Notes under the pieces: generated by a model
Told to the model about the DNA's origin: nothing
What the model saw: the letters and a program-made list of their open reading frames with translations, nothing else
The model's database searches: none
Shown: positions 1 to 35,931 of the stretch, one piece after another
How the letters are laid out: every line of letters starts with the position of its first letter
How positions within the stretch are numbered: the first letter of the stretch is position 1
NCBI GenBank assembly: GCA_964598195.1
Contig: CAZRBF010000001.1
Location: 5,696 to 41,626 of the forward strand
Length of the DNA stretch: 35,931 nt
Direction of reading: 5' to 3'
DNA from: an uncultured Candidatus Peribacteria bacterium
Lineage (GTDB): Bacteria; Patescibacteriota; Gracilibacteria; BD1-5; UBA2023
Translations under genes and position numbers: made by a program

Positions 1-383
1 AGGGTAAATACTCAGGTTATGAGTATCCCCGCCATCGCCATGGGTGAATTGTAGCCTGGAAGCCAGAATCCTATGGCGAGCGAAAGGAGGATGATGATCA
101 CCCCGAATCCTGTTCGGAGGGTGAGAATATTTCCGACAATGCTCTGTACTTTTGCATGGTCGTTCTTGTGTTCGCTAATCTCTCGAACGGTAATAGTGTA
201 GAGTCCGAGATCTGCAATAACCGAAAAGATCGAGAGATAATTATATACCTTCGAATAAAGTCCGTAACCTGCAACATCCAGATAGTTCGTGAGAATTTTG
301 ATGAGAAATATGGAGATAAGTGCGGTTGCAACTTTTCCGGCGATCTGTGCGAGCGTATTAGAATAAACTTTTTTGGTGGCCAA
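1..383 (-). CDS. MOP-superfamily (Wzx / polysaccharide-biosynthesis type) flippase, N-terminal part only; gene runs off the left edge
   Basis: ORF 12..383(-) gives a hydrophobic N-terminus MATKKVYSNTLAQIAGKVATALISIFLIKILTNYL..GYGLYSKVYNYLSIFSVIADLGL, typical of polysaccharide flippases. No stop before the window edge. The only start in frame is TTG at 381-383. Confidence 0.5.
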
Positions 384-411
384 GAGAAATATTTTACATT
401 ATAGATAAAAG

Positions 412-1278
412 CTACGGTTTATGTTTTGCATTTGATGGGGGAGAGTATACATCATTGAACGCACGAATAGCTCGTGCGATTTCTTCTCGCGAAGAGTTTT
501 CAGAAATAGCTATTGTACCAACATTACTCATATCCCTTACAGGCTTATTCGGATCGAGTATTGCGATAGGTGGTTCTGCTAATGGGGGTGATTTCTGCGT
601 AAGGGGAATGTTTGTTTTAGTAGATGAAGCAGGTGGTGCTATACGAGCAATTCTTGTTTCTGTTCCCTCCTCTCTGGGCGAATATCGAGAAGATTTCTCT
701 GGAGATCTTGTTTCTCTTGAGGTAATTTCTTCAGAAGTTGCTCGATTTCTCGTGGGGGTATCTTCATCCGTAAGTGCGACATACACTCCTGTGGATATCA
801 TTATAGCCAAAGCAGCGCATCAGCCATAGGCTATGTAGCGAGACCTTGGATCACTCATGAGTATGGCAAAAGATTCTCGAACAGAGAGTTCCTTTTTTTT
901 TGCCTTTGATGGTGGTTGGAGTGGGTATATTGGTTTTGAATTGAGGGCATGTTTTTTAGCAGCTGACAAGGCAGCATTTTTTGGTTTTGTATCAGCATTT
1001 TTGAGTATTTCTGGTGAAATGACTCTTTTTGGCATTTGAATAATTTTCCCGTGAGGTATAATTTTCCCACTCGAAAGAAGTAATGCATCATTGTTATACA
1101 TAAGTCCATTTCCGTTTAGGAGTGATCGAACGAGATCAGTTCTTTTTTCAGATATTCCATAAATTCTGAGAATATTCTGAAAAGACATGCCTGGTTCGTA
1201 CGTAATAATAGCATAATTTCCATCAAGAGTCAGCTTGGAAGAGAGTTTTTCAATATCTTCGACTCATTTATTTTTCAT
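412..1278 (-). CDS. hypothetical protein with N-terminal LysM-like repeat and Ser/Pro/Thr/Glu-rich low-complexity region
   Basis: Fragments 820..1188(-) and 412..810(-) share a frame and are separated only by TGA 820-822. The frame stays open upstream through TGA 1264-1266 to ATG 1276-1278 and ends at TAG 412-414. The segment YEPGMSFQNILRIYGISEKRTDLVRSLLNGNGL...GKIIQMP resembles a LysM repeat (weak). Confidence 0.5.
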
Positions 1279-1427
1279 ATTTGGTAGCTCTAAAAGATAG
1301 AATTCTTGTGCGAGGTCTTTTGTACGCAAGTATAGACAAAAAAGAGAAAAAGCAAGACAATGGAATATTTTTTTGTTTTATTCTCCGTTTTCCATATTAT
1401 TCATTGGCATATATTCATCATATTCTT

Positions 1428-3416
1428 ATGACTCTCCTTACCAAAGCCCTACTTCATACCACCGATAGCTACATCAAACGCCTCCAAAAAGGCGGTATTT
1501 CGACAGTGGAAGATCTGATCGGCCACTACCCTCGGACCTACAAAGACAAGTCGGATGTTTTGGAGCTTTTTAGCTATGTGAATATCCGCGAGCCAAATAC
1601 TCTCCGGCTCAAAATCGAATCTATTACGACTGAACGTACAAGAAATAATAAAGAGCTTACGAAAGCGATTCTCTGCGATAAATGAGGGTTTCTCTCAGAG
1701 GCAGTATGGTTTAACAGAAAGTACATGCTCCAAAAATTTCATGCGGGCGATACTGTCAAGATATATGGAAAGCCCAAATACGAATACGGAAAACTCTCTT
1801 TCCCGAGTCCCGATATAGAATTTTCAAAAGATGAAGGCTCTACGATAGTCCCTGTATATCCGGAATGTAACTATATCCCATCCGCTTGGTTTGAAGGGAA
1901 AATGTCGTGTATCCGAGAATATTTGAGGACAATCCCAGAAGTACTTCCTGATGAAATCCGTAAACAGAAAGGATTTCGGACAAAGTCAGTAAATCTCACT
2001 GCTATTCATTTTCCTGTGTCCAAAGCGGATTTTGAACGAGGGAGAACCGAACTTGCCTATGAAGAGTTATTTTCTCTCCAATATGAGGGAATTATGCGGA
2101 AAAAAGATGGAGAACGCACGAGTGCAGGACGGGCAATCGCGATTCCCATGAATCCTGAAACAGTGAAAGATATTATTTCGCGTCTTCCGTTTCCTCTGAC
2201 CAATGGTCAAAAAGTGGTTCTTTTCCAGATTCTCAAAGACATGGAACGTCCGTTTTCCATGCAACGACTCCTCCAGGGGGATGTCGGAACCGGGAAAACC
2301 ATCGTCGTCATGATCGCAGCCATTCATGCAATACTCGAGGGTCGGAAGAACAAAAAGTGAATCCAAGTTGCTATTCTCGCGCCAACCGAGATTCTCGCAC
2401 GTCAGCATTTTGCAAGTTCTATGAATCTGCTTGCAGATTTTGGTATTACCTCAGACTTTCTGGTCGGGTGACTGACTCCCCGGCAAAAAACCGATGTAAA
2501 ATTACGCCTCAAAAATGGGGATATTTCCGTCATTATCGGGACCCATGCTCTCATTGAAGACACGGTGCAATTTGAAAATCTCGCCCTGACCATCGTCGAT
2601 GAGCAACACCGATTCTGAGTAGAGCAACGACGTGCATTGGAGCAGTACAGTTCTCATAAAACATGAGGATTGCCGCATGTTCTCAACATGACTGCAACCC
2701 CTATCCCCCGTACCCTCTCCATGACTATCTACTGAGATCAGGATATTTCGGTGCTTTCTGAGTATCCAGTTGGTCGCAAGCCGATTCATACGAGGGTGCT
2801 TGCAGAGACCGAGCGCAATGAAGCATATAATTTTATAGCTACTGAGGTACAAGCAGGAAGGCAGGTCTATTGGATTTCTCCACTCGTGGAAGAATCCGAG
2901 ACGCTCGATATCGCGAGCGCTGTCAATATGCAAGAGATCCTCCAAAGTGTATTTCCCGATTTTCGAGTGGGACTCATCCATGGGAAGATGAAAGCGAAGG
3001 AAAAAGATGCGATTATGCAGGCTTTTTATGAGCGAAAGATCGATATTCTCTCCTCTACTTCGGTGGTGGAAGTGGGGGTGGATAACCCGAATGCAAGCGT
3101 CATCTGCATAGAAGCAGCTGAACGTTTTGGACTCTCGCAACTGCACCAGTTTCGGGGACGTGTCGGACGAGGGCGTGACCAATCCTATTGCTATCTCTTC
3201 ACAACCAAGTCCTATACCGGCGAGCGACTTCGCGCTATGGAGCGCACCAATGATGGATTCGAACTCTCAGAGATCGATCTGGAGCTTCGAGGTCCTGGCG
3301 AAGTCTACGGAGTCCGCCAGAGCGGAGTTCCAGAGTTTAAAATCGCCGATATCAAGGACTTGGAGCTCGTGAGCGAGATTCGCGCCGATATAGAGGAATG
3401 GATGCAACAGCAATAA
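1428..3416 (+). CDS. recG: ATP-dependent DNA helicase RecG
   Basis: Fragments 1281..1685, 1725..2360, the stretch 2361..2750 and 2751..3416 are one frame joined by six TGA codons. ATG 1428 gives [40 protein letters not shown]. Motifs: Walker [15 protein letters not shown](G)[29 protein letters not shown] at 3414-3416. Confidence 0.95.
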
Positions 3417-3747
3417 AAAAGACCCCAGAGTATGGGGTCTCGATCCAAGGGCTTTGGACTCAAGACGAAGATTTGCTCTTGAGTTGCTCTTGGAGTTTTT
3501 GAATGTAGTTTTTGTCATTCATGATTTCGAGCTTGAACAGTTCGAACGCCTGAGCATTCGTAAAGCCATTCAATATATAAATGTTAAAAATCTGCTTCAT
3601 GAATTTGACAGTTTCTGCTTTTGAAGATAAGAAGTCCGCAAGTACATTTTTTGAAAGGGCACGTGAATCCGGATTATCCGGATCATCGTTGTCACCAACA
3701 ATATCCCGAAAAAGAACATCAACCTCATCCTGTACTAAGAAAGTCAT
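3337..3747 (-). CDS. hypothetical acidic helical protein; 3' end uncertain
   Basis: ORF 3460..3747(-) (MTFLVQDEVDVLFRDIVGDNDDPDNPD...) ends in TGA 3460-3462. Under code 25 the frame continues to TAA 3337-3339, passing through the hairpin at 3421-3439 and 80 nt into the recG 3' end. Confidence 0.4.
3421..3439. terminator. stem-loop between convergent recG and the 3460..3747 ORF
   Basis: gacccca-gagta-tggggtc is a 7-bp GC-rich stem directly after the recG TAA, with an A-run upstream. The T-run is poor, and it conflicts with code-25 read-through of the minus-strand ORF. Confidence 0.45.
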
Positions 3748-3920
3748 GTTATATTCTCCTAAAAAATTTGTTTAAGGGGCGGGTGCACTATATGTAATAA
3801 ATATACAGTGTCAAATTTTTTCTTTGTCTAATTTCTCCCCAAGTTCTTTTACATCTAATATATTGGATGTTTCCAATGGTACACAGAACGTATCGTACCT
3901 CCTTCATTAATTTTTTTCTT

Positions 3921-3975
3921 GCTTTTTCAAAAAAAAACCGTATATTGCATTTCTTGTTTTTTTACGTTTATTATT
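3921..3975 (+). promoter_or_regulatory. promoter-like element, copy 1 of a ~55-nt repeat (copy 2 at 5781..5836)
   Basis: gctttttcaaaaaaaaaccgtatattgcatttcttgtttttttacgtttattat. Putative -35 TTGCAT at 3945-3950, 18-nt spacer, -10 TATTAT at 3969-3974, upstream A-tract. ATG of the next gene is at 3992. Confidence 0.45.
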
Positions 3976-3991
3976 TATTATTTCCCACAAC

Positions 3992-5200
3992 ATGAGTCCT
4001 CTCCATAGACCAAAAACACTACGTGAATCTGTTTCAGCAGTTATGAAGGCTACCTGAGTAAAGAAACTTACAAAATTTATGTGAGATAAGGTAGAAAGGC
4101 TTGTAGGTAGTATATCTCCAAAATCCGTGGCTCCAGTATTACAACCTGTGCTCGAGGTGGAACAAAGTGACCAAGAAATTCTTCAACCAGTTAATGTATT
4201 GCCAGAAGTGTCTCCCACTAATAAATCGGCAGAAGTTATACCGTTTAAACCCATTAAGCCGATCTTGGCGATCGACAATACGCTCAGAACCATTGATACC
4301 TCTGAAACTTTTATGGAAACAGTATTACAAAATGCAGCGTACGTTATTGCAGACAAACTCCGTACCGACGATACCATCAAAGATCTTGTAGAGAGTGTTC
4401 GTAAAGATTTTGTAAATATGATCCGAGAAATAGAATGAAGAACGAGTCTTTCAGAAAAAAAGAAACTTACACTCATCGGACCAAAGTGACTCAATATCAC
4501 TCTGTGTATTTCAAATGAGGCTATCGGTGAATATAAATACATAATAGGAAACCTGAAAAAAGATTGTAATGTAGTCTATGGTGTCAATGGGGTGAGCATA
4601 GATAAAGCAGATCCAGGCTGTTTTTGATACTCTTTTGTAGAAGATGGGATTCAGATGATCTTTGAACTCGATCCAGGAAAAAGCAGTTTTGATACACATG
4701 GAGAAAGTGCAAAAAAATATTTTAATTTATTGGAAGGAGGTTTTCCTTTGTTGTGATGAGCATTTCTTCAGTGAATACGAGAAATCAACAATGAGATCAG
4801 TGCGCTCTATACAGACTCTGATACGGGGTTACTGAATCACTTGGCCTACAAGAAAACAAAAGAAGCCTTAGAAAAAGAGTTAAAAATATCGTGAAAACAT
4901 TTTACTGAACATGCGATTGAAATACTACCAAACAATCTTGTCATGCACCTACTCGGGGACTATGGAAGAGAGGCTCTTATGAGAATGATAGCTGATACAG
5001 TAAAGCCCCTCGACCCAGATATGACTTTTGCATATAAACACGTGGACAGGAATATGGCGGTTATATTTATAGACAGAACCAACTCACCAGAAATTATAAA
5101 AAAGCTTTCCGAGATTACCGCGGCGATGTCTCGAAGGATTGAAGTAAAAAATGCTCAGGATCTGATAGTAAACGTCGAGCTTATAACCAAAAAACACTAA
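3992..5200 (+). CDS. hypothetical protein (402 aa) with a possible degenerate GGDEF-like C-terminal domain
   Basis: ATG 3992 and ORF fragments 4127..4438 and 4943..5200 are one frame joined by nine TGA codons, with no TAA/TAG in between; TAA at 5198-5200. The C-terminal region DSDTGLLNHLAYKK...LLGDYGREALMRMIADTVK...AVIFID loosely follows the GGDEF-domain pattern but lacks GG(D/E)EF. Confidence 0.7.
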
Positions 5201-5220
5201 ACAAGATGATCTCAACAAAA

Positions 5221-5243
5221 AATTCACCCGAAACGGGTGAATT
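5221..5243. terminator. bidirectional rho-independent terminator
   Basis: Perfect 10-bp stem aattcacccg / cgggtgaatt with loop aaa, A-run upstream and T-run downstream. It sits between convergent genes ending at 5200 (+) and 5266 (-). Confidence 0.75.
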
Positions 5244-5265
5244 TTTATGATATTCTTTGACTCAT

Positions 5266-5667
5266 TTAATGTTTCCACACATGAGTTGATGCTTGAGAGG
5301 TTTTTCATGAAGGTGGCAGGTCTTGTCATCCTTCTTTTGCTCGTTTGGCATTGATTTCCACGGAGGTAGGGAGATTTTCCATTACTTCTAAAGATGATAA
5401 ATATCTATCGTAGTCTGAGTCCTTAAGTGTTACATTTCTTTTATTTTTGATGGTCTTTGTAGGAATCATCAATCAACCTCCTTCCGCACGTTGAGCATTA
5501 ATTGCTACGGAAGTAGGGAGATCTTTTCTTGCTTTTTCATACTCTGTGAGTACATCATAATAGGACCGCACAGTACTAGCTACCACGTCCATTGCAGGAG
5601 TGTTTGTTTCACCTTGTTCAAGATAAGAGATTCTTGTACTCGATGGAACATTGTTTACATGAGGCAT
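5266..5667 (-). CDS. small hypothetical protein with an internal ~30-aa tandem repeat (weak HTH-like N-terminus)
   Basis: ORF 5473..5667(-) ends in TGA. The frame continues through TGA 5326-5328 and 5305-5307 to TAA 5266-5268. Repeat: YEKARKDLPTSVAINAQRAEGG(G) versus VMENLPTSVEINAKRAKEG(G). Alternative ATG at 5671-5673. Confidence 0.55.
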
Positions 5668-5780
5668 TCACATAAGTTGGTAGATTATAGATTAAATCGT
5701 CGGAGATAGTGTATCTGATTATTGAAAATTTGCAAAAGATTTTGTGTGATTTTTTTTGGATGTGTGTAAAGATAAAAATT

Positions 5781-5836
5781 TGCTTTTTTTGTAAAAAACC
5801 ATATATTGCAGTTCTCGTTTTTTAGTGTTTATTATC
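5781..5836 (+). promoter_or_regulatory. promoter-like element, copy 2 of the ~55-nt repeat
   Basis: tgctttttttgtaaaaaaccatatattgcagttctcgttttttagtgtttattat. -35 TTGCAG at 5806-5811, 18-nt spacer, -10 TATTAT at 5830-5835. Followed by SD-like gaaaggggga and ATG 5865. Confidence 0.45.
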
Positions 5837-5864
5837 AACAAATTTTTGATGAAAGGGGGACTAA

Positions 5865-6140
5865 ATGTCTAATAATGAGAAGTCTGAGGTGTCTCGTGTA
5901 CCATGGTATGCCGAGATACTCATGCTCTGGTTTCTGATAGAAGTGTTCTACTTTAGCTTTAATAAGGCTCGAGAGTTCCGCGAGGTCTTGGTAGAGAATG
6001 GACAAACAGATTTATTGATCTGGGGGTTCGGTTTCTATTTCGTATTTCGGTCGTGTGTATTTGCTTACATGTTCGTTCTCGGGCAGTGCAAGGAGTATAT
6101 TTCTAGAAAGGAGCGCGATAGTGTTAACCAAAACAAATAA
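5865..6140 (+). CDS. small 2-TM membrane protein, first gene of the polysaccharide-synthase operon
   Basis: 91-aa ORF preceded by an AAAGGGGGA SD, ending TAA. Two hydrophobic helices (VPWYAEILMLWFLIEVFYFSF, LLIWGFGFYFVFRSCVFAYMFVL). Overlaps the next gene by 20 nt. Confidence 0.6.
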   Translation: MSNNEKSEVSRVPWYAEILMLWFLIEVFYFSFNKAREFREVLVENGQTDLLIWGFGFYFVFRSCVFAYMFVLGQCKEYISRKERDSVNQNK

Positions 6141-7479
6141 CGAATTTAGCCATTTAGTTGTGGCAATGTTTCTCCATAGCATTGACCCTGATGTATCACG
6201 CATTACCATCGCGTCTCATCTGGAAGCTTTGCTTGCTTTTACGAAAGATGGTGCTACGGCAACATTTGTCATACTCGCGACTAATGAGTCCAAAGAAGGG
6301 GGACAATTCTGGCTTGATGTGAAAACTACTCAGGAAATCGTTGGTGAGTACTCGAGTGACAGAATCGAGGTCATCATCATTCCTCAGGTCAATAAGAAGC
6401 GGGGTGCATACAAGCAACTTTTTGATGTTATTCCATCTGCGAGAAATGTGTCATACTATACACCAGAGCAAATAGTGTTTTGGTTCGTAGATGGCGATTC
6501 AGAAATACCCAAAGAACTGCGTCATTGTTTTTTTGTGGATGTGGCCAGGTCACTCTCTGTCGAAAACAAGATAGGGGGAGTCACGGTTCATAATAAGGTG
6601 AAGGTCTATTCGAACAGTCCTTGGGTCATAGCACTCATGGCATACACAAAAGGTCCAGCAAGGAGTTTTGTTATGCAGGCAAGTCCCAATGTCTTGACTG
6701 GTCGTGGTTCCATGATAATCGGGACTATTGCACTCGATAGGGAATTTCAAAAGCTCGTAGCGGAAGATCTCATTAATCTTACTGGTTTCCTCATTCCTAA
6801 AAAGGAATTTTATTCAGATACTGGGGATGATAAGAGTACATATTATTTCGTACTTATGAAAGGATGGAATGTTCGATATAATCCAGATCTCTACGTAGTT
6901 TGTCATGAAAAGATGAAATGGTTCATCGAGAAGCTCCCAAATATCTGGTCATTTCAACATCCGTCACTTGCTGTACGGTACTGTCGAAATAACCTGAACA
7001 ATGTTCAGAGGCTCCTCAGACTTGGGATGGGAAAATTGGGTTTTACTCGATATATGATGAATTGGGCAGATCGTCACCTGTTCTGGACTCCACTTATAGG
7101 TCCGATATCCACTGCTTTTCTTATGAATGCCTGGGGGTTTGATTATCTCTATGTGTATATAAGTTGGATAGTGGCCACTCGTTCTCTCGCGACATTTGTT
7201 GTCTGTATGGCAACCAAGGAAAGATGGTCCCCATTCTATCCTGTCATATTGATCTACATACAAAATGTTCTATCACTGGTAAAGCTTTGGGCTTTGGTTT
7301 CGGCCAGATCCTTTTGGACGCGTCAGGATAAAAAGATGGTAAATCCAGAAGCTCCAAAAGAGATCTCGGCTTTTATTATCCTTGCAACTATGATCGTCAT
7401 GTTTATAGGTATAAAAACTGGTGTTATATGGGTGCCTGGCTTCCAAGAACTGGTGGTCATAGTTAAGTCATTAATTTAA
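6121..7479 (+). CDS. processive family-2 glycosyltransferase (hyaluronan/chitin/alginate-synthase-like) with C-terminal TM helices
   Basis: GTG 6121 lies 7 nt after AAAGGAG. GT2-type motifs: VVAMFLHSID, KKRGAYK, FVDGDSEIP (DxD), TGDDKSTYY (compare GDDR/TED acceptor motif), AVRYCRNN (Q/RxxRW-like). About 4 hydrophobic helices in the last 130 aa. TAA at 7477-7479. No TGA codons. Confidence 0.7.
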   Translation: MLTKTNNEFSHLVVAMFLHSIDPDVSRITIASHLEALLAFTKDGATATFVILATNESKEGGQFWLDVKTTQEIVGEYSSDRIEVIIIPQVNKKRGAYKQLFDVIPSARNVSYYTPEQIVFWFVDGDSEIPKELRHCFFVDVARSLSVENKIGGVTVHNKVKVYSNSPWVIALMAYTKGPARSFVMQASPNVLTGRGSMIIGTIALDREFQKLVAEDLINLTGFLIPKKEFYSDTGDDKSTYYFVLMKGWNVRYNPDLYVVCHEKMKWFIEKLPNIWSFQHPSLAVRYCRNNLNNVQRLLRLGMGKLGFTRYMMNWADRHLFWTPLIGPISTAFLMNAWGFDYLYVYISWIVATRSLATFVVCMATKERWSPFYPVILIYIQNVLSLVKLWALVSARSFWTRQDKKMVNPEAPKEISAFIILATMIVMFIGIKTGVIWVPGFQELVVIVKSLI

Positions 7480-7495
7480 AAGAAAGAAGGTCAAA

Positions 7496-8938
7496 ATGAG
7501 CGGTAATATTTCTCTACCAGAACCCTCGGAAGGTCAGAAGATACGAGGAGCCAAGATTTCTTGGGTAAGTGTATTCCTGGTCGACAAGAACGGGAATGTT
7601 GGCAAAGAACTAAAAGTCGTCTGGCTTGCCGAAACTGGAACGGGTCTTGGACTGTATAACGCTTCTGAAGATACGTTAAACGTATGGATAGAGTTTTATA
7701 TCCCCGATTGTGACACAAAATATTGGGGATACCAGACACAAATCGCGTTCACAAAACGCGATAAAGACGATGAAAAATGTATGGTTTTCCATATCATTGG
7801 TAACCGTCCCACTCTTGACTTTGGTACATTGCTCCGGCTCAAGATCAAAAATCAAGGGAAACAACTCAGTATACAGGAAATACTGGAAAAAAACGGTCTG
7901 AAAGAATCATCTCATACTCCCAAGAAAAAAAGAAAGGAACCATTTAGATTTACCTCCCTCCATACCAGCATGATTGTGTTGGCTTTGCTTGGTGGTGTAA
8001 CCTATATCCACTATGGAATCCTGGACCATGTGGAAACAGGCACGGTTGCAACGCGTATCGTCACACAGGAGATTCCTTTGACTAAGGGATTGGTTGAGGA
8101 TATCTTGGAGCAAGGAAGCGAGGTCAGGAAAGGGGGAGTACTTGCAAGAGTAGTCGACCCGAACTTGACTGGCAACCTTGGATTGCTCGAGGATAAACGA
8201 GATGAGGCCATAAAAAGAGAGCAAATCCTTCGCAATCAAATTGAAGCACAATCTGTCGATCTGCAGAACAAAAAAGCTATGCTCGAAGAGTCCCGTGCAT
8301 ATCTCCAAAAACGGAAAGATCTTGAGAAGCAGGGATTTATATCGAGTAGTTTGATTCTGTTGGATAAACAAAAAGTTCTCGCTGAAGAGTCTGGGATTGC
8401 GACCATAAGTACGCAAATTCAACAAGCAAAAGTAGAGCTACAAACTCTCCTAAATACTTGGGGCCCAAATTTCACGAAATTACAAAAACAAAAAGGAGAA
8501 CTACAAAAACAAACCAAGGGGTCAACATATCTCGCCAAGTGCGATTGCTATGTCTATTCCGTTGCGTCGGATGTACGGGCGATAACTTTTCAACTCATAC
8601 CAAAAGATCATTTTTATATTGAGGCTGCTCTTCCAAAAGATACAGTGGCACACATGAAAGATGGACAGGTGGTCTGGTTTACACTTCCAGGAAGTAGTAC
8701 TTACAAGAAAGGGGTGTACAAAATAACCGAACTACAAAGAAAAGATCGCATGGGTTTGAGTGGTGAAATATTCGCTGCCACTAAAATGAGCATTATCGTA
8801 ATAAAACCCGATGAACCTATATCGGGCGGAGTTGAGATAATCGGAAAACCCGTTGCACTCATGCTGCACACATCAAGTGTATCAGCAACTATAGAACGTA
8901 TCAAGATTTACTTTACAGCGAATTTTTGAACGTTATAA
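7496..8938 (+). CDS. membrane-fusion (HlyD-family) adaptor with a ~165-aa cytoplasmic N-terminal beta-rich domain and one TM helix (Alg44-like architecture)
   Basis: ATG 7496 after GAAGG. KKKRKEPFRF followed by TM SMIVLALLGGVTYIHYGIL. Lipoyl-like GLVEDILEQGSEVRKGGVLARVVDP, a long coiled coil, then a beta-barrel segment YLAKCDCYVYSV...FYIEAALPKDTVAHMKDGQVVWF. The standard-code stop TGA 8927-8929 is read as Gly under code 25, and the gene ends 3 codons later at TAA 8936-8938. Confidence 0.8.
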
Positions 8939-8939
8939 T

Positions 8940-8988
8940 GTGCCCATCTCGGGCACCAAAAAGACCAAGCTCCGCTTGGTCTTTTTTT
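8940..8988 (+). terminator. tandem hairpin rho-independent terminator of the synthase operon
   Basis: gtgccc-atctc-gggcac (8940-8956), then agaccaagc-tcc-gcttggtct (8962-8982) followed by a T7 run. Confidence 0.8.
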
Positions 8989-9000
8989 CGCTCGAAAAAA

Positions 9001-9039
9001 TCCCTCGGACATTGCCTGGTAGGCAAGTGGTCCGAGGGA
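9001..9039 (-). terminator. long hairpin downstream of ugd (minus strand)
   Basis: tccctcggac ... gtccgaggga is a perfect 10-bp outer stem enclosing the ttgcct/aggcaa inner stem. It lies 9 nt beyond the ugd stop. Confidence 0.6.
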
Positions 9040-9047
9040 TTGATTGG

Positions 9048-10373
9048 TTATTGACGACCGATCGAGAAGTACAGAAATCCGTGCTTCCGAGGAGTGTTCA
9101 CGTCTTTGTAGATGTTTCGTCCATCAAAAATAACGGGTTTTTTCATGCGTTTCCTCATCTCATTCAAGTCCATGCCCCGAAATTCCTTCCATTCCGTGAC
9201 GATGATCAGACCATCAACATCTGCCAGAGCTCTCATTGCATCTCGTGCAAATGAAACTGCCGGTTCATCTTTGTAGATCTTCATTCCCTCTTTATAGGCA
9301 ACGGGATCATAGCAGACAGCCGTAGCACCACGCTTGACCAGTTCTCGGATAACACTGGTAGATGGAGCTTCGCGCATGTCGTCAGTGTTTGGCTTGAAAG
9401 CCAACCCCCAGATCGCAAACTTCATGCCAACGATATCACCAAAATGAGTAATCACCTTTTGAGCGAGAACCAACTTTTGGCGCTCATTGACTTCCTCCAC
9501 CGAGTCCAGAATTGGGAGATCTACTCCATATTCATGACCCGTGTGAATGAGGGCTTTGACGTCTTTTGGAAAACAAGACCCACCATAGCCAGGACCTGCA
9601 TGGAGAAAATCCATGCCAATACGTCTATCTGTTCCCATACCTTTTCTGATCGCTGTAATATCGGCACCAGTTTTTTCGCACAGACTTGTAAGCTCGTTTA
9701 TGAAGCTAATTTTGGTTGCGAGCATGGCATTTGCAGCATACTTTGTCAGTTCCGCACTCCGTATGTCCATACTCAGGACTTTGTCACGACCGAAGCCGAA
9801 AGAGTTGTATAACTCCGTCATAACCTCAAGAGCACGACTTGAATCAGTTCCGATAACCACTCGATCTGGTCGCATAAAGTCGTCGATAGCCGCCCCTTCC
9901 TTCAAAAACTCTGGGTTTGAAACGACATCAAAAGAAGCCGGTTCACCGCGTTGGGTAAAAAACGCCGATTCGATTGTTTTTCGAACTTTATCTGCTGTTC
10001 CAACTGGAACAGTCGACTTATCGACCACAACAGTATATCGATTCATATACCGTCCAATATTTTCTGCAGCCGATAAGACATGCGAAAGATCAGCTGACCC
10101 ATCTTCACCTGGCGGAGTGCCTACAGCGATGAATTGCACATCGCCATATTCAGCCGCCAACTGGATGTCTGTCGTAAAAGAAATTCGCCCAGCGATCATA
10201 TTTCTCTTGATGAAATCGTCAAGACCGGGCTCATGGATGGGTATTATTCCCTGGTTCAAGTCTTCGATCTTTTTGGCATCGAGATCCAAACACAAGACAT
10301 TATGTCCCACCTCCGCAAAACAAGCAGCCGTAACAAGTCCGACGTATCCGCTACCAATAACGGTAATTTTCAT
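9048..10373 (-). CDS. ugd: UDP-glucose 6-dehydrogenase
   Basis: Intact 441-aa ORF. N-terminus MKITVIGSGYVGLVTAACFAEVGHNVLCLDLDAKKIEDLNQGIIPIHEPGLDDFI, catalytic region GGSCFPKDV, C-terminal WKEFR. TAA stop. No TGA codons. Confidence 0.95.
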   Translation of the reverse strand: MKITVIGSGYVGLVTAACFAEVGHNVLCLDLDAKKIEDLNQGIIPIHEPGLDDFIKRNMIAGRISFTTDIQLAAEYGDVQFIAVGTPPGEDGSADLSHVLSAAENIGRYMNRYTVVVDKSTVPVGTADKVRKTIESAFFTQRGEPASFDVVSNPEFLKEGAAIDDFMRPDRVVIGTDSSRALEVMTELYNSFGFGRDKVLSMDIRSAELTKYAANAMLATKISFINELTSLCEKTGADITAIRKGMGTDRRIGMDFLHAGPGYGGSCFPKDVKALIHTGHEYGVDLPILDSVEEVNERQKLVLAQKVITHFGDIVGMKFAIWGLAFKPNTDDMREAPSTSVIRELVKRGATAVCYDPVAYKEGMKIYKDEPAVSFARDAMRALADVDGLIIVTEWKEFRGMDLNEMRKRMKKPVIFDGRNIYKDVNTPRKHGFLYFSIGRQ

Positions 10374-10554
10374 AAAAAACCTTTCTTTTTTGATGGATGT
10401 AAATGAACAAGAACCCTCGAATAGTATGGAATTTCTATAAAAGTCAAGTGGGAAACAACTTGCTCACCAAACGGCACCATATCAAGGGGCAAAAAATCTC
10501 CAAAAATCTTTTGCTTATTTTCAGAATGGATTAGAATAGACAATAGATATTTAT

Positions 10555-10974
10555 ATGATAATCCCCACCCCTATGACCACTCCAGAGAACCTGAATGATT
10601 GAGATAATTGCACTCGTTTACCACACAATACTGTATGGAAAATAAGAGAACGAGTTTTTGCTCCAGTATCGAGTGTTTTGAATGAATCGGATGTTAAGTA
10701 CTTAGCCAATATGCGTGCGTTTAGAAAGAAACTAAGCGATTGAGAAATCCCAACTGCAAAAAGTGAGAATGAAAAAAGGACAGGTGAATTTGTTGTTGCG
10801 AGAGAGATGGTTGCTAAACCTAGTCTCAGCTATGAGGCAATAATCACATCACTTAATGATAGAGATGAATTCTTGAGCATGATTGCTCGTTGATATTTCA
10901 AAGATAAAACCGTAGCAATAGCAAATGCTTCTGAAGAAAGAAAGGATGGTGAGCCACATGTAACGTTACGCTAA
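10555..10974 (+). CDS. hypothetical protein (139 aa)
   Basis: ATG 10555 opens a frame through three TGA codons to TAA 10972-10974 (MIIPTPMTTPENLNDGDNCTRLPHNTVWKIRERVF...), followed by a strong terminator. Missing from the standard-code ORF track because every fragment is shorter than 60 aa. Confidence 0.5.
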
Positions 10975-10998
10975 TAATACATCAGAGTATCAATAAAA

Positions 10999-11021
10999 AG
11001 ATCTACCTTCCTGGTAGATCT
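10999..11021. terminator. bidirectional rho-independent terminator
   Basis: agatctacc-ttcct-ggtagatct is a 9-bp stem with A-run upstream and T-run downstream. It sits between convergent genes ending at 10974 (+) and 11044 (-). Confidence 0.75.
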
Positions 11022-11043
11022 TTTTATACAGAATTGTTCAAAT

Positions 11044-12051
11044 TTATTGAGGAGTAAGAACAACATTATTAAAGTTTACATTCGTATTAACAGGTGTTGC
11101 CCAGGTGGCGTCATTTCATCCGAAGAAATTGGAGAATATTACTTTAGTTATATGAGTGGTGTCAGCTTTTCGGAAGGTCACCGCACTGTCGCGAAATACT
11201 TCTTTGTCATCGACATATATAACGATGACCCCGTCATTTACTCCAGGAGTATTGAGCTTGATTGTCTGGCTTACTTTATAGTACTTTCCAGTAGTGAATC
11301 GGAATGATCAACGCCCAAAGCTCTGACCGTATGCTTCTGTCTTGGTTGGAACATATCCGTATACTTCTATATCACCGTTGGTTCTCCACATGAATCGAGT
11401 AGAAAAGTCATCTCCAACGGGTGCTCATCCAGTTGGACAGGTTCCTGTACAGAATCCAAATCCAAACTTTCCACCCTTGTTGAACTTGAAGTTCTTATCA
11501 AACATGACATTAAATGAAATGTTTGCAGAATCAAGGGTTTTTCCTATGCTATAGATGAATCCTCCTCCACCAAGAATAGGACTATTTTCAGGACTATAGC
11601 TTCATGCTGGGAAGAATACTTTTATCCCACCAGAGCTCGTAAGGCTCATGTTTTCTTTTCCCCAAACGCGCTCATAACCAGCAGGAGTTGGTTTATCGAG
11701 AGCAGAGGTGAAAGAAAGGGTTTCTGAAGTATTTGTAGCTCAGAGAACGACTGCTGGAGCAGGGGACTGGGGAACTGTTTTTGAAGATTTTTTCTTGTTG
11801 GCTTTTTTGGTTGAAACAGCAGTTGCTAATGGAGCCTCTTTTTTATTCTTTATCTTATGAGACTTTTCAGCATATGTGATATCAATTTTTCATGAATTCA
11901 GTGTATCTGCTTTTGATGAAGAGGCAAAACAAGAAGTCAGCAGAATGGCTGCCACAGTAAATGAGACCCCTACGACGAGGAATCGTGATAGGGTATTTTT
12001 CTTTGCATGAGATATATTCTCAGGTGATCCTGATAGTTTGGTTGTGTTCAT
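11044..12051 (-). CDS. lipoprotein with polysaccharide-lyase-fold domain (Pfam Polysacc_lyase / PL14-20-like pattern)
   Basis: Hand translation of the minus strand with TGA=Gly gives 335 aa. Signal/lipobox LVVGVSFTVAAILLTSC, a Lys/Ser-rich linker, then FKFNKGGKFGFGFCTG...STRFMWRTNGDIEVYGYVP...YYKVSQTIKLNTPGVNDGVIVIYVDDKEVF...ITKVIFSNFFG(G)NDATWA. TAA at 11044-11046. Six TGA codons. Confidence 0.55.
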
Positions 12052-12081
12052 ATATGGGAGAGTAAAAAAGTAGAAGCATTA

Positions 12082-12909
12082 CTAATTTATGTCATACGGT
12101 GCACCTTTGAGATTTACTGTATCGATTCGGTAATTATCTCCGGTATAACTTGGTCCCCATCTCTTGATGAGATGTGGTGTCTCGTCAGCATTGATATGAA
12201 CAGTATTAGATTGACTCGTGCTCCATGTCGGACTTACTTCTATACTATCAGAATTAATTTTTGTTACCGTGAAGAGACCCCCGGTACTCGTAAACTCTAC
12301 AACGTCTTTTACTCTAAATCCTGTCTCTATTGCGAGCTTTCCACTGAAGGTAAAGACGTTACTTCCACTATTGATAACCCCCGCATAATTATTGGATCAT
12401 AATCTTGGGACATATGTTCCATCTATCAATGACTTCGGACTTCAGCCATTTTCTATGGTTGCAGCCAGTTCATAGTAAGAGCCATTATAATACGTAACTC
12501 CTATCTTGTACGCTGTAGTTGTTTTTGTAGGATCGGAGAAGTTTTCTTGTTTGAGTCAGAGTACATTGTAGTTGACATCACCACCGACATAAGTTCCAGA
12601 GAGTGCCCCATATCACTCTATCCCAGAGAGCCGTATACGACTTCCATTTGCACCAACTGTTGGTCCAGTATTAGTGTGTGTTATAGTGGATCCTGTGCCA
12701 AGTACAAATATATTAACAGGAGACCCTTTGATTATAGAGAGATCTATCGCCTGTTGTATATTTCAGAGATCTGAACTCCGTCGTGAATCTCGGGCATCTG
12801 CGGCCATTCCTTGAAAAGAGAGAAAAGAGACAGTTCCAAGAATCACCAAAATTGTGATGACCACGATTAGTTCCACAAGAGTAAATCCTTTTTGATTTGT
12901 TTGTTTCAT
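12082..12909 (-). CDS. type IV pilin-like protein (prepilin-type N-terminal cleavage/methylation domain)
   Basis: ATG at 12907-12909 (minus). MKQTNQKGFTLVELIVVITILVILGTVSFLSF is the classical G/FTLVE class III signal. The 275-aa frame is joined by five TGA codons and ends at TAG 12082-12084. It lies 30 nt upstream of the lyase-like gene. Confidence 0.8.
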
Positions 12910-13212
12910 AGGCAGGAAGACATGAATTAAAATTGCCACTCATTTTTCTGTGTAAAAAGGAGATGGCTGATTAAAAGTTAACTCGAAATAAATATTTTCG
13001 GTTGAGATCGATTGAGTGTTACACTATACTCAAATATTTTAGTAAATCAAGTACATTTCAAATTTTGATTCTATTGTCCCGTTTCAAATCCGACCAACAG
13101 TTGTGGGATCTAGAAAATCATAAAATTTTTATGTCCTACTGAATAAAAACTTGATTAAATATGAATAATCATTATAAGCTATAGAATATATTACCTAGTT
13201 ACATTATTTACA

Positions 13213-14799
13213 ATGAAGGCTACTGTTAAAAATTCAGAACAGGCAGAGGGTATACCAGTACTTTCGACATACCCGATTTCTTTCCATGCGAAAACAAAAA
13301 TAATCGAAACTCTTCAGGGGGTGTTTAAGGGTAAAAAAATGAGGAGCAATCAATTGTCTATGCAGGGTGCCCACTGATACGGTGGGAAAAAAAGTGTACA
13401 ACGTGAGATTGGAATACTCTTTAAGGGTCCTTTTGAAAATTATGTATCTGCTGCAGATAATTGGGACGAATTTCTTGGGGATTTGTTTACCAGATTACGT
13501 ACGTTCTATACAAAATATTTTGAGGATGCTCAAAAAATAACGGATGAAACGGTTACTGGAGTTGTGTTCAATATAAGACATCCTCGTCTAGACTGTATTA
13601 ATGGAAAAATGGTTGCATTGAAGTATTTTGATGCTATTGAGTGACTTACACGCACATTGATCAAATTAATGGGGAACAATTGCAGATATGATAATACCTT
13701 TTTCTTTCAAGATTTTCATGACAAACATTCTGAGATTGTCACACTTTTTTCAGATCCTGTTTTTGAGTTTTTAGATTTTCGAGTTGAGTTTCATGTGTTC
13801 TTCATGCAGATGATCATGAACTATTTTCTCGAAGAAAATAGTCATAAAATAGTTATTCAGTCACGCAAAATTCAGTTACTTGAGAATGAGGTTGCTCGAT
13901 TAAAGCATGAGAAAAAGCATTCAACCGCGAGTTTGCGTACGGAGACAAAAAATAAAACACAAACTCTTACAACTTCAGCATTACCAGATACACGGTTAGA
14001 TGAGCAAATGGCAGAAAATACTCGATTGTTGTCTATTTTAAGTAAGCTCTGATATAATTTGAACGAACAGGTTTCGCCTGAGGAGTGGATTACCCAGAAG
14101 GAAAAAGAGGCTATACAGTCCAAGGATTATGAGTGGGAATCTATGGCGCTTGAAGAGGCAAATAGATCAAAACTGCTGGAGAAAGATCTTTCTGAAAAAA
14201 GTGCCTATATTGTCTATCTCGAAGATCGGTTAAAGGGATCGCACGAAATGATTGCTGAAAAATATAAGCAAGAGCGGTGGGAAAAGGGGCTTATGGATAT
14301 AGGTGAAATGATGTCATTTCTCGCAAATAATCCAAAAATTGCAAAAAATGCTCTCCCAGATATTATAGAGACTTTTGAACAACTCGTACGTAAGGTTGGT
14401 GGATGAGCTCTTTCGTCGACCGGAAATGCAGATGTGTGAATCTGAAGTGGTCACATGGCAAATATCGTGCTTCTTCCCCTAATCAATTTTATTAAAGAAC
14501 ATCTGAAAAATGGGGATTATGCATATCTGGAACTTTCCTGGAAACAGATAATAGAAAACTATATTCTAGAAGCTGGATGGCATAATAATGAAGGAGATCA
14601 TTCGGTATTTACTGCTCTTTTTAATAATCTGCAAGATATACCAGGAAATATATCCAATATAGATATGATCACTACATGACTACGTACCATTGAAACCAAA
14701 TACCATGCTGATCTGCGATGACTATGTAAAATTATCTGATCAATATTTTTTGAACATATGCAAGTACTTTCGAGAAAACTGAAGAATGTAAAAAGGTAA
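13213..14799 (+). CDS. hypothetical protein (528 aa), central coiled coil, no recognised domain
   Basis: ATG 13213 and ORF fragments 13657..14052, 14059..14406 and 14455..14679 are all in one frame joined by TGA codons. TAA at 14797-14799. Confidence 0.6.
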
Positions 14800-14814
14800 T
14801 AGTCTCACTTTGTA

Positions 14815-14848
14815 AAACACACTCCTTCAAGCTTGAGGGAGTGTGTTT
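14815..14848. terminator. bidirectional hairpin terminator
   Basis: aaacacactcc...ggagtgtgttt is an 11-bp outer stem with an inner tcaag/cttga palindrome. It sits between convergent genes ending at 14799 (+) and 14884 (-). Confidence 0.7.
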
Positions 14849-14883
14849 TATTGCAAGGTTTATGGACAGAATTGAGACTAAGA

Positions 14884-15942
14884 CTACTTCATAACAAAAC
14901 TCACAATCAGTCCGATACTTGAGAGGATCATTCCGATGAGCCAGAAACGCATAACGACGGTTTCCTCGGACCATCCGATGGCTTCGAGGTGGTGGTGAAA
15001 TGGAGCAATTCGGAAGATTTTTTTCCCATTTCTGAGTTTCTTAGATGTGAGCTGAATGATGACCGAACAGATCTCGAGGATGTAGATTCCGGAGATAATA
15101 ATGAGAACAGCGAGTGTATCTGTCATCATAGCCATGATTCCGAGATTGGCTCCGAGCGCGAGAGATCATACGTCACCCATGTAAAATTGCGCGGGTTTTA
15201 TGTTGAACCAGAGAAATGCTATGAGTGCCCCGACGATGAGCATGCAAACTGCCGAGAGGATAAAGAGTCCGTGAGTGTAGGTTATAAAGGCGTAGACAAC
15301 ATAATTGAAGAGGAGGAGTCCACCTGCAAGCCCATCAAGTCCATCAGTTACATTGACCGCATTGGCCATGGCGATGATGACAAATATAAAGAGAGGAATA
15401 TAGAGCGCCCCAAGGCTGACATTTCCGACAAAAGGGAAGTGGAGTCCGGTATGACCGAGCTTGACATAGAACCAGTATGCTCAGATCCCTGCAAATATCA
15501 TAAGAAGTACCATTTTTACACGAGCAGAGAGCCCCTTGGTTCGACCAATCCCGCGAACATTCAGATAATCATCTACGAGTCATATGAGCCCAACAGTAGC
15601 AAGAGTGAAGAGTGCGAGGTAGGTTTCATTTCTGTTCCAGAGACTATATTTTATCTTTATATTGAACATACTTTGTATGTCTGCAGCAAAAAAATGCACC
15701 ACCACAGATAGTGCCACGAGGGAGAATATAGAAACCAGTATAATCCCTGCTCACATAGAAGGAGTTCCTGTTTTATTTTTATGCAGTTTTGCAAACTCGG
15801 TTGCCTTTCCCATGAGCGCCTCTTCGCGTATCTGTTTTCCGAGTTTATACTTGTGAAGAAATCTGATATACGGTGGTATGAGAATAAAAGTGAGAAGGAA
15901 CGAGAGGAGAAGATAGATAAGGAGAAATGAGAGATTTCACAT
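14884..15942 (-). CDS. mraY: phospho-N-acetylmuramoyl-pentapeptide transferase
   Basis: Fragments 14884..15135(-) and 15166..15369(-), plus the upstream stretch to ATG 15940-15942, are one frame joined by TGA codons. Motifs: KTGTPSM(G)AG, LVDDYL, NAVNVTDGLDGLAGG, YMGDV(G)SLALG, APFHHHLEAIGW. TAG stop. Confidence 0.95.
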
Positions 15943-15944
15943 AA

Positions 15945-17099
15945 TTATTGATTGATAAGTATATAAAGTTCACGTACCTCCTGCTTGGTCTCGGCGTCAC
16001 CATTTTTGAAGATATCCTGGATCAAAGCATCATTATTTTTGACGAACTCTCTCAGAAGCTTTTTGTTTTCTGGAGTATCGATATTATCGACTCCAATTTC
16101 TGCACTAAATTTCCCTAACAGTATATTCACATCTTTTTCCATACTACTAAAATCACTGACCAATATTTTTTGTATCTCTTTTACTGTATCGAGGGGCTCT
16201 CCAACATAATCCATATTCATCTGTCCATTGGCTGCCTGATCCCCCTCGGTGAGTATAATTATATTTCCATAATTTATAAAAGCTCCGAATAATCCTGCAT
16301 GTTTTGAATTGATAGTTTTGATCTTTTCGGCATTCATAGACTGGCTGTCTCCAAAAATTCAGAGTTGATTATAGAAGAGAATCTGGCCAGGCAATACGAC
16401 TTTGAAGTCCATTTCTTGGTTGATCATCACATTGAGATAGCTATAAAAAAGTCCAAGCTGGATAATGAGAAGCACAGCATTTATGATCCCAAAAGAAAAG
16501 TAAGCATCTCCCGAGAAAATGTTCTGGATACTACTTACAACAGTAAAAATAGTAATACCTATCAATAAAAATAAAAGCAGTATCGTTTGATTGAAAAAAT
16601 TCACAAAAGCCGCATCGGATTGCTTACTCTTGGCAATCGCAAAATATATATCTTCCACGTATGGCTTATTACCTTGGATGCGACGAAAACGACGAATATA
16701 TATGATAACGATGATGAGCCACCATATGACATTTATAGTGAGTAAGGTTGCAATAATTTCTGTCGTGAGATCTGTCACTGGGTGTGAAAAAACAAGCAGA
16801 TACACATTAGAAATCTCGATCAATATAACAAAAATAACTCGCCAAGATATGAGAATCGAGTATATCCAGTGCTTCTTTATGATCATAAGAAAGCGGGTTC
16901 CATCTTTTTCGAGTTTCTCGAGAAGCTTCGTGTCTCCTGCTATGTCAAATGACTTAAACATCCAGGTGATGATGCGACTGAAATTGATGAACATAGAAGA
17001 GGGGGGTGAGGGGCTATGATTTCGAGTATATGAGTTTTTGGAGATTTGCAAAAAAATGTTTTGGAAAAATCCAGATATCTCTATATACTCGTTACTCAT
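15945..17099 (-). CDS. multi-TM membrane protein with C-terminal bPH (YdbT-like) type domain
   Basis: ORFs 16359..17117(-) and 15945..16337(-) share a frame and are joined by TGA 16359-16361. ATG at 17097-17099 (GTG alternative at 17117). The segment after the TMs, DFKVVLPGQILFYNQL(G)IFGDSQSMNAEKIKTINSKHAGLFGAFINYGNIIILTEGD, resembles a bacterial PH domain. Confidence 0.6.
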
Positions 17100-17140
17100 G
17101 ATTTTTTTACAAGACACTCATTATAATTCAATCTGAAATT

Positions 17141-17485
17141 ATGATTCTGACCACTCAATATCGTGTTGATATTCAAAATATTTCTTTTGAAGTCTTGAAT
17201 TCTGAAGTATTGCTCAGAATTTTTATGCAAAAAATTATTGAGTCTGCTGATTTAACAGTACTTTCTTCGTATTTTCATGCATTTTCACCACAAGGCATTA
17301 CCGGTGTTTTCATACTCTCTGAGTCACATTTCTGTGTGCACACATGGCCAGAAGCTGGATATGCTATTTTTGATCTATTGAGTTGCACAGATGAACAAAA
17401 GACCCTTGGAACTCTCGAGATATTTAAACAAGAATTTTGAGAAGAGAATATTCAAATAAAAGTTCATAGTAATATAGTTGGTTAA
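17141..17485 (+). CDS. speD: S-adenosylmethionine decarboxylase proenzyme (small pyruvoyl class)
   Basis: ILSESHFCVHTWPEAGYAIFDLLSC matches the self-processing ES site and HTWPE motif. The standard-code end TGA 17438-17440 is read through to TAA 17483-17485. Confidence 0.85.
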
Positions 17486-17569
17486 TGTTTGAAATTGGAA
17501 ATATAGAAAATATATTTGCTTTTGGAGAATAAAATTCATATAATGCAGTCATATTCATAATTTTATTGA

Positions 17570-18964
17570 ATGGATACCACAGAAAATACTAAAACAATAG
17601 AAGAACAACTCAAGGAGGTCTACTCTCTCTATTCTCAGGGGGATTATGTTCGTGCAAATGAACTCAATGAGGCCATATTGATAAAGGAGCCTGGAAATAT
17701 GTATGCTGCAAAATACAAATCTATTCTTCAGAAGAAAGTTTCTATTGAGGGAGGATGAAAAAAAGCGTACATAGGATGAACAGCCCTCAAATGTCCGCAT
17801 TGTGAGTCAAAGATTGCTTTTTCTGCACTCAGTGAAGAACAACAAAAAAAGATATCAACCAAAGATATCAATAATCTCCCTATAAAATGCCCGTATTGTC
17901 ATACAGAATTTATCTTGCAAAATAAATCAGAAGCATCGCTTCTTTGACTGAAGATTGGATATACTGGAGTTATTGATGATAAAAAATACAGAATTGTTGG
18001 GTACGTCAAATATGATGGAAAGTGGTCTGAATATATTGATGGTGGAGTGGATAGTAGCGGAAGACTTGAATACCTGGAATGGATGCTACTCGGAGAAGAT
18101 AATAGTTTCCTCTATCTTTCAGAAAGTACCTCTACTTACGCAGGAGAAACAGAGATTGAATTTGAATTATCGGAGAAGATTACCCCTACGTTTGGGCTAG
18201 AAGTACAAGATTTTGTGAAAATAGATGGGAGTATTGTTGCAGATTATGAACTCGATACTGTTACTATTAAGAGTGTTTATGGTGAAAACTCGAAGTCTTA
18301 TGCTATCGGAGAAAAAGTGGAACTTATAAGCTTTGAACGAGGCGGAGTGCAATATGCAGTAGAAAAAGAGTCTTCTCTCCGACAAAAAGAAATTGGCGTG
18401 TATGTATCTCGAATAGTTTCAAAAAAAGAAATATTTTGAGCCTTTGATATAAAAGAAGAGCAGACAGTCTCAGAAAAGAGCCCATGAATGAATTCTGAAT
18501 GAATATTTAAAAACTTCAGTTTTCGCGAAGCAGCTGCAGGTATACTTATCTGACTTGTTGTGGGAATACTTGTATATATGTTTGCTCTCGTAGGGTGAGG
18601 CAAAACTTTAGTCGATGAACATAATCTCGTACTTGGAAAGAGTTATTTTATCGATGGAAAACATACTGATAATCTCGGTACTACAACCTGCAGTGATGAT
18701 GGAGAATCTTGGACTTGCTATAAGTATAGGACGAGAAATGGTTTTGCTTTTTCTGTAAAAGATGAGACAGATAGAACGGGCATATCAAAGCTTAAGGATA
18801 ATATAGGGAACGTTACTGATGCTGAGCTAAAAGATGTATTACAGGGGAAAGTGTATGAGTTCCATGGTGACTATATGGTATATCAACAATTATCATTCTT
18901 ACTCTGGATTATTTTATGAGTATCAGTATTCCTATTTTTTAGTTTGTTTGCAAAAAAAGATTAA
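17570..18964 (+). CDS. TPR-like / Zn-ribbon / DUF4178-domain protein with C-terminal TM segments
   Basis: Fragments 17570..17758, 18047..18439 and onward are one frame joined by seven TGA codons, ending at TAA 18962-18964. Zn ribbon: CPHC...CPYC. DUF4178-like core: KYRIVGYVKYDGKWSEYID...LEYLEWMLLGEDNSFLYLSES. TM segments: AAAGILI(G)LVVGILVYMFALV and FLLWIIL(G)VSVFLFFSLF. Confidence 0.7.
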
Positions 18965-18974
18965 CCTTTTTCCT

Positions 18975-19211
18975 ATGAAAATACTTTTAACCATTCTCGT
19001 CTGCTCTTTTATACCTATAGGGGTTTTATATAGTAGCGTCAATCTATCAACTCCTCCGCCTCTCTCATCCCAGATAGATATGAAAAGTTTCTCTCCGATC
19101 AATCTCCATGGGGATGTGGATACAGGGACTCAAGATGATTCCCCATCAGGATGATCCTCTGGAGGAGTTTGAGGCTCATCCTGGTGATGAGGTTCCTCTG
19201 GGGGAAAATAA
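18975..19211 (+). CDS. small signal-peptide protein with Gly/Ser-rich tail
   Basis: ATG 18975 gives MKILLTILVCSFIPIGVLYSS.... After the standard-code end at TGA 19152-19154 the frame continues as SSGGV(G)GSSW(G)(G)GSSGGK to TAA 19209-19211. Four of the tail glycines are TGA. Confidence 0.45.
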
Positions 19212-19249
19212 TCTTTAAATATTTTTTATCTTTATAATTTTTCTATATT

Positions 19250-19474
19250 ATGGCAGCATCTGGACTTACACTCGAAATTCTTATGAATGAAGTGATTTTG
19301 AGTGTCGTATTTTGTGGTATAGGACTTGCGATTATGTGGGTAGCTTTTTATATTGTGACCTGTAAGGTGAATGTAAAAAAAGAACTCATCGAAGATGAGA
19401 ATATCGCTCTCGCGGTTATGTTTGCTGGTTTTTTCATAGCAGTGGCTATTATAATTGCTGCGGCTATTAAATAA
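19250..19474 (+). CDS. DUF350 (YjfL-like) small membrane protein
   Basis: 74-aa ORF with two hydrophobic helices separated by KKELIEDENIALAVMFAGFFIAVAIIIAAAI, the characteristic DUF350 repeat pattern. TAA stop. Confidence 0.65.
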   Translation: MAASGLTLEILMNEVILSVVFCGIGLAIMWVAFYIVTCKVNVKKELIEDENIALAVMFAGFFIAVAIIIAAAIK

Positions 19475-19512
19475 TTATTTATTTTTAAATCATAACAATT
19501 ACAACTATGTGA

Positions 19513-20535
19513 ATGTTCAATAATCTTTTCAGTGATCAATTTATCGATGTTATTCGTTGGGATAATCCAGAACCAGATTTTCTTATAAAAAAATGGAGTC
19601 AGAACCTTGACGAGATAAAAAACAGCTCGAGTCTCGTAGTAGATCCGGGTCTTTCTGCTATCTTTATTCATAATGGTAAGGTTGAGGCGATTCAAACAGA
19701 GTCATGAAAATGGACTCTTGACACTTCTAATGTCCCATTTTTATCCAGTCTCAAAAACTTTATGAGTGGGATGGAGACTCACGATAAGGCACAAGTGTAT
19801 TTTATTAAAACCAACGAGATTACGAACCAAAAGTGGGGAACTCCGAACTGTATTACATATATCGACCCGATTTATAATTTCCCAGTGGAACTCCGTGCTT
19901 TTGGTAATTTTACATTTCGTATCACAGATATAGAAAACTTCTGGGTCAATTATGTGGCGAATAGAGAGAGCGTTTCTACAGATACCATTCGTATGGTAAT
20001 CGTCGATCGTCTCGTTGGAACCATCGCTTCTATACTCGCAAAGAAATCTATTGCATATACTGAGATTGCAAAATATGGACCAGAGATTGCAAAGGATCTC
20101 ATGGAAGCCACAAAGGAAGAATTTGCAAAATTTGGTCTTTCTCTCACAGATTTCCGTATTGAAAATACAAATTTCACCGAAAAAACTCAGGGATTCATCG
20201 ATAAAGTAACTTCTAAGAGTGCCGACGTTGCAGCCATTAATACGACTGCAAATATTAATCAAAGTGCCATGCATAATTACTCAAATATCGAGAAGCTCAA
20301 TATCGCCTGAAAGGCTGCCGAAAATGGTGGTGCAATGGGTGATATGATGGGTGCTGGTATGGGCATGGCAATGGGTGCTTCTATGGCTGGAAGTTTATCT
20401 GGTAAAATCGATACCCAGGAGGTTTCAGTATCGCCAGCTTCTAAACTGGAAAAAATAAAAGAACTCTTGGATAAGTGACTCATTTCCCAGGAGGATTATG
20501 AGAAGAAAAAATCAGAAGTTCTCTCTCAAATATAA
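19513..20535 (+). CDS. SPFH/Band-7 family protein of the YdjI type with C-terminal SHOCT domain
   Basis: Fragments 19513..19707 and 19762..20310 plus the tail are one frame joined by TGA codons. The N-terminus MFNNLFSDQFIDVIRWDNPEPDFLIKKW...EIKNSSSLVVDPGLSAIFIHNGKV is YdjI-like. A Gly/Met-rich linker leads to KLEKIKELLDK(G)LISQEDYEKKKSEVL, a SHOCT motif. TAA at 20533-20535. Alternative ATG at 19507. Confidence 0.8.
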
Positions 20536-20557
20536 TTCCTTTAAATCCTTATCCGCA

Positions 20558-22054
20558 ATGCTTCTTTTTATCGTCGCCCTCATAGCTATATCGGGTATTC
20601 TTTATGAACTTCTTATTTGAACTTTGAGTTCGTACTTGATAGGAGATAGCGTGGCACAATTCTCTCTTACGATTGGGTTGTTTATGACAGGCATGGGTAT
20701 CTGAGCTTATCTTTCTCGATATCTTCAAAAAAAGGCCTTAAAATCATTTTTTTGGATAGAGATTATCCTCGCGATTCTCGGAGGAAGTTCCATTATTCTC
20801 TTGAAGCTTGGTTATACGTATCTTTTTTCTGTAGAACTGAGTTTTTATTCTCTTTATACCATACTTACCCTTCTTATAGGTATCCTCATAGGTATAGAAA
20901 TACCTCTTGTGATGCATATATATAAGATTCTTGGTACCTCAAGAGAAGAGGATGTCTCAAATATTTTTACATTTGATTATATAGGAGCTCTCCTTGCGAG
21001 CCTCATATTTCCTTTTGTACTTCTTCCATATTTGTGAGTATACAATACTGGGGTATTTGTGTGATGTTTAAATCTCATTGCTGCTTGATTATATTTGATA
21101 GCAATACGAAGGGTACTACAAAAAAATGCTTTTATGTGGTATCTACTTACTTGTTTATTGGCTGGAATATATTTGCTAAGTTTGCTTTTCATGGGAGAAC
21201 GACTCGAATCATTCTTTATGAGATCATATTACAAGGAGCCAATTCTGTTTCATGAACAGTCTCCTTATCAGAGTATAGTGCTCACAAAGCGATGAGAAGA
21301 TGTACGACTTTTCCTCAATGGAAACCTCCAGTTTCTCTCTCTCGATGAAGGAAGGTATCATGAGTCACTCATAGATTGGCCGATGAAACTTCTCGCTACA
21401 CAACAAAATATCAATGTTCTTGTCCTTTGAGGTGGGGATGGTTTAGCAGCAAGAAATCTGCTTGCTTATAAAAATATCCAATCTATCACGTTGGTTGATC
21501 TTGATCCACGGATGGTAGAACTTGCCAAGAGTCAAAAAGAACTCCTTATACTCAATAAGTCAAGCTTCCTCGATCCCCGTGTTAAGATAGTCGTATGAGA
21601 TGCCTTTGCATATGTAAAAAAGGAATCAGCTAATCAATTCGATCTCATCGTAGCAGATTTTCCTGATCCACGGGATGTTGGAACTGCTAAGCTCTATTCT
21701 CAGGAGTTTTATATAATGACGAAGTCTTTGCTTCGAGATTCATGAATTTTTGTCACTCAAGCAAGCAATGCCTTTTTCTCGAAAGAAAGTTTTTGGAGTG
21801 TTGAGAAAACGATGAAAGTTGTATTTCAAAACACAAGGCCGTATCATAGATACATTCCAAGTTTCGGAGATTGGGGATTTATTCTTGCTTCAAAGAACGT
21901 AGATAGACTCGTAGATGTAAATTTCTGCAATAGTTCCAGGTGTGACTATTTTGATACAGACTATATGCCAACTGAAATTATTGAGGAAAATACCCTAGAA
22001 AAACCAGTCATTATCCAGTACTATATGCGTGGATACAAACGTTTTAATTTATAA
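20558..22054 (+). CDS. speE: membrane-anchored polyamine aminopropyltransferase (spermidine-synthase domain fused to N-terminal multi-TM domain)
   Basis: ATG 20558 and fragments 20801..21037, 21095..21295 and 21812..22054 are one frame joined by about nine TGA codons. N-terminal TM region LSGILYELLI(G)TLSSYLIGDS. Catalytic region SPYQSIVL...LFLNGNLQF...VLVL(G)GGDGLAARN...ITLVDLDP...IVADFPDP. Confidence 0.85.
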
Positions 22055-22065
22055 CCCTCTTTTTC

Positions 22066-22650
22066 ATGACCTCATCTTTTCAATGTCCTTCGTGTGGGAG
22101 TCCCATAGAATTTGATGCAAAATATGCTCGAATAGTGAGTTGTGTATACTGCCATACTGTTTTAGAATTTGGGACAGGGGAACTTACTATCGTCTGACAA
22201 CAGAGCGAGTTTATTGATTTTCCGAGTATTTTCATAGTAGGTTCAACTACTCCATATAAAGGCAAAAATATCTTTGTTCATGGACTTATTCGATATGAGT
22301 ATGATGGAGGTTTTTTTGATGTATTTTTCGCAGAAATTGATGGAAAAAAGCTTTTTATCCAAGAGGATGATGGCTCGATAACTTTTTTTCAGGAATCAGA
22401 TTGGGTGGATGCTCCATTTGAATTGGACCTTTCTATGGTGGGAAAATCACTCGTAATAGATGGAAGTAATTACTTTATCCAAGAAACCTGAGTTCAAAAA
22501 GTAGTAAATATCAAGGGGAGTATTGATTCGCTTTTTGTACCAAATAAAGAATATGAATACTATGATGGCACTACAAATGGGAATCAGATTTTTATTAGGA
22601 GAAATCCTGAAACGAAACAGATTCGAGTAGGAAAAGAAATCAGTATTTAG
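22066..22650 (+). CDS. Zn-ribbon plus DUF4178-domain protein (second copy)
   Basis: ATG 22066 gives MTSSFQCPSCGSPIEFDAKYARIVSCVYCHTVL, then KGKNIFVHGLIRYEYDGGFFDVFFAEIDGKKLFIQEDDG. There are two internal TGA codons and TAG at 22648-22650. Invisible in the standard-code track. Confidence 0.7.
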
Positions 22651-22664
22651 CCATAACAAAAGAT

Positions 22665-23303
22665 ATGCTCGAAATATTTATTCCAACAGAAATTCCCGAT
22701 ATCCTCTCGCTCCATTTGATAGAACCAGGTTTTTTCTCATTGGTGAAGGCTCATTTTCCTGTGACTATTACTCCATTTGAGTCACCGTTTTTTCAGGGTT
22801 TCCATATTCAAACAACGAGTGAATCTCAGGATATAGTATCTCTCTGTAATGGTTCATTCTGAACAGACTATTTCATAGATTATGATTGGCAGAATTCTCA
22901 GATCACCTCGCTCGGAAAGCGTTTTTTTCAACCAGATTCCATAGGAATGGAACTTACATCTATATCGAATGATTTTGATTCTATCGTTCAGACTTTGAGT
23001 TCTGATTATCTTTTGACGAAGTCGAAAAAAGAGGAAAGTATTAGAAAGATTAAACACTCATTTTTTCTTCTTTCTGGAGTTGTTTTTAATCTCGTGGAAC
23101 TTCGTAGAAAAGTTCGAGAGAATATCCATGAACTTGAAGCTCTGGCAAATGATTCAGAACAAAAAATCGAGTATCAAAGCCATGGGGCTTTACTCATAGA
23201 GCCTCTTCGAACCAAAGAGATAGAACTGACTGCGAGTCTTGGTACACTCGAACAAAAAGTCGCTCTTTTTATAGACGCAACGAAACATTTTATAACCACA
23301 TAA
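22665..23303 (+). CDS. hypothetical protein (212 aa)
   Basis: ORFs 22665..22862 and 22947..23303 share a frame and are joined by TGA 22860-22862. TAA stop. No recognised motif; the C-terminal half is helical. Confidence 0.55.
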
Positions 23304-23308
23304 TTTCT

Positions 23309-23539
23309 ATGTTTCAATACGAAAAAAACGAAGAAGGGTATTGGATTTGGTCAGAGAAGATGACCGGGAAATATGGTCCATTTCAAGGAATTTATGTCAA
23401 AAATACGATCCACGGGCATTTCCCCGCTACATTTGATGTATCGAAGTATCCAGGGTATAAATATGCTCTCGGAAATGGGGTGGAAAATATTTTTCTCTTA
23501 TCACTGACAGAGTGTGAGGATATATTTCGTTCTATATAA
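23309..23539 (+). CDS. hypothetical small protein (76 aa)
   Basis: Intact ORF 5 nt after the previous stop. MFQYEKNEEGYWIWSEKMTGKYGPFQGIYVKN.... TAA stop. Confidence 0.45.
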   Translation: MFQYEKNEEGYWIWSEKMTGKYGPFQGIYVKNTIHGHFPATFDVSKYPGYKYALGNGVENIFLLSLTECEDIFRSI

Positions 23540-23636
23540 GACATATAAGAAGGAAAAAGATAAGATAAAAACTTTTGCATAACCTCTCACCATAGTATAT
23601 ACTGATTTCGCTTATTTTTTAAAATCATTTTTTCAT

Positions 23637-24746
23637 ATGGCAGATACACAAGTAAAAACACAGGATCCAGCAACTCAGGCTGCGGTTACAGAAATGAAGA
23701 TTATGACTCTCGGTGCTCTTGAACGAGCCGAAGTAGAGGCAACTTTTGCTGAGGCAAAAGACTTTCGATCCATCGGAGAAAAGATTACTGCTCCACTCGA
23801 TAGTATTATCTCCGAAACTGCGAAGATCATCGACAAGGATCCGATAATGAATGTAAATGAGGAACTCCAAACCATGAATACCTCCGTTCAGGCAGTGTAC
23901 AAGGAGATTATCGACAATGACGGAACTATTATGAAGATTGCGAAATCTATTCCACTCATCAGCGGGCTCGCAAAAACACTCGATGCTAAGTGGGACGAGG
24001 CAAGTTTCAATGTAAAATCACTCGAAGGGAAAATCGGAGTTATTTTCTCCGGATTTGACCAAGCATATACGAGTCTGAATACCTCGATCGATATGCAAAA
24101 ATCCTTTCTCGATGGAATCGAAGCCAATATCGGCAAGGTCGTTGCTTACAAGGAATTTCTCGCTGAAAAGATTCTGGAGTTCAAATCAAAAGGAGAATTG
24201 GCAACCAGCGAAGACGAGAAGATGAAATATGATATGTTCCTCCGAAATGTGGAATTCTTTCAGTCCAACCTCGTAGTCCTCATCGGAAACCTCGAGCTTG
24301 CTCGAAAACGTCTTCTGATTCGACTTGATAGTGCCGCAAAGCTCTCTCTTGCGATGAATTCGTCACGACCCATATTCAAAACTCTCCTCTCTACTGCCCT
24401 CATTGAAACCTCTTCACAGAAAGCTCTCGAGGCAAGTATTAAGGCCATAGGAGTTATGGGTGAAACCATCGACAAGATGTCCTCAGGACTCACTGACAAG
24501 GCGATCGAGTCCAGTCGTCGAGCCGAAGAGATGTCTTCCAAGCCGGTTCTCTCGACGTCCGTATTCATCGAAAATGTCACCAAGCTCAAGAATCACTTCG
24601 AGGAAATCGATGCATACCGAGCTCAGGTGAAAATCGAAGCTGACAAAGAGAAAACTCTTTTTGCTGAAGCTAAGACCAAACTTGACAACATCAAGACTAT
24701 CTCCAAGAAAAATCAGGAAGAACTTGCAGAACAACTTTCACAGTAA
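23637..24746 (+). CDS. TelA-family (toxic anion resistance / YaaN-YceH-like) protein
   Basis: 369-aa all-helical ORF. Its length and helix pattern fit TelA (for example LRNVEFFQSNLVVLIGNLELARKRLLIRLDSAAKL..., IETSSQKALEASIKAIGVMGETIDKMSSGLTDKAIESSRRAEE, VLSTSVFIENVTKLKNHFEEIDAYRAQ). TAA stop. No TGA codons. Confidence 0.65.
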   Translation: MADTQVKTQDPATQAAVTEMKIMTLGALERAEVEATFAEAKDFRSIGEKITAPLDSIISETAKIIDKDPIMNVNEELQTMNTSVQAVYKEIIDNDGTIMKIAKSIPLISGLAKTLDAKWDEASFNVKSLEGKIGVIFSGFDQAYTSLNTSIDMQKSFLDGIEANIGKVVAYKEFLAEKILEFKSKGELATSEDEKMKYDMFLRNVEFFQSNLVVLIGNLELARKRLLIRLDSAAKLSLAMNSSRPIFKTLLSTALIETSSQKALEASIKAIGVMGETIDKMSSGLTDKAIESSRRAEEMSSKPVLSTSVFIENVTKLKNHFEEIDAYRAQVKIEADKEKTLFAEAKTKLDNIKTISKKNQEELAEQLSQ

Positions 24747-24757
24747 TTGGAATATAA

Positions 24758-24790
24758 ATCTCTCCCGAGTTCTCGGGAGAGATTTTTTTT
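24758..24790 (+). terminator. strong rho-independent terminator after the TelA-family gene
   Basis: atctctcccgag / ctcgggagagat is a 12-nt inverted repeat with 2 nt between the arms, followed by T8. Confidence 0.85.
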
Positions 24791-24811
24791 AAAAATAATT
24801 TTTTTAAGGAT

Positions 24812-25555
24812 ATGGAAGAACTATCTAATACTGCTCTACAAGAAATAAAAGACTTACAACAAAAAGATGTTTTTCAATTTGTTTTGGTTCACTTTTGAAT
24901 ATTGCTATTATCTTTATTTGTAATATTTTTTGTATCGTCTATTATCTCTGGAATATTGAATTTAAGTAGGGATTTCTTTGGATTGAGTTTAGTGTGATAT
25001 TCTATCGCAGCTATTATCTATGCAGTATGGATTTTTTATACTATTTTTTTCAGATATGATCGTATGATCAATAGATTTAATCAAGAAATTCAAATTATTA
25101 AAAATAAAAAAGATTTTATAGAAGAACAATTTATGGAACTTACATGATATATAGAGAAGGATATTAATGAGATGGGTATTGATAATTGATTGGTAATGAA
25201 AATAAAAATGAGCATTGATACTATTCGTAACAATATCACAGACTATGTAGTATCTGTAAAAAAACTTGGAATTAGCAAAGAATTCTCTTGATTGATAGTT
25301 AACTCTAAAAAATTTCTTGATTTACAAGTAAAGTTTACCACTTCTATTTTACAGGAGATGAATTTTTGACAACAAAATTTAATACAACTTATCCAATCCT
25401 GGATCTCCCATCATGCAACAGAACTTGCAGAACTCGAAAAACAGATAGCATCACAGGAGCTTGCTACTGAAAATACCGGATGAAAAGTAGCTCTTGAGAT
25501 TTCAAGAATCTCCTTGCAGGAGCATTTGAAGGAGTTAGAGAAGGTGAGGGTTTAA
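24812..25555 (+). CDS. array paralog A: 2-TM membrane protein with conserved C-terminal helical module (XpaC-like architecture, unverified)
   Basis: ATG 24812 opens a 247-aa frame through eight TGA codons to TAA 25553-25555. TMs: VLVHF(G)ILLLSLFVIFFVSSII and SLV(G)YSIAAIIYAVWIFYTIFF. C-terminus: QSWISHHATELAELEKQIASQELATENTG(G)KVALEISRISLQEHLKELEKVRV. Confidence 0.7.
25394..25555 (+). repeat. 162-nt conserved 3' coding module, copy in paralog A
   Basis: caatcctggatctcccatcatgcaacagaacttgcagaactcgaaaaacag...ggagcatttgaaggagttagagaaggtgagggtttaa aligns colinearly with 27006..27167 and 27837..27998. Confidence 0.85.
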
Positions 25556-25571
25556 AAATAACTTATGTGTT

Positions 25572-26342
25572 ATGGTATGATGAATAAATGATAGAACTAA
25601 TCCTCAGATAGAGTGATTTATTCTGAAATTATCAGATCGAAGTATATCGTATCAGGTAATAAAATATAGAATCTTCGCTCTTGCTCTATGTAGTTTTTTG
25701 TATCTTGGAGGATTTATATCTGGGCTCTTTTGATCTAGTATTTTGACATTACCTTTCTGGATTATATGAATCTATTTTTTGCTCTTTTTACCACCAAAAA
25801 ATGAAATTGAAGGTATTATAAACTATACCGTATATCAAATGAGAGTTATCGGAGAACAAAAAATGGCTCTTCAAGATTCCTTTGATCACTTTCTTGAATT
25901 AGGAAAGAACGATTTTAGGGAAACATGAATTAATCCTATACTGGTAACAGATACTGCCAATGAAATTAATGGCATTTCTACAAAAGTACAAACATTCCAA
26001 AAACTTCTCACTGATTTTGATAAGGATATAAGGATATCTGGCAAAGAATGATCCGGTGTACCTCCGATGATGGTTCGTTTTATTCGTTGGCACTTTGCAG
26101 ATATAATTAAAGATTTTATCGTTTCTCAGCAAGAATGGATTAAAGGCGCTGTTCCTATTTTCTCTAAATGAATACAAGCCTTTCTTACAAACCATGCCAA
26201 TGAATTAAAAGAACTTGATACATCTATTTTGAAGCAGGCAGAATTGACGGAGAGCCTCTCAGGACAATGAGTATTAGATCTTCAGAAAGTTCGACTCGAG
26301 AAGCATATCGAGAATCTTGATAAGGTACGAGCAAGATTATAA
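25572..26342 (+). CDS. array paralog B (divergent member)
   Basis: ATG 25572 opens a 256-aa frame through about ten TGA codons (translated codon by codon) to TAA 26340-26342. There are two TMs. C-terminus: QAFLTNHANELKELDTSILKQAELTESLSGQ(G)VLDLQKVRLEKHIENLDKVRARL. Confidence 0.65.
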
Positions 26343-26363
26343 TCTTATTTTTAAAATTTGAAT

Positions 26364-27167
26364 ATGAAACAACACTACATGGAACCAGACATAGAAAAAT
26401 ACGTCACCACTCGCCAAAATCATCTGGAATATAAACGGTTTCAAGGGCTATTTCTTATTGACATTATAGGATATGAAGCATACGCCAATATGAAATCTTC
26501 TCTTTTTTCGGAGTGGTTATTTTCTAAAATTACCATACATTTATTCTCTATTTTTCATATTTTTTGATGATTTTTGCCTATTTTATATTGATGTTATCGT
26601 GTGTATTCTGAACAATCTCTTGAGTCCCTTACATTTCTGTTATTCTTCGTAGCCTTTTGAATAGGATTAATTCATACAGGATATAAATCTTTCCGCAGAA
26701 TAGCCGTATATAAGAAAACTCTCCGTTATCTTGAATCGAAAGATACTATCGTGAGCGAAAGAGAAAAGCTCGAAACAAGCATAGCAAACGATGTAAATAA
26801 TGGTTGAATAGATGTGGCTATTTTGTGGGATATCAAAAAATGCATAGTCTCTATCCTTGAATGATATCGGATTATATCAGTCTCGCATGAATATATATTG
26901 AACCATAAGTGATATTTTGGAAGAATATCCCGAGAATGACAAGAGGTTATCAATAAAGAGTTTCAATGGATTGTCGCTTACTCACAGGAATTTACTCTCC
27001 TTGTTCAATCCTGGATCTCCCATCATGCAACAGAACTTGCAGAACTGGAAAAGCAGATGGAATGACAGGAGCTTTCGACAGAGAATACTGGTTGAAAAGC
27101 AGCACTCGAGATTTCGAGAATATCACTACAGGAGCATTTGAGGGAGTTGGAGAAGGTGAAGGTTTAA
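26364..27167 (+). CDS. array paralog C
   Basis: ATG 26364 (ORF 26358..26567 is its first fragment). The frame was checked codon by codon through twelve TGA codons to TAA 27165-27167. C-terminus: QSWISHHATELAELEKQME(G)QELSTENTG(G)KAALEISRISLQEHLRELEKVKV. Confidence 0.7.
27006..27167 (+). repeat. 162-nt conserved 3' coding module, copy in paralog C
   Basis: Same length and register as the copies in A and D. Similarity between C and D extends about 50 nt further upstream (from about 26958 and 27789). Confidence 0.85.
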
Positions 27168-27206
27168 TTTGGGGTGAGATTTTTTAAAAAGTAATAACCA
27201 TAAGAT

Positions 27207-27998
27207 ATGGATGCTAATAATCTTGAGGATAAATATACTGAATTTCAGACATTATTACTCATTGACCTTATGTGAAATACGACCTATGAGAAGATGAAAT
27301 CATCTCAATTAACAACATTAACATTTTATAAATTTACTATAATTCCGTTAATTCAAATAATCATATGATTATTTATATGTCTCGCTATCATGTGAGAATA
27401 TTTTGATGTAATATTTGGACACTCTGATTTAGTAAAAGATGGATGATTTTCTACGAGCCTAGTTCTCTTTGTTCTATTTTTTTCTTTGGCTTTTTATTGA
27501 TATATAAAGCTCCGTAAGATATTTTTATATAAAAATATTTTTTACTATCTTGACAGCAGAGATTCTATCATTTCTGAAAATAAAAATTTTGAAATTCTTA
27601 TCAAAGAAGATTTTGATAAACACTGAATAGACGCGGACATTATCCTGCGGATTAAAAAATCTATCTCATCTATTCTAAAAGGTTATGCTTTGATTTCAAA
27701 ATACCACAAAGGCACCCAAGAACAGTTATTGAAAATAGGTATGCTTATGCGTATATTTAATGGATGATTAATGAAGATGATTGATAGTGAACTTCAATGG
27801 ATTGTTGACTATTCGCAAGAATTTACTCATTTTGTCCAATCCTGGATCTCTCATCATGCAACCGAGCTCGCAGAACTCGAAAAACAGATAGCATCACAGG
27901 AGCTTTCAACGGAGAATATTTGAGGAAAAGCTGCTCTTGAGATTTCGAGAATGTCACTTCAGGAGCATTTGAAGGAGTTGGAGAAGGTGAGGGTTTAA
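27207..27998 (+). CDS. array paralog D
   Basis: ATG 27207 opens a 263-aa frame through eight TGA codons to TAA 27996-27998. It is homologous to C along its whole length (LLIDLM(G)NTTYEKMKSS versus LFLIDIIGYEAYANMKSS). C-terminus: QSWISHHATELAELEKQIASQELSTENI(G)GKAALEISRMSLQEHLKELEKVRV. Confidence 0.7.
27837..27998 (+). repeat. 162-nt conserved 3' coding module, copy in paralog D
   Basis: Same length and register as the copies in A and C. By eye it is roughly 85-90 percent identical at nucleotide level. Confidence 0.85.
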
Positions 27999-28062
27999 AA
28001 TAATTTGTATTAACGTACTGAATTACTATAATCATACTATTTACTCATTATTAGTCCATCCC

Positions 28063-29340
28063 ATGCCCATCTCCATCCCACCAGAGCTTTCCTCAAGAAA
28101 TTCGCTCATTCGAGAGTCCGTTGAATCCAGGGGATTCTATCTCTATAACTGGATATCGTTTGAAGAGCTTCGCAAGACGGTTGCGAGGGACTATCTATGG
28201 CTCCTCTCCAGGCTTCTTGTGCCCTTTGGAATAGTCGTAATCCTTGGAGGATTGTACGATTTTTATGTCCTTTGAGACACGAGATTTATCTGGACGATTA
28301 TCTGACTCACTGGAGTGTATACTCTCATATTTTTGGTGATCATCTTTCGCATGATTGCACGATCGTGGACCTTTCTTCATATTTCAAATATAGTATTTAC
28401 CGATACCCATCTTTGAATCGGTGGTCAAATAGTTCCTTATAAGGAGTATGATACAATGAGCGAACAGATTCGTGAATGGGGTGACGAATTTGAAGAAGAA
28501 TTCATGATGCCATCTAAGATAGACGAAAAAATTGGGCAATTCAAGGCCCGGGTATTTACGTGGGGTGCGAGCAAAGAGGAGAAGAAGACAAAAAAAGAAA
28601 CTTCTATGTTAGACAGCTGTGGGAGCTTTGATGGATGTGGAAAGTCAAATAGCTGTGGGGGTCCTGATTGCTGAGACGTTGGAGATGGAGCAATCGTTTT
28701 TGTCGTGATTGTTTTCTGACTCATTGCTGCATACTGGATTTCCATACGAGTATTCTACGCTCTCGGGTGGATACTTTCTTTCCTCATCGGGTGGATATTT
28801 GTTGGTATCATGAAGATGATCGTGATAGTACAATGACGCGAAGAGATGAAAATCCAAGGACTTTTCGAGAAGCTTGAAATACTCGCAAGTGAACTTATTT
28901 CGTCGAAAAATATGATTGTAAAAAGTCTTAAAAGTGCTAATGAATGAGCATGGGACGAGTGAACCAAATGAGTGGTGGATAAGTTTAGTATGACTATCGG
29001 GAAAGCATGGACAGGGATCAATCTTGTGAAGAAACTAAAATCTACACTTGAAAGTTCGAAATACACGAGTATATTTAATTATGAGACATTCGATCTTTGG
29101 ACCAAGGGTCAGATTCTTGAACCCATTAATGAGATGATAGAACTACAGAGTACTTCGCTCAGAAAACTCGAGGATTCTATTTTTACTCTCAAAAATCAGA
29201 TACAAGAGACTCAGAATCCAGCTTTTGTAATTCTACTTGAAACGCAACTCAAACGATTGGAGATCCAACGAAAGCCACTCGAATCTATGCAAGATCAGTG
29301 GAAGGGGGTAGGGGCGAAGATTATTGTTGGAAAGTTTTAA
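28063..29340 (+). CDS. array paralog E: ~4-TM membrane protein (425 aa), long form of the same family, with Cys/Gly-rich insert
   Basis: Fragments 28063..28275, 28456..28674 and 28972..29340 are one frame joined by TGA codons. N-terminal motif PPELSSRNSLIRESVESRGFYLYNWISFEELRK. C-terminal module IFNYETFDLWTKGQILEPINEMIEL...LLETQLKRLEIQRKPLE. TAA stop. Confidence 0.7.
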
Positions 29341-29352
29341 CCTTCACTTTTT

Positions 29353-29568
29353 ATGTTTAAGAATTTTGCTATATCACTCATAGAACTCTACCAGATCTAC
29401 TTCAGTCGAGATCATTCCTTTTGGCGAACCTCAGATACTCGCAGAATCTGCAAGATGCAACCAAGTTGCAGTCAGTATACTCGAGAACAGATAGGGAAAT
29501 ATGGAGCATTGAAAGGAATGTATCTCGGATGGAATCGGGTTCGGAGTTGTGGGAAAAGTAGGAAGTAA
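29353..29568 (+). CDS. yidD: membrane protein insertion efficiency factor YidD
   Basis: 71-aa ORF. LIELYQIYFS...CKMQPSCSQYTREQIGKYGALKGMYLGWNRVRSCG matches the YidD signature (LIxxYQ, C-x-PSCSxY, G..KG, R...C). Confidence 0.85.
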   Translation: MFKNFAISLIELYQIYFSRDHSFWRTSDTRRICKMQPSCSQYTREQIGKYGALKGMYLGWNRVRSCGKSRK

Positions 29569-29571
29569 TTA

Positions 29572-30843
29572 CTACTTAATTATCTCTCCTGTATATACTG
29601 CTTCAAACGCACTGCCAGGAACCTTCTTCAGTTGGTTGAGATTATCGTCGTTCCACCTCGTGTCGGATGCTCCGGTTATGAACCAATTGGATCCATTGTC
29701 AGCGACGATGAGTCCGTATTTTTTGAGTGCTTCGAGAATAGCCCGAGCTTCCCCTGTGTACTTTGAAGTGTCAAAATCGGCCTTCAGTCGAAGTTTGAGA
29801 CCCATAGGAAGAGCATTCGGATCTTTTATACTTGAGGCATAGTGTGTGGCTGGGTGGATAAACCCGCGTTGTGTTTTGGAGAATGTGACACGTAAGGCAT
29901 GACGAATCTCATTCTTACTCGCTTCATCGTATCGAGCAAGTCCTGGGAATATAGGCAGTCAGGCTGCATCGGCGGAAGTCCAGTAATCTGGGCGCAGAGC
30001 ATTGGAGCGCAGATCGTATTTTGCAGCAGAACTCGCGTCCCAACCAGTCTGAGTTTTGTGTGCATTATAGAGCTCATACAACATACATGCATTCTGATCC
30101 ACGACGATAACATGTCGATCACCATCGCTCGAGTTTCCTCACTCTACAGGGGCATTATCAGGAATAGGATATGGTCCCGGATCACTTTCGTCACCGTAGT
30201 CAGTAAAATTAATGGGCACTTTTTTCTGATCTTTTCCGACGGTTACAAAGGGTATTCCGTATTCTCCATTTCCTCAGAAATCAGCATGCAGAAATTGGTT
30301 TCCAGAAAGATTTTTGATATATGTCATGTAATTTGCCGAGTTTGGATGAACCTTGAGTCCCGAGATATCCTGATTCCAGCTATTATCCGCTGGAAAAATA
30401 GAGCAACTTCCGACTGCTGGATGAGTTGGAGTTGGTGCGGGAGGCATTGCTGGTGTTGGAGTTGGTTGTGTTGGTACTGGAGGTACTGGAACTGGTACTG
30501 GAGTTGGTTGCACTGGAGGAACTACAGCCCCCGTTCTCCCGAGCTCACTCCCGATAAGATCATCCATTTCTCCGATAGACGGATCCTTGAGCCTCTCGAT
30601 AACCGCATCAATTATCGCGAGAATTGTAGCATTTCATGTATATTTTTTCTTGAGCTTCGTGAGCGCTCGTATGTACTTTTCACGGTACGACTCTCACTTT
30701 ACATGGATCGCTCATTCTATTTTAGTTGTTATGCGCTCAACAACAGTACTTGTGTTTACTTCTTGCGCCGAGATACTTCAGGCGAGTGAGAGTAAGACAC
30801 ACCCAGCCACCAGATACTTTATATACGTTCGAGAAAGGATCAT
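29572..30843 (-). CDS. secreted conserved hypothetical protein with Pro/Thr-rich linker
   Basis: Fragments 29572..29805(-) and 30274..30567(-), the stretch between them and the upstream part to ATG 30841-30843 are one frame (translated by hand) joined by TGA codons. Signal peptide YLVAGCVLLSLAGSISAQ. Linker PPVQPTPVPVPVPPVPTQPTPTPAMPPAPTPT. Globular domain with DESDPGPYPIP, DGDRHVIVVD, WTSADAA(G)LPIFPGLARYDE, PMGLKLRLKADFD, ADNGSNWFITG. TAG stop. Confidence 0.7.
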
Positions 30844-30994
30844 AAATGGAAAATTAAGAAGTACAAATTGTCTGTAAATTGTAGCAGAAAAAATGGGGGA
30901 AGCAAGAGTTAGTTAGTGATTTTTTGAAATAAAATTTGATTTTTCCTGAGTATCTGCTATAGTTGTATAAAATTTAACAGTTAAAATTTATACA

Positions 30995-32353
30995 ATGAAA
31001 TTCTATAACAGAAAACAAGAACTTGAGATACTCCAAAAAATAACCAATTCATCCCGTTCGGAGCTTGTATATTTTCTAGGGAGGCGACGCATTGGTAAGA
31101 CGAGTCTTATGAATCATTTTTTTACGAGCAAGAATCAAAAATACTTGTATTTTTTTGTGTCTAACAAAAAAGAATGAAACCTTTTGCAGAGTTTTTCCGA
31201 AACTCTCAAAGAATATCTAGGTTATGACATACACTTCCATTCCATCAGAGAATTTCTCAAATTTTTATTTGAGTATGGAAAAGAGCATCCTTGACTTTGT
31301 GTCGTATTTGACGAGTTTCAAAATTTCACGTATGTTGATGAAAGTATTTTTGATGATTTTCAAGAATTTTGGGATAAATATAAAGAAGGGGCCAATATAA
31401 AACTCTTCGTGATCGGATCACTCTTTACTCTTATGGAGGATATCTTTCAGAGTAAAAAATCTCCACTTTTCGGCAGAGCAACTGCAAAAATTGACGTGCA
31501 AGAATTTGAAGTCGTGACACTTAAAAATATCCTTAGTGACTATGATATGTTTTCGAGTAGGAATCTGCTCGATATATATACACTGTTTGGTGGAGTTCCA
31601 AAGTATTTAGAAGTATTGGACACTATTAAACCCTGAGAGAACCTCTTACTCGAAACCATTCTGAGTGAAGTGTATCTTACGGAAAATTCTATGTTCCTGA
31701 GAGAATGATCCGATCTTCTGCTGACCGAATTTGGAAAAACATCCAGTGTGTATTTTTCCATACTGGAAGCTATTGCCAATGGATACAATAAGAGATCAGA
31801 GATTGCCGATTATACGAAAATGAACTATGATTCCCTTGGACTCTATCTTGAGAATCTTGAAAAAGTATATCATTATATTGAGAAACTTACCCCTATTATC
31901 GCACAAAAAACAACCCTCAATAGATATAAAATCCAAGATAATTTTCTCATTTTTTGGTTTCGATATATCTATAAAAACAGCAATCTTCTCGAGATTAAGA
32001 AATATACAACCCTCAAAGATCATATTCTGGCCGATATAACCAGTCTCCAGTGATTTGCCTTTGAAAAACTCGTGAAAGATCTTCTGATTACTCAAAATAT
32101 CACAAATAGATATATCATAGATTTTGAGAGTATTGGAAATTACTGGGATAAGAGTGGGAATGAGATAGATCTTATTTGTCTGAATTCGCGCACCAAAGAG
32201 GTAGTTTTTGTAGAGTGCAAGCTCAGTGGTACGAAGATTACTGGAGCAGTAAAACAGTCACTTATTGCAAAATCAGAGAATATTCCTGAGCTCAAAGATT
32301 ATAAAAAGTATTACCAGTACTATAGTTTGGATAATCTGGAGGAGTTGTTTTAG
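30995..32353 (+). CDS. ATP-binding protein, Arch_ATPase/DUF234-type AAA ATPase
   Basis: Fragments 30995..31177, 31409..31636, 31748..32053 and 32072..32353 are one frame joined by TGA codons. N-terminus FYNRKQELEILQK...LGRRRIGKTSL (Walker A), Walker B VVFDEFQ. A winged-helix-like middle region (SVYFSILEAIANGYNKRSEIA) and a C-terminal DUF234-like nuclease-fold tail (GNEIDLICLNSRTKEVVFVECK). TAG stop. Confidence 0.75.
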
Positions 32354-32357
32354 TAAT

Positions 32358-32439
32358 AAATAATTGGATATTTGAGGGGATTTGTGGTAGGATGAGGGAA
32401 GATTAAATAGTATTCGAAATACTTTATAAAAATAACATC
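32358..32439 (+). promoter_or_regulatory. conserved upstream element, copy 1 (43-nt G-box repeat plus -10-like box) in front of paralog F
   Basis: aaataattggatatttgaggggatttgtggtaggatgagggaa (32358-32400) is identical to 34412-34454. It is followed by aaatactttataaaaataacatc and ATG 32440. Confidence 0.55.
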
Positions 32440-33723
32440 ATGTCAAAAGCCAGAAATATCTCCAGGCAACAAGCCTCAAAATCCATCATACTTCCATCAG
32501 AAATCCAAAAAGTTGTGGATGAAAGGGGGTTTTATTTGTATGAGTGGGTGAGTTTTGTTGATTTTTTTCGCTCAATAGGAAAATATTTTGTAGTTGCGGT
32601 TGAAAAAAATTGGGGAGTATTTCTTTTTTTCACATTTCTTATAATACCACTTACTTTTTACTCTTGGTTATTTTTAAAAAATAATCTTATTTTTCAATAT
32701 ATATTGGCGATAGTTCTCTTGGGAATTATTTTATCTATCTTAAAATCTTCTCTGTTATTCTCTCTTAAATATGCCAAAAGTATTCAAGTTATTTTTTTAA
32801 AAAATTCAATTATTTTTAATAAAAAATTGTCCGATTATAAATCTCCAAATAAAGAAATAGTCGTATTATGAAGTATCTTTTTTAAACCTCTTTTAGAAGT
32901 TCAGACACAAGATATTGATAACTATCAGTCTTTTATGTGGACATTGGAGGATAAAAGTAAATGAGATATCGGTGCAGCAGGGCTTATATATATGGTGATA
33001 ATAATATTTTGAGTAACACTTTCACATCGTTGGACTGCTGGTTCTTTTATGGATTTATATCTTCCGCTTACTATCTTTGTTGTCCCTATTTGTGCAGTAA
33101 TGATTTATGTATTTTTTTTAAAACAATTTGAGTACTTGATGCAAATATTCATTTATATATTTTTTTTCATACCATTAGCTATATTCAGTTTCCTTATTAA
33201 TTTTCTTTTCTTTTCCATAATTAAGCTCATCACCTTCTTTACTCACTACACCGAAAACAGCATCAACTCACTATTTTCCTCCATCGAAAAATCTTCCAAT
33301 ATCCTCCAGTGTCAGAAGCAGAAACTTCTTGATTCATTGGAAAATGGAACTGGATTTTATGATTTTCAGAAAGTTTTTTCGCTTCTTTCTCGCTCTGCAG
33401 ACTCGAGCATAATCAATTCTCATAAACTTGAGAAACTACTCAAGGACTCTAAATTCCATGATATCTTTGATTTCGAAATCTACCACTCGTGGATTCGTAA
33501 GCAAGTCCGTGAACCATTGGAACAGATCTTGAATCTTATGGAAGATAACCTTCAGATTCTGAAAGAAACAAAAGAGAAACTCGTAAATCAGATTACTGAA
33601 ACGATTGATCAGAATCTTCGTGCTCCACTCGAGCTTCAGCTGGTAAGAATGGATGAGCAAATAGGGGGATTTGAGAGAAATAGACCTATTCTGAGAGAAT
33701 ATTTCGAGAAATTGAAAAATTAA
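32440..33723 (+). CDS. array paralog F: multi-TM membrane protein (427 aa), long form
   Basis: Fragments 32440..32871 and 33049..33723 share a frame and are joined by three TGA codons. N-terminal motif PSEIQKVVDERGFYLYEWVSFVDFFRS. C-terminal module IFDFEIYHSWIRKQVREPLEQILNL...RAPLELQLVRMDEQIGGFE. TAA stop. Confidence 0.7.
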
Positions 33724-34043
33724 CTTTTCAGTAACCTTTTTAATTCTGGTAAAGAATATTTGATACTACTCCACACAATTTCCTCGTCTATTCAGGCATA
33801 GTCATGTGAAATTCGATTCCTAAATCCAGACATCTCATTAAAGGGGATATTTTTGTAGTCCTGAGAAGTAAGAGATCGGATTTTGAGTCCGCATTCTCAG
33901 ATGTGTTGCAATTGCATACAGCATGCATCAAAAGTTTTCTCATCGTCGTAAAATGCTCATAAATCCATACCTTCAACGTAGCGCTCTATTTTATCGATGG
34001 CATTAAGGATCTCGTACTCGTAATATTGGATATTTTTTTCCAT
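33720..34043 (-). CDS. hepT: HepT-like (DUF86) RNase toxin of an MNT/HepT toxin-antitoxin pair
   Basis: Hand translation gives MEKNIQYYEYEILNAIDKIERYVEGMDL(G)AFYDDEKTFDACCMQLQHI(G)ECGLKI...FRNRISHDYA(G)ID. The RxxxH motif (RNRISH) is present. TAA at 33720-33722 overlaps the stop of paralog F by 3 nt. Confidence 0.8.
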
Positions 34044-34044
34044 G

Positions 34045-34353
34045 TTAAAAAATCGTTATAAGATCTTTTTCTATGTATTCCTTCAAATAAGGATTTATTT
34101 TTCTTTTTGTTACAAAATCCACTTTTTTTACCTTGCATTCTTTCACGAGTATTTCCTGTAAATCTTCAAGAGTCCCAAGGGTAACTCTATTGTCTTTCGA
34201 GAGCTCTATAAGAAGGTCAAGATCGCTATTTTTTGTTGCTTCATCTCGAGCATACGATCAGAATAACGATAAGTGACTAATCCCAGAAGTAAGAAAACGA
34301 TTTTTAATCTTTTCTGATGAAAGTGTTTCTTTTATAGTTTGAGACTGGGTCAT
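34045..34353 (-). CDS. mntA: MNT-type nucleotidyltransferase antitoxin
   Basis: ATG at 34351-34353 (minus). ISHLSLF(G)SYARDEATKNSDLDLLIEL is the GS-x10-DxD minimal nucleotidyltransferase motif. TAA at 34045-34047 lies 1 nt before the hepT ATG. Confidence 0.8.
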
Positions 34354-34411
34354 ATTTTGCATAGTTACTGGTAATTGGTCGTAAGTATACGGATTTTCGA
34401 TATATTTCCAA

Positions 34412-34492
34412 AAATAATTGGATATTTGAGGGGATTTGTGGTAGGATGAGGGAAAAATGAATACCATACAAAATACTTTGTAAAATAATTTT
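34412..34492 (+). promoter_or_regulatory. conserved upstream element, copy 2 (43-nt G-box repeat plus extended -10) in front of paralog G
   Basis: 34412-34454 is identical to 32358-32400. TGTAAAAT (extended -10) at 34479-34486 ends 7 nt before ATG 34493. The same region is also upstream of the divergent mntA. Confidence 0.55.
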
Positions 34493-35860
34493 ATGTCTTA
34501 TTCTCTTCAGAATCTCCCATTGGAACTTCAACAGACTCTTAATTCACGGGGTTTTTGCTTTTATAGCTGGATCAGCTATAAAGAATTTTGGCTTTCTATT
34601 CAGAGATTTTTTCTCTCAAAAATGAAGACAATTGTTCGAATTCACTTACTTGTTGGTGTTATTCTTCTCTTTGGATTTTTTATCCTGCCGTTCTTGTCTC
34701 TACAAACAAATGATGAAAAATACTGATTTTTTGTGAGTCAGATATTTCCGATGGCTGTGATGTCTATATATATACTTTTCATCGTGTACATCGCTCTATT
34801 GCATACAAGAAAATATTTAGAGTCCGCCTATATCGTATTTACCAAAGAGTATATTATAGGATTTGGATGAACAACTTCTTATGCAGACTCGTCTCTAATT
34901 TACTGAAAAATTAGGGAATTATGAAAATTTTTCGAGGAACCACTTTTTGGAGAATCGAGACTTCATATTGATAAAAAAGAGCTCAAAAGTCTCTTGTATG
35001 ATGATTTGCGAAGATATTTCTTTTTTCGATCATGGCATAATGTAGATATGAATTGGGAACGAATATTTTCTTACTTTGTTATCTGGGCCACAGTATTCGG
35101 TGTATTTATACCATTTAATTCACCATTCAAAGCATTTATCTGGTCTATCTTTGGGCTCATTATGATCGGCATATTTGCTCACTCTCAAAAAGAGAGACGA
35201 GAATATCAGAAAAATATGGATAAAGATTATCTCCTTCTCATGAATATTATTGGAATTTTTGCTATGGTATTTTCTATTATTGTTTATATGATAGGAAGTA
35301 TCATAGTCTTTGCGATCAGTGGATTTTTTCTTCTTTTTGCTCAAATCATACTCCGTATTACGAAAGCTCGTGAGATGTATATACATCAAGCTTTTCGATC
35401 TATTGAGGATGCTTCATGGAGATTACGAAATTTACAAGATGAAGCTTGTGAATATTTATTCCAAGTATCCAAGAGTCATTTTTCTGATCGAGCTCTCTCA
35501 AAGATTGAAAAAACTCTGAAAAGTATATCCAGAGAAGCCGATATTTGTGTATGCAAAAGTACCCAATTGAGAAAATATTTTCATTCACAAGGGTATGATA
35601 ATATTTTCGATTTTCACACCTACGATCGTTGGCTTCGTACAGAAATGCTTCCACCAATCCAGGATATTTGCTTGATTTTGCAAAAGCAATATAATCTTCT
35701 CGAAACAAGCATATTATCCATTTCTGGGCAGATCACTGAAAGCTTGGATACTTTTCGACCAGCTCTGCAGTTGCAAGAACAGCGTCTTATGAAACAGAAA
35801 ACATTACTTTGAGAAAATATTGTAATTTTGGAGGGGTATATGAGGGAACTGGAGGGATAA
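34493..35860 (+). CDS. array paralog G: multi-TM membrane protein (455 aa), long form
   Basis: Fragments 34493..34726 and 34994..35812 share a frame and are joined by TGA codons. The standard-code end TGA 35810-35812 is read through to TAA 35858-35860. N-terminal motif PLELQQTLNSRGFCFYSWISYKEFWLS. C-terminal module IFDFHTYDRWLRTEMLPPIQDICL...RPALQLQEQRLMKQ. Confidence 0.7.
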
Positions 35861-35931
35861 TTGATTTTTAACAAATGAGACTTCATGAGCATATTGAGAA
35901 TTTGAATCAATTGAAAAATACTTTGTAAAAT
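35824..35931 (+). promoter_or_regulatory. degenerate third copy of the upstream element at the window edge
   Basis: aattttggaggggtatatgagggaactggagggataa has G-boxes related to the 43-nt repeat and here forms the 3' end of paralog G. aaaaatactttgtaaaat at 35914-35931 is identical to the -10 box of copy 2. The window ends where the next ATG would be expected. Confidence 0.4.

Follow-up and report, generated by a model that had tools for sequence, protein, structure and literature searches.

A putative polysaccharide-synthesis cassette without internal TGA codons in code-25 bacteria

Introduction

The closest described counterparts of the locus reported here belong to the alginate system of Pseudomonas and Azotobacter, in which the synthase Alg8 and the co-polymerase Alg44 are accompanied by AlgD and AlgL. 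The window (the whole stretch of 35,931 nucleotides analysed, from an uncultured Candidatus Peribacteria bacterium) resembles that system in several respects. It encodes a membrane-bound GT2 synthase, for which Alg8/mannuronan synthase are the only distant homologues that bear a name. The gene that follows specifies a co-polymerase built, like Alg44, from an N-domain in the cytoplasm, a single membrane helix and a membrane-fusion domain. The locus also contains a polyuronate lyase and a 6-dehydrogenase for sugar nucleotides that belongs to the AlgD/Ugd family. It differs in that Alg8 is only 22–30% identical to the window GT2, the N-domain of the co-polymerase has no PilZ signature (the c-di-GMP-binding domain of Alg44), the dehydrogenase falls among those for UDP-glucose and not those for GDP-mannose, the lyase is a PL14 member where AlgL is PL5, no AlgK-, AlgE-, AlgG- or AlgX-type genes were seen, and the host is a small-genome bacterium using genetic code 25, in which TGA is read as glycine.

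A second likeness, at the level of families, is to the chlorovirus set of HAS, UGDH and the PL14 lyase vAL-1, which likewise joins a GT2 synthase, a UDP-glucose dehydrogenase and a PL14 lyase for a glucuronate-containing polymer, in a different host and a different type of genome. In the bldA/TTA-codon regulon of Streptomyces, one codon and one dedicated tRNA provide a route to translational control of a developmental or surface function. The cassette may be compared with it, since each set is marked out by whether its genes contain one particular codon, although the logic is inverted, the cassette being the set without the codon, and the likeness to a regulated tRNA is one of analogy only.

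Genes without in-frame TGA have been described in code-25 hosts: code-11-compatible phages of Gracilibacteria and Absconditabacteria have no in-frame TGA, and a TGA at a gene end is backed by TAA or TAG (mBio 2023, PMC10746230). The cassette genes likewise lack internal TGA, and in the window the one end TGA is backed by a nearby TAA, but here the genes are chromosomal and metabolic, are interleaved with TGA-rich genes, and have kept this state across deep host divergence. Where a reassigned codon is used unevenly, the usual explanation is expression level or a recent transfer; in this case a chromosomal operon stays TGA-free and Shine-Dalgarno-led through deep code-25 divergence while adjacent genes use TGA freely.

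Gene Content of the Locus

A sequence-only reading of the window had described positions 5865–10373 as four TGA-poor genes. The TGA-poor stretch stands, but it holds three genes: a GT2 synthase, an Alg44-like co-polymerase and Ugd. Judged by alignment, 5865–6140 and 6121–7479 (both forward strand) are one GT2 gene broken by a 1-nt insertion relative to the orthologue in the related genome G008; the site lies at 6117–6127 on the forward strand, where the window reads CGC GAT AGT GTT A ACC AAA ACA AAT and G008 reads CGC AAT AAT GAC ACC AAA ACA AAT. The hydrophobic 91-aa product of 5865–6140, which probably forms two membrane helices, aligns with residues 1–90 of single homologues of ~570 aa; an exhaustive HMMER search also picked it up on its own, as the 91-aa match P0240. 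The remaining 452 aa (6121–7479) make up the catalytic and C-terminal membrane part of a putative Alg8-like polysaccharide synthase. Its Glyco_tranf_2_3 score is 24 bits against a Pfam cut-off of 27 bits, there is no NCBIfam match and no PDB sequence match, and the nearest named proteins are Alg8/mannuronan synthase at 26–30% identity (E 1e-17 to 1e-24).

The co-polymerase gene (7496–8938, forward strand; the adaptor gene or MFP below) lies directly downstream of the synthase in all nine loci where the pair was compared. Its product begins with a beta domain, crosses the membrane once (helix at residues 154–176) and continues into an HlyD/EmrA-like membrane-fusion-protein domain, with profile matches to EmrA (E 1e-4) and MacA. 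An AlphaFold2 model (pLDDT 79) contains the helix 154–176, a long helical hairpin and a beta-rich N-domain, and its best Foldseek matches are EmrA, MacA and MexA, at E 1e-13 to 1e-11. None of the nine members has a Pfam match to PilZ, even at E 0.1.

The reverse-strand gene at 9048–10373 encodes Ugd, a UDP-glucose 6-dehydrogenase of proteobacterial type, with its NAD-binding N-terminal, central and UDP-binding C-terminal domains all above the curated Pfam thresholds (PF03721, 216 bits; PF00984, 131 bits; PF03720, 112 bits) and 61–63% identity to proteins annotated as UDP-glucose dehydrogenase. Beside it, on the same strand, are a PL14 polysaccharide lyase of the same conserved locus (11044–12051; 6 TGA to 26 GGN) and a pilin-like gene with an N-terminal methylation motif (12082–12939; 5/27), a recurrent cassette neighbour. 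PL14 genes adjoin the cassette in G008 and in loci L005 and L007 too, and are TGA-rich there as well. The linked UDP-glucose-type dehydrogenase suggests that the polymer is glucuronate-based rather than polymannuronate.

TGA Use in the Block and in Its Genome

The block contains one TGA among 102 glycine codons; by gene, the TGA/GGN counts are 0/4 (5865–6140), 0/23 (6121–7479), 1/36 (7496–8938) and 0/38 (9048–10373). Neighbouring genes had been said to use TGA for glycine often, and a recount agrees for recG (6/41), the 3992–5200 gene (9/15) and the lyase gene (6 TGA); the five TGA credited to 5266–5673 come down to four (4/4). The claimed depletion persists once glycine content is accounted for. 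TGA accounts for 18.2% of the glycine codons genome-wide (own ORF caller, 1012 genes) and 5.3% in ribosomal proteins, so that the probability of at most one in 102 is 3e-8 at the genome rate and 0.026 at the ribosomal-protein rate; with internal codons alone, 0/101, the block lies below the ribosomal proteins (p 0.004). A Fisher test against the window neighbours gives 2.5e-10, and a binomial GLM on CAI, GC3 and GC (overdispersion 2) expects 14.5 TGA where one is observed. TGA use is strongly over-dispersed in this genome, with none in 43 of the 580 genes that have at least 15 glycines, and a comparable run of three adjacent TGA-poor genes arises in 28% of gene-order shuffles. Clustering within this genome alone is thus not significant and was dropped as evidence, and the case rests on the comparison between loci.

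Two further remarks of the sequence-only reading agree with the counts. The block is more GC-rich (0.415–0.46 against 0.38 for the window), and the TelA-like gene at 23637–24746, which has a high CAI (82nd percentile) and no Pfam match, is TGA-free (0/14), though not significantly so by itself. That RF2 might read TGA as a stop was rejected because each relative has a single RF-1-domain gene (G026 shows a second, weak match); this, together with the tRNA(UCA) present in the window's genome, means that TGA is not an ordinary stop here. In the window's own assembly, which is 83% complete, no RF-1-domain gene was found.

The Cassette Across Code-25 Loci

The comparison set comprised 12 code-25 loci from about six deep lineages, the loci being mostly single metagenome contigs and the lineages being assigned only from local gene content. 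The orthologues share the TGA-free state: internal TGA is absent from the cassette genes in all 12 loci (0 among about 800 glycine codons), so that the exclusion is absolute and not graded, while neighbours in those loci use TGA for 3–83% of glycine. Examples are L008 (0/52 against 180/261) and L009 (0/59 against 54/65), with Fisher p values for cassette against neighbours down to 1e-24. The cassette has otherwise moved with its hosts: its GC3 (0.18–0.58) tracks that of hosts spanning 12% to 70% GC3, its genes are rich in GGA, which a single change would turn into TGA, and the 285 codons of conserved glycine columns, with 2.6–3.5 GGN codon types per column, include no TGA. The pilin and PL14 genes that belong to the same conserved locus are TGA-rich. 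The TGA-free state is conserved and not neutral. The contexts are chromosomal, with differing housekeeping neighbours, and in L005 five TGA-rich genes lie between Ugd and the synthase. TGA-free NUDIX genes occur both in the window's genome and in L008; on comparison they are not of the same family.

Initiation Signals and Repeats

A sigma-70-type promoter is predicted ahead of the synthase operon at 5780–5807 (forward strand), with a -35 element TTGCTT (5780–5785), a 16-nt spacer and a -10 element TATATT (5802–5807); it is kept in register in eight of nine loci as TTGCTT, TTGACT or TTGATT followed by TATATT or TATAAT. The 5′ leader (5808–5864, forward strand) consists of CTC with a T-run (5814–5823), a conserved tatcaacaaatttttgat (5833–5850) and a degenerate Shine-Dalgarno sequence AAAGGGGG (5852–5859); homologues have AAAGGAGG 5–7 nt ahead of the ATG, and the conserved leader has no Rfam family match. 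Ugd has its own predicted TTGACT...TACTAT promoter and a GAAAGG Shine-Dalgarno sequence upstream.

Shine-Dalgarno matches of at least 5 nt precede 13 of 23 cassette genes and 11 of 110 neighbours (p 3e-6), the cassette starts coming from a caller that favours ribosome-binding sites and the neighbour starts being our own calls, with the best of five candidates allowed. In the window's genome 91% of genes, and all ribosomal-protein genes, are without a Shine-Dalgarno sequence, and the 16S 3′ end is UCUCC instead of CCUCC, so that the efficacy of such sites may differ here. A link between Shine-Dalgarno sequences and TGA-free genes beyond the cassette was discarded as marginal (p 0.046), driven by contig L008 and weak in the window's genome.

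The intergenic region between the convergent adaptor and ugd genes (8940–9042) contains the hairpins GTGCCC..GGGCAC, AAAAAGACCAAGC-tcc-GCTTGGTCTTTTTTT, which is terminator-like on both strands, and AATCCCTCGGAC..GTCCGAGGGATT. An imperfect 33-nt inverted repeat (28/33) brackets the whole TGA-free block, with its left arm at 5723–5755 (forward strand) and its right arm at 10491–10523 (reverse strand); these are the sole copies in the 1.23-Mb assembly at up to 7 substitutions. The arms might serve as a common operator or mark the two ends of a module, and no target-site duplication was seen in their flanks.

Ancestry

The GT2 and MFP proteins form a deep clade found solely in code-25 contigs, at 34–57% identity and a depth of 0.6–2.1 substitutions per site, the GT2 being joined by a long branch to standard-code Alg8-like genes. 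No standard-code GT2 homologue exceeds about 30% identity among 15 billion proteins, and in the exhaustive HMMER search scores drop from 535 to 151 bits. No relative of the GT2 was found among 2.9 million viral contigs, nor in a JGI metagenome scan. In the Ugd tree the TGA-free code-25 clade is sister to Betaproteobacteria (61–63% identity) and apart from the native Gracilibacteria Ugd; no standard-code Ugd above 63% identity was found (5.8–15 billion proteins were searched for GT2 and Ugd). By its position Ugd is an old xenologue of foreign, standard-code ancestry. Native Gracilibacteria Ugds of the same order carry 8–32 TGA each, and the Ugd family itself therefore tolerates the codon. The window has no tRNA, no direct repeats flank the block, no transposase is present, and Pfam scans of the neighbours gave no integrase.

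Why Is TGA Excluded?

We think it probable that long-term purifying selection keeps internal TGA out of the synthase, the co-polymerase and Ugd. The block would be the synthesis half of a surface-polyuronate locus, formed by the Alg8-like GT2, the Alg44-like co-polymerase and a Ugd that supplies UDP-glucuronate, with TGA-rich PL14 lyases and pilin-like genes alongside. Within a code-25 genome these synthesis genes would be written in ordinary bacterial translation grammar, with no internal TGA, Shine-Dalgarno-led starts and sigma-70-type promoters of their own. They would have entered code-25 lineages long ago, Ugd from a proteobacterial-type source and GT2/MFP from an origin too deep to trace, and would afterwards have diverged to 34–57% identity, drifted to host base composition and turned over their GGN codons repeatedly without ever fixing an internal TGA; the only TGAs lie at the very 3′ ends of genes, where cutting the protein short or reading on would do little harm. 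We infer that internal TGA is strongly deleterious in these genes. The likeliest cause, and this is a guess, is that their translation must proceed by a route, or in a phase, that does without tRNA-Gly(UCA), in which case the cassette would form a translation class apart from the bulk genes of the host, where Shine-Dalgarno sequences are rare and TGA is free. Such a pattern suggests that recoded bacteria have a second translation class that is protected, or else that decoding UGA as glycine carries a cost so far overlooked. It offers a testable handle on the completeness of UGA reassignment and on whether the supply of tRNA-Gly(UCA) serves, or is attacked, as a control point; the three cassette genes should express in E. 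coli unchanged, and their lyase neighbours will not.

Ordinary translational selection, by which the operon would be very highly expressed and TGA would be a poor codon shunned in abundant proteins, strikes us as unlikely. The low TGA share of ribosomal proteins relative to the genome would suit it, as would the mostly high CAI of TGA-free genes in this genome (median 86th percentile), a TGA-free EF-G in L043, and the strong Shine-Dalgarno sites and promoters, which could serve high output. High expression had been offered earlier as the alternative to transfer, but the cassette's CAI falls in the 4th–17th percentile (relative to ribosomal proteins, a reference that may be a poor expression proxy in such small genomes), and its GC3 is opposite to that of highly expressed genes. 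The cassette is also more strictly TGA-free than the ribosomal proteins, in TGA-rich relatives almost every GTPase domain (EF-Tu, EF-G and others) contains 2–17 TGA per 190 residues, native Ugds are TGA-rich, and a graded codon preference is not what the 12 loci display.

Lineage selection for dual-code compatibility, which we hold to be distinctly improbable, would have the cassette moving often, possibly via standard-code hosts or code-11-compatible phages, with only those copies surviving that every code can read. The Gracilibacteria phages are a precedent (PMC10746230), and the window's ending TGA-ACG-TTA-TAA has the same form; the cassette's own conserved promoter and Shine-Dalgarno sequence, its patchy distribution and hyper-divergent alleles, and the unique 33-nt inverted repeat would fit as well. 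Yet none of the 2.9 million viral contigs scanned carries the GT2, no standard-code carrier is known, the contexts are chromosomal among differing housekeeping genes, the lyase and pilin genes that would be co-transferred are full of TGA, the ameliorated GC3 implies long residence, and the signs of mobility (transposase, integrase, tRNA, target-site duplication) are absent.

Recent or recurrent acquisition from standard-code donors, leaving too little time to gain TGA, was the reading first drawn from the sequence and now appears very doubtful. Its foreign element survives in Ugd, with the tree position beside Betaproteobacteria. The low CAI and slightly raised GC3 of the cassette in the window's genome, the patchy distribution of the GT2 (one of 40 relatives, none of 400 class genomes), and a divergence between the window's genome and G008 that is far greater at the locus (GT2 57–64% identity) than in RecG (86–95%) would also agree, as would gene-end TGAs and, in L008, an ATGA where start and stop overlap, both of which resemble standard-code punctuation. 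Other TGA-free, low-CAI genes of the genome, among them an AcrB fragment and an MCP, are typical transfer candidates. What fails is "recent": the nearest relatives are all in code-25 contigs, where GT2 and MFP form their deep exclusive clade in the trees, no standard-code GT2 above about 30% identity and no such Ugd above 63% exists in the proteins searched, GC3 has ameliorated to very different hosts, GGN codons are saturated, and the TGA-rich lyase and pilin genes remain linked to the cassette across loci. In code-25 genomes, a gene free of TGA is thus an unreliable sign of recent transfer.

Least credible, and in our view far-fetched, is an "opine-like" split of codes in which the synthase, co-polymerase and Ugd are expressed in a standard-code host or prey cell of an episymbiont to make polyuronate while lyases and pilins in the symbiont's TGA-rich code harvest or bind it: the grammar would suit (no internal TGA, canonical Shine-Dalgarno sequence, sigma-70-type promoter, TGA or ATGA gene ends) and composition would still follow the symbiont genome where the DNA replicates, but neither transfer machinery nor border sequences came to light, nor any copy carried by a host, and Ugd in L005 is separated from the synthase by TGA-rich genes.

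Terminal TGA Codons

The sole TGA of the block (8927–8929, forward strand) is codon 478 of 480 in the adaptor gene and is followed by ACG TTA TAA, the TAA at 8936–8938. It had been read as an ancestral stop: its position at the gene end is as described, but in the adaptor alignment a fossil TGA stop and a true conserved C-terminal glycine fit equally well. The window and G008, which together represent one lineage, and L007 share the TGA column, and L005 and L010–L012 have GGN there, followed by 0–2 residues. A genome-wide test for TGA enrichment near 3′ ends, as fossil stops would leave, found none.

Across all loci the cassette genes contain four TGAs, each terminal. Behind them, the window has its TAA two codons on, the L008 GT2 has a further stop 19 codons on, G008 runs for 310 codons without a stop, and L007 runs into the next gene; G008 has the same hairpin and T-run after its adaptor TGA as the window. 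Some copies of the cassette may be decaying, the window GT2 being frameshifted and the G008 and L007 adaptors having no nearby TAA or TAG after the terminal TGA.

The TGA-poor block and its host genome

The window (C1:5696-41626) belongs to a genome (G000; 1.23 Mb in 143 contigs, 38.7% GC) of the Gracilibacteria type in which TGA is read as glycine (code 25): in our gene calls TAA and TAG are the sole gene ends, contig C86 encodes a tRNA whose anticodon is UCA and C71 encodes tRNA-Gly(UCC), and in-frame TGA occurs in RecG throughout the order but is missing from the RecG of most other families of the class. The RF-1-domain gene is single in nearly all relatives, one of which (G026) has a second, weak match. 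Across the 1012 genes found by our own gene caller, 18.2% of glycines are encoded by TGA; in the genes that adjoin the block in the window the share is 13–50%.

The block itself, a GT2 synthase (0 TGA against 4 GGN codons at 5865-6140 and 23 at 6121-7479), an adaptor or co-polymerase of the MFP type (7496-8938; 1 TGA, 36 GGN) and Ugd (9048-10373, minus strand; 0 TGA, 38 GGN), had been described from sequence as almost devoid of TGA, and this is borne out. The count is improbable at the genome rate (P(<=1 of 102) = 3e-8) and against the window neighbours (Fisher test, 2.5e-10), and a GLM on CAI, GC3 and GC predicts 14.5 TGA codons in the block where 1 is observed. TGA use in G000 is nevertheless over-dispersed, with no TGA in 43 of 580 glycine-rich genes, and its share falls with rising GC (rho -0.56). 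Since 28% of gene-order shuffles gave a three-gene run as TGA-poor, adjacency within G000 alone proves little.

What the locus encodes

The sequence-only reading counted four genes in the block, a count that does not hold: 5865-6140 and 6121-7479 are one GT2 synthase gene with an apparent 1-nt insertion near 6117-6127, its homologues being single ORFs of about 570 aa. The only named relatives of this synthase, and distant ones, are the Alg8/mannuronan synthases. In the co-polymerase a beta-rich N-domain is followed by a single membrane helix and then a membrane-fusion domain, an architecture shared with Alg44, from which it differs in that no PilZ signature was found in it; its family profile matches EmrA and MacA, and the best Foldseek matches of its AlphaFold2 model (pLDDT 79) are EmrA, MacA and MexA. 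The gene at 9048-10373 is a clear UDP-glucose dehydrogenase, beyond which lie genes for a PL14 lyase and a pilin-like protein, a set that recurs around the cassette at other loci. The probable function of the locus is to synthesize and trim a surface polymer that contains glucuronate.

TGA exclusion at related loci

The TGA-free state is common to the cassette wherever it was found. Internal TGA is absent from the cassette genes at 12 of 12 loci, whereas in their neighbours TGA accounts for 3–83% of glycine codons; three loci serve as examples (L008, 0/52 against 180/261; L009, 0/59 against 54/65; L005, 0/96 against 52/358). Cassette GC3, computed on non-glycine codons, follows that of the host from 0.18 to 0.58; GGA, one G-to-T change from TGA, ranks first or second among cassette glycine codons; and conserved glycine columns carry 2.6–3.5 different GGN codons each, with TGA at 0 of 285 codons. 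Because composition tracks the host, GGA is common and GGN codons vary without ever including TGA, the TGA-free condition is not neutral. Lyase and pilin genes belonging to this conserved locus hold 6–11 TGA each. Between G000 and the related genome G008, RecG is 86–95% identical, the cassette proteins only 53–64% and the lyase 54%. The locus as a whole is hyper-divergent, which is frequent among capsule-type loci.

Origin of the cassette genes

Recent acquisition from a standard-code donor, the explanation first proposed, finds no support here. GT2 turned up in one of 40 relatives (G008) and in none of 400 further class members. Each of its nearest relatives (34–57% identity) is on a contig where the remaining genes are TGA-rich, and the next-best matches among GTDB species genomes, from Rickettsiales, Micavibrio/Pseudobdellovibrionaceae, Enterovibrio and others, reach only 22–29%. 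When 1.84 billion representatives were searched exhaustively with HMMER, scores dropped from 535 to 151 bits with a gap between. The GT2 tree joins the nine code-25 sequences in a single clade (support 100), subtended by a very long branch; distances within the clade are 0.6–2.1 substitutions per site. The distant standard-code relatives (L047-L097) include predatory or obligately host-associated Pseudobdellovibrionaceae, Micavibrio and Rickettsiales.

For Ugd, a foreign source is supported. The nearest relatives (67–71% identity) are TGA-free genes that are also on code-25 contigs, and the second-nearest are from Betaproteobacteria (61–63%). In the Ugd tree, all TGA-free code-25 sequences group together (support 96) as the sister clade of Betaproteobacteria (support 99), apart from the native Ugd clade of the class, whose same-order members hold 8–32 TGA; the cassette Ugd is therefore an old xenologue. 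The GT2/MFP pair has no traceable donor.

Translation signals and the inverted repeat

Canonical Shine-Dalgarno sites (AAAGGAGG, 5–7 nt ahead of ATG) precede 13 of 23 cassette genes and 11 of 110 neighbours (p 3e-6), even though each neighbour was scored at the most favourable of five candidate starts. No Shine-Dalgarno-like match precedes 91% of G000 genes; native genes show such sites at 2% of called starts versus 17% of internal control ATGs, and the ribosomal-protein genes, which have none (ribosomal operon, C5:2775-11776), are preceded by pyrimidine- and AT-rich sequence. At its 3' end the 16S gene (C104, minus strand) has the sequence ...GGACTATCTCCTT, which makes the anti-Shine-Dalgarno core UCUCC, not CCUCC. 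We call the cassette sites a second, putatively foreign mark. At L008, Shine-Dalgarno-like sites occur only at its five TGA-free genes; elsewhere outside the cassette the link between the two features is weak.

The GT2 operon and Ugd also share a conserved layout, with a TTGACT-like -35, a spacing of 16–17 nt, a TATAAT-like -10, then CTC plus a T-run, a leader and the Shine-Dalgarno site. Just outside both promoters, the TGA-free block is flanked by the two arms of an imperfect 33-nt inverted repeat (28/33; 5723-5755 and 10491-10523) that occurs nowhere else in the assembly. Reading its flanks revealed no target-site duplication, and the repeat could be a shared operator or mark where a module ends on either side.

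Proposed reasons for the exclusion of TGA

Neither recency of transfer nor ordinary codon bias explains the TGA-free cassette, whose state is real and old and, judged by comparison of these sequences, appears held by selection. We favour the view that the cassette would need translation independent of tRNA-Gly(UCA), from which internal TGA would be excluded. Less probably, movement of the cassette between hosts of different codes keeps internal TGA out; this has a precedent in phages of Gracilibacteria (PMC10746230), but none of 2.9 million viral contigs carries GT2. Very high expression, the alternative raised from sequence, is a further unlikely rival: ribosomal-protein genes are indeed TGA-poor (13 of 243 glycine codons) and high CAI is usual for TGA-free genes in G000 (median, 86th percentile), yet those of the cassette, which have raised GC3, rank at the 12th, 4th and 17th CAI percentiles, further TGA-free genes of low CAI exist (AcrB fragment, MCP, MscS, NUDIX), and 23 of 25 GTP_EFTU domains (EF-Tu, EF-G and others) of TGA-rich relatives hold 2–17 TGA.

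Terminal TGAs

The TGAs of cassette genes occur at the 3' end only. The window's adaptor gene ends TGA-ACG-TTA-TAA, its TGA at 8927-8929 lying three codons ahead of TAA. The G008 adaptor (L004, contig C97) has TGA in the same column, then a hairpin terminator with a T-run and no TAA or TAG for 310 codons, in a read-through frame antisense to the convergent PL14 lyase gene; Ugd is absent downstream of this adaptor. At L007 the TGA in this column is followed by 45 junk codons into the next gene, and at L008 GT2 ends in an ATGA overlapping the adaptor start codon. L005 and L010-L012 instead carry GGN in this column with 0–2 residues after it, and the ends of L011 and L012 (GGT-ACN-TTC-TAA) are near that of the window. 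The suggestion of an ancestral stop thus agrees with the column pattern, but a real C-terminal glycine fits too, and the terminal TGA may be either this or a fossil stop turned glycine. Genome-wide, no TGA enrichment was found near gene 3' ends.

Other TGA-free genes

The gene at 23637-24746, called TelA-family in the sequence-only reading, is TGA-free as stated there (0/14, not significant alone); it has no Pfam match at E <= 0.001 and a high CAI (82nd percentile). The L008 contig (26% GC, TGA at 69% of Gly codons) is bimodal, with genes at 0% or 50–93%, and three more of its genes, NUDIX-like (646-1308), nucleoside 2-deoxyribosyltransferase-like (1459-1809) and an unknown of 341 aa (6458-7486), are wholly TGA-free and have Shine-Dalgarno-like sites. 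In G000, four adjacent TGA-free genes, a DEAD-box helicase among them, lie at C17:4-4675 (0/105 Gly codons). An AcrB C-terminal fragment (C48:8252-9451; GC3 0.57) and a dCache-HAMP-MCP chemoreceptor (C7:3507-5063), both TGA-free and of low CAI, are unusual in a small-genome CPR bacterium and may reflect recent transfer or contamination of the bin. The gene at C5:20448-23849 (1133 aa, 96 GGN, 0 TGA, GC3 0.17) ranks second in CAI among the TGA-free genes listed, and its product is probably a very abundant surface protein.

Follow-up and report, generated by a model that had tools for sequence, protein, structure and literature searches.

A likely minimal Alg8/Alg44-type exopolysaccharide synthase system with a split synthase gene in a code-25 CPR bacterium

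The stretch of DNA analysed here (35,931 nucleotides; in the following the window) belongs to a code-25 CPR bacterium and is likely to encode a minimal Alg8/Alg44-type system for synthase-dependent exopolysaccharide production. The window is UGA-recoded (code 25), with UGA standing for glycine and not for tryptophan, and its host is a CPR bacterium of the Gracilibacteria/Absconditabacteria type. A previous sequence-only reading had recognised an Alg8/Alg44-like layout, which is upheld with corrections, as the GT2 synthase has Alg8-like relatives and the TM+MFP part of its partner is homologous to Alg44-like proteins. The proposed operon of three genes turned out to consist of two, with the leading 91-aa open reading frame being the N-terminal hairpin of the synthase, cut off by a 1-nt insertion, and the proposed span (5865-8938) ends at 8938 under code 25 only. 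The features are as follows:

3992-5200, + strand: GGDEF-like neighbour of the cassette, 402 aa, of which the C-terminal ~130 aa resemble a degenerate GGDEF domain
5865-6140, + strand: fragment A, N-terminal two-TM hairpin of the split synthase, 91 aa, two hydrophobic helices
6123-6126, + strand: frameshift site, GTTA (four bases) where intact homologues have one codon, i.e., a 1-nt insertion
6121-7479, + strand: fragment B of the split synthase, 452 aa from GTG 6121 (next ATG at 6166)
7496-8938, + strand: Alg44-like partner (putative co-polymerase), 477 aa to TGA 8927-8929 or 480 aa under code 25 (ending in FTANFGTL)
7496-7945, + strand: cytoplasmic, beta-rich N-terminal domain of the partner, ~150 aa, at the position of PilZ in Alg44
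7967-8023, + strand: single TM helix of the partner, SMIVLALLGGVTYIHYGIL, its hydropathy maximum, kept in 8/8 CPR partners
8159-8515, + strand: extracytoplasmic alpha-helical hairpin of the partner, ~115 residues (AF2 helices H222-278 and H284-340)
8540-8548, + strand: C-x-C motif of the partner (CDC), with C349 and C351 invariant in CPR partners (alignment A4)
9048-10373, - strand: ugd, UDP-glucose 6-dehydrogenase, convergent with the operon (three Pfam domains, E 5e-65)
11044-12051, - strand: PL14 polysaccharide lyase with signal peptide and lipobox-like LLTSC (PF21294, E 1e-45)
12082-12909, - strand: type IV pilin-like protein with N-terminal methylation motif and beta-rich C-terminal part (PF07963, E 5e-8)

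The first open reading frame is present with the coordinates, length and two hydrophobic helices previously given for it, and is preceded by the SD-like motif AAAGGGGGA. It shares 76% identity with residues 1-67 of the intact homologue P0002 and 41% with P0003, and its helices were modelled by AF2 as H14-45 and H49-87 (pLDDT 92-98 over residues 11-40). Its last five residues (VNQNK), from 6123 on, are out of frame. Indeed, a DNA alignment with the CPR locus L001 revealed one extra base in the window, and the change of frame in tblastn falls between 6122 and 6127. Fragment B contains the GT-A catalytic domain, the interface helices and about four C-terminal TM helices. The same split is found in a second, non-identical strain (L063; 14 SNPs and no gaps over 7150 bp), so that it does not result from an assembly error, and L064 shares the split state of the window.

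A decaying cassette, in which the insertion kills the synthase and leaves the locus as a pseudogenised remnant of a system working only in intact relatives, appears unlikely, although several observations would fit with it. The frameshift at 6123-6126 contrasts with eight of eight CPR homologues being intact single proteins (552-577 aa), the window synthase is short of a segment of ~27 residues before GDDKS that is present in the other CPR synthases, and a restart of translation is not guaranteed, as SD-led initiation is otherwise almost unused in this genome (1/29 genes). However, the reading frames of both fragments are uninterrupted, all 26 family-invariant residues (including DGD, VLTGR, GDDKS and R..N) are conserved, partner and ugd are intact, and the shorter loop before GDDKS is also the state of the proteobacterial homologues. 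The split moreover persists in the second strain, where the three SNPs within fragment B and partner are all synonymous, a number too small to prove selection. In the AF2 model, the break maps to the linker that connects TM2 with the first GT strand, and a perfect AAGGAG (6108-6113) lies 7 nt upstream of the in-frame GTG at 6121, in line with the SD-led genes of the cassette; this start was also picked by the gene callers in two other assemblies. A working synthase whose two pieces would assemble in trans is the preferred reading.

Unexpectedly, the synthase and partner genes shun UGA entirely and bear ribosome-binding sites foreign to the rest of the genome. UGA was found at none of their 371 glycine codons, compared to 28% elsewhere (p~6e-48), and Shine-Dalgarno motifs precede 9/12 synthase and partner genes, compared to 1/68 genes elsewhere. 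Accordingly, in-frame UGA is absent from fragment B. UGA codons are also absent from ugd, and the PL14 gene is UGA-rich (n = 6).

The motifs previously assigned to the GT2 open reading frame, which ends at 7479, could be located as FVDGDSEIP (6484-6510), DTGDDKSTYY (6817-6846) and AVRYCRNN (6970-6993), with the core motifs being DGD (6490-6498), VLTGR, GDDKS (6823-6837) and RYCRN (6976-6990). The Pfam GT2 score was 24 bits and thereby below the cut-off of 27, and no NCBIfam family was matched. The HlyD_3 match of the partner (Pfam, E 0.059) likewise stayed under the Pfam and NCBIfam cut-offs. As these curated models, applied to single sequences, miss both identities, family profiles and a structure model were needed for their confirmation. 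Outside CPR, the only sequence relatives of the GT2 were proteins annotated as Alg8 or mannuronan synthase (E 1e-24 to 5e-7). The AF2 model of the repaired synthase (pLDDT 87, pTM 0.87) exhibits two N-terminal TM helices, a GT-A domain, interface helices and about four C-terminal TM helices in this order, and the modelled fold is clearly that of a processive, channel-forming GT2. In Foldseek, its top matches were the hyaluronan synthases (HAS) of Chlorella virus and Xenopus (E 1e-12, TM 0.57-0.63), followed by Chs1, BcsA and CesA. The synthase thus does not group with non-processive GT2 families; its relatives are Alg8-like and its model matches processive synthases first.

That Class I HAS are the best structural matches, with the same order of parts, and that ugd is adjacent might suggest a HAS-like enzyme making an alternating, GlcA-containing heteropolymer, with ugd acting as hasB and the partner as an accessory exporter. 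This seems very unlikely. Neither phmmer nor profile searches against the PDB revealed any sequence relationship between the GT2 and HAS, and the sequence relatives are Alg8-like. No full-length Alg8 or Alg44 structure turned up in the PDB searched, so the fold ranking was made without Alg8 and HAS may just be the closest fold solved so far. Furthermore, HAS do not need an Alg44-type partner, and the PL14 activities described in the part of the literature consulted are alginate lyase and glucuronan lyase (PMC11890756). The streptococcal hasA/hasB analogy drawn previously is apt for the logic of ugd supply only, but not for family membership.

The open reading frame at 7496-8938 was confirmed to contain PKKKRKEPFRF N-terminal of its one TM helix as well as an MFP core with a long helical hairpin, and its TGA at 8927-8929 coincides with the stop position of a partner homologue. 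According to the positive-inside rule, the N-terminus would be located inside. Aligned with hhalign against 25 proteobacterial Alg44-like partners, the full-length protein gave a probability of 98.7% (E 1.8e-16) and its TM+MFP part reached 98.6% (E 1e-15) against Alg44-like proteins; by profile comparison, homology of the TM+MFP part to the proteobacterial Alg44-like partners is evident. Among 39 proteobacterial Alg44-like partners, 35 contain the C-x-C motif as SPC[DN]C. The hairpin, which is missing from short (350-400 aa) proteobacterial Alg44-like partners and shows as an insertion in the hhalign alignment, is the sole confident region of the partner model (pLDDT 75-89). As this model is poor (pLDDT 47), the predicted architecture of hairpin and beta-barrel rests mainly on profile matches.

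An MFP-like protein from an unrelated efflux or type-I-like export system, standing beside the GT2 by chance, can be regarded as extremely unlikely. The best PDB matches are indeed drug-efflux adaptors, namely EmrA (8zar) for the partner profile (E 1.8e-6) and MacA and EmrA in Foldseek, the latter obtained with the low-confidence model. Yet, the partner adjoins the GT2 in eight of eight CPR loci, where the two genes mostly overlap or lie 10-20 nt apart, it shares specific homology and the CxC motif with Alg44-like partners, and no ABC, MFS or RND transporter genes were seen nearby. The pair is thus conserved as neighbours in eight CPR contigs. Among the proteobacterial and other non-CPR loci examined, 39 contain a partner homologue (phmmer E < 1e-8).

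The N-terminal domain of the partner, previously given as ~165 aa, comprises ~150 aa. The sequence-only reading had already hedged on its identity with PilZ. Its beta-rich nature and the absence of RxxxR, both previously described, were confirmed, whereas the proposed resemblance to DxSxxG was not and a PilZ identity is not demonstrable. Neither RxxxR nor D/NxSxxG is present in the domain, Pfam PilZ did not match it, and hhalign of the domain alone gave probabilities of 0.4% (6 sequences) and 1.3% (E 0.04; 8 sequences, in register). For comparison, 3/3 of the non-CPR partners scanned are PilZ-positive by Pfam and 33/39 contain D/NxSxxG. A search of 1.84e9 representatives with the domain returned its own relatives only. 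The domain contains an invariant W43 within hWhS/AxxxxG and is predicted, with low pLDDT, to form seven strands followed by helices.

The protein encoded at 3992-5200 is probably a degenerate GGDEF-like protein, although the sequence evidence is only suggestive. The GGDEF-like region starts with DxxTGLxN and lacks both the GG[DE]EF signature and the metal-binding Asp; no conserved RxxD I-site is evident. Pfam GGDEF matched the L001 member below the cut-off (E 0.0036), hhalign against PleD and 6d9m yielded E 0.0012 (score 30.4 compared to a shuffled maximum of 16.1), and no PDB sequence match was obtained. The gene occurs in five CPR loci, with homologues beside the pair in L001, L002/3, L005 and L007. 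It might be speculated that the system is regulated other than by canonical binding of c-di-GMP to PilZ, possibly via this neighbour.

The previously proposed convergent ugd and polysaccharide-lyase-fold lipoprotein ~2 kb away could both be substantiated, the latter as PL14. The dehydrogenase also matches TuaD-like and TIGR03026 in NCBIfam and scored 545 bits against the Burkholderia UGD 2y0e, compared to 191 bits against the GDP-mannose dehydrogenase 1mfz; judged by these matches, it is clearly Ugd rather than AlgD. Only two CPR lineages have ugd adjacent (the window and L002/L003), and outside CPR it is linked in Halomonas (L009). PL14 is present in four CPR loci (the window, L001, L002/3 and L005) and in the proteobacterial loci L009 and L010. 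The pilin-like gene is found in three CPR loci, with homologues (E 2e-74 to 2e-77) in L002/3 and L005, and adjoins the PL14 genes.

The Alg8-like sequence of the GT2 does not reveal its sugar. The product is probably a glucuronate-based polyuronide, e.g., beta-1,4-glucuronan, rather than mannuronan or alginate. According to the part of the source consulted, PL14 includes endo-beta-1,4-glucuronan lyases as well as many alginate lyases (PMC11890756). Ugd could also serve another pathway. True alginate, i.e., polymannuronate made from GDP-mannuronate as the annotations of the distant homologues imply, appears quite unlikely. It would fit with homologues being named Alg8 or mannuronan synthase, with the Alg44-like partner, with the many alginate lyases that this source places in PL14, and with the PF05426 alginate lyases in L008 and L009. 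However, neither the window nor any CPR locus encodes a GDP-mannose dehydrogenase, and the linked dehydrogenase is a clear Ugd. A large proteobacterial clade carries AlgD-type genes (514 bits to 1mfz for the dehydrogenase of L022), and in a crude NJ tree (BLOSUM distances, midpoint root) the CPR clade and the ugd/PL14-linked loci fall outside it. Genes for epimerisation (algG), acetylation (algI/J/F) and export (algK/E) were not seen in the CPR loci, as judged by Pfam marks on called genes, many of which carry no annotation, and by Pfam scans of most window ORFs of at least 100 aa.

For a glucuronate-based polymer, Ugd would convert UDP-glucose to UDP-glucuronate in the cytoplasm, and the membrane GT2 would polymerise the uronic-acid sugar processively, with the chain passing through its own TM channel. 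In the window strain this GT2 would be made as two pieces, the 91-aa two-TM hairpin and, after a restart at GTG 6121, the 452-aa piece with the catalytic and channel parts. The single-pass partner would act as Alg44-like co-polymerase, with its N-terminal domain lying at the position of the c-di-GMP-binding PilZ but devoid of the binding motifs. Its MFP part, extended by the hairpin of ~115 residues, would take over the chain outside the membrane, and the hairpin may thereby serve as a conduit in a cell without outer membrane. The PL14 lipoprotein would trim or clear the polymer, like the AlgL-type lyases of alginate clusters.

Alg8 and Alg44 of Pseudomonas aeruginosa and Azotobacter vinelandii interact as polymerase and co-polymerase (PMC4436075). 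As in that pair, the gene of a GT2 membrane synthase precedes that of a single-pass partner consisting of a cytoplasmic N-terminal domain and an extracytoplasmic MFP-like part, the cluster includes a lyase gene, and proteobacterial Alg8/Alg44-like homologues connect the systems by distant GT2 homology and by homology of the partner TM+MFP part. Unlike there, PilZ motifs are lacking, Ugd takes the place of AlgD and PL14 that of the PL5 AlgL, AlgK/E/X/G/I/J/F genes were not seen in the CPR loci, the partner contains the additional hairpin, xxRY is found at the QxxRW position where Alg8-like proteins have xRRW, and the synthase is split in the window strain, whose host is a code-25 CPR bacterium.

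Reduced, "atypical" alginate-like operons are known from environmental Proteobacteria (PMC7112194). Such operons include the nearest non-CPR GT2 relatives (E 1e-24 to 1e-14), i.e., Halomonas L009 (ugd, Alg8-like, PilZ partner, PL14, PL5, Sel1 protein), Pseudoxanthobacter L010 (AlgX, AlgK-like Sel1, MFP, GT2, PL14) and Geminicoccaceae L008 (GT2, PilZ/MFP partner, alginate lyase). They share the partner CxC motif with the CPR loci and have no AlgD gene nearby; PL14 is common to L009 and L010, and ugd to L009. They differ in the canonical PilZ motifs of their partners and in a C-terminal extension of 100-150 aa in their synthases, with identity to the CPR proteins being only ~25-30%. In addition, outer-membrane-associated components are still encoded in L009 and L010, namely a Sel1/AlgK-like protein in both loci and AlgX in L010.

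Class I HAS (CvHAS 7sp9, Xenopus HAS1 8smn) resemble the synthase model in TM hairpin, GT-A domain, interface helices and TM bundle, but differ in their undetectable sequence similarity, the lack of a co-polymerase and their alternating GlcA-GlcNAc polymer. Genes for a UDP-glucose dehydrogenase and a PL14 lyase (vAL-1) are also known from chloroviruses. With HlyD, EmrA and MacA, the partner has in common a single N-terminal TM helix and lipoyl/barrel-sandwich halves around an alpha-hairpin, followed by a beta-barrel; unlike them, it is paired with a GT2 synthase and not with a transporter, and contains the cytoplasmic N-terminal domain of ~150 aa and the CxC motif specific to Alg44-like proteins. 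The Pel system is controlled by PelD, a degenerate-GGDEF receptor, via a catalytically dead GGDEF domain. No homology of synthase or partner to Pel proteins was seen, and the GGDEF-like assignment is only suggestive, with the RxxD I-site not evident; the CPR cassette nevertheless resembles Pel in its conserved, probable degenerate GGDEF-like neighbour. Gram-positive Pel clusters provide a precedent for a synthase-dependent exopolysaccharide system in a cell without outer membrane (PMC7112168).

The window is written in genetic code 25, in which UGA is read as glycine. Stop-to-stop open reading frames of at least 150 aa amount to 5,829 aa in total with translation table 11 and to 20,103 aa with either table 4 or table 25, and most window genes include five to ten in-frame TGA codons each. 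In an alignment of PL14 lyase genes from the CPR loci with standard-code PL14 proteins from Halomonas and Pseudoxanthobacter, UGA stood opposite glycine in 58 of 87 aligned cases and opposite tryptophan in none, which identifies code 25. To our knowledge, this code occurs only in Gracilibacteria and Absconditabacteria. The reading frames that the sequence-only reading had named for the polysaccharide cassette and its surroundings were all present, and its end coordinate of 8938 for the partner gene is a consequence of code 25:

5865-6140, 91-aa reading frame with a two-TM hairpin
6121-7479, GT2 reading frame (452 aa, GTG start) with the catalytic part
7496-8938, partner gene
9048-10373 (-), ugd
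11044-12051 (-), PL14 lipoprotein gene (PL14 by Pfam)

The motifs quoted for the GT2 were located as well (FVDGDSEIP, 6484-6510; DTGDDKSTYY, 6817-6846; AVRYCRNN, 6970-6993). No tRNAs were found in the window, and promoter and terminator scans yielded matches at chance level. The downstream part of the window contains two families of membrane paralogues and a toxin-antitoxin pair:

24812-27998 (+), four membrane proteins of about 250-270 aa, tandem paralogues extremely rich in UGA (7-10 each)
28063-29340, 32440-33723 and 34493-35860 (+), three membrane paralogues of about 425-455 aa starting with '…RGFYLY.W.SF.E…'
33720-34467 (-), toxin-antitoxin pair of a HepT-like RNase and an MNT-type nucleotidyltransferase (Pfam E 2e-24 and 1e-13)

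Three of the four tandem paralogues share a near-identical C-terminal coiled-coil (…QSWISHHATELAELEKQ…ENTGGKAALEISR.SLQEHL.ELEKV), the fourth (25572-26342) being diverged, and two of the larger paralogues flank the toxin-antitoxin pair together with a gene for an ATPase (DUF234/ATPase_2). Pfam gave no match for the two copies scanned from the tandem family, nor for the two scanned from the larger family.

The 91-aa reading frame, which had been taken for a separate gene encoding a '2-TM miniprotein', turned out to match the N-termini of intact synthase homologues. With the GT2 as query, eight close relatives (34-57% identity, 552-577 aa) were retrieved from 5.8 billion proteins, and the intact CPR relatives are about 130 aa longer than the GT2 reading frame of the window. 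With the intact CPR homologue P0002 as tblastn query, the alignment followed a single frame to position 6122 (76% identity) and continued in the +1 frame from 6127; at the DNA level, the window has one extra base compared to the intact gene of the CPR locus L001 (AGTGTTAACC vs AATG-ACACC). The same layout of 91 aa plus 452 aa was present in two further records, a Logan assembly (L064), which is 100% identical to the window, and the NCBI assembly GCA_020049755.1 (L063), which differs from it by 14 substitutions and 0 gaps over 7,150 bp. As the split layout also occurs in this non-identical record, the insertion is real and common to at least two strains.

The main rival explanation for this layout is that the synthase has become a pseudogene in this strain. 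Two of the substitutions between the two strains fall into the catalytic fragment and one into the partner gene, and all of them are synonymous, which is compatible with continued function, three changes being too few as proof. A perfect AAGGAG lies 7 nt 5′ of the in-frame GTG at 6121, a start that was also chosen by independent gene callers, and in the AlphaFold2 model the break separates TM2 (H49-87) from the first GT-A strand (E96), within the linker that joins them. A Shine-Dalgarno (SD)-driven restart at this GTG is a weak proposal in a genome poor in SD motifs, yet it becomes plausible again since the cassette genes are the exception and are SD-led. This strain hence encodes a split synthase, which is probably still functional through co-assembly of both pieces.

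Family models and sequence searches of structures give little for the synthase: the Pfam family Glyco_tranf_2_3 scored 24 bits (cut-off 27), none of the NCBIfam families matched, and neither the single sequence (phmmer) nor a 31-sequence profile found a match in the PDB, the matches of the family profile to Rab proteins being judged spurious. Its relatives outside the CPR were exclusively proteobacterial proteins named in their source as glycosyltransferase Alg8/mannuronan synthase (phmmer E 1e-24 to 5e-7, 22-30% identity). Across the CPR and Alg8-like proteins 26 columns are invariant, including DGD, VLTGR, GDDKS, R371 and N375, and at the position of the QxxRW motif Alg8-like proteins contain xRRW and the CPR clade xxRY (tryptophan to tyrosine). 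A crude neighbour-joining tree places the CPR synthases as a deep sister clade of the Alg8-like proteins.

The AlphaFold2 model of the frameshift-corrected, 537-aa synthase (pLDDT 87.2, pTM 0.87) starts with two TM helices, continues with a GT-A domain and interface helices and ends with about four further TM helices. In a Foldseek search against the PDB, hyaluronan synthases (HAS) from Chlorella virus and Xenopus ranked first (E 1e-12 to 3e-10, TM 0.48-0.63), followed by yeast chitin synthase, BcsA and plant CesA, with the non-processive GT2s PcManGT and GtrB at lower positions. Processive synthases, and not non-processive GT2s, are hence the best matches, as proposed from the sequence alone. 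The predicted protein combines the DxD motif, the catalytic Asp motif (GDD), the R..N motif and the TM channel fold of processive GT2s. As no Alg8 chain was among the PDB matches, HAS is to be read from this model as the nearest solved fold and not as the nearest family. Sequence membership in the Class I hyaluronan synthases was rejected, HAS chains being unmatched by phmmer or profile and the likeness being structural only.

For the partner, a single-sequence search yielded one database relative (P0033, 57% identity) and no match in the PDB, and the scores under curated cut-offs were low (HlyD_3, 14.6 bits vs 22.2; TIGR00998, 29.7 vs 390.8). A homologue search with the partner profile gave three proteins, as coiled-coil words saturated the candidates; the alignments were built from homologous loci with six and later eight sequences. 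The match of the resulting family profile to EmrA (8zar, E 1.8e-6) begins at the TM helix and spans the core of the membrane fusion protein (MFP) part, and a single hydropathy peak, corresponding to one TM helix, was present in all eight CPR partners. The AlphaFold2 model of the partner, based on three input sequences, is poor (pLDDT 47), with a confident helical hairpin of about 115 residues and a poorly predicted beta-barrel, and its Foldseek matches (MacA, EmrA, AcrA, MexA and LipC) are trustworthy for the MFP part only. In the proteobacterial loci found via the synthase, the adjoining gene encodes an Alg44-like PilZ-TM-MFP protein, with which the CPR partners were compared by profile alignment:

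Profile comparison (hhalign) of CPR partners with proteobacterial Alg44-like partners
Full length, against 25 Alg44-like partners: probability 98.7%, E 1.8e-16
TM helix and MFP part alone, same comparison sets: probability 98.6%, E 1e-15
N-terminal domains alone: probability 0.4%, equal to column-shuffled controls, E 0.15

All CPR partners share a C-x-C motif (CDC, 8540-8548), which 35 of the 39 proteobacterial partners carry as SPC[DN]C; SPCxC, located where the second barrel-sandwich half begins, is an empirical Alg44-like signature derived from this analysis and not a published definition. The helical hairpin is present in the CPR partners and in some long proteobacterial partners and absent from short Alg44-like proteins. 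The Alg44-like layout suggested beforehand is borne out for the TM helix and the MFP part, and judged by these alignments the partner belongs, as regards its membrane and outer parts, to the Alg44-type co-polymerases.

The same does not hold for the N-terminal domain, for which an identity as PilZ, considered in the sequence-only reading, found no support from Pfam, motifs, domain-only profile alignment or Foldseek. The Pfam PilZ model matched all three proteobacterial partners scanned and none of the CPR partners of the six-sequence alignment. Neither RxxxR nor D/NxSxxG was found in the N-terminal domains of the CPR partners, where the arginine pair is absent and the position of the aspartate is occupied by an invariant tryptophan. 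A domain-only hhalign run with eight sequences placed the whole PilZ domain in register, with 'ErI' opposite RxxxR and 'WiS..G' opposite 'DWSxxG', at a score of 16.9 (E 0.04, probability 1.3%), which is below significance. With the poor partner model as query, the PilZ protein 1yln appeared at Foldseek rank 42 (E 0.24). A profile of the domain retrieved only its own relatives from 1.84 billion representatives, marginal matches to giant repetitive proteins being regarded as compositional. The domain occupies the position of PilZ and may descend from it; binding of c-di-GMP in the canonical manner is very unlikely. Scans of 30 window ORFs (of the 34 with at least 100 aa, about 30 were covered) likewise brought up no canonical GGDEF, EAL or PilZ protein.

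Synthase and partner genes are conserved neighbours, as the sequence-only reading had anticipated: they lie side by side on eight CPR contigs (those of the window, L001, L002/3, L005, L006, L007, L065 and L066), with the partner directly 3′ of the synthase in eight of eight, and a partner homologue (phmmer E < 1e-8) was found in 39 of the non-CPR loci examined. The proposed linkage to ugd recurs in L002/3 besides the window. One to three PL14 lyase genes per locus accompany the pair in the window, L001, L002/3 and L005. Where these occur as tandem copies they are rich in UGA, unlike the adjoining cassette. Two further gene families recur in the neighbourhood:

Genes near the synthase-partner pair in CPR loci
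PL14 tandem copies: three in L002, 13508-16322 (-); two in L005, 12849-14840 (-)
Type IV pilin-like gene (E ~1e-75): window, 12082-12909 (-); L002, 16331-17149 (-); L005, 14858-15676 (-)
GGDEF-like neighbour: window, 3992-5200 (+); L001, 5964-7226; L002, 11873-13384 (-); L005, 11691-12839 (-); L007, 5717-6676 (-)

The type IV pilin-like protein, which consists of an N-terminal methylation motif and a beta-rich part of about 240 aa, is encoded directly beside the PL14 genes in three CPR lineages and was not found in the proteobacterial loci. The members of the GGDEF-like family comprise about 320-500 aa, of which the C-terminal 130 aa or so resemble a GGDEF domain. The Pfam GGDEF model matched one member with an E value of 0.0036, which is below the cut-off, and hhalign against PleD and 6d9m gave an E value of 0.0012 and a score of 30.4 (maximum of 16.1 in 40 shuffles). 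Neither the GG[DE]EF signature nor the metal-binding Asp was found in this protein, and a search against the PDB gave no match. The assignment of the family as GGDEF-like is probable but unproven, and its members may be regulatory partners of a PilZ-less system. For the small divergent genes upstream (window 5266-5673 and its counterparts) and for window 10555-10974 no homology between loci was found.

Among 185,579 species-representative genomes the CPR-type synthase was found in a single CPR genome, a Gracilibacteria MAG with the same contig as L001, and the other 51 matches belonged to Proteobacteria and a few other phyla (23-34% identity). JGI metagenome contigs scanned with synthase patterns contained no relatives; the partner alignment was too divergent for deriving such patterns. 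Alg8-like loci were seen in several predatory, epibiotic or obligately host-associated lineages, namely Pseudobdellovibrionaceae and Micavibrio, both among these 51 matches, and Rickettsiales MAGs (L020, L025, L037, L049, L050, L021, L029 and L040). The taxonomic distribution may hint at a link of the polymer system to cell-cell association.

Regarding the polymer, the window dehydrogenase scores 545 bits with the Burkholderia UDP-glucose dehydrogenase BceC (2y0e) versus 191 bits with the GDP-mannose dehydrogenase AlgD (1mfz), and its NCBIfam match is TuaD-like; by sequence it is clearly a Ugd. The gene is unusually close to the proteobacterial enzyme for a CPR gene and has the highest GC content of its neighbourhood (0.46), which together suggest that it was acquired horizontally. 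An AlgD-type gene was not found in any CPR locus. The dehydrogenases of most proteobacterial loci are of the AlgD type (514 bits to 1mfz for the one in L022; the others match the window Ugd at about 1e-60), and that of the Halomonas locus L009 is a Ugd (E 2e-148). The neighbour-joining tree, a crude one of descriptive value only, groups the AlgD-linked loci in a single large clade; the CPR clade, the ugd/PL14-linked Halomonas locus together with that of Geminicoccaceae (L008), and the PL14-linked locus of Pseudoxanthobacter (L010) fall outside it. PL14 enzymes are described as alginate lyases or endo-beta-1,4-glucuronan lyases (PMC11890756). From the linkage to Ugd, the position in the tree and the activities of PL14 enzymes we infer that a glucuronate-based polyuronide is the most likely product, with roughly even chances within the overall explanation. 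Of the conceivable analogues of the mannuronan made by Alg8, beta-1,4-glucuronan would be the simplest.

In the mechanism that we propose, Ugd would supply UDP-glucuronate, and the GT2, split in this strain, would polymerise the chain and translocate it. The partner would be held by its one TM helix, with the cytoplasmic domain beside the synthase and the MFP domain outside the membrane. In adaptors of the EmrA/MacA type the hairpins form a tube, and by analogy a ring of partner hairpins could, as a speculation, guide the chain through the cell wall or surface layer, an outer membrane being thought absent. The surprise expressed in the sequence-only reading at an MFP in such a cell was only partly warranted, as MFPs also occur in Gram-positive bacteria. 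By analogy with AlgL, trimming or clearance of the polymer would fall to the PL14 lipoprotein.

A further property of the cassette concerns its translation. Internal UGA codons are absent from the synthase and partner genes of every lineage. Among glycine codons, UGA accounts for 0 of 371 in the cassettes of six lineages versus 460 of 1,625 (28%) in the remaining genes on these contigs (Fisher p = 6e-48), with a further 0 of 59 and 0 of 60 (0/119) in the cassettes of L065 and L066. The UGA share in other genes of the CPR contigs ranges from 12 to 73%, and in the helicase gene adjoining the L065 cassette it reaches 42 of 48 glycine codons (88%). The window ugd has UGA at none of its 38 glycine codons. 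Likewise, a strong SD motif (AAAGGAGGA, AGGAGG or GGAGG) precedes 9 of 12 cassette genes versus 1 of 68 others (p = 9e-9). Those in the window lie at 5845-5864 and 7475-7495, with equivalents in L001, L002, L005, L006, L007, L065 and L066, and the window genome is otherwise nearly free of SD motifs (1 of 29 genes). Four cassette genes have a TGA at the exact position of the protein end in their homologues, which resembles a standard-code stop in genomes that read UGA as glycine:

Terminal TGA codons of cassette genes and the effect of code-25 read-through
Window partner, TGA 8927-8929: adds 2 codons
L001 partner, terminal TGA: adds 320 codons, antisense to a PL14 gene
L005 partner, terminal TGA: adds 167 codons
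L006 synthase, TGA 9427-9429: adds 18 codons

The pair looks as if written for standard-code, SD-using translation, and the adjoining genes for the PL14, pilin-like and GGDEF-like proteins follow code 25 in the ordinary way. A 369-aa all-helical protein encoded at 23637-24746 (+) is Pfam-negative and also without UGA, with a GC content of 0.44 that is raised like that of the cassette and without an SD motif. Recent horizontal transfer from a standard-code donor was rejected as the sole cause of the signature, as GC and GC3 of the cassette follow each host contig (e.g., GC3 of 0.21 in a contig of 25% GC) and the lineages are 34-57% identical. A phage origin was dropped after a viral contig scan gave no relatives. 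Each cassette contains 20-31 GGA codons, all of which are a single mutation away from UGA. Codon optimisation for high expression is doubtful as a cause, since UGA is the dominant glycine codon in genes neighbouring the L065 cassette; no ribosomal genes are present on the cassette contigs for a comparison of expression.

Candidates for the origin of the signature are an expression-level effect, selection for code neutrality in a mobile module, and translation in another cell. If it is not a peculiarity at the level of expression, the module would be translated outside the normal code-25 regime of the cell. We consider it improbable, albeit worth stating, that the synthase, the partner and probably ugd are under selection for a form that standard-code, SD-using bacteria can translate outside this regime. 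If so, the module might shuttle repeatedly between CPR cells with recoded genomes and bacteria with the standard code. As the most radical option, the standard-code host of an epibiont would express the module and export a polyuronide digestible by the secreted PL14 enzymes, encoded by UGA-rich genes, of the CPR cell. In any case the pattern, with UGA completely missing and SD motifs present in just this set of genes in eight diverged lineages, is statistically very strong and bears on how individual genes are treated in recoded genomes. In practical terms, the cassette without internal UGA and a ugd without any would need hardly any recoding, or none, for expression in E. coli, where the terminal TGA of the partner gene would shorten the protein by three residues.

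According to a systematic survey of operons for synthase-dependent exopolysaccharides, alginate operons occur mainly in Pseudomonas, with 'atypical', reduced versions in environmental bacteria (PMC7112194). A full-text literature search on Gracilibacteria and Absconditabacteria yielded no account of an Alg8/Alg44-type system in the CPR. The present loci would extend Alg8/Alg44-type exopolysaccharide secretion, previously treated as essentially proteobacterial and tied to a double membrane, to the CPR. The CPR form would represent a minimal core of synthase, co-polymerase and lyase, lacking outer-membrane parts as well as any recognisable c-di-GMP switch, and as such a natural system for probing the role of the Alg44 MFP domain. 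The ugd/PL14-linked branch of Alg8-like synthases, which also includes those of Halomonas and others, probably makes a glucuronate polymer for which a defined bacterial synthase is lacking, and an acidic capsule or matrix polymer of this kind would bear on the attachment of CPR cells to their hosts. On balance, we think it likely that the locus is a ugd/PL14-linked, outer-membrane-free and PilZ-less variant of the Alg8/Alg44 type, split in this strain. The CPR synthase and the TM and MFP parts of its partner appear homologous to Alg8 and Alg44 and would work alike, whereas the CPR system differs from the canonical one by lacking both the PilZ/c-di-GMP motifs and the linkage to AlgD and GDP-mannuronate.

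Follow-up and report, generated by a model that had tools for sequence, protein, structure and literature searches.

The region at 17141-22650 of the window (the whole 35,931-nucleotide stretch of DNA that was analysed) is a real operon-like gene cluster of a Gracilibacteria-type bacterium that uses genetic code 25. It represents, in Gracilibacteria, a bacterial cluster that has been described before and is very widespread, here in the PspA-free SPFH-SHOCT form. This local version brings together an S-adenosylmethionine decarboxylase (AdoMetDC), a membrane-embedded aminopropyltransferase resembling spermidine synthase (SpdSyn), DUF350 and DUF4178, and the cluster would, with fair likelihood, carry out aminopropylation, dependent on decarboxylated SAM (dcAdoMet), of an acceptor at the membrane.

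Genetic code and gene layout

The total length of open reading frames (ORFs) of at least 100 aa rose from 7,575 to 22,619 aa once TGA was read as sense. TGA codons fall at invariant glycines of RecG (DEQHRF-G), MraY (GDV-G-S), SpeE (L-G-GGDG) and SHOCT (K-G-LIS), and the code was therefore assigned as table 25 (TGA = Gly). Under this code, 17141-22650 holds seven genes (g1 to g7), all on the + strand and separated, in order, by 84, 10, 38, 32, 22 and 11 nt. This set was found again in the independent assemblies L002, L087 and L089, so the arrangement is not due to chance. The co-directional set of seven genes in the initial annotation stands for g1 to g7, but the conserved unit runs on to g8 and g9. 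The co-directional run ends at a terminator-like hairpin on the + strand (24756..24785; 13-bp stem with 6 G-C pairs, then a T-run), and no hairpin of comparable strength was found on this strand within 17141-24746. Given the tight gaps and the lone strong terminator after g10, the region is probably a single, co-transcribed cluster.

The two enzymes

The first gene, g1 (17141..17485, + strand; 114 aa, one TGA-Gly codon), encodes a class 1b AdoMetDC (SpeD), with scores of 97.4 bits against AdoMet_dc (PF02675) and 93.5 bits against TIGR03330 (cutoff 75.65). Aligned with the Thermotoga maritima AdoMetDC (1tlu), it shows conservation of the processing site (SESH), of HTWPE and of the Cys. The proline of HTWPE is the mark of a true AdoMetDC as opposed to the ADC form (PMC10407285), and g1 is by its motifs of the bona fide AdoMetDC type.

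The membrane-embedded aminopropyltransferase g6 (20498..22054, + strand) combines a multi-TM N-terminal domain, with at least six TM segments, and a C-terminal SpeE domain. It is 518 aa long from the ATG at 20498 or 498 aa from the ATG at 20558, the latter being the length at which database homologues are called. It matched NF002956 over its full length (532.7 bits; cutoff 472) and Spermine_synth (PF01564) at 129.7 bits. The initial annotation had reasoned that a SpeE domain lacking the residues that bind the aminopropyl donor would be a non-enzymatic scaffold; all donor and catalytic motifs of g6 are intact (SPYQ, YHE, GGGDG, VDLD, GDA and DFPDP). Among solved structures it is most closely related to thermospermine synthase 6bq2 (2e-36) and 7xif, and the closest solved enzymes comprise thermospermine synthase and broad-specificity aminopropyltransferases. 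The active-site motif reads D-[LF]-x-D-P, whereas that of Bacillus subtilis SpeE (1iy9) is D-S-[ST]-[DE]-P. In a 15-sequence, multi-phylum alignment, GGGDG, YHE, the Gln and the two catalytic Asp residues are invariant, and the membrane domain (~230 aa) has invariant polar residues at Q34, R54, E68, E114, D140 and N172 (P0033 numbering).

DUF4178, DUF350 and SPFH proteins

Two Zn-ribbon-DUF4178 proteins are encoded. The long form, g2 (17570..18964, + strand; 464 aa), is a membrane protein with an N-terminal helical extension of ~66 aa, two CxxC pairs, a DUF4178 beta domain and TM segments at 323-341 and 443-461 with a loop of ~100 aa between them; a homologue is found at the corresponding position in 59 of 80 loci. 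The short form, g7 (22066..22650, + strand; 194 aa), has no TM segment. Both DUF4178 assignments hold at the profile level, g2 matching an independent long-form HMM built from 46 proteins of other phyla (residues 67-336, E 9.4e-18, 62.8 bits) and g7 an independent short-form HMM (E 6e-31), but neither sequence by itself passes the Pfam DUF4178 threshold (16.1 bits, E 0.013 for g2; 16.7 bits for g7). By phmmer, g7 matched ~200-aa proteins adjoining SpeE in Leptospira (4e-26) and Anaerolineae (6e-25), as well as a Pfam-verified protein of L027 (2e-9). The TPR initially called in g2 is a weak match: Fis1_TPR_C scores 18.9 bits against a cutoff of 25.3.

Between these genes lie g4 (19250..19474, + strand; 74 aa), a single-repeat DUF350 (YjfL-type) protein with two TM segments (15-33 and 52-70) that scores 40.2 bits against PF03994 over model positions 3-65 of 133, half of the model, and g5 (19507..20535, + strand; 342 aa), an SPFH (Band_7_1) protein with a C-terminal SHOCT domain. 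The latter scores 134.8 bits against PF13421 and 31.4 bits against SHOCT (PF09851), contains a Gly/Ala/Met-rich hydrophobic segment and has the identical architecture in its L027 orthologue; it matches the "Band-7 + 2TM + SHOCT" variant of PMC11237479. Profile scores bear out the initial calls of DUF350, SPFH, SHOCT, AdoMet_dc and Spermine_synth.

Distribution across phyla

Synteny extended over at least 598 species-level genomes, and 80 species-representative loci from many phyla were inspected. The neighbourhood statistics that the initial annotation had called for place DUF4178 near membrane SpeE in 71/80 loci, DUF350 in 65/80, SpeD in 40/80 and SPFH in 13/80. The full gene set of the window occurs in six of the 80 loci, from three other phyla, and the identical six-family set is present in Melainabacteria, Alphaproteobacteria and Acidobacteria; PspA_IM30 accounts for only 3 of 133 unlabelled neighbours. 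The cluster is therefore not specific to the CPR, and the lack of PspA, pointed out in the initial annotation, is the rule in this branch.

The cluster also recurs in diverged Gracilibacteria. SpeD does not adjoin the cluster in every relative; within the 21.5 kb of L089 that were analysed, none was called. Among the 133 neighbours in other phyla, 25 are Amino_oxidase proteins, encoded by the next gene in the cluster; the window holds no amine oxidase of this kind, nor the ~345-aa multi-TM protein that follows it. The two amine oxidases inspected carry a hydrophobic leader with an S-R-x-x-F-L-K stretch, which we take to be a Tat-type export signal; if this is right, the amine product would lie outside the cytoplasm.

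Proposed activity

SpeD, whose processing residues are intact, would self-process to a pyruvoyl enzyme and make decarboxylated SAM in the cytoplasm. The catalytic domain of SpeE would then aminopropylate an amine acceptor held or presented at the membrane by the multi-TM domain. Strict synteny suggests that DUF350, the g3 miniprotein, the two Zn-ribbon-DUF4178 proteins (one predicted to be soluble, the other to cross the membrane and expose a loop on the outside) and SPFH-SHOCT form or regulate a membrane assembly. Rather than bulk spermidine, the likelier product is a substrate other than putrescine that becomes aminopropylated at the envelope.

Ordinary polyamine biosynthesis is the strongest alternative, though an unlikely one. 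Here, SpeD and a SpeE tethered to the membrane would convert imported putrescine or spermidine into free spermidine or a longer polyamine such as thermospermine, and the remaining genes would encode envelope proteins that simply use the polyamine or respond to it. In favour of such synthesis, g6 passes the equivalog cutoff of the NCBIfam "polyamine aminopropyltransferase" model (NF002956) and retains all the residues needed; the bona fide type of g1 and the PLP ornithine/arginine decarboxylases among the neighbours in other phyla (3-4/133) also fit it. A housekeeping pathway needs neither DUF350 nor DUF4178, however, and both flank the enzyme at the frequencies given above. In the work of Li and colleagues, the AdoMetDCs were reportedly active, spermidine was reportedly lacking in such species, and the fusion proteins are said not to have rescued an E. 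coli strain deleted for speE; these experiments reportedly point away from putrescine as the acceptor. No putrescine, agmatine or SAM gene was found among the proteins of the 36-kb window scanned against Pfam (a scan that left out RecG, MraY and ORFs below 130 aa), although a source of putrescine or agmatine may lie elsewhere in the genome; the self-contained polyamine synthesis first proposed for this region is not supported. In the passage concerned, Ravi et al. (PMC11237479) cite Li, Kurihara, Kim, Liang and Michael (2019, Biochem J 476:2579; their ref 89) for the AdoMetDC linkage and "aminopropylation of other substrates".

The Lys-terminated miniprotein

The g3 miniprotein (18975..19211, + strand; 78 aa) starts with a hydrophobic helix (3-21) and has a tail rich in Gly and Ser that ends ...SSWGGGSSGGK-stop. 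It matched no Pfam family. L087 and L089 both keep it, with no change at the C-terminus, and the ending is retained even among Gracilibacteria whose SpeE proteins are only 56% identical. In other phyla, 50 of 79 loci have an ORF ending in [GH]K in this slot, immediately before DUF350 or SpeE, as against none of 168 control ORFs; no such ORF was seen in about one third of loci, some of which are truncated contigs. The codons of the terminus vary (AAA/AAG, CAT/CAC, four Gly codons and three stop codons), as does the spacing, so conservation is at the protein and not the nucleotide level. By these features, g3 is a member of a previously unannotated cross-phylum family, reported here as new, marked by one hydrophobic helix, a tail of low complexity and a C-terminus that is invariably [G/H]-Lys. 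Such a Lys-ending protein is a candidate chemical target of the cluster's enzyme.

By analogy with the ATP-grasp arm of DUF350 clusters, the miniprotein and its counterparts might themselves accept the aminopropyl group. Their position and conserved termini fit this idea, as do YjfM (...ARGHWGG) and YgiB (...SSRSMGG), DUF1190 proteins with tails of similarly low complexity, ended by Gly-Gly, that each adjoin a "peptide--spermidine ligase" (YjfC/YgiC), a class of enzyme whose physiological substrate is given as unknown (PMC11762307). Yet SpeE retains both diamine-binding Asp residues, better suited to a free diamine than to a peptide lysine with a neighbouring carboxylate, no such ORF is seen in the loci noted above, and most tails are basic where that of g3 is acidic. 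The Shewanella counterpart is described as a lipoprotein (Ravi et al.) and would therefore sit outside the cell, whereas the catalytic domain is cytoplasmic. Protein aminopropylation, whose support is all contextual, appears distinctly improbable. A non-catalytic SpeE domain that only binds dcAdoMet or a polyamine, and so signals to a membrane-repair assembly built on SPFH, would suit the association with SPFH-SHOCT and, in other lineages, PspA, but is highly improbable given catalytic residues that are invariant in the alignment and present in g6 and a dedicated AdoMetDC co-encoded in half of the loci.

Downstream genes

Two further genes (22665-23539) are lineage-specific accessories of the cluster and are new here. 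The first, g8 (22665..23303, + strand), encodes a 212-aa Gracilibacteria-only protein with a small alpha/beta domain and a long helical hairpin (AF2 model: pLDDT 69, pTM 0.68). It has only six homologues, all Gracilibacteria-type, and adjoins SpeE and g7 in L002, L004, L006, L007, L087 and L089; a structural search gave no significant match. The second, g9 (23309..23539, + strand; 76 aa), is also restricted to Gracilibacteria, always lies immediately 3' of g8 and is conserved in L002, L004, L006 and L089 with the motifs GPFxG and KYPGYK. Neither matched a Pfam family.

The last gene before the terminator, the co-directional g10 (23637..24746, + strand; 369 aa, all-helical), is not a conserved part of the cluster and may be distantly TelA-like. 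Apart from the window itself, the order g9-g10 was seen only in L001, which is the same organism; in L087 another small gene lies 3' of the g8 homologue. It had no Pfam match of its own, and sequence and fold searches of the PDB gave no significant match; 77 cluster representatives among 1.84 billion proteins are related to it, and two of ten relatives gave weak full-length TelA matches.

Comparison with known systems

The combination is already on record: Ravi et al. 2024 (mSystems; PMC11237479) describe operons of 7TM-SpdSyn, DUF350, a lipoprotein and DUF4178, including PspA-free variants with AdoMetDC where a Band-7-2TM-SHOCT protein stands in for the CesT-PspA pair. Such a variant shares with the present cluster the Band-7/SHOCT protein, AdoMetDC, DUF350, DUF4178 and membrane SpdSyn in one operon; it differs in its polyamine (FAD amine) oxidase, absent from the window, and in gene order, since here SPFH comes after DUF350 and before SpeE, with the short DUF4178 downstream of SpeE. 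The cluster of Li et al. 2019 likewise has a class 1b AdoMetDC, a SpdSyn-like domain with an N-terminal multi-TM region and an adjacent DUF350, whereas the present one has a code-25 Gracilibacteria host and the extra genes g8 and g9.

The proposed link to envelope-stress neighbourhoods is borne out, and the content ascribed to E. coli yjfIJKLMC agrees with its annotation (DUF2170, PspA family, DUF2491, DUF350, DUF1190 and ATP-grasp ligase). Like the present cluster, yjfIJKLMC and tolC-ygiBC have DUF350 in common and place a membrane or exported protein with a Gly/Ser/Arg/Tyr-rich tail beside a polyamine-handling enzyme. That enzyme is an ATP-grasp ligase (YjfC/YgiC, peptide-spermidine ligases) rather than SpeD and SpeE, the tails end in Gly-Gly rather than Gly/His-Lys, and the E. 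coli systems have PspA (YjfJ) and DUF2170 without DUF4178. The B. subtilis pspA-ydjGHI operon has in common only the general theme of an envelope-stress operon that encodes a Band-7 protein and a membrane protein with a Zn ribbon (PMC11237479); it has PspA, TPM-domain and NTF2-like/YpeB-related proteins and no polyamine enzymes, and its Band-7 protein carries a Zn ribbon (Ravi et al.), whereas the tail of g5 is SHOCT and the Zn-ribbon proteins here are DUF4178. Canonical soluble SpeD-SpeE pairs (T. maritima 1inl/1tlu, B. subtilis 1iy9) have the same two folds and catalytic residues, but g6 adds the membrane domain of ~230 aa and obligatory DUF350 and DUF4178 neighbours, and finds its closest solved relatives among thermospermine and broad-specificity enzymes.

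Genetic code and gene calls

The standard bacterial code (table 11) was rejected, as every gene in the region falls apart into short open reading frames (ORFs) under it. With TGA read as sense, the long ORFs add up to three times the length, and TGA sits at universally conserved glycines in RecG (DEQHRF-G), MraY (GDV-G-S), SpeE (L-G-GGDG) and SHOCT (K-G-LIS); the window was therefore read with code 25 (TGA = Gly), which is typical of Gracilibacteria and Absconditabacteria. Metagenome-assembled genomes named Candidatus Gracilibacteria hold near-identical and related proteins. Across window ORFs of ≥ 150 aa, 133 in-frame TGA codons were counted, against 240 GGA, 139 GGT, 108 GGG and 49 GGC. The consensus of many database homologues has W at the TGA-Gly positions, presumably because TGA was translated as Trp at prediction. 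Unlike their neighbours, two genes contain zero TGA, namely the UDP-glucose 6-dehydrogenase gene (9048-10373, minus strand, 441 codons), with a local GC of 0.47 versus ~0.37 elsewhere, and gene 10 (23637-24746, plus strand, 369 codons). Recent acquisition from standard-code organisms is one possible explanation for both.

Under code 25, exactly the seven co-directional genes proposed by the initial annotation are present at 17141-22650, with gaps of 10-84 nt. Its domain calls of AdoMet_dc, DUF350, Band_7_1 with SHOCT, and Spermine_synth agree with Pfam and NCBIfam.

SpeD and the membrane-anchored SpeE

Gene 1 (17141-17485, plus strand) encodes a class 1b AdoMet decarboxylase (AdoMetDC), which matches PF02675 at 97.4 bits and TIGR03330 above cutoff. 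Its SESH and HTWPE motifs and its Cys align to 1tlu, and in that alignment the self-processing Glu-Ser site, the His and the Cys are intact. The Pro of HTWPE separates AdoMetDC from its arginine-decarboxylase offshoots and is kept in gene 1 (PMC10407285). A neofunctionalised ornithine or arginine decarboxylase was rejected on this Pro together with the passing of the AdoMetDC equivalog cutoff.

Gene 6 (20498, or 20558, to 22054, plus strand) encodes a spermidine synthase (SpdSyn)-like domain fused to an N-terminal multi-TM domain, with at least six hydrophobic segments upstream of residue 215. It matches NF002956, the curated NCBIfam family 'polyamine aminopropyltransferase', over its full length at 532.7 bits (cutoff 472). 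The dcAdoMet-binding and catalytic motifs are kept, including the Gln of SPYQ, YHE, GGGDG, VDLD, GDA and DFPDP (alignments to 6bq2, 7xif and 1iy9), and a multi-phylum alignment shows no variation in the catalytic motifs or in several polar residues of the membrane domain. Among solved structures, its nearest relatives are thermospermine synthase and broad-specificity aminopropyltransferases rather than classical SpeE spermidine synthases, and the score against TIGR00417 (speE) is 143 bits, below the cutoff of 249.55. In 2019, Li et al. reportedly found active AdoMetDCs in such clusters, no spermidine in the species concerned, and no complementation of an E. coli speE mutant by the fusion proteins.

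DUF350, DUF4178 and SPFH-SHOCT proteins

Gene 4 (19250-19474, plus strand) encodes a DUF350 membrane protein of the YjfL type found beside SpeE genes (PF03994, 40.2 bits versus a cutoff of 26). Gene 5 (19507-20535, plus strand) combines a Band-7 domain (Band_7_1, 134.8 bits), a Gly/Ala/Met-rich hydrophobic segment at residues 270-298 and a SHOCT domain (31.4 bits).

Single-sequence Pfam searches for DUF4178 (PF13785) did not reach the gathering threshold of 25 bits for either the short protein, gene 7 (22066-22650, plus strand; 16.7 bits), or the long one, gene 2 (17570-18964, plus strand; 16.1 bits), and within the gene 7 family just 2 of 32 homologues match the Pfam model at E < 0.01. Independent HMMs were built from SpeE neighbours of other phyla, separately for the long proteins (~440 aa) and the short ones (~210 aa), leaving out all Gracilibacteria and using as seeds proteins that pass Pfam (73.3 and 36.4 bits). 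These match gene 2 at E 9.4e-18 and gene 7 at E 6e-31. The assignment of both proteins to DUF4178 was thus borne out at profile level, below Pfam's own cutoff; the TPR also read into gene 2 comes down to a single sub-threshold match.

In the mechanism that we propose, SpeD would make dcAdoMet, from which the membrane SpeE would transfer the aminopropyl group to an acceptor that is presented at the membrane; DUF350, the miniprotein encoded by gene 3, the two DUF4178 proteins and SPFH-SHOCT would form or regulate the assembly.

Extent of the cluster

The same cluster was found in three Gracilibacteria relatives, L002 (near-identical), L087 (~85% identical) and L089 (SpeE identity of 56%). The order in L089 is a gene 2-like ORF, a 78-aa ORF, DUF350, SPFH-SHOCT, SpeE, a 209-aa ORF, a 77-aa ORF and a gene 7-like ORF. 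A 210-aa homologue of gene 8 accompanies SpeE and the gene 7 homologue in three further relatives (L004, L006 and L007), even where genes have been inserted, and the 76-aa homologue of gene 9 then follows it in L004 and L006. Because they recur with SpeE in related assemblies, gene 8 (22665-23303, plus strand) and gene 9 (23309-23539, plus strand) are part of the cluster in its Gracilibacteria form. A search for relatives of either outside the Gracilibacteria lineage detected none, and the structural model of gene 8 gave no significant match. An ABC ATPase, McrBC and an AAA_14 protein interrupt the cluster in L004 (2376-10000), as do a 1040-aa protein and a Na/Ca exchanger in L006 (4361-8685); the homologues of genes 8, 9 and 7 are still together in both.

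Gene 10 (23637-24746, plus strand) is co-directional and all-helical, is not conserved with the cluster, and is at best distantly TelA-like. Gene 10 itself has no match to TelA (PF05816); its relatives P0170 and P0159 score 20.3 bits (model positions 13-327 of 332) and 15.9 bits against a cutoff of 30 bits, and a gene 10 profile found nothing among PDB sequences. Directly after gene 10 lies a terminator-like hairpin (24756-24785), the sole strong one. Promoter-like sites were no commoner than in shuffled sequence (29 versus 26.5 ± 4.7), and none is put forward as a promoter.

Functions searched for in the window

All window proteins except RecG, MraY and ORFs < 130 aa were scanned with Pfam. 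Among them, no match to PspA/IM30 (PF04012) was found for genes 8 and 10 at E up to 10, nor for the other scanned proteins. A hidden PspA or CesT in gene 8 or gene 10 was rejected, as neither has a Pfam match and the best Foldseek E-values are 0.06; Vipp1/PspA appear in the Foldseek results for these models only among generic helical hairpins, with no significant match. The scanned proteins likewise include no Amino_oxidase (FAD amine oxidase), no putrescine or agmatine enzyme and no SAM synthetase, within the 36 kb of the genome covered.

Distribution and consensus gene order

The membrane SpeE family comprises over 7,700 protein clusters (E ≤ 1e-20). When species-representative genomes were scanned, at least 598 species gave a match. 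Among bacterial clusters of unsolved chemistry it is one of the most widespread, and one that ties SAM/polyamine chemistry to membrane-stress machinery, with SPFH here and PspA in other lineages. The best 80 species-representative loci are distributed over Bacteroidota, Proteobacteria, Melainabacteria, Spirochaetes, Firmicutes, Chloroflexi, Acidobacteria, Actinobacteria, Verrucomicrobia, Myxococcota and Campylobacterota. At these loci, DUF4178 lies no more than seven genes from SpeE in 71/80, DUF350 in 65/80, SpeD in 40/80 and SPFH in 13/80, and 29/80 have two DUF4178 genes in that range. The consensus order is SPFH-SHOCT, SpeD, short DUF4178, long DUF4178, small ORF, DUF350, SpeE, FAD amine oxidase and a multi-TM protein.

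The initial annotation had stressed the lack of PspA and the finding of the whole set in CPR. Neither is special to this cluster: PspA_IM30 accounts for only 3 of 133 unlabelled neighbours (Amino_oxidase for 25), so absence of PspA is the norm in this branch, and the window's complete six-family set occurs in six of the 80 loci (two Obscuribacterales, Novosphingobium, Parasphingopyxis, Acidobacteria and Bryobacterales), that is, in Melainabacteria-, Alphaproteobacteria- and Acidobacteria-type loci as well. Gracilibacteria are generally described as having reduced genomes, and retention of the cluster there suggests an important role at the cell envelope.

The two amine oxidases of other phyla that were inspected start with a hydrophobic leader containing S-R-x-x-F-L-K, which from our reading of the sequence we take to be an export signal. 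If this is right, it suggests that the amine product lies outside the cytoplasm. The conserved multi-TM protein (~340-380 aa) that follows the oxidase in other phyla (L027:13141-14286, L032:13148-14170 and ~30 other loci) carries the His-rich motifs DVAHVY, FHFIRQQYGF, THGIPY and THYxLDGFIW and is absent from the window; a Pfam search of this ~345-381-aa neighbour returned no family.

A Lys-terminated miniprotein

Gene 3 (18975-19211, plus strand) encodes a 78-aa protein whose C-terminus, SSWGGGSSGGK, is invariant in diverged Gracilibacteria. At least 50 species, from many other phyla, have a 45-80-aa ORF in this slot, immediately before DUF350 or SpeE. These slot ORFs have a single N-terminal hydrophobic helix (43/49) and a tail rich in Gly, Ser, Tyr and Arg, and they always end in Gly/His-Lys-stop (YHK, GGK, YGK, SGK, HHK, FGK and similar). 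Of 116 small ORFs that precede DUF350 or SpeE, 50 have the [GH]K ending (50 of 79 loci); in the slot-matched control, 168 small ORFs preceding unrelated genes, none has it (Fisher p ≈ 1e-23). Pfam has no model for the miniproteins. The literature that we searched holds no mention of the terminal Lys, and Ravi et al. (2024) do notice a protein in this slot.

A Shine-Dalgarno or other nucleotide signal that yields the [GH]K terminus as a by-product was rejected by synonymous variation, variable spacing and the slot control. Since the terminus codons vary synonymously, and the stop codon and spacing of the other-phyla slot ORFs vary too, the constraint acts on the protein.

A parallel is offered by the E. 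coli DUF350 cluster yjfIJKLMC and the tolC-ygiBC operon, in each of which a DUF1190 protein adjoins a peptide-spermidine ligase and has a tail similar to that of the miniproteins. YjfM (L090:6388-7026, beside YjfC) and YgiB (L091:2245-2916, beside YgiC) have Gly/Ser/Arg-rich low-complexity tails ending in ...ARGHWGG and ...SSRSMGG, respectively. The physiological substrate of the peptide-spermidine ligases is stated as not known (PMC11762307). By analogy, YjfM and YgiB may be the physiological substrates of YjfC and YgiC, and the comparison hints that proteins with such tails may serve as substrates for the polyamine enzymes encoded beside them. A search of the literature on DUF350/YjfL, Rv2601 and YgiB tails found nothing decisive from experiments.

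In the boldest reading, the miniprotein would be the long-sought non-polyamine acceptor of the membrane SpdSyn-like enzymes, its invariant C-terminal Lys aminopropylated with SpeD's dcAdoMet to give a membrane-anchored spermidine-like terminus, and together with the Gly-Gly DUF1190 proteins it would define a general DUF350-built 'C-terminal protein polyamination' system. We consider this improbable: the tail may not lie on the same side of the membrane as the catalytic domain of SpeE, SpeE keeps diamine-type aspartates, and the ORF is missing in about one third of loci. The conserved Lys-terminated miniprotein is nevertheless a concrete candidate for the missing substrate or partner of the membrane SpeE, with a parallel prediction for the substrates of the E. 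coli peptide-spermidine ligases.

Other genes in the window

Four tandem paralogues at 24812-27998 (plus strand, ~247-269 aa) are membrane proteins with a coiled-coil tail, and three of the four share a nearly identical C-terminus, QSWISHHATELAELEKQ...STEN[TI]GGKAALEISR[IM]SLQEHL[KR]ELEKV[KR]V. Three further paralogues (27937-29340, 32440-33723 and 34493-35860, plus strand, ~425-467 aa) share an RGF[YC][LF]Y.W[IV]S[FY] motif at the N-terminus, followed by several TM segments and, at the C-terminus, a coiled coil. No Pfam family was found for any protein of either set. At 33720-34467 (minus strand), a HepT-like HEPN ribonuclease (85.8 bits) adjoins an MntA-type nucleotidyltransferase (51.9 bits), which from sequence looks like a type VII toxin-antitoxin pair. 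The window also encodes a polysaccharide lyase 14 domain protein (11044-12051, minus strand, 156 bits), a type IV pilin-like protein (12082-12939, minus strand) whose N-terminus has a methylation motif, YidD (29353-29568, plus strand) and an ATPase_2/DUF234 protein (30995-32353, plus strand).

Comparison with published clusters

The interpretation in the initial annotation is supported in part, but not in its claim of novelty: Li et al. (2019) and Ravi et al. (2024) had already described the cluster, the PspA-free variant included. Ravi et al. (PMC11237479) report PspA-CesT operons with a 7TM-SpdSyn, DUF350, a lipoprotein with a low-complexity tail and DUF4178, as well as a PspA-free variant in which Band-7-2TM-SHOCT replaces the CesT-PspA pair and AdoMetDC and a polyamine oxidase are added. 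The same authors credit the AdoMetDC linkage to Li et al. (2019), raise 'aminopropylation of other substrates', and list the slot protein as 'LipoSIG+Ctha_1186+Low-comp' for Shewanella (PMC11237479).

The window matches these descriptions in AdoMetDC, the multi-TM SpdSyn fusion, DUF350, DUF4178 and Band-7-SHOCT in place of CesT-PspA. It is thus a member of the already described AdoMetDC, membrane SpdSyn and DUF350/DUF4178 cluster, whose function is unsolved. Its presence in Gracilibacteria would be no surprise to a specialist, and the miniprotein makes the question of the acceptor directly testable. The window differs from the Band-7-SHOCT variant of Ravi et al. in having no polyamine (FAD amine) oxidase, and compared with other phyla its gene order is shuffled, the oxidase and the multi-TM gene are missing, and genes 8 and 9 are added.

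Follow-up and report, generated by a model that had tools for sequence, protein, structure and literature searches.

Does a TelA-type gene followed by a row of membrane protein genes in a Gracilibacteria genome belong to a new TelA-partner system, and what would such a system do? Gracilibacteria are essentially uncultivated, host-dependent bacteria with reduced genomes. In the stretch of DNA analysed here (35,931 nucleotides of a contig from an uncultured Candidatus Peribacteria bacterium; hereafter the window), the initial annotation had described a TelA-family gene and, downstream of it, seven paralogous membrane proteins (A to G) of two size classes sharing a C-terminal helical module. Read with table 11, the region is fragmented; with UGA read as sense, all eight genes were recovered as open reading frames coinciding exactly with those originally delineated. 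Because UGA columns align with glycine in orthologs (53–67%), table 25 (UGA = glycine) is the correct code for this genome. All features given below with coordinate ranges are on the + strand.

The first gene (23637..24746) encodes a soluble, all-helical protein of 369 amino acids with no in-frame UGA. It is ~70% identical across Gracilibacteria, and its 590 homologs are all annotated as hypothetical and carry no Pfam domain. The label 'TelA-family' held only in a remote sense, since Pfam-level membership was not found. The TelA profile (PF05816, toxic anion resistance protein; gathering score 30 bits) gave no match to the window protein at E ≤ 1, and its best score among 48 homologs was 18.9 bits. 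It matched 3 of 26 close homologs, where it ranked below several generic coiled-coil families, and 4 of 22 distant homologs, among which TelA was the most recurrent Pfam family (best E over both sets 3.2e-4). In independent distant members these matches were collinear, residues 68–148 aligning with profile positions 74–147 and residues 182–272 with 231–320. A profile search among 1.84 billion representatives returned only 85 relatives and never reached the large classical TelA family.

An AlphaFold2 model of this protein was all-helical with a long hairpin (pLDDT 74–90 over residues 130–250, 64 overall). When it was searched against BFVD with Foldseek, the best five matches (E = 9e-5 to 5e-3) were nearly full length; four of them (ranks 2–5; 362–387 amino acids, E = 4.5e-4 to 5e-3, 333–390 aligned columns, TM 0.33–0.52) are annotated phage TelA or tellurite-resistance proteins and the fifth carries no name. 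The same search against the PDB gave no solved TelA structure among its matches. The predicted fold is TelA-like, a result of limited weight because the confidence of the model is modest. The sub-threshold yet recurrent, collinear profile matches and the fold matches make the protein a TelA relative, only remotely so, and we call it TelA-like. As regards other folds, no Snf7 or PspA domain was found by Pfam, and Foldseek gave no significant match to Vipp1/PspA folds (E = 0.24–0.85, with Vipp1 at 0.24; query TM ≤ 0.34), the matches being no better than those to other long-helix proteins. Directly 3′ of the gene lies a terminator-like hairpin (24756..24785) with a 13-bp stem, six G-C pairs and a following T-run, in agreement with the consensus; this candidate attenuator may set TelA-like dosage above that of the downstream proteins.

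The seven downstream proteins, termed anchors here, fall into two clear paralog groups in BLASTP run at a database size of 1e8. The four short ones, A (24812..25555, 247 amino acids), B (25572..26342, 256), C (26364..27167, 267) and D (27207..27998, 263), form a single family (C and D 48% identical, 1e-62), of which B is the most divergent member (1e-5 to 6e-8). Each has two TM helices, that is, the single N-terminal hairpin ascribed to it at the outset, followed by ~150 helical residues. The part of A, C and D that codes for the C-terminal module is a direct repeat of 224 nucleotides (25332..25555, 26944–27167 and 27775–27998, respectively; 75–82% nucleotide identity), whose identity at third codon positions exceeds that of the N-terminal parts.

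The long anchors E (28063..29340, 425 amino acids), F (32440..33723, 427) and G (34493..35860, 455) constitute a second family (2e-7 to 8e-21). That they would have two or more TM hairpins was borne out by four TM helices in E and about five hydrophobic segments in F and G. The N-terminal RGF-x-x-Y-x-W-I box noticed in these three proteins is likewise real and family-wide (G24 100%, F25 98% and W30 92% conserved in 59 sequences). Scores against an out-group profile of the family (E 272 bits, G 199, F 183) place E nearest of the three to the long form present once in other Gracilibacteria, and E is taken as its ortholog; F and G are additional, diverged copies, and each has a leader of its own. 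This leader of 74 nucleotides (32358..32431 before F, 34412–34485 before G; copies 89% identical) is unstructured, was found in this genome only and probably represents a promoter or 5′ region that was duplicated. The seven genes do not form an uninterrupted array, since E, F and G are separated by genes for a secreted protein, a PDC-S27-type ATPase and a HepT/MNT toxin-antitoxin pair.

Whether the short and long anchors really share a module was less straightforward. The module comprises ~140 residues at the C-terminus of the anchors, with the core W-[IV]-x2-[HQ]-x2-E-[LI] ... G-x3-L-x-L-Q-[KR]-x-R-L-[ED]-x-[QH]-I. BLASTP gave no match between A–D and E–G, and profiles built from the window alone were not significantly similar (hhalign 10%, P = 0.003). 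These two results favour the explanation that the groups are not homologous and that their common pattern reflects coiled-coil composition only, as do the helical nature of the region and its abundance of E, K, L and Q; the initial annotation had itself named this outcome as the one that would count against it. However, deep profiles drawn from 80 related loci aligned the two groups at 86% (P = 4.9e-6) along 140 columns that are collinear and run to the C-terminus of both, whereas the controls, reversed profiles (P = 0.02–0.05) and the equally helical TelA-like protein (P = 0.02–0.44), remained far from this value. Proteins with zero, one or two TM helices carrying the module were also found in many genomes by an iterative search. 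Short anchors matched the 'up' class at 99.2% (1.5e-19) and the 0-TM class at 97.9% (3.7e-13), and the 'post' class joined both groups (95.1% with short, 95.3% with long); class membership is partly circular because the search was seeded from A–D, but the cross-class values are nonetheless consistent. In addition, all classes occupy the same conserved locus. We therefore regard non-homology as very improbable; the profile comparisons show a module that appears homologous across five architectures (zero, one and two TM helices, and the long form with its pair of TM hairpins).

The module had been proposed to be cytoplasmic, and the distribution of basic residues agrees: the TM flanks contain 3.0 and 2.6 K+R, as against 0.7 in the 12-residue loop, so that under the positive-inside rule the helical domain lies inside the cell. 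The anchors thus expose only ~12 residues outside, almost all of their mass being cytoplasmic.

The initial annotation had supposed that a further paralog begins beyond the right edge. On the identical contig of our comparison set there is instead an AAA ATPase of 431 amino acids, whose gene starts ~50 nucleotides past the end of the window (equivalent to position 35981), directly downstream of G, and which is followed by a protein of 129 amino acids. The ATPase (PF00004, 125.6 bits, E = 2.3e-36; GPPGTGKT motif present) has its best PDB matches in Cdc48/VCP (about 1e-70) and is a single-ring classical AAA protein; within the classical clade its nearest kin are the Cdc48/VCP segregases. A search for an MIT domain found none, nothing in the PDB is related to the first 178 residues and the match to Vps4_C (18.8 bits, E = 0.0016) lies below the 21.3-bit cutoff.

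How general this arrangement is was assessed in 80 species-level loci, of which 65 extend 3 kb or more downstream and could be used to count long forms. A long form is present in 51 of the 65 and undetectable in the other 14; in 41 loci the start of a module gene lies within 300 nucleotides 3′ of the TelA-like gene, which upholds the idea that the gene adjoins a membrane partner; and an AAA gene lies within 10 kb downstream in 35 of 54 loci. The conserved unit across Gracilibacteria is thus a triad in the order TelA-like, long anchor, AAA. An expansion to seven anchors (four short and three long) was not known to have been described before. The number is indeed among the highest observed, other Gracilibacteria having up to five module genes per locus, but the expansion differs only in degree because multi-copy module genes are common in the group, and one close relative (L003) has at least nine. 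Another (L004) has two short forms only. The cluster is so far known from Gracilibacteria and related lineages with UGA as a sense codon, and from no others. Literature searches returned no description of it, all of its members are annotated as hypothetical, and the anchor family is without existing annotation.

Resemblance of the short anchors to the partner in the B. subtilis xpaC-yaaN pair had also been pointed out. The XpaC–TelA (YaaN) systems of Firmicutes (also lmo1966-lmo1967 of L. monocytogenes) do share with the cluster (i) a soluble, all-helical TelA-type protein of ~370 amino acids, (ii) a small partner encoded next to it, in which a TM hairpin at the N-terminus precedes a helical domain in the cytoplasm, and (iii) a connection with envelope stress: sigma-W controls xpaC-yaaN as part of its core regulon (PMC3498285), and susceptibility to nisin and daptomycin is influenced by TelA (PMC12791056, PMC6811118). 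In contrast to these systems, the TelA-like protein is below the Pfam threshold, its gene comes first, the partner family has five architectures and multiple copies, and a conserved classical AAA ATPase is the third member. The XpaC profile (PF10112, XpaC/Halogen_Hydrol) gave no match to A–G at E ≤ 1 and, when 22 diverse module proteins were scanned at E ≤ 10, was not one of the 25 families that recurred most often. The likeness is therefore one of architecture; it is not evidence of homology.

A different parallel is provided by PspA, Vipp1 and ESCRT-III with their AAA+ partners (Snf7–Vps4; bacterial PspA with classical AAA+ ATPases), where a helical-hairpin scaffold is likewise accompanied by an AAA ATPase and by partners at the membrane. 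ESCRT-III also has several paralogous helical subunits, whereas in the cluster it is membrane-anchored subunits that are multiplied. Accessory neighbours are of the same kinds: TPM, band-7, TM-fused spermidine synthase, DUF4178 and two-component genes are all listed around PspA (PMC11237479). In the window a Band-7/SHOCT gene, a TM-fused spermidine synthase gene and a DUF4178-like gene lie upstream, although the Band-7/spermidine-synthase neighbourhood is common only to one close relative (L005). Same-strand upstream genes across the loci encode an OmpR-type response regulator (12 loci), a histidine kinase (11) and a TPM-domain protein (13), in each case a minority. Taken together, such neighbours speak for a setting of envelope stress. 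The TelA proteins of Ter clusters and jumbo phages share the fold, phage TelA being the best named structural match; unlike Ter islands, which are mobile, the cluster lacks TerB, TerC, TerD, TerF and biosynthetic Ter genes, and the TelA-like gene is a conserved part of the chromosome in one lineage.

Gene context and analogy lead us to favour, at about even chances, a lineage-specific triad acting in membrane maintenance or remodelling under envelope stress. TelA has been proposed to form sub-membrane structures (PMC7824862). In the triad, the module would dock or nucleate a TelA-like sub-membrane assembly on the membrane's inner face, and its disassembly or recycling would be the task of the AAA ATPase, the working parallel being PspA or ESCRT-III with AAA partners or, alternatively, the firmicute XpaC–TelA pair with an added motor. 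Such an assembly would be membrane-anchored and ATP-remodelled because the TelA-fold protein is hard-wired to an AAA ATPase and to anchors with a docking-type domain; a classical AAA ATPase as conserved third partner, which lay out of sight of the initial annotation, alters which mechanism is likely. The seven anchors would have arisen by tandem duplication with exchange or conversion of the 3′ module, F and G being set apart by inserted defence-type or mobile genes.

Several observations could also be read as signs of conflict with phages, the cluster being either a Ter-like sub-membrane barrier or a system built on an IetA-like ATPase, with paralog expansion as an arms race. PADLOC IetA models match the AAA domain (4e-37), a candidate defence gene (PDC-S27, 6e-61) and the HepT/MNT pair lie amid the long paralogs, HepT/MNT recurs inside the arrays of L003 and L004, copy number varies greatly among close relatives (two, seven and at least nine) and TelA is itself present in phages and in Ter-related conflict settings (PMC7824862). 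We nevertheless consider this unlikely. The IetA match is generic AAA-domain similarity, that to Cdc48 being far higher; the cluster encodes no IetS serine protease partner; neither the TelA-like protein nor the anchors have a PADLOC match; and ~12 exposed residues leave little surface for recognition. A well-conserved TelA-like protein with synteny kept in at least 80 species-level genomes is unlike the patchy distribution of defence islands. The kinship of the ATPase with Cdc48/VCP, together with a conserved C-terminal helix on every module protein that could be a common handle, would suit an Msp1/Cdc48-type extractase or quality-control motor for membrane proteins, with the module as adaptor or handle, the TelA-like protein as cofactor or substrate and no scaffold. 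Other quality-control systems are often missing from reduced genomes, which would fit as well. We give this explanation a low probability too, since it does not account for a soluble protein surpassing the other members in conservation and in tightness of linkage or for the soluble 0-TM module proteins, and no protease partner is present in the cluster.

The remodelled TelA-like assembly that we favour could be extended further, to an unrecognised ATP-driven membrane-scaffold machine with the TelA fold whose paralogs are exchangeable nucleators acting through the C-terminal helix, and which is core and near-universal in CPR bacteria with recoded UGA, as part of their envelope, division or episymbiotic biology. 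This stronger version seems to us rather doubtful; if true, the machine would parallel ESCRT-III/Vps4 or PspA and offer a first mechanistic handle on TelA proteins generally. TelA is widespread in bacteria and phages and affects susceptibility to nisin, daptomycin and tellurite by an unknown mechanism (PMC12791056), for which the cluster is a testable model. The TelA-like protein is among the more conserved proteins of Gracilibacteria and is therefore likely to be important there. The long anchors also exemplify how genetic-code recoding hides protein families: with a median of 10 in-frame UGA codons, only three members were found in a search of 5.8 billion proteins, as against at least 56 when the 80 loci were translated with table 25.

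The genes at 23637-35931 are best classed as a system that pairs TelA with membrane partners and adds an AAA ATPase of its own and a new partner domain occurring in several architectures; to date it has been seen in UGA-recoded CPR lineages only. Translated with the standard bacterial code, this region is fragmented into short ORFs, and reading UGA as a sense codon increases total ORF length in the window 3-fold. With UGA as sense, long ORFs reproduce exactly the eight gene coordinates of the initial annotation, all on the forward strand: a TelA candidate (23637-24746, 369 aa, zero in-frame UGA), four short membrane anchors, A (24812-25555, 247 aa), B (25572-26342, 256 aa), C (26364-27167, 267 aa) and D (27207-27998, 263 aa), and three long ones, E (28063-29340, 425 aa), F (32440-33723, 427 aa) and G (34493-35860, 455 aa). 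At UGA columns of the window genes or their orthologs, the orthologs mostly carry Gly (53-67%) and not Trp; table 25 is therefore the right code. Database relatives are labelled Candidatus Gracilibacteria. Greedy longest-ORF calling with UGA as sense gave antisense shadow ORFs (e.g. over the AAA gene), and the final calls are instead ORFs labelled by homology. In-frame UGA is present in 56 out of 56 long-form genes of other loci (median 10), and when 5.8 billion proteins were searched with the alignment of E-G, only 3 members were returned, probably because gene calls made with table 11 break these genes up.

The seven anchors had been described as paralogs sharing one C-terminal module. BLASTP among window proteins (E-values calculated for a database size of 1e8 residues) supports A-D as one family (C/D, 48% identity, 1e-62; A/D, 41%, 1e-30; B versus the other members, 1e-5 to 6e-8) and E-G as another (2e-7 to 8e-21), but gives no link between the two. 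Profile-profile alignment of A-D with E-G from the window reached only 10% probability (P = 0.003), in an alignment of the last 46 columns, so that the central claim of a shared module is not established on the window alone. It becomes credible with deeper, non-overlapping profiles of 15 short and 59 long sequences, which hhalign aligned at 86% probability (P = 4.9e-6) over 140 collinear columns, matching the entire post-TM domain of the short forms to the C-terminal 150 residues of the long ones. Reversed profiles gave P = 0.02-0.05 and the equally helical profile of the TelA-like protein P = 0.02-0.44; the match is therefore not explained by composition alone, and these controls speak against coiled-coil composition as the source of the likeness.

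The predicted N-terminal TM hairpins are present, one in A-D and two in E, with about 5 hydrophobic segments in F and G, and the N-terminal box proposed for the long forms (RGF-x-x-Y-x-W-I) is real in the E-G alignment. K+R counts are 3.0 and 2.6 in the 15-residue flanks versus 0.7 in the loop, whose median length is 12 residues. This pattern obeys the positive-inside rule and puts the helical domain on the cytoplasmic side, as proposed, with very little protein outside. Searches of A-G and the TelA-like protein against Pfam, NCBIfam, PADLOC, PHROGs and PDB sequences gave nothing above threshold.

Assignment of the first gene to the TelA family was weighed separately. Its product has 590 database homologs, with ~70% identity across Gracilibacteria; none of the 120 listed carries a precomputed Pfam domain, and every source giving a name calls them 'hypothetical'. 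The window protein itself has no Pfam match at E ≤ 1, and the best score against the TelA profile PF05816 among homologs is 18.9 bits, below the 30-bit cutoff. A profile search of 1.84 billion representatives returned 85 proteins only and did not reach the large TelA family; many of the 85 have W at expected Gly positions, which indicates that they come from other UGA-recoding lineages. A further large-database search with a broadened profile recovered the same family and added nothing, tblastn against plasmids and phages gave no match even at E ≤ 10, and R751, consulted for a genuine TelA, lacks the kla operon. PF05816 is the most recurrent weak Pfam match among distant homologs (4 out of 22, best E = 3.2e-4) and also occurs in 3 of 26 close ones, the matches being collinear (residues 68-148 to profile 74-147; 182-272 to 231-320). 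A first AF2 model from a shallow alignment was unusable (pLDDT 58); the second, from a diverse alignment, reached pLDDT 64 overall, with a long hairpin at pLDDT 74-90. Its best named BFVD matches are phage proteins of 362-387 aa (333-390 aligned columns, E = 4.5e-4 to 5e-3, TM up to 0.52) annotated 'Toxic anion resistance protein (TelA)' or 'Tellurite resistance protein', and a PDB search with this model gave no significant match, the hits being generic long-helix proteins (F-BAR, ClyA-type toxins, Vipp1; E ≥ 0.13). By the curated threshold the protein is not a family member, but the collinear weak matches and the modelled fold make it TelA-like, with a predicted TelA fold, and probably a very distant TelA homolog. 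Shorter relatives of ~260-290 aa, in which ~50 N-terminal residues and some of the first helical region are missing, occur in UGA-recoding lineages (database proteins P0142, P0150-P0156 and P0164-P0180).

A further paralog had been expected beyond the right edge. Protein G is also encoded on NCBI contig L001 (GCA_020049755.1), which shares 5158 identical nt with the window and reaches 2.4 kb further right; the next gene there is not a paralog and encodes a classical AAA ATPase of 431 aa (PF00004, 125.6 bits; Walker A GPPGTGKT) whose best PDB relatives are Cdc48/VCP (~1e-70). It is followed by a 129-aa protein with no family assigned (L001 6525-6914, ~1.3 kb right of the window end), which is not a module protein and was found only in L001 and L002, a second contig encoding protein G.

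The distribution of these genes was analysed in 80 loci from species-representative genomes, chosen through the alignment of TelA-candidate homologs, translated with table 25 and searched with HMMs of the window genes. The recurring order is TelA-like gene, long E-G-type gene (~405 aa) and AAA ATPase gene (~430 aa). Of the 65 loci whose downstream sequence is at least 3 kb long, 51 contain a long form, and in 41 a module gene starts less than 300 nt from the TelA-like stop codon, which bears out the proposed adjacency of membrane partners to TelA. With at least 6 kb downstream (54 loci), an AAA gene lies within 10 kb in 35 and exactly one long copy is present in 40, three long copies being confined to the window. 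Against the long-form profile of other genomes E scores highest (272 bits; G, 199; F, 183), and we therefore take E to be the long-form ortholog and F and G divergent extras. Module genes typically number 1-4 per locus, with 5 in a few, 7 in the window and at least 9 in the close relative L003; L004, also closely related, lacks a long form and has only two short ones, plus a HepT/MNT pair and an AAA gene. Copy number is thus very plastic in this lineage, and the seven-fold expansion that had seemed striking does lie near the top of the range, but as part of a continuum.

An iterative search seeded from A-D gave three further module classes in the same loci: an 'up' class (~150 aa, 1 TM) lying just before the TelA-like gene in 18 loci (99.2% probability to A-D, 1.5e-19), a soluble 0-TM class (~180 aa) between the long form and the AAA gene (97.9% to A-D, 3.7e-13) and a 'post' class (~220 aa, 2 TM) in 1-3 tandem copies after the AAA gene in 13 loci (95.1% to A-D, 95.3% to E-G). 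Membership is partly circular, since the recruiting search was seeded from A-D, yet by hhalign the cross-class values are mutually consistent. By these profile comparisons the module is a real family, wider than the anchors of the window, with the core W-[IV]-x2-[HQ]-x2-E-[LI] ... G-x3-L-x-L-Q-[KR]-x-R-L-[ED]-x-[QH]-I. In a set of 22 diverse module proteins no Pfam family turned up repeatedly, and XpaC (PF10112) is absent among the matches listed for these and for A-G; at the level of sequence, homology behind the suggested XpaC resemblance was not detected. The 212-aa gene directly before the TelA-like gene (22665-23303, co-directional, no family named) was rejected as a module carrier (hhalign P = 0.13-0.51).

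The anchor genes do not form a continuous array. Between E and F lie a gene on the reverse strand for a 423-aa secreted protein (29572-30843) with a signal-peptide-like N-terminus and a Pro/Thr-rich linker (PVPVPVPPVPTQPTPTP), whose C-terminal domain has no Pfam, NCBIfam or PADLOC match, and a forward-strand gene for a 452-aa ATPase_2 plus DUF234 protein (30995-32353), whose match in PADLOC is the candidate defence gene PDC-S27 (E = 6e-61). F is separated from G by a HepT ribonuclease/MNT nucleotidyltransferase toxin-antitoxin pair (33720-34467, reverse strand), also seen inside the arrays of both close relatives (L003 14478-15000; L004 2634-3100); given this recurrence, the pair may move together with the array or be the sign of a recombination hotspot. 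F and G are each immediately preceded by a copy of a G-rich direct repeat of 74 nt (32358-32431 and 34412-34485, 89% identity), and the called MNT start at 34467 is probably overextended into it. Other copies were matched only in L001 and L002, the repeat being absent from the loci of other genomes; as a structured RNA it was rejected (no Rfam match, folding z-score 0.1-0.9). A 224-nt direct repeat (75-82% identity) makes up the 3' ends of A, C and D. Third-position identity among identical residues is 0.71-0.80 in this repeat versus 0.43-0.58 in the N-terminal parts; this difference suggests that the modules were exchanged, or underwent gene conversion, while the TM regions diverged. A strong terminator-like hairpin lies 3' of the TelA-like gene (24756-24785).

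All cluster members are annotated hypothetical, and literature searches turned up neither this cluster nor any association of TelA with an AAA ATPase. TelA forms sub-membrane structures according to Iyer et al. (PMC7824862). In B. subtilis, xpaC-yaaN(telA) is a core sigma-W regulon member (PMC3498285), the E. faecium pair mediates daptomycin resistance (PMC6811118), and the Listeria homolog influences susceptibility to nisin and tellurite through an unknown mechanism (PMC12791056). The PspA partners catalogued by Ravi et al. include the gene types that precede the TelA-like gene in the window or in other loci (Band-7/SHOCT, spermidine synthase fusion, DUF4178-like, two-component and TPM-domain genes) together with classical AAA+ ATPases, read as machinery assembling sub- and trans-membrane complexes under envelope stress; TelA is not mentioned there (PMC11237479). 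In the likeliest mechanism, drawn by analogy, the TelA-like protein would form a sub-membrane helical assembly that the anchors dock or nucleate at the membrane through their cytoplasmic module; module proteins of the soluble and 1-TM classes may serve as its caps or regulators, and the AAA ATPase would disassemble or recycle the complex. Whether seen as a TelA-based counterpart to PspA or ESCRT-III and an AAA partner or as an XpaC-TelA pair plus a motor, this reading stands about the same chance of being right as wrong, and the triad of TelA-like gene, long anchor and AAA gene, the module family, the topology and the expansion are much firmer than the mechanism.

A defence or conflict system would account for the defence-type and toxin-antitoxin genes embedded in the array and for the plastic copy number, but the TelA-like gene is strongly conserved with synteny kept and the external loops of the anchors are tiny, and we regard this explanation as unlikely. 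The chance is similarly small that the AAA ATPase drives extraction of membrane proteins, with the module as its handle. That the shared module is purely a coiled-coil artefact is less probable still, given the hhalign controls.

Co-directional genes before the TelA-like gene encode an SPFH Band_7_1+SHOCT protein (19507-20535), a multi-TM spermidine synthase fusion (20498-22054) and a Zn-ribbon/DUF4178-like protein (22066-22650). A gene set of this type has been described around CesT/Tir-PspA dyads (PMC11237479); the window has the same upstream set but the TelA-like gene in the place of PspA. These three genes were rejected as conserved members of the system, being shared only with the close relative L005. 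In subsets of loci, genes upstream on the same strand encode a response regulator of the OmpR type (12 loci), a histidine kinase (11) and a membrane protein with a TPM domain (13). The two-component genes may represent dedicated regulation of the cluster and, where present, may tune its output. A response regulator (219 aa) and histidine kinase (~400 aa) are directly upstream in L024-L026, L017, L027, L034 and L011, the loci with such genes including those of oral isolates, and L027 and L034 also have the TPM-domain protein upstream of the TelA-like gene. A type IV pilin-like protein (12082-12909, reverse strand, N-terminal FTLVELIVV), with homologs scattered in several loci, is probably unrelated to the cluster.

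Follow-up and report, generated by a model that had tools for sequence, protein, structure and literature searches.

Three of the four tandem paralogs A-D in the window (the whole 35,931-nt stretch of DNA that was analysed) end in a 162-nt segment, here called the module, which is alike in all three while the remaining parts of the genes, the bodies, diverge. The question is whether this segment is kept alike by DNA exchange between the copies, by selection on the encoded protein, by a cassette system or by a function of the nucleotide sequence itself.

The genes were called with TGA read as glycine (code 25). ORFs predicted with table 11 cover none of the three module copies, because their shared frame contains in-frame TGA codons. 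When TGA is treated as a sense codon, ORF content is approximately doubled, and in the alignment of the copies TGA exchanges with GGN at module codons 29/30. UGA is, on this evidence, a glycine codon in the source Candidatus Gracilibacteria genome. Each of the four paralogs is then a complete ORF with an ATG start and a stop codon (Table 1). The standard code hides these genes, and public gene calls either break members of the family into pieces (table 11) or give them Trp in place of Gly, which is a practical warning for annotation.

Table 1. Location of the 369-aa gene, the paralogs and the module copies in the window.
Feature	Position	Strand	Description
369-aa gene	23637..24746	+	all-helical product; no TGA codons; directly 5' of the paralog array
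Hairpin, intrinsic-terminator-like	24756..24785	+	13-bp stem and T run; separates the 369-aa gene from paralog A
Paralog A	24812..25555	+	247 aa (code 25); N terminus with two TM helices, C-terminal domain helical
Module copy of A	25394..25555	+	53 codons and TAA
Paralog B	25572..26342	+	256 aa; diverged homologous C-terminal module with 49-53% nt identity to A/C/D
Paralog C	26364..27167	+	267 aa
Module copy of C	27006..27167	+	gapless alignment with the A and D copies; contains patch sites 27059/27061/27064
Paralog D	27207..27998	+	263 aa; start 27207 backed by N-terminal homology to C
Module copy of D	27837..27998	+	gapless alignment with the A and C copies

The sequence-only reading of this locus had reported that the three copies align without gaps and in frame through the stop codon, at 85-90% identity. 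The alignment through TAA was confirmed, and the measured nucleotide identities of the 162-nt segments were 86.2% (A-C), 87.4% (A-D) and 86.2% (C-D). It had also described the 5' part of A as unalignable to C or D at nucleotide level, and the remainder of the gene was indeed at random identity (∼40%). The step is sharp for A, with identity in 30-nt bins rising from about 30-43% upstream of the module start to 70-97%, and the similarity between C and D reaches ∼50 nt farther upstream than the module. Paralog B was rightly singled out as having the homologous protein module without comparable nucleotide identity (Table 1); the longest exact run common to B and D is 11 nt. A sequence search of the window revealed no module copies beyond those already known.

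Two of its statements were too strong. The ends of the module, said to be invariant including synonymous positions, are very alike (the first 41 nt are the same in A and C, with D deviating at four third positions, and the last 45 nt contain one to three differing sites among the copies), but ∼13% of module sites differ, mostly synonymously. Nor is the module "nearly constant", since dS between copies is about 0.6. Synonymous divergence is nevertheless not uniform along the genes, being locally lower in the module. Module pS, a comparison that rests on ∼34 synonymous sites and yields a moderate effect, was 0.42-0.44 (dS 0.61-0.67), versus 0.69-0.72 (saturated) in the bodies. Codons for the same amino acid were identical in 69-75% of cases in the module and in 40-49% in the bodies (Fisher p 0.007-0.02), and dN was 0.04-0.07 and 0.55-1.07, respectively.

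The module encodes a 53-residue C-terminal helix-turn-helix. Related genomes, at least 10 of them, retain it behind many N-terminal bodies that are unrelated to one another and belong to at least eight types. Its conservation extends to the family members P0002-P0010 and to 19 genes of 11 loci, the bodies being otherwise unalignable. The proposed architecture, a variable N-terminal membrane part joined to one constant domain, therefore holds across these genomes, except that the N-terminal part is mostly, not always, a membrane segment. Given a dN/dS of about 0.1 and this clade-wide conservation, purifying selection on the protein module is shown to be the dominant cause of the contrast between module and body. 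The bodies are AT-rich and very fast-evolving. The GC3 of the module (0.45) is near that of the 369-aa gene (0.47), a conserved core gene. GC-biased gene conversion was considered as the source of the GC3 step and set aside as unneeded, since the same GC3 is also found in conserved single-copy genes.

These same observations could favor purifying selection as the only cause, with A, C and D being ancient paralogs that share a constrained protein and a constrained codon choice and exchange no DNA. The core-gene-like GC3 suggests that codon choice may be constrained, and between genomes the identity of codons for the same amino acid is already 0.64 in the module versus 0.58 in the 369-aa gene. 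We nevertheless consider selection alone improbable, as it cannot account for the relationships of the modules described below.

For the bodies of A and C, other genomes contain clear orthologs: L016 4280-5005 (L16a) for A, with 64% amino acid identity, and L004 2546-3346 (L4a) and L002 1686-2450 for C, with 65% and 53%, respectively. Identity of these bodies to those of their own paralogs is 20-39%. The modules group differently. Their mutual nucleotide identity in A, C and D is 86-87%, compared to 77% between A and L16a and 79% between C and L4a. In neighbor-joining trees of the module, the group of the A, C and D copies and L7a received 79% bootstrap support (74% with third positions alone), and the pairs expected from the bodies, A with L16a and C with L4a, received 0%. 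Module pS was 0.42-0.44 among the paralogs of the window and 0.55-0.78 toward the body-orthologs, a difference of 0.24 (95% CI 0.07-0.43, bootstrap p=0.002), and pN followed the same pattern. Selection alone does not explain why the A and C modules are nearer to paralogs than to body-orthologs at synonymous sites. A counterpoint is that the pS between the module of A and that of L4a, 0.44, is nearly equal to that between A and its own paralogs.

A further trace is found between strains. L001, which forms the sole clean strain pair with the window, is the same locus, assembled independently; over 8786 nt the two are 99.9% identical. Of the nine SNPs between them, five lie inside the 486 nt of the modules (binomial 5e-5; p 0.005-0.04 when counted as events). 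Three of these fall in one 6-nt stretch inside the C module (Table 1), where ATGGAATGA of the window corresponds to ATAGCATCA in L001, which is exactly the sequence of A and D; the polarity of the change, that is, which allele is derived, was assigned by parsimony. No alternative donor for the ATGGAATGA patch was found in the window or in the related loci. A patch of three substitutions that matches A and D is left unexplained by selection alone.

A comparable case was observed in the orthologs L012 and L3b, with mismatches at 14 of 465 sites in the body and 23 of 162 in the module (p=1.6e-6). In 20 of these 23 module mismatches L012 has the base of a paralog (L3a or L3c), although the flanks of L012 and L003 are just 86% identical and the comparison was made with the paralogs of L003, not with L012's own. 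A module 4.7-fold more diverged than the adjoining body, and carrying paralog-matching alleles, is again not expected from selection alone. In L003, three paralogs of another type (B2) share 91-92% identity over their last 162 nt and 53-59% over the preceding 162 nt, and their identity to other genomes is 78-81%. By these identities, a second subfamily in another genome follows the same pattern as A/C/D.

Tests for recombination within the module gave mixed signals. The PHI test was significant for adjacent sites (p=0.002 at w=5) and not at larger windows (p 0.15-0.53 at w>=10), and a run test for mosaicism among A, C and D was weakly significant (p=0.04 and 0.12). Conversion appears to be occasional and short-tract, because the copies remain at a dS of about 0.6, and with modules 13% diverged homogenization has been neither recent nor complete.

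Thus, the earlier proposal of gene conversion, or concerted evolution, acting on the module is borne out by the disagreement of body trees with module trees, by the synonymous excess of similarity among paralogs and by the strain-level patch. The reading that we regard as highly probable is that purifying selection together with occasional gene conversion keeps the A/C/D module alike while the bodies diverge. Conversion itself is shown by the comparative evidence, and its most plausible mechanism would be non-reciprocal homologous recombination. The setting is a fast-evolving tandem array of small proteins downstream of the 369-aa gene, most members being anchored by an N-terminal two-helix membrane hairpin. 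Strong purifying selection holds the protein module alike, and short-tract, non-reciprocal exchange would take place occasionally between the tandem copies. Tracts probably start where two copies match perfectly (stretches of 41 nt for A-C and 36 nt for A-D) and would be limited upstream by the absence of homology and downstream by the stop codon. The module of B, diverged but homologous, lies outside the exchange group, being presumably too diverged for exchange. As direct repeats spaced 1612 and 831 nt from one another, the modules probably permit unequal crossing-over too, from which the variation in array copy number between genomes would follow.

Domain-restricted concerted evolution, as in A/C/D, is already a well-known kind of bacterial gene-family evolution. 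The present locus is a clean case of it in an uncultured candidate-phylum bacterium with an alternative code. Among known systems, the lpl genes of Staphylococcus aureus are tandem lipoprotein-like paralogs with a conserved nucleotide block within every ORF that serves as a homologous recombination site (Tsuru & Kobayashi 2008, PMC2568036). They resemble A-D in the tandem arrangement, the variable locus, the conserved block and the conflicting phylogenies of parts of one ORF. However, the lpl block lies in the middle of the ORF, and crossing-over there reassorts the variable regions on its 5' and 3' sides, whereas the A-D block is at the 3' end; in A-D we observed homogenization of the block only and no shuffling of bodies.

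Shuffling would be central to a programmed cassette system, in which the constant segment would be a handle for moving N-terminal cassettes into an expression site (cf. pilE/pilS, vlsE, MgPa). One constant module on many unrelated bodies, and an array whose content differs strongly between genomes, could be read in this way. Yet each of A-D is a full-length ORF that has its own start and stop, and no silent or truncated cassettes are present. There is no homology block 5' of the variable part (A versus C and D upstream is at random identity), and with homology solely on the 3' side replacement of the variable segment by double crossover is impossible. For both A and C, the point where body meets module is the same in orthologs from other genomes and is therefore old, and the bodies of the window and L001 differ by single SNPs only. 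We therefore judge a cassette system very unlikely, and the label "cassette-like organisation" given to the locus earlier does not fit complete ORFs with old junctions and 3'-side homology alone.

The esaG and tipC T7SS immunity arrays are likewise strings of non-identical tandem paralogs with short high-similarity blocks, and their gain and loss of copies has been explained by recombination between similar blocks; tsaI, with a single block, shows little recombination (Garrett et al. 2022, PMC9484751). The tsaI result calls for caution with a one-block family such as A-D. The esaG and tipC arrays adjoin polymorphic toxins, whereas the neighbor of A-D is among the most conserved proteins of the phylum, and no toxin or T7SS context was found around the A-D array. 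Gene context thus gives no support to a polymorphic-toxin immunity array: the gene next to A-D, with at least 68% identity across the phylum, is strongly conserved and not polymorphic, and the neighbors encode SPFH, spermidine-synthase-like and Zn-ribbon proteins.

Segments at the gene ends are homogenized in the bab and hom genes of Helicobacter pylori. These outer-membrane paralogs undergo concerted evolution (PMC4552749, PMC2795765), and as in A-D conversion homogenizes a structurally conserved segment while the functional or variable segment diverges. The H. pylori paralogs are dispersed, with a beta-barrel anchor as the constant part and an adhesin as the variable one; A-D are tandem, the membrane end being variable and a soluble helical hairpin constant.

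The earlier reading had offered an RNA-level function of the constant segment as an alternative, to be checked by structure covariation. More generally, the 162 nt could be conserved as a regulatory site in the DNA, as a gene on the antisense strand or as a structured RNA. The last ∼33 nt (CAGGAGCATTTGAAGGAGTTGGAGAAGGTGAGG), which are rich in GGAG motifs, vary unusually little, also from genome to genome (identity of codons for the same amino acid 0.72 versus 0.61-0.63 in the rest), but the downstream contexts differ among the copies, which makes a shared ribosome-binding role unlikely. On the antisense strand, table 11 predicts ORFs that overlap the modules of C and D; the A module has no overlapping antisense ORF of at least 40 aa. 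Rfam gave no match at E<=1, folding z-scores were -0.23 and -0.52, and the consensus fold of 18 sequences (-5.2 kcal/mol) had 1 compensatory pair of 13 and a covariation term of -0.32, so that no covariation supports the RNA-level proposal. Substitutions track the sense frame (dN << dS). An element acting at nucleotide level thus has very little probability.

What the module does as a protein part can be approached from its predicted structure. In the AF2 model of paralog C (pLDDT 71.6; the input was the database version of the protein, with Trp at TGA positions), it comprises the end of helix 190-238, a turn and helix 242-266. In this model the module begins in the final part of a long helix, turns at Gly-Gly and closes with the last helix, and it is probably cytoplasmic. 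Its conserved residues include SWISHH and LQEHLKELEK. Foldseek with this model gave no match below E=0.96, and Pfam searches of A-D and other family members gave no significant family; A-D represent a previously unannotated family. The most likely role of the module would be that of a common docking or oligomerization helix hairpin linking varied membrane parts to one partner, for which the adjacent 369-aa protein and the module-bearing paralogs themselves are candidates.

The 369-aa gene directly precedes the paralog array in every related contig. Its product has 91-97% amino acid identity in related loci, and more than 120 Gracilibacteria clusters contain it at 68% identity or above. The invariant association of the A-D family with this top-conserved Gracilibacteria hypothetical protein provides a concrete interaction hypothesis. 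Residues of the 369-aa protein covary with module type in one weak column only, which gives docking no support. The protein has no detectable Pfam domain and no match in a PDB sequence search; its AF2 model is all-helical with low confidence (pLDDT 55). Foldseek matches of this model (ClyA/AhlB/NheA) were set aside as weak, generic long-helix bundles (E>=0.02).

The gene pair recalls xpaC-telA, a two-gene envelope-stress cluster of Firmicutes (PMC6811118), in which an all-helical soluble protein of ∼370-400 aa is likewise paired with a small protein whose N terminus has two TM helices and whose tail is helical. The wider neighborhood of A-D also contains membrane-stress-type genes, namely SPFH/Band_7_1+SHOCT and, in related loci, DUF350. 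An AAA ATPase also occurs in related loci. The 369-aa protein may be a remote TelA-like protein. Neither it nor its close homolog P0011 matched TelA (PF05816), but its relatives P0130, P0141 and P0163 scored 15.9-20.3 bits (E 3e-4 to 7e-3), below the cut-off of 30, with P0141 aligning collinearly to positions 13-327 of the 332-position profile. The systems differ in that Firmicutes have one partner gene and A-D form a hypervariable array, and XpaC/Halogen_Hydrol (PF10112) had no match in 12 members of the A-D family at E up to 10.

A speculative and rather unlikely extension is a Gracilibacteria-specific modular system, in which many rapidly diversifying heads, membrane or other N-terminal parts, would plug via the constant hairpin into the 369-aa, possibly TelA-like, protein, and conversion would keep new paralogs compatible with this one partner. 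If this were true, the diversification might reflect host or phage interaction in these episymbiotic, reduced-genome bacteria. Comparison of the module with the C-termini of a neighboring family of 425-455-aa proteins gave an hhalign probability of 5% (E 0.008).

The listing of translation table 11 ORFs in the window contains none that covers any of the three segments of the shared 162-nt 3' module (53 codons plus TAA), because of TGA codons in the shared frame. When TGA was read as sense, the stop-to-stop ORF content of the window rose about twofold or more, and four tandem paralogous genes (A to D) emerged. At module codons 29/30, A carries GGA-TGA, C GGT-TGA and D TGA-GGA, and other genomes have GGT-GGA; this exchange of TGA and GGN points to UGA being read as glycine (genetic code 25). 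The same module is carried by other genomes of Candidatus Gracilibacteria, a lineage known for code 25. Database protein entries for the family genes are fragmentary or show W where the gene has TGA, and most genes across the window are broken in table 11 ORF lists.

Features of the paralog array and its surroundings (window coordinates unless a related locus is named)
Feature	Position	Strand	Remarks
Upstream neighbourhood, membrane-stress type	19507-22650		Band_7_1 (SPFH)+SHOCT, spermidine-synthase-like membrane protein, Zn-ribbon/DUF4178 protein
369-aa gene	23637-24746	+	directly upstream of array
Terminator-like hairpin	24756-24785		strong, 13-bp stem; 3' of 369-aa gene
Paralog A	24812-25555	+	247 aa, TGA read as sense
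Paralog B	25572-26342	+	256 aa, TGA read as sense
Paralog C	26364-27167	+	267 aa, TGA read as sense
Paralog D	27207-27998	+	263 aa, TGA read as sense
Module copies	25394-25555 (A), 27006-27167 (C), 27837-27998 (D)	+	gapless alignment
Second paralog family, 425-455 aa, multi-TM	28063-29340, 32440-33723, 34493-35860		N-terminal motif SRGFYLYxWISF
Imperfect 30-nt tandem repeat, short	30425-30484		inside minus-strand gene 29572-30843
74-nt intergenic element (AAATAATTGGATATTTGAGGGGATTTGTGGTAGGATGAGGGA...AATACTTTxTAAAA)	32358-32431, 34412-34485		89% identical copies, one 5' of the 427-aa paralog and one 5' of the 455-aa paralog
B2-type subfamily genes	L003 11718-12437, 13725-14474, 15197-15979, 10872-11618		own homogenised 3' module

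The modules of A, C and D align over 162 gapless columns, 131 of them invariant, with pairwise nucleotide identities of 86.2% (A-C), 87.4% (A-D) and 86.2% (C-D). Immediately 5' of position 25394 the identity of A to C and D falls to 27-43% in 30-nt bins, which is the random level, while C-D similarity extends ∼50 nt further upstream and these two genes are 50-65% identical over their full length. At its 3' end, B shows 49-53% identity to the three modules. The sequence-only reading was thus right that the three segments align without gaps beside an unalignable A body (the gene part upstream of the module), and that B lacks comparable nucleotide identity. It had also called the module nearly constant; the similarity is real, but the copies are 13% diverged. 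The first 41 nt are the same in A and C, with D deviating at four third-codon positions, and the final 45 nt contain 1-3 differing sites among the copies. No additional module copy was found in a search of the whole window.

Nei-Gojobori counting under code 25 gave a dN of 0.04-0.07 and a dS of 0.61-0.67 for the module in all three pairs, compared to a dN of 0.55-1.07 and a saturated dS (pS 0.69-0.72) for the bodies. The local drop in synonymous divergence, named at the outset as the test of recombination, is therefore present and moderate. Where the same degenerate amino acid was encoded, the codon was identical at 69-75% of positions in the module and 40-49% in the bodies (Fisher p 0.007-0.02); for B versus the others, the value at same-amino-acid module positions was 37-47%. 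The 369-aa gene provided a yardstick: its product is 91-97% identical between module-bearing genomes, with a gene pS of 0.46-0.72 and dN of 0.02-0.08, so that a strongly constrained protein corresponds to ∼80-86% DNA identity and near-saturated silent sites.

A protein search with D matched only ten clusters, all of which end in QSWISHHATELAELEKQIxSQELxTENxGGKxALExSRISLQEHLKELEKVRV. From the contigs of these clusters, contigs carrying the upstream gene, and pattern scans, 19 module-bearing genes were collected across 11 loci. The bodies of these genes share 17-65% identity and belong to at least eight types, one of which (L3b/L12a) has no predicted TM segment. The array lies downstream of the 369-aa gene in every contig long enough to show both.

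The A body is 64% identical to the family gene L16a of another genome, and the C body matches L4a at 65% identity and L2a at 53%, compared to 20-39% for their own paralogs; the duplications are therefore older than the split of these genomes. The modules show the opposite relationship, with 86-87% identity among A, C and D versus 77% (A-L16a), 79% (C-L4a) and 74% (C-L2a). In neighbor-joining bootstraps of the module, the window copies of A, C and D grouped with L7a in 79% of replicates (74% on third positions only), and the pairings of A with L16a and of C with L4a were both recovered in 0%. Module pS was 0.69, 0.55 and 0.78 to the body-orthologs versus 0.42-0.44 among the window paralogs, a gap of 0.24 (95% CI 0.07-0.43, bootstrap p=0.002), and pN behaved alike.

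An independent assembly of the same locus (L001, GCA_020049755.1) differs from the window at 9 sites in 8786 nt, five of which fall within the 486 nt of the modules (binomial 5e-5; p 0.04-0.005 if counted as 2-3 events). At 27059/27061/27064 in C, the window has ATGGAATGA (Met-Glu-Gly), and L001 has ATAGCATCA (Ile-Ala-Ser), which is identical to A and D at these positions. A k-mer switch during assembly was ruled out as the source of this patch, because C-specific bases are kept 6 nt to its left and 11 nt to its right. No other donor for the window allele was found in the window or among the fetched loci. The patch is most simply read as a short conversion tract (6 to ∼21 nt) copied into C from A or D in the L001 lineage.

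Two further cases come from other genomes. The orthologs L12a (in L012) and L3b (in L003) differ at 14 of 465 body nt versus 23 of 162 module nt (p=1.6e-6), and at 20 of the 23 module sites L012 has the base of paralog L3a or L3c, the comparison being with the paralogs of L003 rather than L012's own. The divergent stretch is confined to the module; the flanking DNA is just 86% identical. In the tandem trio of B2-type genes in L003, the last 162 nt are 91-92% identical, compared to 53-59% for the preceding 162 nt and 78-81% for counterparts elsewhere, and the body of L3B4 is nearest to L2B (77%) rather than to its own paralogs. In the fourth B2-type copy, possibly a pseudogene, the module end is frameshifted.

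Taken with the tree conflict and the greater silent-site similarity among paralogs, these cases bear out the gene conversion proposed from the sequence alone: infrequent, short-tract conversion acting on the module is well supported. Formal recombination statistics within this short segment were weak. PHI gave p=0.002 for near-adjacent sites only, and the A/C/D mosaic, which opens with four AC|D sites and then has five AD|C sites, gave p=0.04 and 0.12.

The longest exact shared runs are 41 nt (A-C), 36 nt (A-D) and 17 nt (C-D), while those of B-D do not exceed 11 nt, the chance level. RecA-dependent recombination needs ∼20-30 nt of identity to initiate exchange, and the run lengths therefore fit exchange among A, C and D with B left out. 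Purifying selection on the protein would keep the module DNA alike enough for recombination, which in return would erase differences, so that each would strengthen the other. The sharp 5' boundary would be the point where homology stops. A programmed cassette system, in line with the cassette-like organisation suggested earlier as an alternative, is not supported, as each of the genes A-D is complete, the homology is on one side only and the body-module junctions are ancient.

Codon composition also changes at the boundary. In all 19 family genes examined, GC3 steps from 0.25 in the bodies to 0.45 in the modules, the latter being typical of conserved single-copy genes in the window; the bodies are far AT-richer than the genome average (38% GC). 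The last ∼33 nt of the module (CAGGAGCATTTGAAGGAGTTGGAGAAGGTGAGG; 25516-25552, alignment columns 123-155, 18 sequences) use G-ending codons, contrary to the genome preference. Silent-site constancy between genomes is 0.72 there, versus 0.61-0.63 in other module parts and a 369-aa gene baseline of 0.58. A shared ribosome-binding role of the module end is unlikely, because the sequence downstream of the copies differs. Nor is the module supported as an RNA or DNA element, and the suggested RNA-level function was not upheld: Rfam gave no match, folding z-scores were -0.23 and -0.52, and the consensus fold of 18 sequences (-5.2 kcal/mol) was essentially devoid of covariation.

In the AF2 model of paralog C (pLDDT 71.6), a membrane helical hairpin leads into a bundle of long helices, and the module forms the end of helix 190-238, a Gly-Gly turn and helix 242-266. 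Family members had no match in Pfam, and Foldseek found nothing in the PDB below E ∼1 for this model. The 369-aa protein has neither a Pfam domain nor a PDB relative. More than 120 Gracilibacteria clusters contain it at 68% identity or higher. Among 1.8 billion representatives, it has just 86 clusters at the 50% identity level. Its gene, which contains no TGA codon and encodes an all-helical product, is among the most conserved for Gracilibacteria hypothetical proteins. Three relatives gave sub-threshold TelA matches, one collinear over the whole profile. The TelA/XpaC envelope-stress pair (PMC6811118) can fairly serve as an analogy, rather than as an assignment, for the 369-aa protein and the array. 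Their adjacency and matching conservation suggest that the module may be a docking element, and no covariation was found between the module and residues of the 369-aa protein. Related loci contain additional DUF350 and Tim44-like genes, and in L004 and L005 the 369-aa gene is separated from the array by ParE-type toxin genes.

The homogenisation of the module is real and explained in outline. In kind of evolution the array resembles the lpl cluster of S. aureus (PMC2568036) and T7SS immunity arrays (PMC9484751), in which conserved homology blocks drive recombination among tandem paralogs, and the outer-membrane paralogs of H. pylori, a classic case of single-segment concerted evolution (PMC4552749, PMC2795765). 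This kind of evolution is thus already documented; the protein family is new and the lineage unusual.

The second paralog family had no match in Pfam, and its C-terminus bears a weak resemblance to the module (hhalign E 0.008, probability 5%). It is also found downstream of the arrays in L003, L005 and L015. The 74-nt element is a candidate for a conserved promoter or leader; relatives of it lie 3' of family genes in two other genomes (L007 after 1343, L016 after 5005). The 30-nt repeat encodes a Pro/Thr/Val-rich linker of a 423-aa secreted-looking protein.

Follow-up and report, generated by a model that had tools for sequence, protein, structure and literature searches.

The vsp and vlp surface-protein loci of Mycoplasma are tandem gene families that evolve in concert and carry conserved promoter or leader blocks at their 5' ends. 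In Bacillus, polypurine sequences known as STAB-SD act as stabilisers at the 5' end of mRNA. Gracilibacteria are uncultivated, episymbiont-like bacteria in which TGA encodes glycine, and to our knowledge almost nothing is known about their transcription and translation signals. In this study, we report a perfectly repeated 43-mer, here termed the G-box, from a tandem array of membrane-protein genes in a Candidatus Gracilibacteria genome, together with its copies in related genomes. The comparison gives good support to the view that the 43-mer is a genus-specific, non-coding element which marks the 5' end of each cassette of the array.

The DNA analysed, referred to as the window, is a stretch of 35,931 nt (positions 5696-41626 of contig C1 of our own genome, G000), the right end of which is also the contig end. 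The host is a metagenome-assembled genome of Candidatus Gracilibacteria, assembled into 1.23 Mb in 143 contigs and 83% complete. Open reading frames of the window are fragmented under translation table 11 and long under table 25, in which TGA is read as Gly; the host was assigned table 25 because the reading frames make sense only under that table, and code 25 is the accepted code for Candidatus Gracilibacteria (PMC9297842). Among the relatives used for comparison, G001 (CAVVTN01) is a congener and L076 is the metagenome contig Ga0247832_1036551. All copies of the G-box come from one genus, so part of its conservation may reflect shared ancestry and conversion.

The 43-mer AAATAATTGGATATTTGAGGGGATTTGTGGTAGGATGAGGGAA occurs at exactly two sites of the window, 32358-32400 and 34412-34454, both on the plus strand, as the initial annotation had stated; 100 shuffles gave no match. 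Its top strand is without C (16 G, 14 A and 13 T), for which the chance is roughly 1e-4 by genome composition, and the sub-repeats inside it are direct only, namely two copies of TGAGGGRA placed 20 nt apart. Copy 1 (32358..32400) is an exact match, begins 4 nt past the stop codon of a DUF234 ATPase gene and is homologous to eight copies in relatives. Copy 2 (34412..34454) is identical to copy 1, lies 58 nt from the start codon of a divergent MNT gene, and is syntenic in position with the G-boxes of G008, of G001 copy a and of contig L076. No further copy was found in the whole assembly by a pattern search allowing up to 3 mismatches or by blastn-short; with a 48-nt weight matrix the true copies scored 69-76 bits and no other site of the assembly reached 12 bits, and the reversed matrix gave 0 hits in the same assembly. 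Both copies sit in the array, which bears out the proposed tie of the repeat to the paralogous genes F and G and excludes a dispersed genome-wide repeat, one of the two findings that had been named as refuting that proposal. A REP- or MITE-like repeat was also rejected, there being two copies, both in the array, and no dyad symmetry.

Similarity of the two loci runs on at a lower level to both ATGs (74 nt, 89% ungapped). From the end of the G-box to the ATG, 27 of 39 aligned columns are identical, and the contrast between 0/43 differences in the G-box and 12/39 downstream is significant (Fisher p = 4.7e-5). The second refuting finding, a larger segmental duplication, is excluded by the upstream flanks of the two copies, which are unrelated (11/40), and by the 26% identity between F and G. 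The perfect 43-nt block is real, sharply bounded and outside any larger duplication.

When our own and related genomes were searched for the 43-mer, it was found upstream of cassettes of this gene family in a single genus. Ten copies were recovered: two in G000, four in G001, and one each in G006, G008, L076 and, in truncated form, G005. A degenerate consensus search detected the G-box in 4 of 11 genomes of the genus and in none of 78 genomes from 23 other genera of the family (reversed-pattern control 0), while the truncated G005 copy was found by matrix scan and the L076 copy by a metagenome scan. A phage or mobile origin was rejected on the 0 hits obtained in viral contigs. G001 carries a syntenic array with four homologous elements, for example AAATAAGTGGATATTTAAGGGGATTTATGGTAAGGTGAGGGAA. 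All ten copies are oriented like their downstream genes, and in the six intact cassettes (four in G001, one each in G008 and L076) the end of the G-box is separated by 25-32 nt from the B-type ATG, the distance being 25-27 nt in five of the six. The B-type genes of the relatives are intact, encode about 235-260 aa and end in ...RLHEHIENLNKISNTL followed by the stop. Two of those in G001 are followed by a 9-nt spacer, TAAAATATT, and then by F-type genes of 395 and 404 aa, whose proteins closely match F in their C-terminal halves. On its upstream side the G-box begins at or just after the stops of four kinds of gene, F-type (G001 copy b), yidD (G001 copy d), B-like (G005) and the DUF234 ATPase gene described here; in four copies the upstream neighbour is a divergent MNT gene. 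G006 has a single G-box without a cassette, and in G005 the G-box persists with nothing obvious downstream. It is well supported by these arrangements that the ancestral cassette comprised a G-box, a leader of 25-32 nt, a B-type gene (~250 aa), a 9-nt spacer and an optional F-type gene (~400-450 aa).

In the window, gene F (32440..33723, plus strand; 427 aa under table 25) encodes a multi-pass membrane protein of the F type whose C-terminal domain is helical, and has the two F-type genes of G001 as its counterparts. Gene G (34493..35860, plus strand; 455 aa) is a divergent F-type paralog. The F-type homologs are all unnamed hypothetical proteins, and no Pfam domains were found in them. A HepT toxin gene (33720..34043; Pfam HepT-like, E = 2e-24) and an MNT antitoxin gene of 102 aa (34045..34353; Pfam NTP_transf_2) lie between F and G on the minus strand. 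A longer MNT reading frame extending to 34467, and thus over the G-box, was rejected as an ORF-calling artefact; the 102-aa orthologs of G008 and L076 start with MTQSQTI. A promoter-like site of the MNT gene, TTGGAA-16-TATACT (34384..34411, minus strand), abuts G-box copy 2 and is conserved in G008, G001 copy a and L076.

Gene order in the relatives is a TelA-like gene, B-like genes, an E-type gene, yidD, the G-box cassettes and an AAA ATPase gene; the array-ending AAA ATPase of G001, G006 and G008 was sought in our own assembly, in order to follow the locus beyond the contig end, and was not found there. The ATPase_2/DUF234 gene, which encodes a candidate defence protein (30995..32353, plus strand; PADLOC PDC-S27, E = 6e-61), and a minus-strand gene at 29572-30843 occur in this genome alone, where they separate yidD from the first G-box. 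Since yidD is directly followed by the G-box in G001 and G006, the two genes together look like an insertion, as had been suggested for the ATPase. The MNT/HepT pair had been regarded as a second insertion into the array, yet it adjoins a G-box in G001, G005, G008 and L076 as well, and with such a neighbour in five genomes it is an old resident of the locus and no recent arrival. Each genome compared has its own cassette content at one and the same site.

The bases that separate each G-box of the window from the next F-type gene were aligned to the intact B-to-F junctions of G001. The intact junction reads ...CTGAATAAAATAAGTAATACTTTATAA, TAAAATATT and ATGTCA, or in codons CTG AAT AAA ATA AGT AAT ACT TTA TAA, then TAAAATATT, then ATG TCA. 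At copy 1 the corresponding bases are TTA AAT AGT ATT CGA AAT ACT TTA TAA, AAATAACATC and ATG TCA: the stub of a deleted B-type gene (32403..32429, plus strand), consisting of the last eight codons, LNSIRNTL, and the stop, is followed by a B-to-F intergenic spacer of 10 nt (32430..32439, plus strand) that was kept from the ancestral operon. At copy 2 they are ATG AAT ACC ATA CAA AAT ACT TTG TAA, AATAATTTT and ATG TCT, that is, a stub of the last eight codons, MNTIQNTL, and the stop (34457..34483, plus strand) and a spacer of 9 nt of the B-to-F type (34484..34492, plus strand). Codon-for-codon alignment of the stubs to intact relatives, down to the same stop, is taken as proof of their B-type origin. 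That a B gene was deleted before both F and G, with the G-box, the last 9 B codons and the spacer remaining, is well supported; the repeat first noticed here is therefore, with equally good support, a G-box plus a B stub. The initial annotation had offered a fossil gene tail as one explanation of the 43-mer, and a fossil tail does exist, in the 27 nt that follow it (32403-32429 and 34457-34483) and derive from a deleted B-type gene, not in the 43-mer.

A third B-type fossil follows gene G at 35860..35928 (plus strand), starting at the last base of the G stop and ending 3 nt before the contig end. It represents the last 22 codons and the stop, and reads ATT GAT TTT TAA CAA ATG AGA CTT CAT GAG CAT ATT GAG AAT TTG AAT CAA TTG AAA AAT ACT TTG TAA, in translation IDF, one in-frame stop, QMRLHEHIENLNQLKNTL and the terminal stop. 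In the alignment to the B end of G001, 26 of the first 33 nt agree, and an independent protein search also found the fossil, at 64% identity to B residues 225-249 and with one TAA.

At the two G-box copies the deletion junction lies about 8 nt past the G-box, at the short similarity TTAAAT versus CTGAAT; at the third fossil the G-box was deleted too and the junction is at ATTG(G)AT. The B deletions of the relatives differ from these, with G-box, GTTTAGATGAA and AGTACTTTATAA in G006, and G-box positions 1-30 followed by AATTACCAATACTTTGTAA in G005. Because G006 and G005 carry these further, different deletions, the B-type gene has been lost independently at least four times within the genus, each time leaving a recognisable scar. 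A TATAAT-like box is found in the stub 6-9 nt before the F-type ATG: TATAAT in G001, a -10-like TATAAA 9 nt before the ATG of F in copy 1, and TAAAAT, formed by the stop TAA and AAT, 6 nt before the ATG of G in copy 2. This box suggests a reason for the retention of the stub, which was spared in all three deletions here and may carry start signals of the next gene.

Conservation along the cassette was measured as mean pairwise identity among the six intact cassettes (15 pairs), on a scale in which unrelated sequence gives 0.44-0.47. The 40 nt upstream of the G-box scored 0.53, positions 1-33 of the G-box 0.86, all 43 positions 0.83, the leader 0.65, the first 300 nt of B 0.54, the middle of B 0.54 and the last 183 nt of B 0.78. 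No other part of the cassette thus reaches the conservation of the G-box, and the 5' and middle coding DNA of B has diverged to background level; within G001 the B tails are 92-99% alike. In the comparison of L076 with our own genome, the 700 nt upstream are 89% identical and the MNT gene about 95%, and positions 1-33 of the G-box agree at 33/33 (0.89^33, binomial p ~0.02). From position 34 identity is at background, which places a homology breakpoint inside the G-box, between positions 33 and 34.

Within a genome, the copies are nearly uniform: our own two differ at 0/43 positions and copies a and c of G001 are identical over a 36-nt core. Orthologous MNT-adjacent copies (our own, G008 and G001 copy a) differ from one another at 5-6 positions. 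Copies resemble each other more within a genome than between orthologous positions, which amounts to concerted evolution of the G-boxes. The 100% identity of our own copies would then result from purifying selection together with short-tract gene conversion, which would be confined to the G-box block, the flanks being too diverged to pair. The same block, of at least 33-43 nt, would also be the upstream homology boundary for the exchange, duplication and loss of cassettes.

The initial annotation had concluded in general terms that such identity may reflect a function, as a regulatory leader, a protein-binding site or a recombination site, and that conclusion stands. The best explanation of the whole, to which we give slightly less than an even chance, is that the G-box marks the cassettes and serves as their promoter or operator, kept uniform by selection and conversion. 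As a cassette promoter it would consist of TTGGAT, an 18-nt spacer ending in TGg, and TAnnnT. The candidate skeleton spans 32364..32393 in copy 1 (plus strand; TTGGAT at 32364-32369, TAGGAT at 32388-32393) and 34418..34447 in copy 2 (plus strand; TTGGAT at 34418-34423, TAGGAT at 34442-34447). Transcription would start near the 3' end of the G-box, giving a short leader without a Shine-Dalgarno (SD) sequence, as is typical of the host genome.

Several observations are consistent with this promoter or operator role. The G-box holds a -35-like hexamer, a spacer within 16-18 nt and a -10 with T1, A2 and T6 (TTGGAT-N18-TAGGAT). All 10 copies share T31, A32 and T36; between A32 and T36 they differ, with GGA, AGG, AGA, AAA or GAG at positions 33-35, and TG stands one base before the -10-like hexamer in eight of the ten. 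The two aberrant copies are kept up to TAnnnT and diverge after it (TAAAAT in G005, TAGAGT in L076). In our own genome, TTGnnn-N16-18-TAnnnT sites peak 51-70 nt before ATGs, at 62-63 per 10-nt bin against about 16, and the position of the G-box site, which starts 62-69 nt before the B ATG, fits this genome-wide peak. Where the upstream neighbour is the divergent MNT gene, as in four copies, the B promoter is confined to about 130 nt, of which the G-box makes up one third.

Against the promoter reading, the site scored poorly on the genome's own promoter profile (log-odds -2.1 bits): among the sites of the positional peak it ranks at the 9th percentile, and among chance matches within coding DNA at the 51st. 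It has G where host promoters have A or T, the 18-nt spacer is a disfavoured length, and four copies have GTGGAT instead of TTGGAT (position 7 = G). A generic sigma-70 scan did not call the site. Conservation is as strong in the spacer as in the hexamers, a feature that a plain promoter would not need. Because the site departs in these ways from the usual promoter of the genome, a G-box promoter would probably be weak or factor-dependent, with an overlapping operator. A search for an alternative sigma factor with an RpoD query found a single full sigma factor, RpoD (C64/C110), and a hit on C24 that is a region-4-like HTH only. A leaderless promoter within the 26-nt B leader was rejected, its geometry being inconsistent among the copies.

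The C-free strand is more typical of a strand-specific, that is RNA, signal, and it too counts against the promoter reading. The G-box might act as RNA, namely as a leader or an intercistronic stretch of the cassette mRNA that is unstructured, C-free and rich in G, A and U, where binding of a protein, a small RNA or the ribosome would control the translation or stability of B, with or without F. We consider this, the main rival to the promoter reading, unlikely, although several features speak for it. Nine of the ten copies have 0 C in 43 nt (the exception, G001 copy d, has one), the C-free stretch runs on through the leader, and most variable positions are purine-for-purine changes. Four copies begin at or within 4 nt of the stop of a co-directional gene, so read-through transcripts would contain the G-box. 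In G008 and G001 copy a a better-looking and plausible upstream promoter, TTGnGA-N15/16-TATAAT, overlaps the MNT start codon, and the G-box could then form part of a long 5' UTR. The nearly fixed distance to the B start in five of the six cassettes would also suit a leader, and the central RAGGGGAU could pair with the host's own 16S tail, AUCUCCUU.

These points are set against a series of negative results. Searching Rfam 15 at E <= 1 returned a single hit, a chance miRNA match elsewhere in the region, and folding of the 5' regions, proposed in the initial annotation, gave z-scores of -1.64 to +1.39 and differing folds for the six leaders, with none stable or shared; the C-free G-box cannot form internal G-C pairs. 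A structured RNA (riboswitch, leader or sRNA) was rejected on these grounds. The GAGGG and GGTAGG boxes had been likened to SD sites, a likeness that carries no meaning in this genome: upstream of 817 long ORFs no SD enrichment was seen and G falls to about 10%, and the 16S rRNA tail (...CUAUCUCCUUA / ...GGACUAUCUCCUUA) has an altered anti-SD, UCUCC. The best duplex between the G-box and the 16S tail, at -11.1 kcal/mol, is in the top 5.4% of random 43-mers. An SD or STAB-SD role was rejected on the lack of SD usage, the altered anti-SD and this ordinary duplex energy. CsrA-type GGA sites were likewise rejected, since tblastn of the 83%-complete genome with CsrA and Hfq queries gave no homolog (all E > 1). 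Finally, the 3' box is lost in L076 despite an intact B gene. A G-quadruplex was rejected as well, as G006, G008 and G001 copy d do not keep the G-runs (TAGTAAGAT, GTAAGATAAGGG).

It is rather doubtful that the G-box has no function of its own, as a leftover block of homology in a young recombining array, kept alike by conversion and recent ancestry. Its restriction to a single genus, the near identity of the G001 B tails, the greater likeness of same-genome than of orthologous-position copies and the persistence of the G005 copy with nothing obvious downstream would all be accounted for in this way. It is opposed by the pattern of conservation, in which the G-box exceeds every coding part of the cassette while the adjacent B DNA is at background, and by the 33/33 agreement within flanks 89% identical in the close relative L076. 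The fixed orientation and the fixed distance to the B start codon also argue against it, as does the consideration that conversion requires an already conserved block on which to act. Moreover, the G005 element is truncated where no gene follows, as expected for decay after a loss of function.

We regard as improbable the proposal that the main role of the G-box is in recombination, as the cassette boundary where a dedicated recombinase, or RecA using a block of minimal efficient length, inserts, excises or swaps B/F cassettes. The end of the L076 homology inside the element, at position 33/34, would suit such a site, as would the variable cassette content at one and the same site. The single G-box of G006, without a cassette, is as expected after recombination between direct repeats, and the two perfect 43-nt direct repeats of the window flank a unit of 2,054 bp, F-HepT-MNT. 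However, the G-box has no dyad symmetry, and with no C on one strand it is without inverted recombinase-binding arms; the window ORFs that were scanned with Pfam include no recombinase, nor was one seen when the translations of the neighbouring loci of relatives were read; the element is absent from viral contigs; and the deletion junctions vary from case to case and look microhomology-mediated, not site-specific. An att-, attC-, dif- or sfx-like site was rejected, as inverted arms are lacking and these scans showed no recombinase gene nearby. A further possibility, which we think doubtful too, is that the G-box is the crossover point of cassette shuffling, a promoter-bearing block of homology of ~33-43 nt where variable B/F cassettes, along with the resident MNT/HepT addiction module, would be swapped, duplicated and excised both within strains and between them. 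If this were true, Gracilibacteria would diversify TelA-associated envelope proteins by recombination without a dedicated recombinase.

That the 43-mer itself preserves, as a fossil, the 3' end of an upstream paralog since lost (in the frame NNWIFEGICGRMRED and stop) is scarcely credible: a weak likeness to the tail of G (27/48 ungapped, top 0.2% of random windows) and a stop at the same place in 7 of 8 full copies in that frame are outweighed by the position of the element before intact B genes and directly after real stops of four gene kinds, by the lack of a conserved start or frame, and by substitutions of which 8 of 9 fall at first or second codon positions, all non-synonymous. The degenerate third copy claimed at 35824..35860 (plus strand) is no G-box, its best ungapped matrix score being -9 bits with 27/48 identical; it is the true C-terminal coding sequence of G (ILEGYMRELEG and stop). 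When the family tails were compared, the G tail ...ENIVILEGYMRELEG was aligned by BLASTP with the F end ...RNRPILREYFEKLKN (ILREYFEKLKN and stop), and it resembles the G001 F-type tails PILIEYLEKLHK and ...ENKPILIEYLEKLHK, so F-type protein homology accounts for it and the fossil-43-mer idea gains no support. Two small reading frames were also considered and rejected. A micro-ORF in the element (R-TG GTA ...) with RAGGGG as its SD has no start in G006 or G008, is inconsistent in frame and stops after 3 codons in G001 copy d, and the upstream ORF MDFWRISKNKWIFEG... of G008 has an ATG that is not conserved (ACG here, ACA in G001 copy a).

Taken as a whole, the G-box is real, but as a regulatory or recombination landmark in a fast-changing array of membrane-protein genes it is fairly ordinary. 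As a conserved cis-element it is a concrete target for tests of promoter or operator activity, and the analysis gives a first organism-specific picture of start signals: SD sequences are not used, the anti-SD is altered, and promoters of the form TTGnnn-N16-17-TAnnnT lie 50-70 nt before starts. The TelA-linked array is a clear example of fast turnover. Two warnings for annotation follow from the locus: the promoter-like bases ahead of F and of G belong to a gene stub, and the extended MNT ORF that runs over the G-box is spurious. The result is useful but modest, and current ideas are not overturned.

Comparison with known systems places the parts of the locus as follows. The B remnants resemble pseudogene stubs left by microhomology deletion, in that intact B 3' ends can be aligned codon for codon to the 27 nt that follow each G-box and to the 69 nt that follow G, and that the junctions coincide with short similarities (TTAAAT/CTGAAT and ATTG(G)AT); unlike such stubs, the three found here, each standing before an F-type start (presumed for the third), keep the last codons and the spacer. 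With the STAB-SD sequences of Bacillus, the G-box shares SD-like polypurine boxes too far upstream of the start for ribosome binding, but it occurs in a host genome with the anti-SD UCUCC, no SD usage and unexceptional 16S pairing. The likeness to extended -10 (TGn-TAnnnT) sigma-70 promoters lies in the TG one base before TAnnnT, the invariant T, A and final T, the TTG-type -35 located 18 nt upstream and a start-codon distance equal to the genome-wide peak; the differences are the poor match to the host's own profile (9th percentile), the G-rich and strongly conserved spacer, and a transcription start that is predicted. From the Mycoplasma vsp and vlp loci the array differs in that the G-box has no inverted repeats, homopolymer tract or invertase, so that nothing suggests phase variation of its cassettes, in that the products are multi-pass membrane proteins without assigned function encoded beside a TelA-like gene, and in that the G-box is seen in one Gracilibacteria genus only. 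The resemblance to those loci is nevertheless threefold: a short non-coding block before the paralogs has diverged far less than the coding bodies, copies that share a genome resemble each other more closely than orthologous copies do, and the number and content of the cassettes change quickly between strains.

Between yidD and the first copy of the G-box, the conserved 43-nt non-coding element that heads each array cassette (copy 1, 32358-32400), the window carries two genes within 29572-32353. These are a minus-strand gene of 423 aa without a Pfam match, and a DUF234/ATPase_2 gene that PADLOC places in PDC-S27, a candidate defence family (E = 6e-61). Neither gene is present at the corresponding position in the congeners G001 and G006, and for this reason 29572-32353 has the look of an accessory block that was inserted. 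Directly 5' of G-box copy 1 (32331-32357), the DUF234 gene ends in TTGGAT-N18-TAGTAA. Its last codons, DNLEELF*, were aligned by MAFFT to the F-type tail EYLEKLE* of G001; this likeness may be due to chance, or may be the trace of an F-type gene end that preceded the G-box before the insertion.

At G-box copy 2 (34412-34454), the longest MNT open reading frame (140 aa, start at 34467) crosses the element on the opposite strand (34354-34467, minus strand). This frame was ruled out by the 102-aa MNT orthologs in the congener G008 and the metagenome contig L076, which place the true start at the ATG at 34353.

Only 3 nt (35929-35931) separate the contig end from the stop codon that closes the third B stub (35860-35928), a remnant of a deleted B-type gene. 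Since an F-type gene follows after a short spacer at the other stub junctions, one is predicted beyond the contig end and should start 9-10 nt past this stop codon. The AAA ATPase closing the array in three relatives is absent from the assembly of the source genome, G000.

In the congeners G005 and G006, a conserved pair of 97-aa genes (L030 6064-6660; L059 1334-1930) lies directly 5' of the B-like genes. The two genes look like a RelE/ParE-type toxin-antitoxin pair, a putative second addiction module linked to the array. Separately, a GC-rich palindromic repeat of 42 nt, TTTAATCCCCTCTCCCTCTGGGAGAGGGTTGGGGTGAGGACT, was observed twice in G001 (L028 5767-5808 and 12895-12936; copies 93% alike), within the AAA-ATPase ORF and within an extended yidD-like ORF, where it reads in frame as ...PLSQRERG / PLPEGEG.... 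A similar insert is present in the ATPase of G008, and a DUF559-like endonuclease segment also lies within the G001 insert. Possibly, the repeat is a small palindromic mobile element tolerant of insertion into coding DNA.

Elsewhere in G000, contig C24 (about 800-1830, minus strand) encodes a 343-aa protein with an N-terminal sigma-70 region-4-like helix-turn-helix (…ITRERVRQIEDVGIKKIG…). This motif is joined to a long C-terminal domain. The protein was rejected as a full sigma factor; it is possibly a DNA-binding regulator.

Across 817 long ORFs of the whole G000 genome, no Shine-Dalgarno enrichment was detected, and G content decreased to ~10% in the 20 nt preceding start codons. Promoter-like sites (TTGnnn-N16-17-TAnnnT) peaked genome-wide 51-70 nt upstream of ATGs. 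The 16S rRNA 3' end (contig C104; L070 about 1480-1500, minus strand) is GGACUAUCUCCUUA, giving an anti-Shine-Dalgarno sequence of UCUCC, in contrast to the canonical CCUCC.
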